NCBI GenBank assembly: GCA_012026655.1
Contig: JAAILG010000172.1
Coordinates: 1-64,000, forward strand
Reading direction: 5' to 3'
Origin: Hydrolagus affinis
Lineage: Eukaryota
DNA: 64,000 bases
Notes under the pieces: model-generated
Databases searched by the model: none
Told to the model about the DNA's origin: nothing
The model's input: only the letters and a program-made list of their open reading frames with translations
Made by a program: the position numbers and the translations under genes
Shown: positions 1 through 64,000 of the stretch, in pieces
How positions within the stretch are numbered: position 1 is the first letter of the stretch
How the letters are laid out: every line of letters begins with the position of its first letter

Positions 1-293
1 AAACCAAGCTGGGGAGACCTGTGTTCGAATCCAGGCAGGTCAGGGCGAAACCTTGGGCAAGTTTCCTTACTCCACACGCCTAATAATAATCCCTCCAAAA
101 AAACACAATAATAAAATTGGTCATTTCATTCCACGACTGTGTGTGGGACACTGCTGTGCGCAATTGGCTGCTGCGATTCGCCCACAAATATATACAGTCA
201 ATTCACTTTACAGTATATTCTGTGAAGCGCTTTGGGACGTTGATAAGATGTGGAAAGCGCTATATCAAATGCAAGGATTATTATTATTATTAT
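1..293 (+). mobile_element. tRNA-derived SINE (Deu-like core, L2-like tail), cut by the window edge
   Basis: B box gttcgaatcc; core tgtgggacactgctgtgcgcaattggctgctgcg; tail gcgctatatcaaatgcaagga(tta)n; matches the copy at 42439. Confidence 0.9.
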
Positions 294-385
294 AAAAGTC
301 AGTTAGCTGTGATCTATGGCATTGGCAGAACACAAGTTGGACGCATTCTCAAAAGTTAGGCTGAATACATGACTGCTTTTGTTTT

Positions 386-540
386 AAATAATAATTCTTG
401 CATTTGATATAGCACTTTCCATGTCTTCAGAATATACTGTAAAGTGAATTGCCTGTATATTAGTGGGCGAAACATGGCAGGCAATTGCACACAGCAGTGC
501 TCACAAATAGTGGTGGCTTGAGTGACCAAATTATTATTTT
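386..540 (-). mobile_element. Same SINE family, 3' half, inverted
   Basis: taataattcttgcatttgatatagcact...gtaaagtgaatt is the reverse complement of the tail and core. Confidence 0.85.
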
Positions 541-1446
541 CCCCAAACCAACTGGGGATCCAATCATGTGTTGCTTATGCTCCTCTTGAACTGAGTGACC
601 ACCTGTTAGTCTGGTCATCTGAATCCTTGGACCCACAGCCACTCAGCCATTACTTCGATCAGGGGTATATACAGCCTGACTCACACATGTTGCACTTCAT
701 GTAACTCACCACTATTGATTACACAGCCACTATTCACTTATTGAAGTGAATGCTGGCAGAGATGTGGAAGGTAGCGTGAACAGTGTGCCATTTGCTGGGC
801 AGCACGAGGCAAGTGTGCCATTCAGCAATATGTCATATGAAGAATGTGGGATTAGGGAATGTGGGAGGCAGAAAGAGATAAAGAGAGAGACTGAGATAGA
901 GCATAGGCACAGTGTGGTACTATTAGTAACATTTGCTAGGTTTTAAATAAACTTTCTTTCCATCATTGAATATTGCTGTGCTGTACTTAACATTGCTGTA
1001 GGGGTGTCTAGCTTCTGCATTGACTCATACACAGGGGGAGGGCGATTGTAAGAGAAATTAATGGTTGGTTTTAATGGTGCTGTGGATTTGTAGCCACTCA
1101 ATTCATATACTTATTTTGACTAAACCGGTTGTCACCTGCTGTAACTACTTTGCACATTTTGATAAGATAAAATTATGAACTATTTGTGTTACTGCTCTAT
1201 AAATTTAAATTATACATAAAGCAAACTTCTTCACAGCTGTGTGTAAAGATCTTAACCTAAGAAGAGAAAATCTGAGAATTCGCCTTTATTTTCTGTCTTT
1301 TCAATTAGGCCATGTAAAACGTAAGAGGAACTAAAGAGAAATACAAAATTGGAATGCTCTTTGCTGTATTGAAACTGTTTCAAACATGTTGAATTGAACC
1401 AGAATATATCATATGTTTAGCATTGTTGCTTATTTTTGCATTACAG

Positions 1447-1557
1447 AGAAATCTGACTGAATATTTTGTTGCGGTGGATGTCAACAACATGTTACAACTG
1501 TTTGCCAGTATGATGCACGAAAGACGCATTATTATTACCTCCAGTAAGCTTAGCACT
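1447..1557 (+). CDS. DENND1B: DENND1B exon (cDENN): [37 protein letters not shown]
   Basis: ttacag|AGA ... ACT|gtaagt; 111 nt, phase 0-0. Confidence 0.95.
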
Positions 1558-4500
1558 GTAAGTACTTTTACAGCCTTTTGAAAAAAAAAGGGGACTTTTA
1601 TATATCAGCTTTTTCCCCAAAGAACTGCAAATATAATGCCTCTTTTATTCTTGCTAGACAATGTCAAAGCACTGTGTGAGAGATGGCTTTGACTGTACTT
1701 TTGTGTGCACCAAAGTTCAAGCTATATAAGGGGTGCTTAGATATATTCAGTTGGATTAATTATTGCTGGTCATGAGGAGATGAGAGGTTTTTGACTTTAG
1801 AGAGCTCATTTAACTGCCTTGTCGCTAATGCTGGAAATTCTTTAGGGCCTTTGTGTTCTTTATTACTTACTTTAGGCTTACATTGCCAAGGCTACTTGAA
1901 AGAAAGCAAGATACCATTATAATAGTGGCTACTAAAGCTGGCGATAACTTGATTCATTTCTGCTGCTGAGTAGTAGTTTTGGACATTACTGCAATGGCAC
2001 TGGTTCAGAATGAGGTTGTTGATGCTTTGTGATTGAAGAGCATCTATTCTGTGCAGTGTTTCAGGCTTTTCACTTACAGATCCTGGAATAAAGTATCTTG
2101 GTTTCCTATTAACAGTTCTTGTATGTAATACAGAAGCTGCTAGTGCCAATTAACAGATGAACCATATTTCACAATTCTTCGGTGCAGTTAAGGGGGATCA
2201 ACTCCAAATACAACATAAAGTAGCAGGTTATTATGCACAAGTTGTGAAACAAAATGGAATCATCAATCATTGTAGATGTGTTATTTAGTCAGCTTGATCC
2301 AAACCATCCCAAATAACCTGTTGATAACAGAGGGTTCTTAAAGTCACAGTGTCATTCTGATTACGGTGAAAATGCAGGAATTGGTGGAATTAATTTAAAT
2401 CATGTTACATCGTGAACCAAGAGTTTAAATTATCATTGAAATAGCCTCATTGACAAGAATTTGAGATTCATAGCATAGGGGCTCACTTTCTGTTTGGTTT
2501 GTAGTTTTTATTGTATAATACAAGATTACTTGCGGATTCTTTGATTGATAATGTTGCTTTCGATGAATATGGACCCTAATCCACCTCTTACTGATAGCCT
2601 CCATCACTTGATATTTCTCCAGTATCCAAGCTTGACATTCCCAGAGGGACTTTGCACATATAACATTTTCAAACATTTAATGCAGTTTATTTTGGAGGAT
2701 ATGTATTTTCACCTGCAGTTCACTTTACATTATATTCTGTGAAGTTCTTTGAGACGTCTAGAAGCTGTGAAGGCACTATATGAAACACAATCATTATTAT
2801 ACTATAGATACTTCAGAACTGGATCAGTTCTTAGGACTAATACTATAAAGCTGCTGGTTTCTTGGAATTTGCATGTTTTCCATTGTGAGAAAAAACCAAA
2901 GCATCAGGAAAAACATGGAAATAAACTTGCAAGTCTTAAGAAAAAACACCAGTGTCTAGAGCTCATTGCTGGCTTAACAGATCAGACTAAAAAATATATT
3001 TCTGACTGTCTTAGTATTCTAAGAATTAATGTTGTGAAAAAATGTGTTGAAGCAAAAACTACAAGCTATCTAAGTAAAATATGTGCTGCCAGGTAATACT
3101 TCAATTATCTTTAAAAATGGTTGAAGCCAACTTGAAATTGGTTCAAAATGGTTTTCTGTGTTCTATACCTTCTCATCACTTGTAAGTGATTTTTAGTTGG
3201 GAATTATTTTTGCAGACTGTTCTGTCCATTCAGGCTCATATAACTTAGTGTTTTTGCAGATAGTAATCATTCCTTATATTTTATAAGTTGAGTAGGAGTA
3301 CTTTGTTTGGTGATTCATTTTGTGGCCCAGCTGGTGAAGCTCAAATAATGTTTTGTCAGTAGATTTGCATTGCAGCCAAAGCAGTGGCTGTGACACAGAA
3401 ATGAAAATGGGCTATTTTGCAATTCTGCTGGGGAAAAAAAAGCATTTAGAAATCAGGAACCTCGGGAGAATACTGCTGTGCTAAACATGACCTGCCTCTT
3501 ACGTTTTTGAGGCTTTTTTCCCCCTTCTGCTGCATTTCCCTCTTTAACCACCCCTTATATTTTGTTGCACAAGGAACAGCAACCACCGTAATCTTTAAAG
3601 TTAGCTCTGTTTGAAGTATTTATCACCATTCATGCGGACAAAAATGTGATGTCATCCCATGGTTATCTGTCTTGTAACAGTTGGTATCGTAGATGATGAG
3701 AACCTGAAACACTTCAAGGTCTGTGCTCAAACTTTTCTTGTGGGAGGTTAAAGAAAAATACTTGACCAGTAGAATGTTTAAATTTATAGTTTTGTATGTT
3801 CTCTTTTTTCTGAGTAGAGGCAAGTGCTGTTTAGTTTGTGGATTTACAATCTTCATTCTGCCTGTGAATGTAGATACTTGCCAGAGGTAATAAATGTTTA
3901 TTTAATCAGGTCGGCAATTTACAATTTACTGAAATAACTTCAACCTGCTGGGCAGCAGTGAAATTGTTTGCCCTCTTGTACGTGAGGGTATATGCTAGAT
4001 GTATATTTCGTGTTCATATACCTGCACTGAATAAATAAGTTCCTGATTGAAACAACCTTAATTTTTTTTAATGAATTGGACAAATACTTGAATGATAGTA
4101 GAGCGTGGGAACAGAGCAGAAGAATGGGTTTAGCCAAGGAAGCTCCAGTTGAGGGATTGAGATTCAAACAAATGTGATAGGTCCAATGGTTTTAATTTGT
4201 CCTATACATTTCCACAAGTCAGTGATTACTGTAAAAATAGCCTGATTTTTTTAAAACAAAAGTTTCTACATTTTATTGTTAATATTGTAGGACTTTAAAA
4301 ATCATGCATAATGCATGACTAAAAAATACATTACTATACTAGTATTGCAGATTCTGTATGTTATATTTATTATACCATATCTTCATTAATTAATTGTTCT
4401 GAGGATTAATTATATTTATGGATTTTAGATGGAAAAGTGCAGAATAATTGTGCATAATGACTAATTCCCAAATAAACACGTTGCAAAAGATCAGGCCTGT

Positions 4501-7500
4501 CTGACTGAACCAGAATAATAACCATCTGCATTTGTGTTGGCGTACATTGTTCTCTCTTGGCCTTATTAATAATACCAAGTTGTGCTCCTTACAATCTTAA
4601 ACTAAATTTATTGAAAGGTCTGGTACAGTTGAAAGGGCTTAGCTGTATGACTGATAGCCAAGCTATGAGTTTACATTGTTTCTCATCTGCTGCTATCCAG
4701 TCTGGGCCAAACTACTGTTAGGAAACTTTAAATTTGAATCCCGTGTTAATCTTTGGATTTAATTTTGTTTGTTAAGTGCCTAGAGCTTTGAAACATTTTT
4801 GAATAAATACTGGTAAAGGAGTAAAGGAACTCTACATCAGTGATCTTTTTCTCCTCGTATCCATATTTGAGATGCGCAAGGTATTGCAGTAAGCCATAGA
4901 AAGCCAGAGCAGAACCATTACTGTGTTATTTTAGTTAAACTACACTGTTTCTAACAATATTATCATTATGTTTGAAAGTCAGATAAACTCTTAATTTGTT
5001 TTTTTTTGTATATGTACACCCCTTTTTGTTAAAGTTTGTGCTCTGCTGCCTCAGATTTGCTGAGGTAAATAAGGCATTCATATTGATTTGAAGCAATGTT
5101 TTTTGAGGAGAAAACAGCAGCGTAGTTGCACAATTTCAATGATTGAATTCATATTTGTTTAATTGAGGCAAAGTTTTTTTAAGGGCTTTTTAATTTTTTT
5201 ATTCCGGCAAAGTACAATTTTCCTGAAGTTTTCAACCAAACAGAGAATTGCATTTAAAGTTGGCAATTGCTAAAATGCGCATTCAGATTGGTGGTTGTTT
5301 TTAAAGATGGGTAATTACACAATGAAAATTGTAGCCTTGCTGTCATGATTGTGATAAGTTTGTCAGAAATCTCATGGCTGCATGGTGGGGAGGCTCACAG
5401 TTAAACTGCCAATCTCAACGTGAGTTCCAAATACATAGAGAGACTCTGACCCTTACTTGCATATTAGCTTACAGGTGCATCCTGCTGGTTGTAGCAGAAT
5501 CTACATTCTAATGTGCTGTGACTGAAACCTGAATTACAATTTCCTGAAATTCACAGCACTGGCCATGCAAGTGCTTGCATTCTGGCTGTAAAACCATTAT
5601 CTAAGAGCAGTGATGCTATGAATTTTGTGAGGTTTCAGGCAAAAAGAAAAGATATTCCACTTAATTTGGGTTATTGTTCATAATTATCGTGTGAAACAGC
5701 CTGGGTGGAAATTGAGACACGTGCCAATTTAAAAAAATAATTACCCACCACCCATTCACCCGCACGTAGACATTATTTTCCCCTGATATCTTGTCCACAT
5801 TTTGTTGACCATTGGTAAAATAGCATTTTGTGCAATGGTGAGATGATCTTTAACTGAAGTAACGGGGACAGAAAGTTGATTTTATGTGTGCAATATTCAG
5901 GCTTTAGCTCCGTATGAACATGATGTGGAAGGTACCTTGAACATCAAGCTATACTCATATTTATTCAAGGCCAAGGAATAAATCATGATTTTACAACAGT
6001 GCATAAGCTGACTTATTGGTGTTTTGTGACAATAGGTAAGGAGTATCACAGTTTAAAGCCATGTCATCAGTTTTCAAGTCAGTCAGCCGTGCAGGCTTGT
6101 CATATGCCTGTATAATTGTACCACACCAGGCTTTCTTTAACTAGTCAGCTGGGGCTGTGCATTTCGTCTAGGAGACTTTGGCTGGCCTGCAGCTGACAGG
6201 AGGCTTCTCATCATCCTGTCAGACGTATGCTAACCAGAGTATATCATTTGCAACCTACAGTGGCACCCAGGAAGGTTGTTTATACATGGACCTGCTGTCA
6301 AGATGTGTGTGGTTTGTAAGTCCAGCGTTGTATACAGAGCATCATTTTCACAGAGCAGAAGCGCTGGCAAAACAAACTCAGTTAAAAGCTCTTCACCTTG
6401 TTCATCAATCTCTTTTTGCCACTTTTGTATGGATTCTCAAACCCTCCTCCTTGTTTATAAATAAATCATGACCATTTTCTTGGCCTTGAGGCCTTGTTGA
6501 AATAATTGGAGTCAGTTGCATGAGTTTTCTGAGCCATTACTTCATAGCACTGGCTGCTGAAAGGTTGTTTCCTTAGGGACGAGACAGCAGCTTGTTTGCA
6601 GTGTCCGTGTGGCCTCTGAAGCCAGTTGGTTGTGTCAGGCTGCTGCATAGTTCCATTGGGTCAGGAACCGACTGCGCATTGTGTTCTAATGATTTCTAGT
6701 GGGATTAAATGAGAGTAACGGCAACTAAATAATGCCATCTTAAATTATTATGATAAAAAGATATCTGGATTTCAAGCAAAAACAATAATATTTTGTTAAA
6801 TTAATATTATTAAAAGCTTCTTCTCAATATAGTTTTTTAAAATCTAGTCATCGCCACAGTAATGTTATTTACTTGCTACAGCAATGTTAATTAGTTCTGT
6901 TTTTAGCAATGCTTTAATAACATAAGCTAAGGCAGAAATATGCCATTTCTTGTGTAACTCATGATAGCCTTATTTTTTCAGAACAATGTTGTGCATTATC
7001 CAATGTAATTGTTAAAAATGTTATTCCCAGAACTTGTAAATATCATGAACAGGTAATAAAAATAACTCCCTTCACCAGGAGGAAGATGGAAGTTTATTTT
7101 GCTTGTCCCTACGGAGCTCGTGAGTTACTAGTCCTTCGCACTTGTGAAATAAACTCTGTTCTTACAAACATAGCAAGTTATTTATGCCCTGTATTTATTG
7201 CCCAAAATGCTATTTAATATGGGAAAAATATTTCCTACAAAAACAAATTTTATAATTTCAATTAGAAGCAGAAGATACTGCTCTCTCTGGCATATGTGTT
7301 CTTATCAACATGTGTATGTTGATAACAATATTGCAGCTATTTTTAGCTACTAAACATAGAAATGTTTTTAATTAGATTCTCCATGTAAATCAACACAATA
7401 TGTTTTTTTGAATGAAAGGCAAGCGATAGATAAGATGAAAAAGTAAACAAGCAGGATATTTTTAAGTAATTTTTAAGGTACTTAAAATTGGAATTTAAAA

Positions 7501-10500
7501 ATAGAAGTAATGTACAACTGTTAAAACCGAATTGTACAACTATATTTTTGCAAATCAAAGAGCCAGTAGGTTATAGCCATTATTTCAATATTTATTAAAG
7601 TAAACCATAAAACAATAACAAAATTACATTTGTATAGCACCTTTCAATCACTGTAAAGCAAACCATTAAAACAAAATGGATATAATCTGACTGGAATTGA
7701 ATAATGTGCTGTGGATATGATCTCCTTAATAAAAAAATATATTTAAATAAGGCTATAGTGGGTTTCTATTGACCATTATTTGCCAAAGCTTGAATAACCC
7801 TAGTTCTTGGGTATAATCGCTATGCACTGGTACAATTGGCTCATTAATTTAAGAAGTAAACCAAGAGATATTGATCCTCCGAAGGTATTACAAGCAAGTT
7901 TATTTGTATTGGATAACGCAATTCTGCATTATAAATTCTGATTTAGAGACTGTCTTGTCACAGTGTCATTTCATTAAAGCTACCTAAGCTAGACAATCAT
8001 TTGGAATGAGAAAAGACTGTAGCTTTAATGAAATGACTTAAATAGGTATCGTGCTAATTTTTATAGGAAGAATGGAGGAATGATAATGCAAATCAGTGTA
8101 GTATTTGGTTTGGTATCGCCTGGAACTTAGTGGCATGCATTGCATTTGGCATAAAAGTAATTAAATTGAAGCAGAACTTTTGGCAAGCAGTTGAAGCGTA
8201 ATGCAGATAGCAGAAAATCGAATCTAATGGCTGTTTTTAAGCTGCTATCTTAAAATTTCTCTGTTCTTTAAGGTATATAAGTATGCATCGGTCATGGATG
8301 TATCTTTTGATCCAGGGTCACTGTACGTTGGTGCTCCAAGGTTACCCCAGACAGCCACAAAAGCTTGCAACATGAGCAAATATTCAGAAGTATTGTGATT
8401 CATAACATTAAAGGAAACTGAAAAAATTGTAAGCATGATTCAAAGGAATGAATTGGCACTGGTGGAGAAAGAAAAGGATTTGGGAGTGTGATTAAGCAGT
8501 TACTGAATACTTCTGGTCACTGTGAAACTTTTATCACTTACTGTGTTGTCTCATTGCCATTGGATTTCCTAAAGAAATGATTATTACCTTCAATTTATTC
8601 TAATGTTATGTCCTGTAGATTAGTGGTTAGGCCACATTTTAGATTCCTGTATGTTACTTTTACAGCCTTACCTTCACATGGATATTGAAGAGTGATGAAT
8701 ATGATTTCTAGATTTAAAGCAATAAGGAACAATCACATTTGACTTGGGGCAGAGGCATAGAACTCGATCACATTTGTGTAAAATAAATTAATACACCTCA
8801 AGCTAGACTAAAGTATAGAAGGATCTCTATTCTGAGGCTATTAGATATGCAGAAAACATTCCCTATATAAACAGTCGAAGCTCCCTCAGCAGTGATTTGG
8901 AGTGTCAGCCTTGTATACGAGCTCAAGATCCCGATGTGGACTTTCTAATATATGAAGAAAATTCCCGCAGGAGTTGAGCCGATGAAGTAGAGTCCATCAA
9001 AGGGTAGATTTTCCATTGTGTGTGGAAGAAATGGTTTTTCAGTTGCATACTTTGTTCTATTCATAATGAGTTCTCTGTCTGCTGAGAACAGTGGCTTTCA
9101 TTGAGTTGTCCTTTGTTGGTACTGAGATAGGAGGACGTGAAATAAACTACCAAAGAACACAGAGCTATTTTGTGCTACATAACTTGTCTTCAGCAAGTTA
9201 GGTTCAGGATTGTATCCCATAGGTGTAATTTTTTGCATTGCCTGCAGGCTTGCTGGAGGAAGTTGTAGTTCTCACTAAATGGCATCAGAGGATAATAGAA
9301 CAGAAGAGTATAGTCATCTGAATGAGTCCACGATGACTAAAACCCTTTATCTCTCAAATTCATTTGGTTGAATCTAGCAGTTGTAACAAAATATTGCTTT
9401 AAACTACATATTGGCTAATGTTTCATGGATTTTTGAGTTAAAATATTACTTGAGGGGCTATAGACCTAAGCTCTTGTGTACAATAAAATGGTTACCTTTC
9501 AATCAAATGTTATATAATACTCAGAATACTGGAATACTTGGGAGAGTTTTGGAATACTTGGGAGAGTTTAATAATACAGTACTGGAATAAAAGATCTATT
9601 TGTTTTGTGTGCTGTCTTGCATTAAAATAAGTTTGATTGATTGAAGAATAATTAAGAAATTCCCATAACAAGTTTACTTGTTGCTTAATAAAGGCTTTGC
9701 TGAGCAGTCGCCCACTGAAGGCATAAAATTATTACCTGCTGCAGAAGTTACCAAAATGGCCGAATCATTTCCTACATTTTAATAACTTTATCTGCAAGTA
9801 TATTAAAATTCAAAAACTATCAAGTCAATACCATTTTTGGCTTGAATTACAACTGTAGAACATTTTAATCATTAAGCTATTTAATCCTATAATTCAAGTT
9901 TTTGAGACTATTAAGCAAATAACTATAAAGCATTCGTTTTATAGATTTTTTTTAACAGTTCAGTTTAAAAGGCCGTTTATGTGTGTTTTGAGGAGAGTAA
10001 TTAAAAAAAATTTTAGTTCATTATCCAGTCTTAACTTTTTGTGCTTATTATGCAAAAATAGTAGATATATAACCTAATTGAGACGTGTCTTTATTTAATC
10101 ATTAAAATGACTTGTTGCATTTCTGTGGAATATCTGATAGGTTGATATGATATCCTTAAAAAATAACTCACCAATTTAGTTAGCCTGAGATATTCTTGCT
10201 GCTATAATGATGAGTTGATTATGACTATGATCTAAAGAAATTGAAGCAGATGCTACAATTATTTTATCTTGTAAAATAAGAAAGAACAGTCGAAGATGGA
10301 ACTAAGAGGGAATACAATGTTTTGCAAAGCTGGATGTAACAATGTCATTATTAATCAGGGAGGATCTAATATGTAAACAATGAAGTGACAATATGAAACT
10401 TATAACTTGGCAATTGATACCAGCACCCAGATGAACATGTGTGTGTATAAAGAGACAGAGGTGTTTAGACAAGAAAGCAAGGTTGCAGGAAAGTGTGCTC

Positions 10501-13500
10501 ATCGAATAATATTTAAATTTTCTAGTAATGACTTGTTTAAACCTTGTGCATATGAGAAGTGAAGGTTGATTCTGCACAAGTACTGTTGTGAAGGTAATGA
10601 CTATAGCTTTACACTAGTAATACAAGTAGGAGCAGATGCTCTATTACATTTAGTGTTCTGCAGTCTACCAGGATGGATCAGAAACTTGGAAGTGGATGAA
10701 GGGCAGTAGTCAGTGAACGGTAGATCTGATACAATAGTAAGGCTAAATTGATGATTAATAATTGAGAGCCATGATTTGTCAAACGTGCACTGCTTCCTTC
10801 TGATTTAATTTTCCATCAGTCGGTAGCCAATAAGCTTCAACTTTTCAAATAATTAAGAATAAAGTACAGCAGTAGACAAATTAGTTTCACAAAATTCCAC
10901 ATGCCGGGCACAATAAAACATCAAATAGAAAATGTTTAGAATCTCTGGATGCAGAAAATGTTTGGTAAGGTGTGTGTATGTTGTTTGGTATCTTTTAAAA
11001 TTATATTGTTTCTATTATAGCAGGAAGGTGTTTTTTTTCCACCCATATTTGCATTTTGTTTGTGTGTTGCAAATAATCGTTGGTTTGTTTTTGTGAACAT
11101 TCTCTATTGCAACTTAATAACAAATAAAAGTTGGCTATAGAGCATTGGCTGTAGATGAAAAGCTAGAGTATATTTATACTTTCAACTGTACAGCTGTTTA
11201 GCTCGGGCAGTTGCTGGTCAATAGTGACATTCCATGTGTCAGTGAACAAATTCTCCTGATACCTAAAGCTGCAGTTCACACATCACCATAGCTCCAACTG
11301 TCGAACATTTCAATCCCTCAGTGTTTTTTCAGCCTCGAGACTCTCCTGGCTGGCTCATGTTTCATTCTTGGCAATTTGCCCTAATGATATCCCTCAGGAG
11401 CCTTCAGACCCTGTTCTTTTCCATATTTAATCATGTTATTTTAATCCTGAAGATGAGCAAATTGTAGCATTGTTGTGACCTTTTCTGTGGTTTACCGACT
11501 AGGTGTTTAATATATAGATTTAAATGTGATTAATAGTTTTTAACATATTACTGTGGCTTAATCAATTGATTCTGGAATATATATTAATGTTATGCTTTCT
11601 GTCTTCCAGTTAACTGCTTGCGTTCATGCCTCAGCTGCCATGCTTTATCCGATGTTTTGGCAGCATATTTACATCCCAGTGCTCCCTCCCCACCTGCTGG
11701 ACTATTGCTGGTAAGGCCACTAATTTTCATACTCTACCTTGGAGATCCTGCAAGACTCCTTTAAAAGTCTGTGCAAAACCTGACGTCTGTATCTTAATAC
11801 CTATAATCACCTTGTGAATTTGAGGATTCAGTATTAGGTCCTTTGAGCACTCAGTTTTTCTGGATGACCATTTGGAATGTTTTGCGGTTCTGCCAATGTT
11901 TTTATTCCCATTTTCTTTAATAAGAGGAACAACCACAACAAACAACAACAAAATTACATTTATAGAGCGCCTTTCATGTTGAGAGGATGTCCCAAGGTGC
12001 TGAACAGTTAGGTCGGGACCCAAGCAGGAGGGGAAGGGTCGGGTAGGGGCAGGGGAAAGGAGAGTAGGAAAGTGGGGAAAATTAGGAGGGGAGCAGAAGG
12101 CACGATCAAAGAGGAAGACCGGCCTTGAAGGAGGAAATGGAGGAAGTGAGGTGAAGGGATTGTGGATGGAGTTCCAGAGTGTAGGGGCAGAAAGACTGAA
12201 AGCCTGGCCACCGATGATAGGGCGGGGGACATGGAGCAGGCCAGAGTCCGCTGAACGGAGGGGACGGAAAGGCTGATAGGGAGACAGCAGGTCGGAGAGA
12301 TAGGCCGTGAACGGCCTTAAAAGTGAGGACGAGGATCTTGAATTTGATCCTCTGGGGGATGGAGAGCCAGTGGAGACGGGCGAGGGTGCGATTGATGTGG
12401 TCGCGGAGCCTAGTGCGGGAGAGTACACGAGCTGCAGAGTTCTGAATAAGGAAAAAATTTTAGTATGAACAGTTTGCCTCAGAGAACTTTTATCTTAATT
12501 TGAAAGCCTAATGTAAATTCATTCATTGGCATTTACACAGTATCAACTGAATATTTTATTGTTGTTTGCACAATGAGATGAAAATGGTTCTTAATATGAC
12601 AACTGATCGATATGGGATTGTTTGGGAGAGTTCTGGGTTTGCCGAATCAATGGATTGTTTCAATTGGAGAAAGGTGAAATGCTTTATATAGGCATTCAGA
12701 TCTGAAATATAAGTTCTATGAAAATCTAATTTACAAATTAACTGAAATAATCATTGATTTGCTCCAGGGACATCTATCAATCCTGATGGTGCATCTTGCT
12801 TGTGAATCGTATTGCGGATGTGACATCTTAACTGTTGTGTACTCTTTTTTTGAAAATTCCAGGAATGCCTATAAAATGCACAACAACAACAACAAAATTA
12901 CATTTATAGAGCACCTTTCATGTCGGGAGGATGACAAAACCAGATTGAAAGCTGCTTTCCATTCAAAAGAGTAATTGGAATGCACCATTCTTCCTTTTTT
13001 TCAATCCCTCTATTGGCTCTTGCCAACTTTCTTCATCAATCACTTGTGAATAATACTATTTCTGTTTTGAAATGAGTTGTTATCTGTTCAAAGGCTATTA
13101 TTGATCTTTAAATGCAATTCACTGGATCATATTTTGATCGTAAATACTTTGTGATCTCAGTACAGAAATGGCCGAATTCCCAATTCATCTTATTTTAGAA
13201 AAAATAATTGTGACTGTTCTCAAAATTTTCTCAATGATGGGCCGGCTCCCAGTTCTCAAGTGGATGTTATGTTATGTTAGCTATGTAATCTTACGATGTT
13301 GGAATTATGTATTAGGATATCCATGAAGAAATGCTTGAGATAAGCACAAATTAAAAAAAATTCTAGTCCTAACAATCAAATTTATCTGTGATGATTCATC
13401 AGTATTTAGAAATCTGCTACCCTGCAGATAATATTAGAATTATATGTTCACACCAAAAATGCTGTGTGCTAATTTGATAATCCATTTTAAACACATTTTG

Positions 13501-16500
13501 AAGCTAGATTTTACACTGAATTTATCCCTGTGCAAATGTAAATGGTTTATGTAAACAGTGTGTATTTATCACCTAAATTGCAGTCAAAGTGACATTTTTG
13601 CTATCCACTTTTAACTGCAGATTTTAGTGTTTGAATTGCTTAGTTTGTTGTGCTGTGTGTCGTGCAGCAAGTACATTAGAATGTAATTGGATATTAATTT
13701 ACCTAATAAAGTGGAGGGAGATGCGAGAGAGAATGCTGTGCAAATGCTGACAGAAATTAGATTTAATTCAATTTATTTGGGGTTAATAAGACAAACTGAA
13801 AATACGCATCAACAAGGTATAGTCACGTGGTAATATGGTTTATTGAGTAATGTATGGGACTGATTTGAAAGATAGAATATGCAACACACAAGTGTGAGCT
13901 GAACTACGTCATTTATTTTTAGCAAGCATTCGATATTTAAATAAACAGTTGGGCTCGTTAATTGCACTGTAAATGTATATATAGTAAGCATTTCGATCCA
14001 AGTATTTTATGAAGCATGGTAACCCCACAGTCAGACCTTAAAACTATTAAATTACATATATCAATACATATCTGAAGTTATTGTATTTAAATTACAAAGT
14101 ACAGAGAGAATGATTTACAGATCTTCAAAACTCATTGAGGCATGGTGCAGTGTTTGGGATTATATTTCTGGCAGGGATTATTTTCCTATCTACACAAACA
14201 AAGCAACTGATGACTATTCAAATATTGAGATTTAACAATTATTGGCTGGAGACTGCATCATGTGCACTTCCATTCGTGGGTGTACAGTGAAGAAACAGTG
14301 GAATTATTCATAAAACTCCAGTTTAGCTTCTATAGAACATTTTTAATTGAAGATGTACTGAAAAGAATGTTGTCAATCGATAAGGTCCATTTATCTATGA
14401 ATAATACTCATTTATACTTGGTTATAGAAGTACAGTAATTGCAAAATCACCTTATTAAAACATTGCATTCTCCTTTTTTGTGCTTGAAATGTCTATCGTT
14501 TCACTTGCTCAAATGATTATTGTTTCTGATTCTGGGCAGTTATTAATGGGGAAAAAACAATTATAACGTATGAAACTGGATGACAACGTGAGTTTGTAGT
14601 CTAGTAAACAGCGATGTGATACAAATTAAACCTGAAAAATATACATTAAAACAATCACTTCTTAGTCTTGTGTTGCAATTTTAGAGTTCATTTATTGGGG
14701 GCACAGTTACTGTTCTAGGACGTGCTTTAAACAATAGCAGCACTTGCTTAGCCAGATTTCATGAGGTGGAGCCATTATCTGTCACAGAAACAGCTTACCC
14801 TATGTAATGCAATCACAGAAATTGCAATAGGAAATCACGTACTTAACTAATAAAATCTTTCTTCGGTAAAAACAGGCCGTGTTGCTGTCACAATTATAAT
14901 TTGCGTGCCAACGAAACATTACTTTACAATTATTCCTATTAACAGTAACACAGTACAGTATTTTGGTGGATATTATAGTTAAGGTATAAGGATCTCTGAT
15001 TCATTAAGTTTTTTTTACATAGAAATTCCAAGACAACAAATTTATATAGATTGAGACAGTCTCATTTTTAATTTTTTACTGCTTTATATTCAGAAATTAA
15101 TAAATCATACCTACTTTTAAAACACATTTTCCCATTTTTGTTCAGTTCTCCTGCTTACACCATTCAAGTTGCTTCTTTTCACTGACCCCTGATTGTTTTT
15201 TCTTCCCTTGCTTGAAAGAAAGACTTTTATCTTTCTCTTGCTGCTAGCTCATAATAACATGACCAATATCAGCACCCCACTAAATAAGGAATTACAGCAT
15301 GAATCAATGTTCTATTATTATTTGCCTCCAACATAACATTGCACTGGCCTCTGAACAGTTGTAATTTATTTCTATAATTTTCAGTAGTTGTGTGCTGAAC
15401 TTAAATACTTTTAACATATAGAATTGACTAATGATTAACTTTTTTTCCCCCCCAGTGCCCCAATGCCCTATGTGGTTGGAGTTCACTTGAGCTTAATGGA
15501 TGTAAGTTAATAATTTTCACTTTTGTTAAAATCCAATATTTATGTTCATAGGTCATTCCTGTAGAGATTCAACTGTGTGAGAAAGACAGAGGTGCAAATG
15601 ATAGTTACAATGTTACTTTCTTAGTAAGCAGAATAATGTATCCTTAAAAGTGTTGCTGTTTCATTAATTGTACAATGTTAAGACACTAAATGTAAGTGCT
15701 GTAACTGATTGCAACAAATTTGGCTGTGAGTATATGGATATAGGATGGGTAAATGGGAATGAAAAAGTAAACCCAGAACAAAACTTTCAAATACACCAAT
15801 GCAACAGAGCAAGCGGACACATGTTCATGTTTGCAATAAGATAGTTTCAGGACAGACTTTATACAGAGTGTAATTAATGACTAAAACAGGTTACAAGGAA
15901 AGGTGGTTGAGGCAGGATCCTGGATTCAATTTAAAATGAACAGCTTGATGCTGTAATGGGAGGAGGACAGCAGGGTGAGTATTCTGAGAGAATGAGATCA
16001 AATGGTTTGAAGAGAGTTCTTCATTAAGGGCTTTCTTCATCTAGACATCTATCTTGGTTTCTTGTGATTGTCTAGACAATCGGAGTTATTGGTGCAGCAA
16101 ACGTGTTGCCTTTGACCGGGTATGCTTTTCCTTATCTAAATTGTTCGTGAAAATGTTCAGTCTGTTTCAACTTCAACGGATTAACCCTCTCTAAAATTAT
16201 CAATTGGAGGTTGGTGGCAAAATGGGGACCCATCGGGCCTTATTTTCGGACTGCTATGAGTATTGTACAATTTTTTTTAAAAAAAACTGTTCTCTTCATA
16301 ACACAGGAGAGTAGTTTAAAACTGAAGATCTAGATGCAATTTTTGATTGGGTCCACAACACTCTGTATATACACAAGAATTGCTTTAGTGTTGCACTTGT
16401 AAAATTGCCTTTGTAACTGCTTTGTTACGATCATATTAAACATAATAGGAATTAAAAACACAAAACCAAAGTACTGTAGTTGTCTGTTGAAATAGTGTTC

Positions 16501-19500
16501 TCTGCATTGTTTTCAAAATGCCCTTAGGCTGTGAAGAGGTAGAAAATGAGTTGCGTCAACCTTTCTGGAAATGTAGATTCTGAACTTTGCAATAATCTGT
16601 TAGCTTTTATGTGTTTTAATTTTTTTTTCCCTCATGCATCCTTATTGCACACATTAAAAAGGAAGCACTTATTATCCTGTTGAGTGTAGCTGTCGTCTGC
16701 TTGTTACAGTTCCTGATCATACCATATCCTGTCTATTAAATATGAGCTTGAACCAATACCGATTTAAATGCAAGCTAGTCAACTGCCAACTCTTGTTTAG
16801 GTCTTTAGAGTAGTAACAATAATCCTTGCATTTGATATAACGCTTTTCATGTCTTCTAGACATCTCAAAAGTGCTTCACAGAATATACAATAGAAGCCCG
16901 TTTATCCGGCACCCGCGGGACCTGGCCAATGCCGTTTAAAGCGCCTGCCGGATATTCAGGCGGCCTACGGCCAAAAACCCACTACAAAAAAATTTAAGTT
17001 CTTTTAACACACACTGTACACATCAGACTAGGTAATAGCTGATAGTGGCAGAGTATTGTGTTGGTGCTCGTTGTTGGGGCTGCTCTCTTGCGCTTCTCAC
17101 CTTTACTGATTGGGGTTTGCAGTCCAGCAATTCTTTTTTGAATGGGGGATGCCAGGTGGATGAAAGAACTGGCAGCGCAATTTAAAAGTTACTCGACTTT
17201 ACTGGCTGCAAGCCGAAGCCCTAGACTCTACTAGCGGCAAACCAAAATATTGCACCTGCGCAACAATGTGGGCTATCGGCTAGCATTATCGGCTTGCCGC
17301 TAGTATGACTTTGAAGTCATACGCGCTCCTTTTTTTCGCCTGTTTAGCGTGCTCCATTTTGGGAGGGGTCACTGGACTGTAAACCTCAACCGCAGCATCA
17401 TGGCTTCAAGCGCAGCATCTACCACCGGGGGTGGGGGGTGCAGGAGAGTAGTTTTGACGGTGAGTGCCAATGCAATATTCTGTTATTATGTTATTATTTA
17501 TGCATTTACAAATGCTCCACTGCTATTGTTCCGGATAAGTTCCGGTTTATCGAATGGTGACTTTTTTTTGGCGTGCCGGTTATACGGAAGTGCTGGTGCA
17601 TCGAGTCATGGATAAACGGCTTCTAATGTACTGTGAAGTGGATTGACTGTATATTAGTGGGCAAAACAAATTGTCTTCACCATGACCTCATCAGAGTCTG
17701 ATCTATGAAGCACTTTGAGACATCTAGAAGACATGTGTATCAAATGTAAAGATTATTATCTGAAATTGTTCCATCCACGTATGCAGTGCACACAGAAGAG
17801 TGGAGAGTGGAGACACTATATAGAAGATACTTTTATTTCTAACCTCATGTATGTAGTTTTATTGAGAATTTGAGTTACACAGTCTCTCCCTCCACAAAAA
17901 GACTCGCAAACGTTTGGACAGGTCTCACAATTTTTATTTTATATTGAAGCAAATAAGCATTCAGAATGACTATTTATGGAAATCTATGAAATGTGATTTG
18001 TATCTGCATTAGTCAAGTAGACTGGATGATTTCAAGCTTGTTGTTGAATTAAGAACTGAATCACAATTTGGAATAAACATCCTAAGTGACTGCCTTGACA
18101 TTTTTGTTTGTAAATTATTCAAATGCAATAATGCATCATGAAAAACTACAGCACAAGTAGAAAGAAGAGAAAGTAAACATTAGAAAACAAACTTGAAGTG
18201 TGCCAATCATTCGTCCCAGAGATTGATGTTCAAATCCCTCATCACAGTTGCCCATTATGTGGAAGTATGCAGTTTATTGGTCTCCTGCAGAACTATTCTA
18301 GGGCTGCATGTTGCTTCTTTCACCATTTATTAACTCCTGAGGGTAAGAGATATGGGAGTAATATAGAGGGGATTGATTTGGAAGGAGAATATCTTTATGC
18401 TTTTTGCAAAGCATGTTTGCCCTTATGCCCTCTTAGGATATTGAGTTCTTTTCCAGCTTCCCCGATACTGACCCAGGATCATAATCACACTTTTTTTCCC
18501 CACATATCTACAAATGCCATCCATCTCATTAACCACTTTCTTCTCTCCCCTCATCACCACTTTTTTTTTATTAGCCTCCTTCATACATTAGGTTAAAATT
18601 TCGGCTTCTCTCTTACTCTCAATTGTACCTTCTTGCAATTTTTTTTGTTGTGAATTTTATAATGATCCTTAAAAATGTTTTTAATTGATGTCTTTAGAAA
18701 ATGGTGATAAAGTGTTAAATTAATCTCTGTGAGTCGTGACGACTCACATGGCTTTGTGTAATCTTTAAACTCTCTTCAGGGATGATCTAAAAATTCCCTA
18801 ACCTGGACCATGTCACAAATTAACAGGCTGTCATCAACCTACTTGCTTCACCAGTGGCTTAAACTGTTAGACTCTAATTTGATAGAATTTTACATGTGTT
18901 TATTATTTTACCATAGACTACTTTATAGAAAGAAAAATTGTAATGTCTGATAGAAAGCATCAAAATATAGATAGAGGGACACCCACAACCACACTTAGTT
19001 ACTTGTAAAACTCTACTGTGGGGAAATTGTGCTGCCTGCTGAAATGCCAACTGGAAATCATTTGAATTCCTTGATTATGAGACCACACACCTTTTATTAA
19101 AAAAAGATACAGATGTGTTCAAAGCAATTTCTTTTATTCTCTCTGTCAAACAGAAAGTGAAGAACAAAGCTCTGGAAGATGTTATTGTCCTCAATGTAGA
19201 TACAAACACACTGGAAACACCATTTGATGACCTGCACAGCCTACCCAATGAAGTCGTAAGTTTTAATAGAATTTGACTTTTTTAAACTGGTGGGAGTAAG
19301 GGAAGCATTTTGCTTCACTAGGGTCTTCCAATATTAAAATGTGTCCTTTCTGATTCCATATGGAGCTGAAGGTCTAAGGGAATAACAAAAACAGTTTTAG
19401 TTTTTAAAACCAGCATTAGTTCTTCATGTTGATGCAAATAGAACTACAAAAAGCAGACCTCAAAGATTTTGAGATTGGCTCTGGCTGAAGAGCAGTTTTG

Positions 19501-22500
19501 AATTGTGTGGCTGATTGCAAATGAAACCCATGATCAGAAAGCTATCTGCATTCATTAACCATAGCTGCTTAAAATGTAGGAGTCTCTTCATCTTATACTT
19601 AATCATTAAATTACAAAGTATGCATTTCTGTCTGCCTAGTGGCATGTCTTGCTGAAGAACGAGTTGAGTTGTGAAGGGAAGGAGAAGAAGGGGGCCAATT
19701 ACCAGCTCCTGTTTTCCTGCCACCTGCCAGCTCTTTTTCCTTTAATTAATGATCAAATGGGGCTGGTCAATATAATAAGAAATACTTTTACAGTTGGGGT
19801 CACAAAATTCCTCCTTTGATCTGCTGTATTCTAAAACGTTTGTTTTTGTGAATTTTTTGTTTTCTTGTGTATTTTAACAATTTTCCTTCCAACGGAGATG
19901 ATATAAGTGGACAACTTGTCATTTGGTTTTCAAATATTTAATTTGTCTAATGCTGGTATTCTGTTATTGAAGACAATTCCAATATAAATTTGCATGACAG
20001 TTTTTTTTTAAAAGCCTTTTTTTTGTTCACAACATCTGATAATATAGGTACCAAGCTAGTGCTTTGATCTTGTGTTGCATTTCCTAAGCTACTGCTTTGA
20101 TCTTGTGCTGCATTTCCTAGTTATAAATACTTGGGTGTGTCCAGTATTTCATGTTTAATTCATGCAAACCACAAATAAATGATCAATAGTTATGCAAGTG
20201 ATATACAAGGACCAATTTACGATATTCACAACTGCATTTTCTGTGTAAATTATAACTTCCGGCTTAATAAATTTCAGTCTGGCAAACTGTCAAAGTTTGA
20301 AAATAACTGGTGAACAAAACAGTCGTTTTCATTTTATTTGTTGTTTTCTTTTAAACTTTGACTTCTGATTTGTGATTTGTCAACCACAAATTTCACAAAA
20401 CACAAGTTAAGTGACAAAAAGGCAATGAAGGCAAACAATTGTGCAAATTAGAACTGAATGTTATGTCCAGATAATGAATAATAGTAGATTATAGGAAATA
20501 TTCTTATTCCAGCAAAATTATTAATCTTCCTCTCAAAACAGATCTTAAAATATGATGAGTTGGATTCATGTTAATTTGAGTAAAGCAGTTAGAAAATATG
20601 TTTAGCTACATGCAAGTTCATGTCCCAACGATTTCAGTCCATATGGAGTCTATTATTAGGTCAGTTTGTGTATTGGTCTCAGTTGTCATAAAGGTCAGTG
20701 GGTCACAGTTGTCCTGAATTACTGAACTGTTTTCATGTAGACGCTCTGCTGTGTTGTGTGCTGTCATCTTTATAATGGTCTCTTGTCAGATATTCACACA
20801 TAATATTTAAGATTTATTGACTATTAGAAATGTTAGCATTGTCGTTAGTGATGTAGCTTCAGAAAATACTATGGACTTCCAGATGGAAAAACAATTGCAT
20901 TCATTAGCCTTTTGGGAATCTGTTTATTTATGTTCACATGTACATTGTAGTTGTGTCCGGATAAATTAAAATTATCCGTATTCTGTTGCTTCATTTTAGT
21001 TGGGTTAAGGGCATAACAGTTGTGTTTTAAACCCAATATAAAATAACACATACATTTATGTGCATCACCAAGCAGAACAACACGTGAAAAATGAGAACCT
21101 AGAAATTTCCTATTAGTTCCAGGTTTCTTTAGCTTTCTTGCTCTGCTACTCCGCATTCTCTTGGTTGATAGCTTTTAGGATCCAGGCTGTGGCCTCTCTG
21201 CGGGGAGCAGGCTATGCCCAACACAGCTTGAAGATAAATAGTTTGCTTCCCGTTTAATTCAAGAATTCTGGTTGCTCAATGGATTGTTAATGCATTCTAA
21301 AAGCAAATTGCTCTTTATTCCTACCACTGGTGTCTTACGTGTTTTGCTACTGTCCATTAAATGAAATGTTGCCAGTTTAGCAGTTATTTTCTGCTGTATT
21401 TGCTCAACAAGCTTGTGATGAACATAAACATTTCACCTGTCAATAACTTTCCTGAAGCAGCAAAAATATTAATGCAATAATCTCAAATGCCTTTTAAACC
21501 TTCTGACATGGAAGCTTTCCATTCTTGTTAAATTGGTATTTAGTGATGGATTTGGCCTCCTAGAAATTGAGTCTGTGCTATGATTTTCTACAATTTATAG
21601 AACATCCATATTGATAAATTTTACATTTGCTGTAATCCCAATAATGCCAGTGTCTTAAAGTATTTCATACAAAATTACTGTCAAGTGAAGTTACTGTGTT
21701 TGTTCGGCAAACATGGCAGCCAATTTGTGCAGAGCAAGATCCCATAAACATTCATGAGATGAATAACCAGACTTTTGGCTTGGACCTCTTCAGAAATTCC
21801 CTTCTGTTTTCAAATAGGGTCATGGCTTGACAATACCAACACTCTGCTTGCTGGATTCCCCAGCTCTTTTCCACACAGGCTGCAGATGACCAAAACTCTG
21901 CAGCCAGTGTGCTTCCCCCATTCCAGACTATGTAAATTTGTTTTGTACACTTACAACAACAGTAACAAAAGTACATTTGTACATTGCCTTTCATGTCAGT
22001 AGACTTAATGTCTAATGTTCACATTGTCAGCAAGAACAGTTTCAAAAAGTAAACTTCTGTTTCTAATGGATAAATGCATACAAATTGTTTCTCGTTTATA
22101 AATTGAAAGTATAATTTTATAGATTTATCTTGTATAAAGGTCACAAAAATACCTTCATCCAAAAATTAACCTCTTTCTTGAATCAGTACCTACCCAAACA
22201 TTTTTTTTTAAAGATGTCAATATTGTAACTAGATTTTTTTAAACTAAGAACATAAATATTTATTGTATAATTTCAGCTAAAATGATGAGATTGGATTTAC
22301 ATGGGTCTGAAATAAAACTTCTGAATGTACTTTAAGTGATAATTTTGAAGATCAGTGGCATCGATAAAAGTCTGCTCCACTTATTATTTTTGTGAATATT
22401 ACACCTGAAAGTTCTGAATAAATAGAATCTGAATCAGTTTCACATCTGAGTAAAATGAACTGTCTCAGGAAGCTTTGTGTGTCTTTTCATGGGAGCTGAA

Positions 22501-25500
22501 GTATCATCTGCCATGTCGTGCAGAGCTGCCAATTGGTGGCACAGCTCTTGAAAACCTGTACAAACTAGGTTGCACGGGGTTTTAACATGAAATAAGTGGA
22601 CATGGTAGTATATACATTTGTAATTATCTGGATATTAGTGAAATATGTGTCCAAACTCACTTGATCAATTGGCGCCTCAAACTCTACCCACTCAAATAGA
22701 ATGTTTTTTGTGATGAGGATTCATATGCTACCTCTGCTGGAATTATTTCAAAGTAGGACTACTTTTGTTTTCTAATTTGTTTTTAAAAATAAACAATTTC
22801 AATTGCTGGAAATTTTAGATTTCTGTATTTCAGAACTTCCATTACAAATACCCAGAGCAACCAAGACCTATGCTTGTTTGAAAGCAAGCAAAGTAAGCAA
22901 CCATGCTCAGAAAGCCATATTTTTAATAAATTGAGCTGTCCTGAAAAATGAAGATGTACATTCCAGTGCTTGTTTCAAAATTCTGTTGATACGGTTGGTT
23001 AGAATACATGTTTTACCTTTTATTTTCTGTTCCTTGATTGTAGCTGAATTTATGAGGGAAATAAATGAAAGAAGGCAGTGTTTCAAATTTAAAATTGCTT
23101 TGGGATTATTTCATTTTAAAACAACAACCATTTGCACTTAATAGCTCCTTTCATATTGGAGAATTCTCGAAGCAGTTCACAAAGATGGATTGGAAGGAGG
23201 AAGGAAGGGAAACATCAGTTGATTCTAATGTAATTGTCTTCCGTTGATTAGAGTAATTTATACCTATCGCATTTTTGACTAAAATGTGGAGGTTTTGTTG
23301 TTTTTGTGACACATTTTGAGGAACATTCGATCCTGTAAAAGAACTTACTGTATGAGTAATTTCACTTAGTTCTCCGATAGTTGAGCCAGTTTAACCAATA
23401 GCTGAGCCATGCTGATCAAGAAGATTCCCTGGTCTGAACTGAGTTAGCTGATCTTAATACATGCATGACCATTGGGTAGCAGCTCAAATTGGAGAAGAAA
23501 AAGGATTATCATTTCTAATCTAGTGACTCATGCTAAAGATGTGGATTTGGGGATGTTGAGTGGGGACAAGATCATATGCTGTAAAACCTCAAACATAAAT
23601 ACAGCAACAACAATAACAAATTGCACTTATGTGGCACCATCTACGCAGGGTAGTGTCTCAGGGTGCTTAATAGTGGCGGAGCCTGATAGACCATTTGGAG
23701 GAAAGAACTGGTGTAGGGTCAGTGTGGTTTTAGAAGGGAGGTTAACAAAATAGTGAAAAATAAGGTTATGCTGCACTTTATGTGCTGCTTTGCAAACATC
23801 TGCAATGTTTTCTTCTACAAATGTCCAACATGTTCAGTCTTTGAACATATTTGGGAAAGTGTATTGTAATATGTTTAAGATCTTGGCTTTTTTTTAAAAA
23901 AAAGCAATTCCCTGGCAATGCCACATAAACAATCTGCTCTGTATGTGTTGTTTTCTTTCACTTAGAATTTGTTAATATTGACTGGAATTGAGAGGGTAAA
24001 TCCAATGATATGCAGAATTAATCTAGTGCAATGTCAATTAAAAGAGCATGGAGAGTTCATTAGATTTGTATAATATTTAACCTTTCTCACCACAGAGATA
24101 TAGATTATGTACCTCACAACCTGGTGCTGAAATTAATTGAAGAAACCTAATGAGCCTTGGTATATGCAGTCACTGTACTAAATGAATTGGACTTCCAAGA
24201 CTTTCATCTGTAGCTATCAAGCCTTGATGTAAATTGAAAAGATCACAGCTATTGGGAAAAGACCTATATTGTAAAGTCCTTTCTGCATAGATTTGTGAAC
24301 ATCATAACGCAATGATTTTTCCATAAAAATATGGCTATAATTGGACCCTATGGGGGTCCCTTTCTTTGATCAGATCACAGTAACTGTGACTACACTGAAA
24401 AATGTCACTGCCGTAAAGGTTTTATCACCTGTAGAGCTGGGTTTTCTCTGATGCCTTGTTCTGCACTAGTTATCTTTATTAAGGTGTGATTAATTAGTCA
24501 TTGAGTTACAATAATAAATGATAGCAGTGAAAAATAAAATTGATATAAGAACAATAGGATAAACTTTAATAATATTACAGCCCCATAATCTGATGCTTTT
24601 GAGGTGTTCCACTGCACAATAATACATTCTTCTTGGAAAGTCAATTGCAAAATATTTACGTCAGTTATAGCCATAGCTCTGAGTGTAATTTTTATAATGC
24701 CACAATTGTGGCCTGCACGTAAACATGGGCCATCTTCAATTATGCTTTTCTATTTGTGTTTGAAATAATTCTATGCTTTTCTTAAAACAAAATGTTGCAA
24801 ATCACTGAAATTTTATTGTGCTTGGTGGAACTGATCTGATCATGAGTAGTTGACCTTTAAAGAGAAATGGAATTACTTGGGAGCTATCTGTTGAATGTTC
24901 ACATGAAATTTCCTTCATCTTATTTGGTGCGGTATGCATAAATCCTTCGTTCTAGAGATGATGATGCATGTGGAACAATCCAAATAAGTTCTTCACGGTT
25001 AAGTAATTAAAACCCTTGTTACCTTAGGAGTCTTTCAGAATCTCAGACAATATACAGTATTAGTGTTTTTCTATTAATAATGGAGTCTTTTTGTGGTGCT
25101 TAATGAATACTCAGAAGAAAAAAGTAAATGTCATTTTTAGAACAAAGATCATTTGAGTGGCTTGGGAAGCTGTGCGTAGCTTCAGTGAAGGGTCTGGACT
25201 AATTTTTATTGTACTTGGTATGAGTTTCAGCTTTTTCTCACTTATTTAGATCTCTACCCTGAAAAATAAGTTGAAGAAACAGTCTACAGCTACAGGAGAT
25301 GGAGTAGCCAGGGCTTTTCTCAAGGCACAGGCAGCTCTGTTTGGTTCCTACAGGGATTCACTTCGATATAAACCCGTGAGTATTTATTTTAATTTCCCAA
25401 CTGTGCCTTACATTGTAGCAATCCTTGCATTTGATGCAGCACCTTAACCTGTCTTCTAGACGTCTCAAACTGCTTCACAGAATATACTATAGAGTGAATT

Positions 25501-28500
25501 AGAGTGTATAGTTTGGGGGTGAAATGCGGCAGCCAACTGCGTATCCAGTTGTAGATTGAGCGGCCACATTTTTTTGACGGGGTTATTATCCGAGCTCCTA
25601 ACCTACAGCTACGTAAACTGGTTTGTGGAGTAACAAAACTTGCATCTTGGAGTGCTTCCCTTATAAAAGCTCCAGCATTGAGGCCAGGCAAAGCTGAAGC
25701 AGTTGCCCCAATATTGCTTAGTTAAGATTGCCGATGATTTTGTCAAACTTTGTGTTTCCCTCTGCATCCAATCTTAAGTTAGCAAGACCTCCCTTTTCTA
25801 TAAGAAGCAACAATGCACAACTTGCCAATGTAGGATAACAAATTTAATTAGAAGCCATTCCTTAAATGAAATTCTTCTTCACATATTTGAGTGTCAGCCT
25901 GCCTCAGTGGCAGCACTCTTGCCCCTGAGTCAGAAGGTATTGCAGTAAGCCTGACTACAGGACATGGAATCACATAGTCTAAACTGAACCTCCCATTGCA
26001 TTGGTAATGATGTGTTGCATTGTCAGAGGTACCATACTTCCAATGACCTGTGAAACCGAGGTCCTGTCTTCCTAATCAGGTGGACAATAAAGATCCCATG
26101 CCTCTGTTGAAAAGGGAGCAGCTTTTCTCCCGGTGTCCTGGCCAACAATTCCCCAAATAAAATTGGGCACTCACCATGGCTGTTTGAGTGACATTGGTGT
26201 GAGCAACTGGCTGCTGCATTTTGCCCACAAAATATAACTTATCCACTACAGAATTTCCTGTGAAATGCTTTGAGATATTTCAACATTGGGCTGAGATCAT
26301 AGAATTTCATAGACTCATAGAATTTAACGGCACAAAAGGAGGCCATTCGGCCCATCTAGTCTGTGCCAGCTCTTTGAAAAGAGCAATTCAATCCCACTGC
26401 CCAGCTCTCTCCCCATAACCTAACAGACCTGTTCTCCCTAAATAAAGATCTAATTAAAGATGTAATGATGTAGATCTAAATAAGGATGCTATATCAAATG
26501 TGAGAATTACTATTTTATTATTATTTTTCCAACTCTTCTCCAAAGCTTTTGCTCTGGGGAATATCTGAACTCTTCTGTTTTATAGGCATCGCTGTCATAT
26601 CCTTCTTTCTCATTTTGTGCTTTTTATTTTGCAGTGGTAAACAGACATAGTGTAATGAATTCTCCCTGCTATTAAAATGACTGAATTTAAGCACAAAACA
26701 CCATTAACCTTGCAACACATAAATGCATAAGATCTACCTATGATGCCAGTATAACAAAGAATCCTTTCTTATTCTGGACTGAGTCTTGCAGCATCCAAAT
26801 AACATATGCAGCTATGTTGTGCATTTTAAACTATAATTTGTGTTTGTTTGCATTTGAGATGTGATCTATTTGATTTCATCAGCATTGACTTTTCATCTTC
26901 TAGGCATCTCAAAGTGCTTCACAGAACACATTGTAAAGTGACTATACTTGTGGGCAAAACGTGGCAGCTAATTGCGCAAACAATTGTGGATTGAGTGACC
27001 AAATTATTATTGTTTTTATTTTCTTGAGGGATTGTTATCCGGCATGTGGAGTAAGAAAACTTGCCCAAGATTTTAGCCTTCCGTGAATCAAACCCAGGTC
27101 TCTCGCTTGCGAAGCACGTGCTCTTACCACTGAGCTACAGGACTTCAATAGGTTTAGTATCAACCACCGCTTCAGGCAGCGAGTTCCAGAGAATTCCACA
27201 TTGTGCTGTGTGAAGTAGTTCCTCCTAAATTATCTTTTAGATCTCCTAGTCGCAATCTTATAATTGTGTATTGAAAACGACTTTTCAATAAGTATAAAAC
27301 AACCTATTAATGCTAACTTTATTCAACACTTTTATATTTTAAAACTTCTATTTTTCCCTCTTTTAAATGTCCTCATTGTGAAAAAAGAGCAAACCTATCC
27401 AGCCTAACTTGCACAATTCTTGAGATCTGGGAACTGAATTCTTCAAACATAGCCAATGGCACAACAAATGTCTCAACACTTGAGATCAAGTGCTGAGAAA
27501 AAATGCATATTTTTTACCTGGACAGTATCAATGCAACAAGCATATTATTCATTAGTGTATACGAGTCAGTATTTATTCCTTTTGCGTGAATTTGTGTGCT
27601 GATTAAGGTTATTTTCTAGGAGAAGCAAACTTTTCCCATATTGATCATGTGCTCACGTATACATGGGTCAGATAGAGAAAAACTCTGTACTCTGCCTGAT
27701 GTTTATACCTTAACTCCAACTTCACAAGAGCATGGTTTGCACCAGTGTGAAGACAAATATTACCCTTTCCAGACACGCGCCATAAATTTTGCCTTTCTTT
27801 TAGATTTCTAATTTGGTTCGAAGGTGTGGGTGGTTTTGCAGGACAAATCAAATGAAGTAGGGCCTTAAAGCTTTTTAAACTTGTTTCATGTAGAGCTCTA
27901 CAGCCATCAGTGAAAATAATCTTTTATCCAAGCAGCTCAGGCTCGTTTATGTTGCGTTCATAGGTTGAGGGTAAAGGACCGCTGCATCACTATTCCCCAT
28001 AGTGCAATTCTATCGGAAATAATTATAATCTTTATAAAGCCATAATTTACAAGGGTTTGTGTTGAATGTGTTGCTCCCATCATTCGTCTCTGTTCATAAA
28101 ATAAAACAAGCCTACTCTACTCTGAGGTTTAATATGACACCTGAGTTGGAAAACAAAGAAAAAATTATTTATGGTGTTGTGTATTTTAATTGTTGGATTC
28201 TATTTTGTGAATAATTTGATATATGGTTTAGAGTTTATAGTGATAGCATCGCAGCATTCCTCGATGGAAAAAGAAGTCATATTTAATGCTTCTTGGCAGC
28301 AGTTATTCCCAATGCTATTAACTGCCAGTGTTCTGAAACACAGCCAGAGAATGTAACCATTTGTATCGCAATGTTACAACATGTAAAGTTCTCATCTCAA
28401 AAAGATTAAAGGATGTTGTCCCAGTTCATATCACAGTTACACTTCAAACATGGATTTCCCATTTTGAGGGTCAAACTTTCAGATGTTTTTAACATTGTTG

Positions 28501-31500
28501 TCTACACTTTACATTTTTTATGGTTTTTTAAATAGAGGAGAAATTTAAGATTTTTAAAAAAAATCTAATAATTGAACTCTAGTCCCTGTCCCTTCAGCCT
28601 TTTCTTTTAATGCACCTGGTTACAAATTTATGGGTTTCTGCTAAGAATTGTTTTAACTTTCTACACAGTGTATTCTGCGTGTGCCACTCAGATTTAAAAG
28701 ACTGGCTCAGTTAACTGGTATGAGCCAAAAGTTAATAATAACAATAATACTCCTTGCATTTGATATATCACCTTATCACATCTTCGAGACATCTCAAACC
28801 CCTTCATAGAATATACAAGTATCCCGCCCCAACTGTGGCCTCGTCAACCGTGAAACTCATGCATCCATAGTTTACTAAATGCGACAACCCTTGCTAACCA
28901 CGCAATGGTTTTCGCTTAACCCTTGCTTATCCACGGGTTTTAACACTAACACTAGCGTTTGGCGCTAGGACCCAGTTGCATCAACCAGCTTCGCGCTAGC
29001 ATCTGGCGCTGGGACCCAGTTGCAATGTCGCAATCAACCAGCAAGATGTCGCTTCTCTTTTAGGATTAAGGTAAATCTCCATTGATTTCTCTCTCTCTGT
29101 CTGTGTCTGTGTCTCTCTGTGTCTGCAGATCCTGGCAGCCAATGCTCCCAAACTTACTCCCCCTATCAGCATGTCACCCACCACACCACCTACTGCACCC
29201 CCCCCCACCCCCCCACCCTCCATATCGCCCACTCCCCCCACCCTCTGTGTCACCCACCCCCCCACCCTCCGTGTCACCCCCCCCCACCCTCCGTGTCACC
29301 TACACCCCCCACCCTCCATGTCACCTACACCCCCCACCCTCCGTGTCACCTACACCCCCCACCCTCCGTGTCACCCCCCAACACCCTCCGTGTCACCCCC
29401 ACCCTCCGTGTCACCCCCACCCTCCATGTCACCCACCATGATTTCTCTCTATGTAGATCAGTCAGTCAGACATCCTCGCGGATTGCTGCAGATGCATCCA
29501 AACTTACTCCCCCTATCCCCATGTATAACTGCATGTGTTTTTTTTTGTGTTTAGTTTTACTAAACGCGAACTTACCCATGTTTCCCACAGGCCCTGCATT
29601 TTCCAACCGCGAAAAAGAAAACTTACTCCCCCTATCCCCATGTTTCCCATAGGGCCCTGTATTTTCCAACCACGATTTTACCAACCACGGAGGTTTTCAG
29701 GAACTTATGCCCTGCGGTTGCGGAGGGATACCTATACTGTAAAGTGAATTGACTGTATACGTTTGTGGATGTAAAACATTCATAGCCAATTTATTGAGTT
29801 ATCAGTAATGTAAAATGTCTCCAAACCTCCATCAGCCCTTGGTTTCACTGCCAGTAACTTCAGATAATTCCAGGCTCCCTGAACTGGCCATTTAGTTTCA
29901 GATTACTAACATTCAAACAGTAATAAAACAGAAGAATTTCAAAAAGCTAAAAGCTTGTTGGGAGAATAAGAAAAACCTTTTAACTCGTTCTTTTTCTTCA
30001 GTTGAATTCTCACCTTTTGTACTCTCCTGTTTTTATTACATTTTAATTTTTCTGTACTTCTGAGTGCAGAAAGGATGCAGGTCATAAAAAGCAATATCTC
30101 AGTGGCTGAAAGTTAGTGCAAAGTCTCCTTTATTTCTTACCATTTGAGGCTCAGCAACTCAAAGGATGGAATGAACAAGATGAGAATACAATCAAATCAA
30201 TATTTGATGTAATTTCCAATGTATGTACTAATATACCCACCCACTCGCCCCCAAAACAATATTTGGAATGATTTCTAATCTCCAAAAGTCCAAATATTTC
30301 TACTTGTATTTGCTTGGTGTATTCTGACTGTGCTGCAATGACTCGTCATAATTCTCCTTTCTCCAGGAAATGCTTAGAAAATATGCTCCAGGGAGCCTTC
30401 TATGCTATGTGTGACGATTTTTTTTGGTGCAATGTGAATAAATATTAAAATTCTCATTTTTTTCATTATTTGATGAACTCATCTTTCATTTTGTCTTGTG
30501 TGCCATTTAAATTTGTAACTCAGTGACATTCAAAACTGCTCCATTATCCAAATAGTGGTTTCATGTGAAAAGCTACTTTTGCTGTAGAAGATTTTCATCT
30601 TCATGAATGTACACTATGAAGAATAAATGTATTTTGCTTTACCTATTTACAGGTCAGAGATGTCACATGTTGCCTGACTGTACTTGTGTTGCAACTTTAG
30701 GTCAAGCCTGCTAATAAATACATAAATGGAAAAAAAAAATCATTTTTCCTTTTTAGACATATATAATCAATGCATGAGTGCCCCATGTTTGACTGAAAGG
30801 ATCTCACAGAAAGTAAAATTATTCTCTTTTTCATCAATTGTCAATCCACTGTTGGAATGCACTTACACATAGGTTAATAAAACAGAGTAAAAAGATTAAC
30901 ATTAACGTAATTGGAAATCATAATTTGCCAGTGAAATGCAATTTCAAATTCTATTCATATTAATCTTTTTACTTTCGCTTTGAGCAAAATATTTGCTCAA
31001 TATATTTTTGGGAAAGGAATGTTTGCAGTACTTTTTGTATTGTAACTGCTTCAGATAGGATTGCTCTATGCTTTGGCTTACAAGGTTAAGCACCTGTCTA
31101 CGCCTGCATGTATGTTTGCTTTGGATTATTGCAGACCTGCCAAGCCTGTCACCTCAGAGACCATTCAGCCCACAGTTTGATAATATGCTGTGATGGGTCC
31201 TTTCGCTGTGGTGTTGAAGATGCAGTATTTGTGATTAGCATCACACTGCTTTCTGGTGTCAGTAACAAATAATTAAGTCAGCACAACAGGTAGAAAGCCA
31301 ATCAAGTCTTCAAACAACTTATTCCTTACCCATTCAGAATAAATCAAAATTTGATTTTTCACCAATTTATAGCCTATAGCACTTCCAAAGAAATATGTCA
31401 TACTTTGAATGTGCAAGTTTTATAAATGCAAGTTTTCATACATATGGAACTCCTACCATGATGTTTAACCTATTTAGCAGTTAACGAACATCAGTGGAAA

Positions 31501-34500
31501 AGCAAATTCTACGTTTAACTACTGATATGTACCGTACTTGTATTTGCTGGTGGTGTGATCTATTCAGTTAACATTGTAATTGTGGTTTAATTGCAGGGAG
31601 AACCCATCACATTTTGTGAAGAGAGCTACATTGCCCATCGTTCCAACACAATAAAACATTTCCTTCAAAATGCTGTTCAACTTCAGCTCTTCAAACAGGT
31701 AAAGCCTCATGTATTTGTTGTCTTTCTCAAATCACTGAAACTATTATGAATGTATCTGTTTTTAATAGAATAATCTGTTTCTGTACCACACACCTGTGTG
31801 TAGCATTTTTTGAACTCATATAAATTGTGTATGATGATAATGAGTGATCTGCGTAGACTTATGACACAGAGGAATTTCTTGAGTTCTCTGAATAATAGTG
31901 ACCTGTAGTTCAAACACATTTCAGCTCTCCAGAAGATCTGTTGCTCTTAAGTCATTTGATAACATGATATCCACAAAAGTTATCCATATCTGATCTTATG
32001 AAGGAAAAGCTAAGTATTTTGGCCCACTCACTATATATAGGAATCTGTGCAACAAGAATCCAAAACGCATGTCGTTATCTGCCTGGTTCATCATTTGCAT
32101 CCCGTTGCTGCTGCCATTGTTATAATTTTCAGGAATTGCATTTGTTTCATTTCATTGGTTGCTGAATTGACATCCTTCATATTACCACTGACAGCGCTAT
32201 TTGGGTAGTCACTGATTGCACTTTATGGTCCAGTGAGTATCTGGCTTTTTTGACCTTTTCAGTGTGATGACGCTTTATAAAATAAAAAAACAGGTTCACA
32301 CTGGTTATTTCAGACTTAAGCTAAATACAGTATGTACAGCAAGTCTCATCTATTATTGTAATATAAGACTGATAACGTCTGTCACCTAAATATCCTAAAC
32401 AATCAATAATATTTATGGGAACTATTTTTATAACTCATCCATATTTACAGAATGAGAATTTAGTTTGTTTGTTAGTGTCATCCCTTATAACATCTTTGTA
32501 AATCTACTCTGTGCTCTCCAATAATAATAATTCTTGCATTTGATATAGTGCCTTCTCAGGTCGTTGAGATGTTTCAAAGTGCTTCACAGAATATACTGTA
32601 AAGTGAATTGACTGTATATTTTGTGAACAAAATGCTACAATATGTTAAAATATTCAGAGTGGTAGATCCATAATAGTATTTCCATTTGGAAATCATAAAT
32701 GAAGTATGGCCATGTACTTTAAAGGATTTAAATTCTTTGTATATAATTATTTTAACAAATGTACATTATAGAGAATGCTATCTGTGAATAAATGCTCAAG
32801 CATATAATTTTATCGATGAAATGCTAGGTACTTGCACCACTTTCTGTCCCTCCAAAACATCTTCCTTAATCACAATAAATAAAGTGAAAATATGTTGAGG
32901 CATTCCTGCAGATGTAAAATGGCACTCAGATTAGTATGTTTGTGCCAAATGAACTTTACAATGAAATCTTGCCATTAGCAGTTCTTAATAAATTGGTCTT
33001 TATTGACTAAATACCACTAATTGTATATCTTGGTGCACGGCAATTTGTGTGTCTGCAAAGAGCATAAAGATATACAATTCTTATTTGTGAAGAATTGTTG
33101 TCTTAATGTTTCAAAATACTCTGTGAATATTGCAGACCAATGAAAGGAAGATGCTTAAAGTGTTTAAAATTTTGCTTTACCTATTCCAATTTAAATATGT
33201 ATTTCTTGATTTTTTTGTTTTAGTTTATTGATGGTAGGTTGGAAAAGTTAAATACAGGGAGAGGATTTTCAGATATTTTTGAAGAGGAGATAACTGCTGG
33301 GGGCTACAGTGGAGGTGAGAATACAGCTTCATAAAATTCATTGGTTACCCCTCCTTATCTTATTGTTGGTCTGTGGAAGAAACTGTCAATTGTTGCAACT
33401 TGCATTCACAAAACTTAATCGCTCCAAGAGTTAAACAAATGTAGTGATGCACATTCAAGAGAAAATGTTGACCAAAAGCACACTTCAGAGAGTTTTTATA
33501 AGGAGGTTTTTAAACAGGGTGTAATGATAGTTTAGATGAAGTGTTTGAAATTGAAATTCTAGTGTAATTCATTTTCAGAAAATTATACTTTAAATTCTTG
33601 TGTGTAGGACATTACTGTGTGCAAATTGGCTACTCTTTCTCTTACAAACATGCAGTCACCACACTTCATACCAAAGTCCTATGAAGTGGTTTAAAACATC
33701 TCAAAATCCTAGGATTAATCTATTTTTCATTTTTCAAAAATGTAATTACAATGTTGCAATCCATTTCTTTGCGTTCTGCTTACAGGAAGTTCAAAATCAT
33801 ATCAGCAGTGGATGCAAACAGTCAAGGTTAGAACAATGTACTGGTATAAATGTGAATGTATAGATTCTGTTCTCCATATTTATTTGGTGGGAAGTAATCT
33901 GCTTCATATGTATTCTGCGAGCATTATTCTGTACTAAACTAGAGATTACATAACCAGAAATTGCTGCGATACATAAACTGGCTTATTCCATTCTAATCAT
34001 ATTGAAATTTAAAAACAAAGCGGGGCACTGAGATTTGGGGGATCACCAGTTACCCTTTCCAATTGAACTAGCAAATCTTATCAAAACCTTTCCAGTTTAC
34101 AAATTCTCATCAATGTGATTGCATTCACCAGTAGCAGCTGATTGCCAAATATCCACTCTTATGGTGGGACTGGGTGCTGGGGTAGCTGAGTGGCAACACA
34201 TTTGTGGACATGTTGACCGGATCATATGGTTACTGAGTGGGAGAATTAACATTGCTTTTGTTGCAGATCTACTTTAGTTTTTACTTGAACAATAAATGGG
34301 CTGGAATATTGTTTTGCAAGGAATAGCCGTTCATAAAGAGGATAGTAAGATTATAAGGGATATGGAGAAAGTGGAAATTTAGAATAAAATAATTTCTTAC
34401 AAAATGCTGGGAAGGGCTGAATGGCCTACTCCTATTACTGTGTTTTTATTAAAATCAAATACTGTTTGTTTGCAGAAAGGCGGAGCCCTTATTAATACAG

Positions 34501-37500
34501 TGATGACCAAAGCAAATCCAGCCATGAAAACAGTGTATAAATTTGTAAGTACATAAGTTAACTGTAACATAGTCAGGTTAAATGATGAATATGTTAGGGT
34601 TTACTTACTATTACTATAAACAGTATCCAGCTTTCGAGTCCTTGGTTTAAAAATGTGACCTTTTGTTTACTTTTATAACCAAGACCTCAATATAGAATCT
34701 CCCCATAAATATTTAGGATCTTAATACAATTCGGAAGAATATACTTTCTGTTTTCTAATGAAAAAATCTTAATTCCTTATTTTTGAGTTAGAAAATAGTA
34801 ACTCAGTAATAGTCACAATAACATGTTACGGTGATTTCACAAAGACTTTCACAAATACAGTAGTGTGTACACTACTGTATATACAGGATTTATGGTATAC
34901 TTAACACATTATTATTGAATCATATTGTTTGAAGTTTGGACTGCAGTTATACTATCATCATGAGTTCACAATGTTATTTACTTCTTTGCAGTGTTAAAGA
35001 AAACTTGCAACAATTTAATGACAGCATTGAAAAGATATTTCTCATTTAAAAAAATATTTTTAAAATATTCTGTTCTTTTTTTTCTTCAAGGCTAAGAACC
35101 ATGCAAAGCAGGGGATCAAAGAAGTGAAGAGCAGATTAAAACAGAAGGTACATGCTACATCTGATTTCATTGACATTATGTTCTTTGATTTGTTTGAACA
35201 ATCTAAAACAAGAAAGTTGCAAGCGATGTACCCTGTTAATGACTTGTGAAATTTGTTTAATCCTTTGTTCAGTAACATACATTTTTTATAGCTGACCCTC
35301 AGGCTATCGTGATCTGTTATTATTTCACTTTGAGATTGAACGATCCTTTTCTTTGTTTGCATATTTTGTCATTGAGATGTTGATATCTCTCAATACTATG
35401 TGCATTTTGATAAAGCTGATTTTTTTTGAATTTACAGTTGGGAGCAGCAAATGTCAAATGTAACTGAACTGTGGTGCTGAAATAATTTTGGATTTGCTAG
35501 CATCAGTAGTCTGTGGGGGGGAGAAAAAAGAAAATATTTTCTCGTGTATGTATTTTGTGGACCTGAAACCTTAGTGGGTTGATAGCATGGGAGAAAGGTG
35601 AATATTTTATTTTGATGGGGCACAGGATATAGGCTTTACACCACAGATGCAATTTCTCTGCTAAATTCTGGAATAAAATTAAAGAATATTTGATACTTTT
35701 TTGCATAGGAAACGAATGAGGAAGAAGATGACTCTCTTTGTAGTGATGGTCTATCTCCGAATTTGCAAAGGCGATCAAACTCCGACCATTTACAAAATCG
35801 ATTCCCAGCCACTAAACGCAAAAACAAGGTAAGAACAGCTTCATTATAGGCATACCTATCATTGGTTTTGCATTTAAATAACTGTGGAAACAATCATTTT
35901 GTTCTTATGTTTCTATTCAGTTTCAAACATCATTCTTCAGTTTCCACAGGGCTGATTAACATTATTAATGTTGCAAGGTAAACAAAGGATGCATTTTCAA
36001 TTGTGCCAAAATGTTTCATTTCACGTAACTTTGTGATCAAATTTTTACCTCTAAAAGTAACACGAAACTGGGTGTATAAAATTTGAATGTCTAGCACTGT
36101 GGCAATCATAACCAATGGAAAGTTAAATTCAAATTTAAATCAGCAAACCAAATTGTACCGTTAAAAAAGCTTTACTTAAACAATTCCTTAATCATTTTAC
36201 AGCCTATGATCGAACAGTTAGTGAAAGTTTCTATCTCACTGTAGACAATTAAGAAAAAATTTATCTCCATTATTCCCAAATAGTAGTCTTTACCATTCCT
36301 GTGGACCTGGTCATTTTATGAATCATTATTTTTATAATAGAGGATTAATCTATCTTATATAGTAGCACATCTTTAGGGTTACAAAGAAATTGAATAGTGT
36401 TTGGTAAACACTGTTACCATTCCTTAGTCTGCTTTATTTTATGTAAAGGATGTATTTCAGACTTACAGTAAGACATATTTCATGATAACATTACGATTTA
36501 AGAAAATATTCACAACAGTTCATTTTTGGACTTGAAATGATTTTGGTAGACCTTGGATGAGAATTTAAATTTGCTTGTTTCTGTATCTCAAATATTCTCC
36601 TTCTCCTGCCTTGTAGATGGAAATAAATTCCGCAATTGCCATAGACTGTTGAAAAATCAATTTTTGCCTGGTACAAAAATGTATTCTGTTGGATGGTAAT
36701 GGATTTCTTCCCCCTCACCCCACCCCCTTCCCCTCAAGAAATGACATTTTGCGCATAATCAATCTATTTGACTTGTGCATTGTAATTTTTGCCTTTTGAG
36801 AGCTACAGAATTTCAAATAAGCGGTTATATTGCAGCTGGGAAAAGCAACAATGGGTTTAGATAATTATTGAAAGATCTGATTGTTGAGGTTTCACTATTG
36901 CTCCAGAATGAATGCAGTTACTTTCTAAAATAGTGGAAATCAAAATGAATTCTGTCTACTGCATCTTTAACCTATTCAGTCTTCCGTAACATTTTAATTA
37001 TCTGCAAAAGAAAACAGAGTTCGCTTTGTTCATATGATCAGCATTCTTAATAGACTCTGTGTCATTTGTGGTGACAGTTGTCATGAGCTTTGTGACTCTT
37101 CAAACATGGACCAGGCACATGGTCTGCAACAACAATCTTGATATTTATTAAAGGGATATTCTATAATGAGCTTCAGTGCTGTTTGGCGATCGACTTATGT
37201 TTCATAGGAAAAAATATCCCCACTTTTTTCTTTCCGGAAAAAAAATTAAATAACACACTCTCATAGTTTTGAGGCACCAATTTTGCATCATGTTCCGAAT
37301 TTACAGAGGTTAAGACAATTGACGCACATCATCTTCCACCTAATCCCAATGCTCTCAGCCACTCAGCCACAAATCTCACTTTACCTTACTGTGTTCAGGG
37401 GAGTGTGTCTCTCCCCAAGGGTATTATATTTACCTGTTCCTCCTCTGGAAAAAAACAACTAATAGAGCAAATCTCTGACTCCCTTAAGAATTCAGTGTAA

Positions 37501-40500
37501 ACTGTGGCCAAGCATTCCACATCTCATACCTGATAACGTACATCAACTTGAACTCAACAGTCTGTAAAACTGATGCTGTGACCTGATGCCAAGGATTTTA
37601 ACTTGTGCATAGTTGCTTTCTTAGTGTTTGCGCACTGTAACCAAAGTTGACATTTTTTCAATGTTTAAACCATTATTTAGCCTGTGCACTTATGGAGATC
37701 CACTACAGATGCATGTTCAATAGAATGAAGCTGTGCAGATAGACCACTATGTATATTGACTGGGAGGAGGGGAAGGGTTGGCATTATTTATCAAAGGAAG
37801 AAGTTGAAGCTCCTGGGGAGAAGAAAACAAGAATTGTGTGTGGAAGGAGAAAAATGCCTGCATTGTGTGGAGGAGAGGAGTGGCTTTCTGAAATGCTTCT
37901 TTTATAATTTTATTCTTGCTTGCAACATGTTGGTTAATTTGGTGAAATGTGAGATAATAGAATCCAAATTGGATATAAAAGAGCCTAAAAATACATCTGT
38001 TTCGTAACTATACAATTTTAAGTTGCTATTCGGACTTTCTCGATAAACATTTTTCTTCATCTTCAAGCGCCCTGTTGTGATAACATCTTTTGCATAACTA
38101 AATTGTGCCATCTAGTGGTCAAATGTGACAGCTTGTTCATGAATATGAAAGCAAGCAAAATCTGCTTTTCCAGGTCGAAAAAAGTTTTAGAGATTTATAC
38201 AGCAGAGAATAAAAGGGGTCGTAGGACTATTGATAGCATTTGCTTGTTTGCATCTTACATTATTAAATATATCTTAACTTGTGCGTAGTCAATTTTAGCC
38301 CATTACTGCCTTCACAAGTGAAGGAGAGTACATTTGCTACTTTTAGAAGTGAGGAATCAAATAGCTCCTCATTTGACCAGAATGTTGTATCTTTCAACAC
38401 ATTCCCCAGGATGAATCTTCTCACCACAACACTGACTCCCTGTAAATGAAATGTTTTTCTTAAACAATTTTTTTTAAAAAAACTCTTCAACAAATATCTC
38501 TCAATATGCACCAGCGGTTCATTCTTCAGGCTTTTACATAAGCAGTACCAATAATGTTTTAAACCTGAAAACCTGTGTTAGATCATTCATTCACTCATTC
38601 ACCGGTTAATTTCATACTATTTTATACGATGATGCACAATAATAAAATAATAATTTATTTAATAGTTTGGGATACAACGTGTCAAGCGACTGCCAGGAAA
38701 GTGGAAGGTGAACTAGATGGCTTACATTCATCTAGCAAATTGCAATGTTCCTATAATGCCTATAGCTTTATCCAAAGTATTATCCAAACCAATCTTGTGA
38801 TTGTTTGTAATTGTTGTATGTACTGTACTGTGATAGACGTACCACTATATGGCCTACCCTCTGTTATAGCATGAAAAATCAAATGTGGAATGGTAATCAG
38901 CCAAAGGGAGAAAAAATTAGAAAGTTGTAAAGGACTCCAAGGAGACAACTAAGATATTATGAAGAGAATTGACAGGTTGTAAAACTAAGGTGATCGTTGG
39001 CAGAAGAAATTCAATGAGGGCAAATGCCGGCACAGACTAGATGGGTCGAATGGCCTCCTTTTGTGCCATAATAATTCTATGATTCTATGAAATGTAAATG
39101 ACTGAAAATTGAAACCTCTGGTTGTTACGTATGCTTCCAATATTCAGCTAATTTACAGAACAAAGGGGTCTACGACCACAATAAATTTACAGTTGGATTA
39201 TTTGAGGCATCAGCATTTAACAACAAAATTACATTCGTATATCAGCTTTCACGTCAGGAGGATGTCCCAGGCGCTAGACAGTTCAGTATTTCAGACCCGA
39301 GCTGGGGTCGGGATCTGGGAGGGTGGAGAGAAAGAAGGGGATTTGGGGTGACTGATGAGACCGTCGAAGAGGAGGGTCTTGAAGCAGGACTTGAAGCAGG
39401 CTAGGGAGGATTGCGGGTTGGAATTCCAGAGGTTGGGGCCAAGGTGGCTGAAGGCTCGCCCGCCAAAGGTGGGGCGGGTGGGTCGGGGAACATGGAGCAG
39501 GCCGGAGCTCACTGAGCGGAGGGTACGGGCAGGTTGGTAGCGGGTTAGGAGGTCGCTGAGATAGGGTGGGGAAAGGCCATGGAGGGCTTTAAAGGTGAGG
39601 ACTAGGATCTTGAATTGAATCCTCTGGGTGATGGGGAGCCAATGGCATCAGGTGAGAATGGGGTTCACAGAGCTTCATGCAGGAGAGGACACAGGCTGCA
39701 GAGTTCTGGATGATCTACAGCCTATGGAGGAGTTGGGAAGGCCGACAAGCAAGGAATTGGCTTAATAGAGCCTGGATGTGATGAAGGGCATGAGTGAAAG
39801 TTTCAGCGGCCTGAGGGATAAGGTAGTGGCAGAGTCCAGCAATGTTGCGGAGGTGAGGGAAGGCAGAGCGGGTCATGGCTTGGATGTGGGAGAGGAAAGA
39901 CAGTTGAGGATCGAACAAGACACCTAGTTCCATATAGATTGTATCAGCAGTCCTTCCTTTGCGTAACTTTGGGTTGAATGGGTTTCGGAAGGTTCAACAC
40001 AGTTTCTAAGAGTCCCATAGCAATAAAGCTCCCTGAAAATTGGCATAGACATTTAGAGAATTGTAGATGTATAATTTCTCATTCTCTTCCCTGGGCTCTT
40101 TACATCAAAGAAAAATGTTTATTAAAAATATTTCAAAATGCGCTGTAAATTTTGAATAAATTCACACCATTGCCTTTACTTTTCTCATTGTGGCAGCAGC
40201 AGTTCAATATTGGTGCATGCCACCTGCAGTGTTGTGCATCTGATAACAAACTAATTGCCATAATTTAAACAGAAGTGTTGTGTTAAATAGAGTATTAGCA
40301 CTTTAATCTGCTGAATAACTCTTAAAACGTAATGATATTGTGCAACTTTGTCTTGTAACAATCAGTTGCATTCTGCAGGTTGCCATTTTCTGATAATGTG
40401 TATGTTAAGCATTTTCACCTAGTTTAATTTAATCTCTGGTAAAAGGTTAAAAAGAACAGGAGAGATTAGCGAAAAGAAAGGAATGGATCTTTAAAAAATC

Positions 40501-43500
40501 AATTTAACCTTCCAGACTTTATAGCAATTTGGAGTAAGATGATTAACTAGATTCATTTTCCTTTTTTACTATTCCTAATACTGTACATAAATTCTGAGGC
40601 CAAATTGTGCACACCTAATACTTTCACTCACCTCTGAGACAGAAAATTGTGGCTTCCACTCTCATATTGAACTCTGAACTCATAAGAGCCTAGGATGACA
40701 CTCCAACATAGTGCTGAGGTTTGTTATGTTGGAGTTCCATCCTTGGATAAAACATTAAATTGAGACTCCCTATTCAAGCTGATGTTAGAGATCCTAAAGT
40801 ACTAATTGAAAAGAGAAGGGGGTTTTGTCCTGTATCCTGGTCAACAATTCGCCCAGATAAAAATTGGTCATTCACTTTATAACTGTATGTGTGACATTGC
40901 TGTGCACAATTTGGGTACCATGTTTACATTCAGATAGACAGTCACTACACTTGCAGTATATCTCCTAAAGTGCTTTGAGGTGTCCTCTTATCGTGAATGT
41001 CACTATATGTAAGTATAGTGTGAGGATTGTGAATGTAAGTATTATTATTGCAAAGATCTAACTTAATTTTTAAAATATGTTTTAACAGTGAGTACTCATC
41101 ACATCTTGCAGGGAAATTGTTGAGGGACAGTGGAGCAGAACAATGACTTTCTCACATTAACACCATAGAAACTGTCATTAGCCCCATAGAGATTGCTATT
41201 AACCCAAGGTGCTTCAAATTTTCATTTTAACTACCAGTTGACAGAAGGCATATGCGAGCGTGGGCGATACTGTTTTTTTCTGTAGTGACACCATTTTCCT
41301 TCATGTCTTCCTTTGCTAAACTGCAGGGTAAACTGGCTGGCGCTAGGCAGAGTGAGACTTGGGAGTCAGTCCCCGCCAATCTCCTGCTGTTGATACAATG
41401 TATGGAGAAGTTATTACTTGCACCTAAGATGAATGTGTCAGTTGTTCAAAAAGTTCGTAACCTCTTCAGGTTTTAAACCAATTTCATCTCTTCTCCATTC
41501 TGGAGAAGTAGTGGCATCTATTTTTAATGCATAATCTGAAATAATTTCCTCCCTAAAATTTCAAGTGCACTTGAAATATATTTAAATTGCATCAAGACTT
41601 GGCAGAGTGGAACTGTTTTATGCTGCCAAATGAAATGGGTAAAGCATAGCTTTGAAGCACTGAGAGGCATAGACTGTCAGTATGGGTGCTGATGCACTGG
41701 AAAGAACAGAGTTTACCCCCTGGGGTTATTTGCAGTCATTATCCAACATGAGTATGGAATAATGATGTATTCCATATCAGCCTGCCTCTTCAGCATGATT
41801 CTAAATATCAGATTTACGCTGAGTATTGTGCCAGTAATAATCCAATTACTGTACTTCGTTCAAAATTTAAATTTTTCCTCATTTCCATGAATTATGACTA
41901 TCCAATTAGGGCTTTAGAATGGGATACCCAAATATTCAGTAACAAATAAGGGACTCATGTTTTAGATTTTAATGTGTTTGATTGATTTAATCATACAGTC
42001 AACTACAGAAAGCTAAAAATATACGAGTGCTTAAACATTTGTTAATGTGGCGGCTCCTGAGGCTATAATATTGCTGTTGATCTATTAAGTTGAATTAATT
42101 ATATCTTTATAAATGCATTTTGCAAACTTATTGCAACCTCTAACTTGAATTGTTCCGTTGAGAGAAGTCCCAGTTCCTTTTAACATTGATATTCAGAATT
42201 TTCCCAATTTAGGTTTGTCCTCAATTTATATACGTACGTTCAGGATAAGACGTAGTCTTGAACTATAACTGTCCCTCCCTCTTTGCTTTTGATGTTTTAT
42301 TGAATTCATTGCACTGGTCCAGGATGCATCCATTTATCCTGGAGAATGAACACCTTTATTCTTTCAGTTTTAACTGTTCCCAGGTTAAGTATTGCATGGG
42401 CAATACATTATAATTTGTATTTATATAAACCTTAATATGGAGTCCTGTAGCTCGGTGGTTAGAGCACTCACTTTACAAACGTAAGACCTGTGTTCGAATC
42501 CAGGCAGGACGAAACCATGAGAAAGTTTCCTTACTCCACACACCTAATGATAATCCATCAAAAAAACCTATAATAAATTGGTAATTTCAATCCACGACTG
42601 TTTGTGGGACACTGGTGTGCACAATTGGCTGCTGCGTTTCGCCCACAGATGTAGTCAATTCACTTTACAGGATATTCTGTGAAGTGTTTTGAGATGTCTA
42701 GAAGACATGAAAAGTGCTATATCAAATGCAAGGATTATTATTATTGTATGAAATATAAGACCAAAGACCTTCATAGCATCTACTACAAAGTATTACAACT
42801 GTGTAATTTACAAGTGAAAGTACCTTGGTATGTCTCCTGACACTATACACATGTAAGTTGTTATTGAAAGCAGCATGCAATTTGTGCACAACAATGTTCT
42901 GAAAATAACCATGGCATGAATGACCAATTCTATTTGTGAGATTGTTGTCCGAAACACTGGAAGAAACTACCCGCTCTTTTTGAATAATGGCATATGTGAA
43001 TCAGCAAATGGGATCTTGCTTTAACTTCTTACCTGAAAGGCAGCACATCCAACAGCACCATATTAGTGTCACATTGGATTGTGAGTTTAAAATCCTGACA
43101 TGGGATGTACACCTACAATGTTAGTGTAGATGACTCCACACGCCTAATAACAATCCCTCCCAAAAAAACACAAGAATAAAATTGGTCATTTAAATCCACG
43201 ACTGTATGTGGGACATTACTATGCGCAATTGGATGCTGCATTTCACCCGCACATATACAGTGAATTCACTTTGAAGCGCTTTGAGACGTCTAGAAGACAT
43301 GAAAAGCGCTATATCAAAATGCAAAGATTATTATTATTCTCAAAAGAACTTTAATTTTTCCTCCAAAATGCACTATATACTTGCAAAATAATCATTAAAC
43401 AAATCATGAAAGGCTTTATGAAGAGAAACAATGCATTTTTTAATCCCTCACGGCCATGCTGTTCGGAAACACATCTGCTCATCATGTTAGCACTAGGGTC

Positions 43501-46500
43501 CAGCGATATATCGATATATTGCTAAAACCCGATATAATTTTCATATCGATACGCTGATATAGGCATTTCAAAAATATCGATATATCGAAAAAGTCGATAT
43601 ATCGAGGGAAAAAATCAGAATGCGCGCACACTGAACTACAAGACCCAGAATGCTCATCTCTATACACAATGCACAGACCGAGGTGCAAAGCCGCCATATT
43701 GTATTTATAGTACTCGAATACAATATACAGGTATGCAAGGAGTGGGGGGGGAGAGAGACGGCGGGGTGGTGGGGGGGGGGGAGGAGAGAGGGACGGCGGC
43801 GGGAGGGGGGGAGGAGAGAGGGACGGCGGCGGGGCGGAGGTGGGGGGGGGAGAGACGGGGTGGATGTGATAATATACAGATAGATAGAGATGGGGGGGGA
43901 TGTGAGAAAGGAGAGAGACACAGAGACACAGACAGAAAAACACAGAGATGGAGAGAGTGAGTGTGAGAGACACAGAGAGAGAAAGATATTTACCTCCTGA
44001 GGAGATAGGCCCTGAATGCGCGCGCACCCCGAATGCGCACACCGCGTGCGCATGCGCAGTACGAAAATCCTGAAAATATCGATATTTCGGTATATCTCGA
44101 TATGAGCCCATCGATATATCTAAATCGGAAACTTTCCATATCAACGGACCCTACTTAGCACAATTTAAAATTTGAATTCGTCTTGGTGCAAATAGAGATT
44201 TATTCTTTTATAATGCTTAGCATTTTTTCCACAGCCATTTTGCAAATTAAATGTGTACAGAAAAATGCCAGCTTTGACAGAAATGGACAAGGTTTATCCT
44301 GCCTCTAAAGGGACTATTTCCATGATTGATCAAGATGCACATTATAGTACTAAAGTTATTTTCATTTTTGATGTCTGACAGAAATATAAAGCTTATATCA
44401 ACTTTGGGGAAATAAAACAGTGGGGGACTGTGCATCAGGCATGACCCATCAGTAATGCTCTGTTCAGCACTGCTCACAGCAGCACATCTACAACACCATA
44501 TTGGATGTCACATTATCTCTTAGAACATTGGACTGTGATCATCCAGAAAGAACTATGCCCTGCACATTTCAATAGACGATTCATACTTTTTTGCTCCCGA
44601 TGCGTCAATATTTGTGAAAGCCATGGGAGCTGAGCGAATTGCCATCGATTTTTTTTCCCCCTGTAAAGGTCTTCCAGTGCAGTCTGAGGTTTTTAACACT
44701 GATATAGTATTTGTCTTTATTCGTCTTTAACTGGGAGAAATTAGATTCTTGTTGTAGTAAAAAAAAATTAAAAAGTTCTTTTCATTTCTTTACTATTTGT
44801 AGCATTGCAGGGTTCTCCAATTCCGAGTCCTACTTTTTTTTAAAAAAAAATCCCAAACAAGAAACAAAGACTGACTGTCTGACACTATGAATTTGTGACT
44901 GAATGTTGACATCTTTTGCAACATGTATGAAGCTTGCAGTGACTGTTTATTTTGTTGGTGAATGCAGCAACCAATTAATGCACAATAGTATCTGTACAGC
45001 CATGAAATGAATGATTAAATGTTTTTCGGGGGATTGCCTGCCAAGACACTCCCTTCTCTTATCAAATAGTTCCACAGGATCTTTAACATCCATCTAAATT
45101 GGTTTAATGTATCATCCAAAGGATGGCATCTCACAATACAACACTCCTCCAGTGCTGTGTTCAAGTGTCAACCTTGTCTGTTCAAAAACAATGTAGGGCT
45201 TGAACCCACAACCATCTGACTTGGAGTCTTGAGAGCTTCCAACCGAGACTTGTGATCAGAAATGCATACAATCACTGAATCTGCTGTTACAATGGCAAGG
45301 GAAACATTCCTACAAGATCAGAAAGTTATTTTGCAAAACACACCCTTTGACCATTATATTGGTTTTGCTAGTTTCAGATGTTATGGTAGTTATTTTTGGT
45401 TTCCACCATTTAATTATGGTAAATTCTGGTTACATTAAAAAAAAGTCAAATACTGTGTATATTCTTCACATCAACATGGCAGTTAATAAAAATGGAACTC
45501 CAAAATCCTGTAACTTGTTTTGCATTCTGCATCACATGTATTGTCTGTCCTTTAGTAAAAGGATAATTACAAGCACAATGATTTTTGTGGCCAATAACCA
45601 GTTCATTTTTAATGAAGTCATCCAATCTTATACAATTCCACATTTCTCTCAGTACAGAAGAAATAAATCTGGCACTGGAATGAAAAAGTACACATTTGTC
45701 TCAAATGCAGTATCTAAAAGCAAAGCCAAAATATCTGTTACCTCTGTCTCACAATTTATTTGGCTACCTCAAAGTTGCTATGTTTTGCGGAGCAGAGCCA
45801 GCACCCACAAAAGCAACATTTCTTCCAATAAGAGTTCTGGGACATCCTCAGTTTTTACACTGCACAAATCAAATGCACTACCAAATATGCTAGAGACTGA
45901 GCACAAAAACCACAGTGTGATGTGATGCTACGATTGCTGAAGTGAATTTTAGCTGGAATTGTGAATTGGTCTAGTCACCCGATTGAGGCATTATGTGGGT
46001 GAAATCTTTCTGCTTCTCACATAGGATCATGTCATCTGCGGACAAAGTGCATAACACTTTCTTTCGAATGAAATCCATTCACAGATCAGAATTAAAGTTA
46101 AATGCAGTAATCGATACAGGTGTTTAAGAATACAAATCTAGATTTATTGATAGGTTCCTTGTTCTTTTGCAAGGAATTAATAAGATTAATACCCTCAGTT
46201 AAATGATGCAAAATTGGATGTAATTGTTGCAGCAAACTTAAAGAGAGAGACATACTTCACTGGTCTATACAATCATTTACCTCAATGTCTTTTTAGGCAG
46301 TTTCAGGTTTTTTTTCTCAATCTCAATGTTCCATATCCAGTTGAAATGGATAAACATCCCTGTGGGAAAGCATATGGATATAGATATTAGGTGAGAACAG
46401 GATCCCACTCAGCTTTGTGACATTCTGTTTTCTGTTTAAATAGCTTGAAGAATGACTTATTGGGGTGATTTATCAAATTGCTGTTGGTGGTTGTATAACC

Positions 46501-49500
46501 ATATCCAGGCATGAAATAGTACCTTTAGGAGAGAGGGGATAAAAAAATGATTCAATACTAAGCTTGTATAAGATTTAAACCTAACCTTTTCATTTCAGTG
46601 AAGCACATGATTTTTTTACAACTAGAATTGTTCTTTCATGGTAGAAGTTACAGAGCATCTGCAATTAAATGGATTTGAAAATGTAAGCCCAGAATAATAC
46701 TTCAGAATGCATCAAGGTTTAGAGTTGCAAAGGGCAATTCAGGATATATACCAGGAAGTCATTCTTTACCCAGAGGGTAATTAACAACTTTTAACAAGTT
46801 GCTTGGAGGCATGCTTGTGGCCAGGGCACTGCAAAAAAGCAACTAGATGCTGTGTTGTGTGTGGTAAGAAGGGTGTGACTGACTTTCATTAACATTAGCT
46901 GATGTCTTGAATTGTAGAGCAACGATCTGACGTGATTTAGAAATACAAATAAAGCATTGTCAGAGGGGCGGGCTATATACTTACCCACATGACAATTGTA
47001 AAAAAACAACTTCAGAGCAATAATCCTTTCCCTACAACAGTGTAACATTCCCTTTTTGGAATTTGTGTCATCCAGGTTAACTAGCATTTATTTGTTTATT
47101 ACTGTATAATCTTCTAATTTCAAGTTTTGTTTTAAAAAATTGAAATACAGTAAAAGCCCATTTATCCGGCACCCGCGGGACCTGACCAATGCTGGTTAAA
47201 GCGCCTGCCAGATATTCGGCAGGCGCACCACAAAAAAATTAAAGTTCTTTTAACACACACTAGACTAAATAATAACATAATAACAGAATATTGTATTACT
47301 TATTGTTAAAACTACTCTCTTGCGCTTCTCACCTTTACTGATTGAGGTTTACAGTCCAGCGATTCTTTTTTAAATGGAGGACGCCAAGCGGGTGAAAAAA
47401 ACGGCAGCGCAATTTTAAAGTCACGCAAATTTACTAGCAGCAAGCTGATAGCCCTGGACTCTACTAGCGGCAAACCAAAATACTGCACCTGCGCGACAAT
47501 GTGAGTTATCGGCTAGCGTTATCGGCTTGCCGCTAGTATGGCTTTAAAGTTGCGCTCCGTTTTTTTCACCCGTTTGTCGTGCTCCATTTTAAAAAGAATC
47601 GCTGGACTATAAACCTCAACCGCAGCATCATGGCTTCAAGCACAGCATCTACCAGCAAAGGTTAGAAGCTCAAGAGAGTAGTTTTAACAATAAGTACCAA
47701 TACAATATTATGTTATTATTTATGCATTTACAAACGCTTCACTGTTATTATTCCGGATAAATTCCTGTTTATCGAATGGGAACTTTTTTTTTGGCGTGCC
47801 GATCATACGGAAGTGCCGTTTCATCGAGTCACGGATAAACGGGCTTCTACTGTACTTCATGTTTCTCTGAAATCTTCTTTGACAACTAAAATCATGTAAA
47901 AAGGCATTGACTTAGTGTCTGTTGATAGTTAACCAAAAGCAAAGTTCTACTTTTTTAACAATATGCAGCACATGACAAAACTATATGTTGAAATTGTGCA
48001 TGTTGGAAGGTCGTATGAGGCAATAATGTGCAGCCTTTGTTTTCTTTCACAACAGAAATATAAACACAACATTTATAATTGTTGCCATGTTTATGCTGCT
48101 CGCCATTGCTTCCAGCAGTAGAGTGATCCAGAGAAGAAGACAGGATTTCTGTTTCCTGATCCCAAATTACTTTTCAGCAGCAGTTAACTTTCACTATCAC
48201 GTGACCAGCTCTTGAAAAACATGAAAAGTGTCAAGAGTATCTCAGTGGTCCACGGAATGACTTTTAAACAATTTTGTTTTAATTTTAAGAGTTCTTAATA
48301 TTGTAGCCCATTCATCAATTTCTATAATGGGGACCATATCAGTGCTTGGAAGGAAATTGGTATTTCAAACTTGTGCTTCATAAACAAAATAATATTGAAT
48401 TGACATTAACTGTGCAGTTTAAATAACATAAGGTTTTATTGCAAATGGACCCTGTTTTAAAAGGTGCATTCTGTGGATCTTTGGTTGGTTTGGGCTCAGT
48501 ACTCAAAAAGTGACATCAGCTACCTGATGACCCAGGATTAGGCCAAATTTTAGCATGGGAAGCCGCCAGCTTCCTGCAAGCATCTGTCGTTTTCTGACAG
48601 GCAGGCACTCATCATTCCCTGTTATAAAACGGATTGAAATTTTATGGGCCCCTTTCTACTTTCTTGTAAGGGTACTGTATTGTGTGTTTTGGATTTTGGT
48701 GTGTGTTGTTGATTCATAAGAAAGCATTGTGTGTTACTCAACTATGCATAAACTCAGATCAATGTACTATATCAAATAGTAAAAGCAAAACAAATTGGTT
48801 CCCTGTTCTTTGCACAAAATCATTAATTTGTGGGTATGGGCAACAACTAAAGATTCCAGCCCTTTTGTGCTTTTGTATTTGTGTGCCATTGCTGTCTATA
48901 ATTGCTTGAAATAGCTGGTATGGTATTTCTTAACTATAGAATATTTCCCATAACAGATGGCCAGCCTTAGGCTAAATAAGGGATTATAGAAGACATATTG
49001 GAAGAACAGTGAATTTTAGTTTCTTAATTCTCAACTCCTGTTAATTTATGTTGAGCATAGGTGAATGAAAAGTTCATTTTAAACGTTTTAGCAGTCTGAC
49101 TGAATACGTATTTCATCCATTGAAGTTCTCATCAAATTAATGAGAATATTGTGCTTCTGTCTCAGGATAGAAGTGGGACATTGGGCATGCAACAACATGC
49201 ACAGTATTGTCTTAATCCTTGTGCAATCTAGTTATTACGGAAATGCTTGGAATTCTTATATGATAGCCTAAAGATAAGCTTTACATATGCTACATTCGGT
49301 CATTAAAGGCACTAAGTTCAAGCAAATATTCATTAATGATGCTTTTTGTTTCCTGATTTATTTAATAATATATTGACCTTATTATTTTTGCAAGAACTAT
49401 TAGATTTACTATTTTGCCCAGTTGCCTCAATTAGAACAAAAATAAGTGAATACCAAGTTTTAAAAGTGTCCTTGACATATGCAATATTCAACCTGGCTTA

Positions 49501-52500
49501 ACAAACTAAAAAAATTCACAACTTTAGGTAGGTAATTCAATAGTTGTAGAAAAGAACAACTGATTGATGCTTGTTAAATTATTTGTTTAATTGTACTCAA
49601 ATGAGATTTGAAGGTTTTGGGGGAGGGTATCTAGTATATGTGCTATGGTCATGGAGGAGAAACACTGGGCCACATCCTGTTAATTCACTGGTGTAAGCAC
49701 AAAACCAAGGTAACAATTTCCTATCCCACAAAGGAAGTTCTATTACATTGGGCATCTGAGCAATTGGTTACAGACATACTATTTGACATGAACACAGATT
49801 GTCTTTACACTGTCTTTATATGGCGATTGGATGTTTCTTCTGGATGCTTGGAAAAAGGGGAAAGAGAAAAAATACAAACTTAACTTGATACCCAATATAG
49901 TAGAGAGAGATTGTGTACTTGCTGACTGTTAGCATTTGCTTCAAGTGATGTACCTTCACATCTGAATAATAAGTTGTAAATGAGAGAGACTTGTGTACAA
50001 TGGAACCCCAATTTAAAGCATATCATAGGCATTATGTACCCCCACAAAACCCTCAGCTATGCTTTTTATTATTGCTAATGGGTCTGAAAATTGATCTGTG
50101 GTCACTAATTGGGAAAGCAAACTAAAATGATGCTCTGTTTCTTTTAGTGATATCAACTAGAATGTCCCCAACAGAATTCCCTCTATATACCTTAAAATAA
50201 CTGCAAACAGCAGGAAACTGAGTTTATTTGCATTTATTTCTGCATATATTTGACAAGTTCTGCCGGTGCATATATTTTATCCAGGGGTTTTGAAAGATTT
50301 ATGACTGCAGTGTCAGCAATTAATACAATATTTTGAGACTGGCAATCAGAGCTCCCTATAATTACCTTCATTATGACTTCTGCTTACCAGGGGAAGGCAC
50401 TACACTTAAAAAAAAGTGTGCTGTTGCCATGTTATGAAAGCCATATGCATATTAACCCCTTCTTGCTTACTGCTGCAGGGTTTCTAGAAGGTACTTTTTC
50501 ATTTGTTCTGCTGTTACAAAAATAGTCATTAAAACAATTCCGTCTGAAACGAAATGGCTTATTAACACATGCAACCAGTCAGTTGTACTTACAACAAAAT
50601 ATATAATGAAGTACATTAAAGCTTGTTTTATCCAGCAGGATCAAAGAGCACTCATTACTGATAATAGCCTTTGTATTCAAACAAGTAGTTCAAACATTAA
50701 CTGTGGCTAATCATTAATACACTTTCTTTTGCTCATTTAGTGCATTTTGACAACAAAGACATTTTTTATACAGTGCAAGTATGGTATTGGATGCTGTTAG
50801 AAGATTAGAGATGTTTCTGTGGAACTTCTGAGAATAATTATAAGAAACCTGTCATAAGGCTCTGAAATTAATGTTTGAACTGCTAGAATTTACTCATTTT
50901 ATGTAGAGATAAGTACAGAGAATGGTGATTTATGAAAATGACTGTCAAACTAAATAACAGTATGAATAATCATCTAGCAGGGAGAGTGAATTAGTTTGCG
51001 TTTATTTTAAACTCCAGCTTCCTTTCATTGTCTCCTATTCCACCTATTACACTGAAGATGGTGATTCACACCGTAGTGTGGATCAGTGGGTTTTAAAGAT
51101 TCCCATCTGGCAGTTTTTAATGTCTGAGATTTGAGTGAGTTTCAGCAAGCAATTTGACCGAGGCGAGGGAAGGAAAGCATCACAACAAAGATCCTTTTCT
51201 CATCCAACTTTCACACATTTCCTTGATTAAAAAATCATGATTGTCAACCTTTCTTACTCCTCTCCATTCAGAGAACATTGATGCTATTGCTATTCTGTTT
51301 GAGATCAACAAACTCAGTCCCTGGAAACTTCGGCATGGTTCAACTCCCCACCAGGCAATCAGTTTCCATACTGAGCCATTGGGGAAGGGGATGGAGAAAG
51401 AGACTGAGTAGCTTATTCTGTGGTTTATCACCACTTGGTTTGCTTCAGACCCAAACAGCTTGGTGTTTGTATCGCATCACTTAAATGGGTGGATGCCTGT
51501 AATTTCCTTCACACTTGGTTTCTATTCTCGGGTGTGATTTGGAAGTTGTGCTTAGCCACTTCTCCTCAAGGAGTGAAGAAGATTAGAAAGACATTTATCC
51601 CCATTTCTGTTTTTTACTTTTTCTTTTATACCTTCCCCTCCCCTGGCGTACATTGTGGCCAAATGTAGAGCAGCATTGGTTGGTTTGTTCTTTAGAGAGC
51701 TGAAAACTTTTTCTGCCAGAACCAGAGATGGAAATGTTTTTTTTAATTGTACACTCTGTTCTGTTTATAACACACTTTCATCTTAGACTAATTCCCATGA
51801 GAAAGAGCCTTAAAAGTAAAGGAAGACAAAACTCATGCCACAATGAAGACCTTTGTAATTATCTATCTTTTATACTCAACAATGCTGATTAATACCGGGA
51901 AATTGCAAGGGGGCATGGCATGGACAATTGGCAGTAAATAGTTATTAGAATTTCTGAAGATCATTTAGCCTGCAATTGTATAAGGTGTCCAACACTGTTT
52001 TTGTATGCTTCATTTGTTTAAGCTGGTATACAATTTGTTTGTTTAAGCTGGTTTAAGATGGTATTGATTAATACATTTACTTGGGATAATTGGGCTAAAA
52101 ATTGGGCTTCATACCAATGCTGCTTCTTGACAGATTATTAATAATAATAATCCTTACATTTGATGCAACGCTTTTCACATCTTCAAGATGTCTCAAAGCT
52201 CTTTACAGAATATACTGTAAAGTGAATTAACTGTATATTTGTGAGCGAAACACAGCAGCCAATTGAGCACAGCAATTTCCCACAAACAGTCGTGGATTGA
52301 GTGACAAAATTATTATTGCTTTTTTTAATGGGTTATTATTAGGCATATGGAGTACGGAAACTTGCCCAAGGTTTTGCCCTGCCCGGAATCAAACCCAGGT
52401 CTCTTGTTTGCAAGGCGAGTGCTCTAACCACTGAGCTACAGGACTCCACGGTTCAATGTGAGATTCTCACATTGGACCGTGGAGTCAATGTTCACTCAAA

Positions 52501-54973
52501 TAATTGTTTTTTTAAACTTTTTTTAAAAAACTGATGGGGATGAAATGATCATGGCCAAAAGTTCTAAAACTTAGCACAAAGCCTTTCACAGCCATGATTA
52601 GGATATAAAATAGTTTTGTACAATTCAAAATTGAATTCTTTTGTTTTAGGTTCGCCCTCAACATTCGCTTGCTGGTAATCATGTTGAAGATGATGAGACT
52701 GACAGAGCAAGCAAGTAAGGAATTGTTTGAATTGTTTCATTGTGTTCACTACTTTATATTCTTGGTGCCTCTTGGAAACAAAGGACTGTTATATGTTTAT
52801 TTTGTAGCCTCAATTTAGCCTCCCATACATCCCAAACTCAGCACAAATCAAGATTTGAACTATCGAGCTGGGTCCACAAGCTGAAGCTGCATCCATAGCC
52901 GCATTGGAGTTGTACATTTAAACTTGTATACCACTACAGCTGGTGCGAACAAGCAGTGTCAGACTGCCTCCATGAGGTTGTCTCGCACAGCTTCTCTGCA
53001 CAGATATTGGGCTCATTAAATCTGCAACTTGTGCCATCTGTAATCGAGCCAGTGCAAACTCTATACTTTGAGCAACCTGGGAGCTTTTTTACTGAAGACT
53101 TTAGCAAACGTTCGTATCAGAGAATTAAGGTATCACAATATTTCATCGTGTTGTATGGAGTAATGCCAAATTGCCACTTATACTTAATTGTACTAAATCA
53201 TTTCGTATTGGAACTTAATGTTTGATGCAAACAGTTTTGTGTATTAATGTTCAGTCTGAATTAGTTGTTTAAAAAAATTAAGATTTTCAACAATTGTTTG
53301 TACCTTGGCATTTAATGTGCAAGTCTGTGTTTAGATTCCTTCTAATTTCCATCAGAGAATGGGTGTTTTTGGTGTGCCAGTATAAAAAGAATATGCATCA
53401 ATGCTGACCTCTACTGGTTTGAAAATATCAAACTGCATTTATATTAGTCCTGAATGTTTTCCTGAGTATTGATTCTGAGTAATATTGATTCTTGAACTAC
53501 TCAATAGTTCAAATTGACTATTTGGAAATGAATACTACAGGTTTCAGGTCATTCGGCCACTTTGAGATTCATAAACCCTTCTTCTGTAATGGCAACATTC
53601 AAGAATTTACAGATAACCATTTTATATCCATGCCACTAATTGGCAACAATACACAGTTTCACTCAGGAATGTGGCAGAGGAAAATGGAAACAACCACACA
53701 CTGGTGGATTGGAGCATCACTTTCCTGAGGTTAAAGAAACAGCACATTGTTGAAGCCAAGTGAACCTCACCATGCTGTATCTGAAGAGTGTTTGATGGTG
53801 ATGCTCGCTGCTGAAACTAAAAGTATTCTTGTTCATTGGATGACATTTCTGATGTGCCTCTTGCAGCCCTTAATAGAATATCGTTTTATTCTTCACATCT
53901 CTTAGGGTATCTTCAGAAGACAGTGGAGAAGTATCTGCATACATTGATGATAGTGATGATTCTGAACAGATGGATCTCGAGTCACAATATCCAGGCCAAA
54001 TGGATCTACTCGGAGAAATTTTAGATACACTCAGTACAACCAGCTCAGAGCAAGGGAAACTATATGCTGCAAAGAGCCTAGATTTCTTCAAATCAATGGA
54101 TGATATCAATTATAAAGCTAGCGTAAGTGCTCTGTATTGCTGTTCTTGTCTGCATACACAGTTAAACCTTCAAGAGCAATAGAATTGATGTTCAGGTTTT
54201 ATTGTAAATGTTCAAAGATGACACAATAATCGTTTGTGTTAGAGATTTAAATTGTCACTTAATTATAGGAATTAATGGGTCTTCCCTATGTTTCGACATT
54301 GTATTTCTGGTCTTGACCATACATCCATATACTGTACATCTATAGAAAACTTGGGATTTGTTATCATTAATAACTCTGTTTCTTGTGTATTTTGCTTTAG
54401 AACAAATCCAATACTCCCAGTGAAGGAAATCTGGCTGAACTTGGTATAAAGGATGGAAGCCATTTGGACTGGCACTTAGGACAAGATGACACTGTGGTCC
54501 ATAGAAAGCCTCTTCCCCCATCACCAAGAAAACCACCTTGTTTTGCTCAAAGTTCAGTCACACTTGAAACAAAACCTGGTAAAAATTCCTGTGTTTTTGC
54601 TGAAGATTTTACAGACTTTACAACAACCCTTGTAGACTCATCATTGTCCTCAATTTCAACGGCAACAGTTGCATGTGGTATAGAATCCAAGAAGGAAGAG
54701 AAAATATCACCTAAAGTAAAGGAACAAAAACAAACACTAACCAGTGCAGACAGTACCTCTGAGCAACAATGTCCAGAAGTGAAAGTAAGATACCCATCAG
54801 TTCTAATTCCTTGGGAGAAAGAAGATTCTCAAATTGAATTGAAAGATGACTCAAATGAATTAGATCTAAATGATATACTGAAAGAAATTGACTGTTTGTG
54901 TTCTAATTTTGAAACAGGTCAACACATCTCCAGTGATAGTTCTTCCACTGCTAACAGTGAAAGCAAAGTGTAG
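1447..54973 (+). CDS. DENND1B: DENN domain-containing protein 1B (connecdenn 2, Rab35 GEF); 5'-partial spliced gene, 14 coding exons in window
   Basis: Manually spliced exons: 1447-1557, 11610-11710, 15456-15501, 19154-19255, 25250-25375, 31597-31698, 33224-33314, 33786-33826, 34476-34544, 35091-35147, 35709-35828, 52650-52714, 53906-54122, 54401-54973. All are AG/GT bounded with compatible phases and form one open frame of 606 aa. 1B-type motifs: [47 protein letters not shown]. Confidence 0.95.
8440..8890 (+). mobile_element. Old degenerate CR1 LINE ORF2 remnant
   Basis: gaaaaggatttgggagtg (EKDLGV) and gtggttaggccacat (VRPH) in CR1 order. Confidence 0.55.
11610..11710 (+). CDS. DENND1B: DENND1B exon: [33 protein letters not shown](C)
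   Basis: ttccag|TTA ... TG|gtaagg; 101 nt; DENN signature [14 protein letters not shown]. Confidence 0.96.
11928..12446 (-). mobile_element. L2 LINE 3' fragment (ORF2 C-terminus plus tail)
   Basis: Minus-strand peptide [42 protein letters not shown]; tail gaaaggcgctctataaatgtaattt(tgt)n; similar to 39219-39931. Confidence 0.88.
12881..12933 (-). mobile_element. Isolated L2 3' tail
   Basis: (caa)n aattacatttatagagcacctttcatgtcgggaggatg, nearly identical to the tails at about 11930 and 39219. Confidence 0.75.
15456..15501 (+). CDS. DENND1B: DENND1B exon: (C)[15 protein letters not shown]
   Basis: Polypyrimidine tract cccag|T GCC ... GAT|gtaagt; 46 nt, completes the phase-2 codon. Confidence 0.95.
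16814..17670 (-). mobile_element. SINE 3' half interrupted by a MITE
   Basis: Tail runs 16814-16887 (...cttcacagaatata) and resumes at 17629 (tactgtgaagtggattgactgtatattagtgggc). Confidence 0.85.
16888..17628. mobile_element. Non-autonomous Tc1/mariner (pogo/Tigger-like) MITE, family A copy 1
   Basis: TA|caatagaagcccgtttatccg ... ggataaacggcttctaatg|TA; collinear with 47148-47852. Confidence 0.9.
19154..19255 (+). CDS. DENND1B: DENND1B exon: [34 protein letters not shown]
   Basis: aaacag|AAA ... GTC|gtaagt; 102 nt. Confidence 0.95.
21650..21760 (-). mobile_element. Old DeuSINE fragment
   Basis: aacatggcagccaatttgtgcagagcaagatcccataaaca is the reverse Deu core. Confidence 0.65.
25250..25375 (+). 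CDS. DENND1B: DENND1B exon: [42 protein letters not shown]
   Basis: atttag|ATC ... CCC|gtgagt; 126 nt. Confidence 0.96.
25418..25592 (-). mobile_element. SINE 3' half
   Basis: atccttgcatttgatgcagc...cttctagacgtctcaaactgcttcacagaatatact. Confidence 0.8.
25893..26525 (+). mobile_element. Long DeuSINE, interrupted near its tail by a CR1 3' end
   Basis: Head ctcagtggcagcactcttgcccctgagtcagaagg; core aaaccgagg...aaagatcccatg...ggtgtcctggccaaca; tail resumes at about 26484 (gctatatcaaatgt). Confidence 0.8.
26297..26450 (-). mobile_element. CR1 LINE 3' end
   Basis: Reverse of gcacagactagatgggccgaatggcctcctt...(attctatg)n; same tail as 39028-39090. Confidence 0.8.
26885..27146 (-). mobile_element. 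Near full-length tRNA SINE
   Basis: Ends gtgctcttaccactgagctacaggacttc (reverse A box); body matches 52139-52447. Confidence 0.88.
27150..27260 (-). mobile_element. CR1 ORF2 C-terminal fragment
   Basis: ggcagcgagttccaga...gtgtgaagtagttcctcct encodes RRNYFTQ...WNSLP on the minus strand. Confidence 0.6.
28816..29734. mobile_element. Non-autonomous Tc1/mariner (Tigger-like) element, family B
   Basis: TA|caagtatcccgccccaactgtgg ... ctgcggttgcggagggataccta|TA; imperfect TIR; ccaacc(g/a)cg subterminal repeats. Confidence 0.8.
29170..29438. repeat. C-rich minisatellite, unit about (cacctacac)ccccaccctccgtgt, 18-24 bp
   Basis: About 10 visible units; source of the spurious Pro-rich ORFs. Confidence 0.9.
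31597..31698 (+). CDS. DENND1B: DENND1B exon (dDENN): [34 protein letters not shown]
   Basis: ttgcag|GGA ... CAG|gtaaag; 102 nt. Confidence 0.95.
32520..32632 (-). mobile_element. SINE 3' tail fragment
   Basis: (aat)n tcttgcatttgatatagtgc...cacagaatatactgtaaagtgaattgactg. Confidence 0.85.
33224..33314 (+). CDS. DENND1B: DENND1B exon: [30 protein letters not shown](G), with an FxDxF motif
   Basis: ttttag|TTT ... G|gtgaga; 91 nt. Confidence 0.95.
33786..33826 (+). CDS. DENND1B: DENND1B exon: (G)[13 protein letters not shown]
   Basis: ttacag|GA ... AAG|gttaga; 41 nt. Confidence 0.92.
34476..34544 (+). CDS. DENND1B: DENND1B exon: [23 protein letters not shown]
   Basis: ttgcag|AAA ... TTT|gtaagt; 69 nt. 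Confidence 0.94.
35091..35147 (+). CDS. DENND1B: DENND1B exon: [19 protein letters not shown]
   Basis: ttcaag|GCT ... AAG|gtacat; 57 nt. Confidence 0.93.
35709..35828 (+). CDS. DENND1B: DENND1B exon (divergent linker): [40 protein letters not shown]
   Basis: gcatag|GAA ... AAG|gtaaga; 120 nt, open, phase 0-0; position matches the mammalian ENEEDY... segment. Confidence 0.82.
38103..38121 (-). promoter_or_regulatory. Candidate CTCF site
   Basis: Minus strand TGACCACTAGATGGCACAA matches the core CCASYAGRKGGCR exactly. Confidence 0.6.
38900..39090 (+). mobile_element. CR1 fragment: RT segment fused to the 3' tail
   Basis: tggcagaagaaattcaatgagggcaaatgc ([10 protein letters not shown]), then ggcacagactagatgggtcgaatggcctcc and attctatgattctatga. 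Confidence 0.75.
39219..39931 (-). mobile_element. L2 LINE 3' fragment
   Basis: [30 protein letters not shown] and [29 protein letters not shown]; L2 tail at 39219. Confidence 0.9.
40615..41050 (+). mobile_element. Old long DeuSINE
   Basis: Collinear with 25893-26290 (cctctgagacagaa, tcctggtcaacaatt, tgctgtgcacaatt, aagtgctttgag). Confidence 0.7.
42439..42745 (+). mobile_element. Full-length tRNA-derived SINE (about 305 bp)
   Basis: ggagtcctgtagctcggtggttagagc (A box), gttcgaatcc (B box), Deu-like core, (tta)n tail. Confidence 0.92.
42820..43120 (-). mobile_element. Old DeuSINE, inverted
   Basis: caatttgtgcaca...gaccaatt...acactggaagaaactacccgctctt. Confidence 0.6.
43133..43338 (+). mobile_element. 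5'-truncated tRNA SINE
   Basis: actccacacgcctaataa...gcgctatatcaaaatgcaaagattattattatt. Confidence 0.88.
43494..44153. mobile_element. Non-autonomous hAT element, copy 1
   Basis: TIR tagggtcc...ggacccta; 8-bp TSD gttagcac/cttagcac; many atatcg subterminal repeats. Confidence 0.88.
44930..45240 (-). mobile_element. Old DeuSINE, inverted
   Basis: cacaggatctttaacatccatct...ggatggcatctc...ggcttgaacccacaaccatctgact. Confidence 0.7.
46718..46862 (+). mobile_element. CR1 ORF2 C-terminal remnant
   Basis: aggaagtcattctttacccagagggtaattaac ([11 protein letters not shown]). Confidence 0.6.
47148..47852. mobile_element. Tc1/mariner MITE family A copy 2
   Basis: TA|cagtaaaagcccatttatccg ... cggataaacgggcttctactg|TA; 21-bp TIR. 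Confidence 0.92.
52139..52447 (-). mobile_element. Full-length tRNA SINE, inverted
   Basis: (aat)n tail through gagtgctctaaccactgagctacaggactcc. Confidence 0.92.
52650..52714 (+). CDS. DENND1B: DENND1B exon: [21 protein letters not shown](K)
   Basis: ttttag|GTT ... AA|gtaagg; 65 nt; ends like mammalian DDDIERASK and supplies the phase 2 needed by the next exon. Confidence 0.85.
53906..54122 (+). CDS. DENND1B: DENND1B exon: (K)[72 protein letters not shown]
   Basis: tcttag|G GTA ... AGC|gtaagt; 217 nt; overlaps ORF 53970-54182; DLL clathrin-binding-type motif. Confidence 0.95.
54401..54973 (+). CDS. DENND1B: DENND1B last coding exon: [14 protein letters not shown]...WHLGQDD...LPPSPRK...PWEKE...SESKV*
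   Basis: ctttag|AAC; in frame with ORF 54464-54973; TAG at 54971-54973. Confidence 0.93.
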   Translation, partial: NKSNTPSEGNLAELGIKDGSHLDWHLGQDDTVVHRKPLPPSPRKPPCFAQSSVTLETKPGKNSCVFAEDFTDFTTTLVDSSLSSISTATVACGIESKKEEKISPKVKEQKQTLTSADSTSEQQCPEVKVRYPSVLIPWEKEDSQIELKDDSNELDLNDILKEIDCLCSNFETGQHISSDSSSTANSESKV

Positions 54974-57900
54974 TGAAGTTGCATTGCTGGAGTTGTTTTT
55001 AATAAATTTTAAGTGAAATACAAAAGATTGACTGTCGTACCTAGGGATGGAGTTACTAAAATGTTTAAGTTTAAAAATAAGAAGGTTGAACCGCACTGCT
55101 TTGCTGATAATAGACCAAATGCAAATTGTCTTTACAGTTTAAACTGCTCGTGCCACAGGGCGAAAAGTGATTGCTAATTCAGAACAGCTATAGCCATTTG
55201 GATTGAATGTTTGACAAGAAAATTTATTAGCATAGAAGTGCAGTAGTATCTATGCAATGTAACAAAACCATTGTTGGGGGACTAGGTTAGCACTGGCCTG
55301 AGATGGTTTAAATCCTGCCCAAATGGATTAGATCGAAGTCTCCTCTGTCTGTTGATCCTGCCTGAAATGCTCTTGTGTCAACTCAGCACAGTTTCTTGTC
55401 GTTGTTTGTGAGCTCAAAAAGTAAAAACTGCCAAGTATTGGGCTCAAAGGGGCAATCTCATCGTTAGAGGCCAAGGGAATTGAAAACTCTCACAACAGTA
55501 CTGGAAGTGCTCTTTTTAGTTTGTGGTTTAAGGGTGTTGTTGGGACAAAGTGGAGAGAGCTTTGCTGTGCGTCCAACAAACCCAATTTGGATCTGTTTGA
55601 TGCTGACACTGATGGTCTTAAATGATCTTATTCAGTTCCCAGGACTAGCATCACTCATCTTGATGGTCGTAGGAATGCAATGAAAGTTGTGCTCAAATGC
55701 CAAAAGAATATGTTTTGAGAAAACATTTTTATAATACAGTATGTATATTGCAGTACCATGGTAGGGTTGGTAACTATTAAATTAGGCTAACAAAGTAAAT
55801 CAGTATAGTTCACATTGTTTCTTGCTGTTAGATTATAATGCATGCTCTTTACATGCTTGCAGAGTAAAGAATGAATGAAAATTAGTTTGTGGATTGTACA
55901 TGTTAGAACCACTTTAAATGGGCGTTATAATAACTGTCATGCATTTTTTTTTCAAAAGCCCTCTTCTTCCTCTTTTCTCCTCAGTGCAAAAAATATCTGG
56001 AAACTGAATCCTCTTAATCATTTGAATGCAGATGTATATGATTTACAAATATTTATAAATGGATTGAAAACTAAAGCCAAATGATCAAGGGCATTCAGTT
56101 ATTGTAAGGTTGCTGCCTTAAAAAAACATAAAAATCAGAGTCCTCCAAAATCAACATAAGGTGTTCCTAAATAAGATAATTAGTGCTATTTAATAAGATA
56201 TTCAGAGTTCAGACATTATTGCTAATCTGAAAATGTTTGAAATCATGTCATTAAGCAATAAGTATCAGAAATGGAGATGTAAAGGGGAAAGAACATTTCT
56301 TATGGAGATAATGCATTTTATTTAATCAACCATCTGTTGGAACCAGTGATGATTTATTAAATCCATGTCTTCCAAAATAAATTGAACAATTTTTTTCCTC
56401 CAAAGCCATTAAAGATGGTTCATTTGAACCTTTTTTTGTGCAACACTTTCATCGTTGGAACAGTTTTGAAACTTTGACCGACTTTATCATTGTCCTCGCA
56501 TTTCCGGGCTACATTCAATGTCCTATCTCCTCTTGGTTGATGTAAATGTTTTGTATTGAACAAAAGTTTAACATGCTGTAACTGTTATGTGTGAACTAAT
56601 GTGTTTAGAATTTAGCTAATATGCCTTTTGCATCATGTAAATAGCAACTAACACTGGGATAGATATAAGGGATTAAAAACCATGTACTTTTGGTACTCCT
56701 GGTTGAAAATGGTACCTTAATGTATGTAAAGAAAAGGTTAAATTAATTTTAGGACAGATAACATCTTCACAAACCAGATAAATCCAGTAACTAGTGCTAC
56801 ACTAATGTTTAATATATTTTATATTCAGATAACATTGTGGTAACTTACTGATAATTTTTTTTAAACTAAAGTCTTGCACTCTCTTTGTGGTACTGAGGCA
56901 TGCAATATATTTTTGATCCTCTTCATCTACCCTGATTATTTTCTGTTGTCAATTTAATTGGTATTAATGAACTCCATTTTATATATATTATATAATATAT
57001 ATAAAATATGTATAAAGTAAATATTTCTAATTGGTTTTGAACTTTATCATACCTGATATTGCTGTGTTGTGAAGGCTGGAACATGTGCCTTAAAGGAAAC
57101 AAAATTATGTTGGTACTGATTTTTATTTTGGAAACTGGAGCAAGACACAGCATATGTAATGTATGTAAATAGGGTGACATGCACTATGTTAAGTTACAAT
57201 GCTGCCATCATTGTTAGACTGTACTGTATATCCAAGCATAAAATAGCACAGGAATTTTAATTGATATGCTAATTAATCACTTTCCAAAAATTCGGATTGA
57301 CCTATGTAGGTTCTTTTAATAATTAATGATTAAATCAGGCTAACTGATTACCTTTTGTTCAAGTACCAGATTTTTTGTCTTTGGTTCAGAGATTTTAGAA
57401 ACAAAATTGAAATGCAGCCTTGGATGGTACCCAGAGTGGATATTATCATTTTTCAAATGATCTGTGCAATATGAATTTCAATTTACAATTTAATTGTTTC
57501 CAGGTATTGCTGTTAAGCTTTTGAATTTTGTTTTTCTGGAAAAATAACACCTTAAACCTCAATTGTATGTAGTTTTGAACGAGTTGTTACAGCAATGAAA
57601 CTTGTGGCATTTTAACTAGCGGTGAAAGTAATGAAGTGAAGAGGTCATTCTTTGTGCGATTGTGAATAACAATTCATGTAGAATAGTAGTAATCTATGAA
57701 TATTAGTGTGTTCCACTATTGCCATAATGCATATTTTATTTAATCCATCATAAACTCACCATATTCTTGCAGCTGCTTTCAAATGTAGTTGATGTTACTT
57801 TGTTGGTCCATGAATGCACTGTGTTGTTAGACTCTGTTTTAAACTAAGAGTGTTCCATTTAAGTGTTGCCCATTCTTGTTCCATTACTATTTCTATGTTT

Positions 57901-58330
57901 GTCTATTATTTTGAATGAAATCTTTCACTTGTGGATAAAAATTCTGCTCAGTGTTTTCATGCATTCTGTTTTAAACGATTATGAAACTAAAAGAAACTCC
58001 CATTAAAGGCTGACATCAAACCGAGGGCTGCGGATAGGACGGTGAATGGAATTGTTACTCACTCATAATCATCACTTTGCAGAATCATTTTTTTCTACAA
58101 ATGTTTACCTGATCGTTTAAACATGTTTTTCATTGCTTCATTGAGTAATAGAATCCATGCATGTCATTCTCATCTTAATTTGTTTATCTTTATGCTGTAT
58201 GTTTAACCAACATGTGTCTAAGATTCTGTACTGTAGAGTACTAAATGCCTCTTAATGTTATATCCCAATGAAATCACATTTTAAAACAAAAAATGCTTCA
58301 GGAATCTAATAAAATGTTTTAAAATGTTAT
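54974..58330 (+). other. Probable long 3' UTR of DENND1B; candidate polyA signals AATAAA at 55001-55006 and 58308-58313
   Basis: AT/U-rich, nearly free of young repeats after the stop; Pumilio-type TGTAAATA at 57164-57171; the end point is inferred. Confidence 0.45.
55276..55600 (+). mobile_element. LF-SINE-like ancient SINE in the 3' UTR
   Basis: ggtttaaatcctgccc (B-box-like), ctcagcacagtttctt, ggcaatctca...agaggccaagg and tgggacaaagtggagagagc follow the recalled LF-SINE consensus in order. Confidence 0.55.
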
Positions 58331-59775
58331 TTGGCCTTTGAAGCTGAACATTAAATTGTCGTTAATGAACTAAATCTCTATAAAGCCCTGTGCCAGTTTT
58401 TATTTCCAGTATTTTCTGTGGAAACTTTGTAGGAGAGACCATTCATCTTCATGAAAATTAACACAATACAATTTTATGTGATGCCTTATTCTGGTTATTC
58501 TACTCCATTCAAATATTACAGCAACATCTGGATTGCAAAGGCCTGACTTTAATTGATCATGGAAATTCTCTGCGATGCCTGTGTTTTCACACATCGCTAA
58601 CCAGTCTTGGCAATTCTGACTGTTCTGTTCAAATATTAACTCGAGCTCTTGGTAGCGCGAATATCTCCGAAATTCAGAATATCCGAATTTGACATGAAAT
58701 AAGTGACCATTTTGGCACAGCAAATATAGACTGTTACACAAATTTGGATTGTTGATCTTTTTTGGTTATTGTTATTGAGAGTTGTCCAAGCTGCTGTGTA
58801 ATACTAAGGGAAACTGTACAACATTGACTGAAGAAAGTATTCTTCAGACTTTGCAGAGCTGTGCTTTGCCTTTGCCAAACAATAAAATTTCAATTTTATG
58901 TTGCTCCTGTGCCTCGTGTTTCATATTTCGACATTGTACAGATTCTGAATCATATTTCAAATTGCAAATTGGAATGGAAACTGTCATTGTTTTATTTCAT
59001 GGGCATGCTGTTGTCACTAGATTATGAATCTACCCTGACTGACTGATTTACCAATTAATCCCAGAATCACAAAGTGCTCAAAATTGCTGAAGAAGGAATG
59101 CTTTAACCATTGGCATAGAAAATAGGTGAGAACTGGTCACAGCAGCTAAATGAAGAGATGGGTGAGTGATGCAATCAAAGGAGCACCACTGGATTATCCA
59201 TTAAACTGAGCTAGAAGCCTTCTTTAATTTGGCTTGCAGCACAAGAGAAGGCAACCACCGGCTGGTAAGAAATCCTTCAATGAAAACATCTGCTTAGTAC
59301 AATGAAAATAGTAGTCATTCATGCGGAACAAAAATAATGGCACAAGTTTAATTTTTCAATTCTTTGAAATCTTAAACTACTTTATTTCTTGTATTTTAGC
59401 CAATTACAACACAAAGCAAGTAAAATGTGAGTGTCAGTTAGATCAAACAATTCCTTTCTGTATTGTTACAGATTAGCACAACAACATACTCCCAACAAAT
59501 ACTATTCCTTGTACAGTACATGAATAATATGGAACATTTTATTTTTCTCCACAGTATATTTACATTTAATCAACTGTTCTAAACAGAACTATATATACTA
59601 CTATATACTGTGTGTATAATATATATTACTAACAATTCTAATTATGACAAGTACAAGGTAAAAACAAAAATTCTTAAATATAACAGTCAGAAATGCTTTT
59701 CAGCACAATTGTGTAAAAACATTCTTGGGGGTAATTGGCACTTTGCACGGAAATGAAAATATTATTGGTATGCTG

Positions 59776-60189
59776 TAGGGTCCGTCGATATGGAAATTTT
59801 CCAATATCGATATATCGGTGGACTCGTATCGATATATACCGATATATCAATATTTCCGCGGGGTTTTATACTGCGCATGCGTGCGCATTCGGAGGTAGGC
59901 GCGCATTCCGGTGTGCGCGCGCATTCAGACATGCGCGCGCATTCCGATATGTGTGCGCATTCCGTGCTCTAGGCCCAGGAGGTTTGCAGTGCCGGCGACA
60001 AGATAAGTTGGAAAAGTTTGCATTATACCGATAATACCGATATATCGCCGAAAACGATATACCGATATTTACGATATACCATTTTTTTTTATATCAAATT
60101 TTTCGATATATCGATATATTTTAAATTCTGATATCGGCATATCGATATGAAAAATTATATCGATATAACCGATATATCGCCGGACCCTA
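59776..60189. mobile_element. Non-autonomous hAT element, copy 2 (opposite orientation)
   Basis: tagggtccgtcgatat...atatcgccggacccta; TSD gtatgctg/gtatggtg. Confidence 0.9.
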
Positions 60190-63100
60190 GTATGGTGGTT
60201 AAAATTAATTGCAAAGCTTTTAAGTCACTTAATAGGTGACTTAATAGGTGATAGCTTTTAAGTCACTCATCGTATCATTTGAGTACCCAGATTCATGACA
60301 ATTACAGTATCACAAAATTGGGTTCAGAAAATTGCTTGATATTTTAAATAACCTTTCAAATACCAAAGGATTTCCATGCCAAAATGTACAAAAACATTCC
60401 ACAATCTTTCCTAAATCTTAGAATACTGTAAAGAAAGTTTATTTCTAATCCTTTATCTCTCAATGCAGGTTCCTACAGTTCTGTAGAATAGTATTATTAT
60501 TTGTGTGACACAGAAATTATTTCAGGAAGAATTCTGAATTAACAAGATGATGGGGAACGCGAGAAAAAGGAACTAAGGGAGAGAGTTTGGATTTATATAA
60601 GCATTTTAAAAATGTTATTGTTAATTCAGATTTGAATTGTATTCTCAACTTTTACAGTTCTGCTTGTATTCACTGGTGATTCTGTGCAGCTTCTTATGTA
60701 TTTCATAAGGTATTTCAAGTTAGGCCAACCTTGTACATCAATCCAAAAATATTAAAGGTGAATGAAGTCTTTAATATTCCTTGCTTTATGCTCATCGTGG
60801 TAGTCATATTTTAATGTTTAGATCGTTTGGGTTGCAAGTATTAAAAAATCATTTTGCCAGTTAAGAATTCAAACAAAGATTTTTAACTTAAATCAAAGCA
60901 GGCACAAAAACAAATGATGTGCTCACTCTCTGTCAATTCACATATCTCTTTCCTCAATGACCGATTCTTCACAACGCTATTGTCATTTCACAAATTTACT
61001 CATTCACTATTCTAATTTATCCAGTTTCATTCTTCCTCATATTTTATCACAGGAGATTTTAAGAATGCAGATCCTTCAACGCATTTGATCTTATCCTTAA
61101 CAATTACAAACCCAGGCATCTTCCCGTTACAGTCAAGCATTTCATAAGTAATGGTTCCATATCAATCTTTTTTCACCACTGCTGTAGCTTGTCTGTGTTT
61201 AGGTGCATGTTCCTCCCACCTCTGTTCCCAAGGCTTTCATCCTCTCTCACTTGCATCTTTACCAATTTTCTGCTTTAGTTTGAAAAGTATTTCTTATCTC
61301 TTGATCCAAATTGAATGTATCATCCTATTTTTCAATCTTTGAAATGATCTTTTGATGTAGAAGAATGGAATATGCTAATCAATACACCTTGACTAAATAG
61401 TGAAATGTGAATTTAAGGGTTCATGACCAAATGATTCATCTTTAATTTAGAAAAATTTATAATTTCACCGATTTCTTTTCTCAAATTTGCGGGTTAGGAA
61501 ACATAAAATACCATTTGGGAAAAGGTAAATGGTAGCATTGGGCATGGCAAGCTGGTAGTGTTTACAGAGAACGAAAATAACAAGCTTCTTCGGGAATATA
61601 ACAGATTGATGTAGGTACTATTTGTGGACAAGAATCATTGAACAGAACATTAGTGCATGTGAGTCAAAGAAGATCCAGGAGGCAGGATTTAGAACCTGCA
61701 AACAAGAAGAGATGGTTGGAAAATACTACCTAAGGCCAGGAGGAGGTTAAGCTGAACAGCTGTCTTACAGGCACAAAATAGTCATTTGTAGGTATGCAGC
61801 GACTTGAGGCTTGAAACCCCTGTGGGCAAGGAGATCAGACAGGTTGCAGGGATTACAAGACTTTGACAAGAAGAGGCCAAGCATCTGTAAAGCAGAGTTG
61901 AGTAAGACTTCTGTGTCAGATTCTGCTGAATGTTGTTGCAAACTGAAATTATTAATACTGTACTTTATTTTCTGGAAAAGAAAATGGGTAAAGCAGAATG
62001 GATTTTACAGTAAAGCTCCAAACTTTCCAACTCAAAAAATTAAAAACAAATCACTTTCTCTGCTGGCTTTCATCAATCCCAGTTCAGATATTGTAAGCAA
62101 ATTGCCATTGTACATTCAATGCAGTATATATATCCTGCGATAAAACTATTCATCTTACTGGGACCTTGTGAGTGGAGATAGATGAACTCCTGAAATAACA
62201 CGTTAGATGGTACCTGATCATTTGGATTTTACTTCACATTACCCTTTTTGGGGTGAAACACATATTTTAGATAGATCTTTAAATGTAATAGAAATGATCA
62301 TAACTCTATACAAAGCACACCATTCAAACTTATGTATTCATCCATAGTTATGTAAATGACTACCTCACAAAATGTTACTGTAATTAAATTTGGTTTGAGA
62401 ACGCTTCTAAACAAGAAAAATGCTGTTTTCGCTAAATAGAAAATATGTTCGCAGATTATGGGCAAATTATTTCACCTGTTTCTAAATTGTTTCTTCTCCC
62501 AAATAATTCTTCAGTCTAAAAATTGAATTTTGCTGGTGATTGAGAGGTTTGAGACCTTGCAGTGAAGTATGTTCGAGTATTTATCAGGTTCAGTCAATTT
62601 ATGATGTGGATTTTGACTTCAATTATGTAAATGACATGGCTGGCAGTAAAATACAGTGACCAACAGCCTTGCCTGCTCCAAAAAATGTCACTAATTTAAC
62701 TAACTAGTTGTGTCAAAGTACAGTCAGTATAACATAGCAAAAGACACACAATTTTGTATAAATGTAAAGGTCTGTCAGAATGATGAACAAAATCTGCATA
62801 GAAAGGCTTGTTTTACAACACTGCAAGCTCTGAAACTTGGGATTGAGTTCACATGCCAAATTTCATTTTCAGCACAGATTCTAGAACCAGCAATCACAGT
62901 GAAATGCTATTTTGACAAATATTGCATTGAACAGTTCAATTGGAATAAGTATGAATACTGAACTAACAATGGGCAGAAGGAAGTGACTAACAGTGAAGGG
63001 ATATATACTTCACAACCTCAGCAACCTCAGCAAAACACGTGCCATCTTTTTAAATTGTTCTTAGACCAAATGTGTTCAAAAAATCTTTCAGACATTTCCA

Positions 63101-63711
63101 CAGCTCATTGAATGATGTTAGTGAAGGGCTGACATGAAGCTCTTCACTCACATCAAAATACATGGCTGTCCAGTCGTGTGCCCTGCAAAACAGAAATGGA
63201 TCGAGACTCATTCTTGGTGTTTCAGCTCCCCAAAAAACGAAGCTATTAGGAACCAAAACATGTTCTGTAATGATACATTCAATCTATTTTTAAATTTAGG
63301 ATGAATGCTTCAGGAAGTTTAAAACCAACGCATCAGCTTCAATGACAGGAATAGTTTGTTCTCTTCAAATCCAGTCTGCTTTTTAACACTAATACAAGAG
63401 AAGGCTAACCAAAATGGCATCTTAGAAACATAACTGTAACTTAAGGTCATTACAGTACATGGCTACTGCACAAATTGAAACAAGAAGAACTCACAATCTT
63501 CTTGAGTGGCTGAGGCAAACCGGCACTGATTTTAAACCTGGGTCATTAGCAAGGAAATCTTTTCACCTTCACCGGGAAAGAGATTTCCATTGAAATAGGC
63601 TGTTTAGTTGAGCAAAGCTCCCAATTGATAACTTTGAATCACTGTAATAAGTTAATATCCTGCCAAAGGGCAGAACTGGCAATTGCCACATGTAAGGAGT
63701 TGTGTGACACA

Positions 63712-63770
63712 ATTGGGACTTGCTCCCGACGTGAAAGGCGCTATACAAAGGTAATTTTGTTGTTGTTGTA
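63712..63770 (+). mobile_element. L2 3' tail
   Basis: ttgggact..ctcccgacgtgaaaggcgctatacaaaggtaattt(tgt)n. Confidence 0.75.
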
Positions 63771-64000
63771 TTCACGAAGATCTTACCCAAGAAAACTAAC
63801 CTTAACACTGTCCTCATTTTTTCCCAATTGAAATGTGTTGATTTCTTTCTCGATATATTTGAAGTGTTTGTTCAATCTGGTTATGAGTTAGAAAAGCTTG
63901 CTAGTTCAGAGTTAGTCGGATTAGACTCTGAATTGTGCACAGCAGCTGAGCTCTAAACTAAGAATTTGTTTCTAACATTGTTTCATAGAAGAAAGAGTAG

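What the first reader, a model, noticed from the sequence alone, without database searches (positions are those of the whole stretch)
16881..29745. Two different DNA transposons inserted at the identical TA of two separate SINE copies
Seen: MITE A (16888-17628) has flanks cacagaataTA|...|TActgtgaagtg. MITE B (28816-29734, different TIR and interior) has flanks catagaataTA|...|TActgtaaagtg. Both duplicate the same TA of the SINE motif acagaatatactgt, which is intact at about 32587 and 52205. The motif is a near-palindrome, and its TACTGTA equals both the MITE A end plus TSD and the canonical Tc1-type footprint. Two of the three Tc1/mariner insertions I found hit this one position. Inference: the abundant SINE provides a recurrent landing pad for pogo/Tigger-type transposases, a possibly undescribed TE-targets-TE relationship.
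Basis: partly seen in the sequence, partly recalled or inferred. Interest (0 to 1): 0.72.

Follow-up and report, generated by a model that had tools for sequence, protein, structure and literature searches.

The report
Jumping-gene hotspot in an abundant SINE
Two different jumping-DNA elements do sit at the same spot of two copies of a very common short repeat, and one of the two families uses that spot about 19 times more often than an average TA site, but it favours the same few-letter sequence equally outside the repeat, so this is likely ordinary sequence preference and not one element targeting another.

Summary
Observation confirmed: MITE A (16888-17628) and MITE B (28816-29734) both duplicate the same TA (position 244 of a 318-nt tRNA-headed SINE) in two separate SINE copies. 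Genome-wide (1.11 Gb), the site is a real hotspot for family B: about 19x the average TA (95% CI 12-27), with independent insertions scattered over the B tree. Family A is barely enriched (about 1.8x) and uses neighbouring SINE TAs as often. A flanking-sequence model trained only on insertions outside the SINE predicts both results (B 8-20x depending on model, A 0.3-2.7x) and the split among five SINE TAs. The same 6-bp context outside the SINE holds 8 of 58 B insertions (18x background). At least about 90% of B ends and 99% of A ends lie elsewhere. So the SINE (over 120,000 exact copies of the motif) happens to carry a good target for one Tigger/pogo-type family; A and B meeting in one window is a coincidence expected about 0.2-2 times per genome. 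Hotspots of DNA transposons inside SINEs are published (hAT in MIR3). A residual two- to three-fold SINE-specific boost for B is not excluded. No earlier scan note covered this.

The parts
16814..16887 (-). SINE 3' tail fragment (consensus 243-316) hosting MITE A; ends in the left TA duplication 16886-16887
   Evidence: blastn to SINE consensus, 91%; alignment with intact copies
16888..17628 (.). MITE A, 741 bp, non-autonomous Tigger/pogo-type element with about 25-bp TIRs; keeps the start of the transposase ORF near 17400
   Evidence: ends and ORF start shared with DDE_1 elements L256/L248
17629..17667 (-). Right TA duplication (17629-17630) and continuation of the SINE (consensus 207-244)
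28740..28815 (-). SINE 3' tail fragment (consensus 243-318) hosting MITE B; ends in the left TA duplication 28814-28815
28816..29734 (.). MITE B, 919 bp, non-autonomous Tigger/pogo-type element; right end 79% like the right end of DDE_1 element L240
29159..29438 (+). C-rich minisatellite (18-25 nt units) inside MITE B, similar to the 3' end of the L240 transposase ORF
   Evidence: (D2)
29735..29768 (-). Right TA duplication (29735-29736) and continuation of the SINE (consensus 214-244)
32520..32621 (-). SINE fragment with the empty target site (motif 32586-32599)
42440..42745 (+). Full-length SINE copy with tRNA-like head (42441-42512)
47148..47852 (.). Second MITE A copy, TA duplication, not in a SINE (internal control)
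52140..52446 (-). Full-length SINE copy with the empty target site (motif 52205-52218) and tRNA-like head

Best explanation
The SINE's TA at position 244 is a real insertion hotspot for MITE family B and not for family A, and it is likely a hotspot only because its flanking bases match family B's general target preference and the SINE repeats that sequence over a hundred thousand times. Shown: both families insert at TA with a symmetric preference (purine before and pyrimidine after the TA, A/T at the next position), B adding T at +4 and A at +5/+7 and A adding A/T at +3, G at +5 and T at +7; the SINE site fits B's profile (top 1.3% of TA sites) and not A's (top 20%). Inferred: the pogo/Tigger-type transposases read or bend 6-8 bp on each side of the TA as a symmetric dimer, with no recognition of the SINE as such; the A insertion in this window is a near-background event, and the pair is a coincidence picked out by a window scan.
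For: B: 22 of the first 100 of 202 anchored matches are strict B ends at the exact site (tallied by hand), against 123,619 exact anchors and 2,256 filtered B ends: 18.8x (12-27), 18.3x after a denominator correction. A model trained on 161 non-SINE B half-sites predicts 11-20x for widths of 4-8 bp, 10-18x with stricter SINE exclusion (140 half-sites) and 8-15x when ends preceded by the footprint-like 5-mer are also dropped (133). Model-free: the site's 6-bp context holds 8 of 58 non-SINE B insertions against 0.78% of background TAs, 17.7x (7.9-32.6), and 0 of 61 for A. Among five SINE TAs B falls 28:4:2:11:1 against 27.6:5.2:2.2:8.0:3.1 predicted (width 6, p=0.58; no-context model p=2e-10); from the other side 48:13:0 against 48.2:9.1:3.8 (p=0.06). 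A: 7:11:0:3:9 and 13:11:0; enrichment 1.2x (0.25-3.5) for one end variant, 2.1x (0.8-4.4) for the other, 1.8x pooled, predicted 0.3-2.7x. B ends abutting the SINE anywhere: 24 of 185 (13%), predicted 12-14.5%. Nine B copies at the site need 9 changes on an 80-row tree (shuffled mean 8.7).
Against: The fit depends on model width: width 8 over-predicts site 239 (p=0.002), width 2 fails for B, and width 4 fails for A. The strictest training gives 8-15x, below the observed 18-19x, so a residual of up to two- or three-fold is open. SINE copies (median 8% from consensus) overlap in age with B (median end branch 0.084); copies younger than B's burst would hide part of an excess. Three of the 8 model-free sites resemble decayed SINE pieces (scores 29-42); without them 5 of 55 remain (about 12x, hand calculation). 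Training sets are small and only the first 100 rows of each pattern search were seen.
Confidence: 0.85

Rival explanations
1. SINE-specific targeting on top of sequence preference: the B transposase is drawn to SINE copies (Pol III factors, chromatin, or a longer recognition sequence), adding a two- to three-fold boost.
For: Observed 18-19x lies above the strictest predictions of 8-15x; young SINE copies may dilute the observed rate; other CAG-ended families also favour the site, 8 of 9 rows.
Against: Confidence intervals overlap; identical 6-bp context outside the SINE is used at 17.7x; B occupancy of the SINE overall, 24 of 185 half-sites, equals the prediction; at least about 90% of B ends are elsewhere; family A shows nothing comparable.
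Confidence: 0.08
2. Footprint re-use: TAs inside TA-CAG-TA/TA-CTG-TA excision footprints are re-targeted, and the SINE site is favoured because the SINE master carries such a 7-mer.
For: The footprint-like outward 5-mer is the commonest context of non-SINE B ends, 10 of 161 (16.7x background); these two spacers are the commonest TA-NNN-TA spacers in the background (19.5% and 18.1% against a median of 7.5%); a few SINE insertions carry an extra 5-bp footprint-like unit beside the element end (2 of 100 rows).
Against: Only one orientation is used (10 of 17 against 1 of 7), B prefers TA at +4/+5 in other contexts too (27 of 137 against 7.6%), A does not use the motif (1 of 158), the other TA of the 7-mer (239) is avoided (0 of 61), and 311 SINE copies show no subfamily lacking the 5 bp (one 5-bp deletion near it). 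It is a variant of sequence preference, not SINE targeting.
Confidence: 0.05
3. Composite amplification: one SINE carrying a MITE was retrocopied or duplicated, so the shared site reflects few events.
For: Seven of 8 oriented B copies at the site in loci L130-L159 face the same way.
Against: Lengths range 477-1204 bp, outer flanks differ, both ends occur next to the anchor (about 18 right to 9 left, against 73:50 in the sample), the 9 copies are scattered over the tree, and A and B are unrelated in their interiors.
Confidence: 0.02

Closest known systems
Insertion hotspots of transposons inside other repeats in the human genome, including MER1 (hAT) DNA transposons at positions 154 and 160 of the SINE MIR3 (Levy, Schwartz and Ast 2010, PMC2836564; abstract, passages of the hotspot section and the whole motif section read; supplements not read)
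   Same: A DNA transposon family piles up at single positions of an abundant SINE, in both orientations; the authors trace hotspots to preferred integration sequences present in the target consensus.
   Different: Other host, other SINE, and pogo/Tigger-type (TA) instead of hAT (8-bp duplication); that paper reports only the flanking TA for Tc1/mariner in the text read, whereas extended preferences are measured here for two families.
Palindromic target-site motifs extending beyond the duplication in TIR transposons, pogo included (Linheiro and Bergman 2012, PMC3276498; abstract and passages read)
   Same: Symmetric, AT-rich, family-specific preference around a 2-bp duplication.
   Different: Measured there in Drosophila populations up to 3 bp beyond the duplication; here from fixed insertions, with signal out to about +7.
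Dada superfamily, DNA transposons strictly targeting tRNA and snRNA genes (Kojima and Jurka 2013, PMC3706591; abstract and one discussion section read)
   Same: DNA transposon found repeatedly at one position of a multicopy, Pol III-type sequence.
   Different: Dada is strictly specific, makes 6-7 bp duplications and hits the RNA gene itself; here at most about a tenth of B and under 1% of A ends are at the site, the duplication is TA, and the site is in the SINE tail region, not the tRNA head.
Tigger/pogo-derived MITEs (MER2-type non-autonomous elements; family naming recalled, not from a call)
   Same: TA duplication, about 25-bp TIRs starting CAG, internal deletion derivatives of elements coding CENP-B_N/HTH_Tnp_Tc5/DDE_1 transposases.
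   Different: These two families could not be matched to Repbase or Dfam names with the tools at hand.
Major tRNA-derived SINE of the elephant shark (Venkatesh et al. 2007, PMC1845163; passages read)
   Same: tRNA-derived, 7-8% of the genome, 3' end shared with a LINE; the SINE here is tRNA-headed, 8.2% of sampled DNA, with a tail like that of a LINE-like repeat.
   Different: No sequence comparison was possible, so identity with that SINE is untested.

Membership tests
pogo/Tigger-type MITE (Tc1/mariner group) | TA target-site duplication | tested here: met
   Both window elements and the great majority of 30 A and 30 B loci; empty SINE sites restored.
pogo/Tigger-type MITE (Tc1/mariner group) | Short terminal inverted repeats, no coding capacity, high copy number | tested here: met
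   TIRs 21 of 24 matched in the second A copy; 2,394 + 5,524 A ends and 2,256 B ends by filtered exact pattern; no transposase ORF in the window copies.
pogo/Tigger-type MITE (Tc1/mariner group) | Ends shared with an element coding a CENP-B/DDE_1 transposase (family A) | tested here: met
   L256 has A-type ends at 230 and 2928 around a broken DDE_1 gene whose N-terminus hits CENP-B_N (E 1e-15) and HTH_Tnp_Tc5 and matches the ORF remnant in MITE A.
pogo/Tigger-type MITE (Tc1/mariner group) | Ends shared with an element coding a CENP-B/DDE_1 transposase (family B) | tested here: inconclusive
   L240 (582-aa ORF, DDE_1 E 1.5e-45, HTH_Tnp_Tc5) shares B's right end (79% over 114 bp) and interior words, but no B-type left end was found in 9.5 kb: a relative, not a proven mobiliser.
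tRNA-derived SINE | tRNA-like 5' head | tested here: met
   ARAGORN calls at 42441-42512 and 52374-52445; Rfam tRNA 29 bits.
tRNA-derived SINE | 3' tail shared with a LINE and ending in a short tandem repeat | tested here: inconclusive
   Tail ends in a 3-nt repeat and resembles the tail of a LINE-like repeat at 11930-12030; the partner LINE was not identified.
Strictly target-specific transposon (Dada-like) | Most copies inserted at one position of the target | tested here: not met
   About 4-10% of B ends and 0.8% of A ends at the site; 0 of 27 other independent top-scoring A copies.
Strictly target-specific transposon (Dada-like) | Preference not explained by short local sequence found elsewhere | tested here: not met
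   Context model and model-free 6-bp test reproduce the enrichment.
Strictly target-specific transposon (Dada-like) | Direct recognition or tethering shown biochemically | not testable with these tools
   Needs a transposition assay.

The most novel reading that the evidence does not exclude
Family B and related Tigger-type transposases are drawn to this SINE site two- to three-fold beyond what local sequence predicts, for example by re-using an excision-footprint-like 7-mer that the SINE master spread to several hundred thousand places, so that a retroposon seeded safe landing pads for DNA transposons.
Probability: 0.1. Interest if true: 0.5.

Novelty: new member of a known kind. Interest (0 to 1): 0.17.

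Why it matters
As found, it is a clean worked example of a known effect: a high-copy SINE multiplies one good target sequence and so collects several percent of one transposon family's insertions. It gives target profiles for two Tigger-type families that differ although their related transposases are only about 34% identical in the catalytic part, and it warns that parallel insertions at one SINE position are homoplasy, not shared descent. It does not open a new mechanism unless a residual SINE-specific boost is shown.

Tried and rejected
Composite amplification: rejected by tree, lengths, flanks and orientation. Shared targeting by both families: rejected, A is at 1.2-2.1x. SINE site as an inherited excision footprint: no SINE subfamily lacking the 5 bp among 311 copies; neither shown nor excluded. 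Circular training: tested by stricter SINE exclusion and by dropping footprint-like ends; predictions fell modestly. L264 first looked like the autonomous partner of A but is another Tigger-like element nested inside an A-ended element. PDB search with the A-related N-terminus found nothing. B density from A-centred DNA gave 0 ends in 210 kb, so the coincidence estimate was void and was redone from genome counts. The filter used to print flanks (no G 17 bases before the TA) removes sense-side ends at the SINE site, so '0 of 100' A ends and 3 of 185 B half-sites at the site in those samples understate it; the enrichment figures rest on the anchored searches instead. Paper searches found no description of this SINE-Tigger site; the library is partial, Repbase and Dfam are not searchable, and the unread supplements of PMC2836564 may list Tigger hotspots in SINEs.
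Full report
Observation. MITE A occupies 16888-17628 and MITE B 28816-29734, each between two TAs. Taking out the element and one TA restores the motif that is intact at 32586-32599 and 52205-52218. The host is a SINE lying on the minus strand at both places: a 318-nt consensus from 59 long copies has a tRNA-like head and a tail ending in a 3-nt repeat. The shared TA is consensus position 244; other TAs lie at 221, 223, 239 and 246. The two host copies are separate truncated fragments with different outer flanks. A second MITE A at 47148-47852 is not in a SINE.

What the elements are. A DDE_1 search of the window's genome G000 (1.11 Gb) gave 150 scored matches and 30 loci. L256 has A-type ends on both sides of a broken transposase gene; its N-terminus hits CENP-B_N and HTH_Tnp_Tc5 and matches a short ORF remnant in MITE A. 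L240 holds a 582-aa DDE_1/HTH_Tnp_Tc5 ORF and shares B's right end at 79% over 114 bp; no B-type left end was found. The two transposases are about 34% identical over the catalytic part. Both MITEs are thus pogo/Tigger-type (name recalled), tied to different transposases. The SINE covers 8.2% of the unmasked sampled DNA, and the exact 14-mer ending in the target TA occurs 123,619 times in the genome.

Is the site enriched? Family A: none of the 27 other independent top-scoring copies is at the site (30 loci of 40 matches fetched, the window copy and two duplicated loci set aside). For the end variant with 2,394 filtered ends, 3 sit at the exact anchor (9 matches, 7 in SINE-like flanks, 3 with the exact 14-mer): 1.2x the average TA (0.25-3.5). 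For the variant with 5,524 ends, 6 of the first 100 of 202 anchored rows: 2.1x (0.8-4.4); pooled 1.8x. Family B: 22 of those 100 rows are strict B ends at the exact site, against 2,256 filtered ends: 18.8x (12-27), 18.3x after correcting the denominator. Rows were tallied by hand from printed match lengths and end types. Over sites 244:246:239:223:221, one search gives B 28:4:2:11:1 (one of the 28 is a related family) and A 7:11:0:3:9; the other 24 rows were other families (7) or at shifted positions (17). The opposite-side anchor (first 100 of 114) gives, for 244:246:239, B 48:13:0, A 13:11:0, other families 8:1:0, and 6 rows at shifted positions. About 4-10% of B ends and 0.8% of A ends are at the site, which makes up 0.44-0.54% of all TAs.

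Independent events. B copies at the site are 477-1204 bp long with different outer flanks and clean TA duplications. On a tree of 80 B elements (5 of 85 left out as under 400 bp; bootstrap not settled) the 9 site-244 copies need 9 changes, shuffled mean 8.7, and starred branches force at least 6.

Why B and not A. From 1.01 Mb of loci not chosen for SINE content I took 170 A and 185 B half-sites, set aside the 12 and 24 that abut the SINE, and scored 58,110 background TAs. Both families prefer a purine before and a pyrimidine after the TA and A/T next; beyond that they differ. Leave-one-out gains on 61 A and 58 B non-SINE insertions are 0.8-2.1 and 1.3-1.5 nats. The SINE site is in the top 1.3% of TAs for B and the top 20% for A. 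Predicted enrichment at exact-anchor sites: B 13, 16, 20 and 11x for widths 4, 5, 6 and 8; A 2.7, 1.8, 2.3 and 0.7x. The five-site split is fitted for B at widths 5-8 (p 0.3-0.6) and not without context (p 2e-10); the opposite-side split fits at widths 4-6 (p 0.06-0.10) and not at 2 or 8. For A, widths 2, 5, 6 and 8 fit and width 4 fails in both sets. Without any model, the site's 6-bp context holds 8 of 58 non-SINE B insertions (17.7x, 7.9-32.6) and 0 of 61 A insertions. Three of the 8 may be decayed SINE pieces; stricter training gives 10-18x, and 8-15x when ends preceded by the footprint-like 5-mer are dropped too. B ends abut the SINE anywhere in 24 of 185 cases (13%), as predicted (12-14.5%).

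Results against this reading. The strictest predictions fall below the observed value, and SINE and MITE ages overlap (SINE median 8.1% from consensus, A 5.9%, B median end branch 0.084), so young SINE copies could hide an excess; a two- to three-fold SINE-specific boost is not excluded. The flank-printing filter drops sense-side ends at the site, so site counts in those samples are low. A footprint-like 5-mer is B's commonest non-SINE context (10 of 161), which leaves footprint re-use open as a minor term.

The coincidence. With these rates a 64-kb window holding both an A and a B at this site is expected about 0.2-2 times in the genome, depending on the copy numbers assumed (rough), and more often if other sites and families count. 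Two of three in one window is a selection effect of the scan.

Known work. Levy et al. 2010 (PMC2836564; abstract, hotspot passages, motif section read) report that most nested insertions fall at hotspots, among them hAT transposons at two positions of the SINE MIR3 in both orientations, and relate them to preferred integration sequences. Linheiro and Bergman 2012 (PMC3276498; passages) show palindromic target motifs extending past the duplication for TIR families including pogo. True target specificity, as in Dada (PMC3706591; abstract and one section), means nearly all copies at one site and is not met. [quoted passage not shown] Searches found no account of this particular site.

Verdict. 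Real, partly a true hotspot, and ordinary in mechanism: a new instance of a known effect. Interest 0.17.

Noticed in passing
window 43494-44153: TIR element with a 7-of-8 matching 8-bp flanking duplication (hAT-like MITE by that trait); similar DNA in L252, L265 and at window 59750-60190.
   Followed up: partly
G000:C3684, C18253; C12580; C441; L034: An extra 5-bp footprint-like unit lies directly beside the element end where the ancestral SINE sequence is known: re-insertion into an excision footprint or duplication of the element end.
   Followed up: partly
non-SINE background of loci L002-L239: The two Tc1/mariner footprint-like spacers are the commonest TA-NNN-TA spacers (19.5% and 18.1% against a median of 7.5%), suggesting many old excisions or unmasked element ends.
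   Followed up: partly
rows; L242, L250, L260: At least three further CAG-ended Tigger-like families occur at the SINE's TAs, 8 of 9 at position 244; L242, L250 and L260 are DDE_1 elements with such TIRs.
   Followed up: no
L264:540-2891: A Tigger-like element with a broken DDE_1 gene (about 765-2353) is nested inside an element with MITE A-type ends, next to another MITE A.
   Followed up: partly
L069:167-749: A 370-bp A-type MITE at SINE position 244 followed by an inverted duplication of the SINE tail.
   Followed up: partly
window 47297-47696 and 17071-17500: MITE A has a fold-back interior: internal inverted arms of 49 and 63 bp, with the transposase start in the opposite sense to the left end of the element.
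   Followed up: partly
L240:859-2604: Intact 582-aa Tigger-type ORF with only a right TIR, downstream of another Tigger-like N-terminal ORF; recent element or domesticated gene.
   Followed up: partly
window 11727-12494: Minus-strand 255-aa frame resembling the C-terminus of a LINE ORF2, with a tail similar to the SINE tail.
   Followed up: partly
window 54401-54973: 190-aa stop-free frame that looks like a host exon.
   Followed up: no
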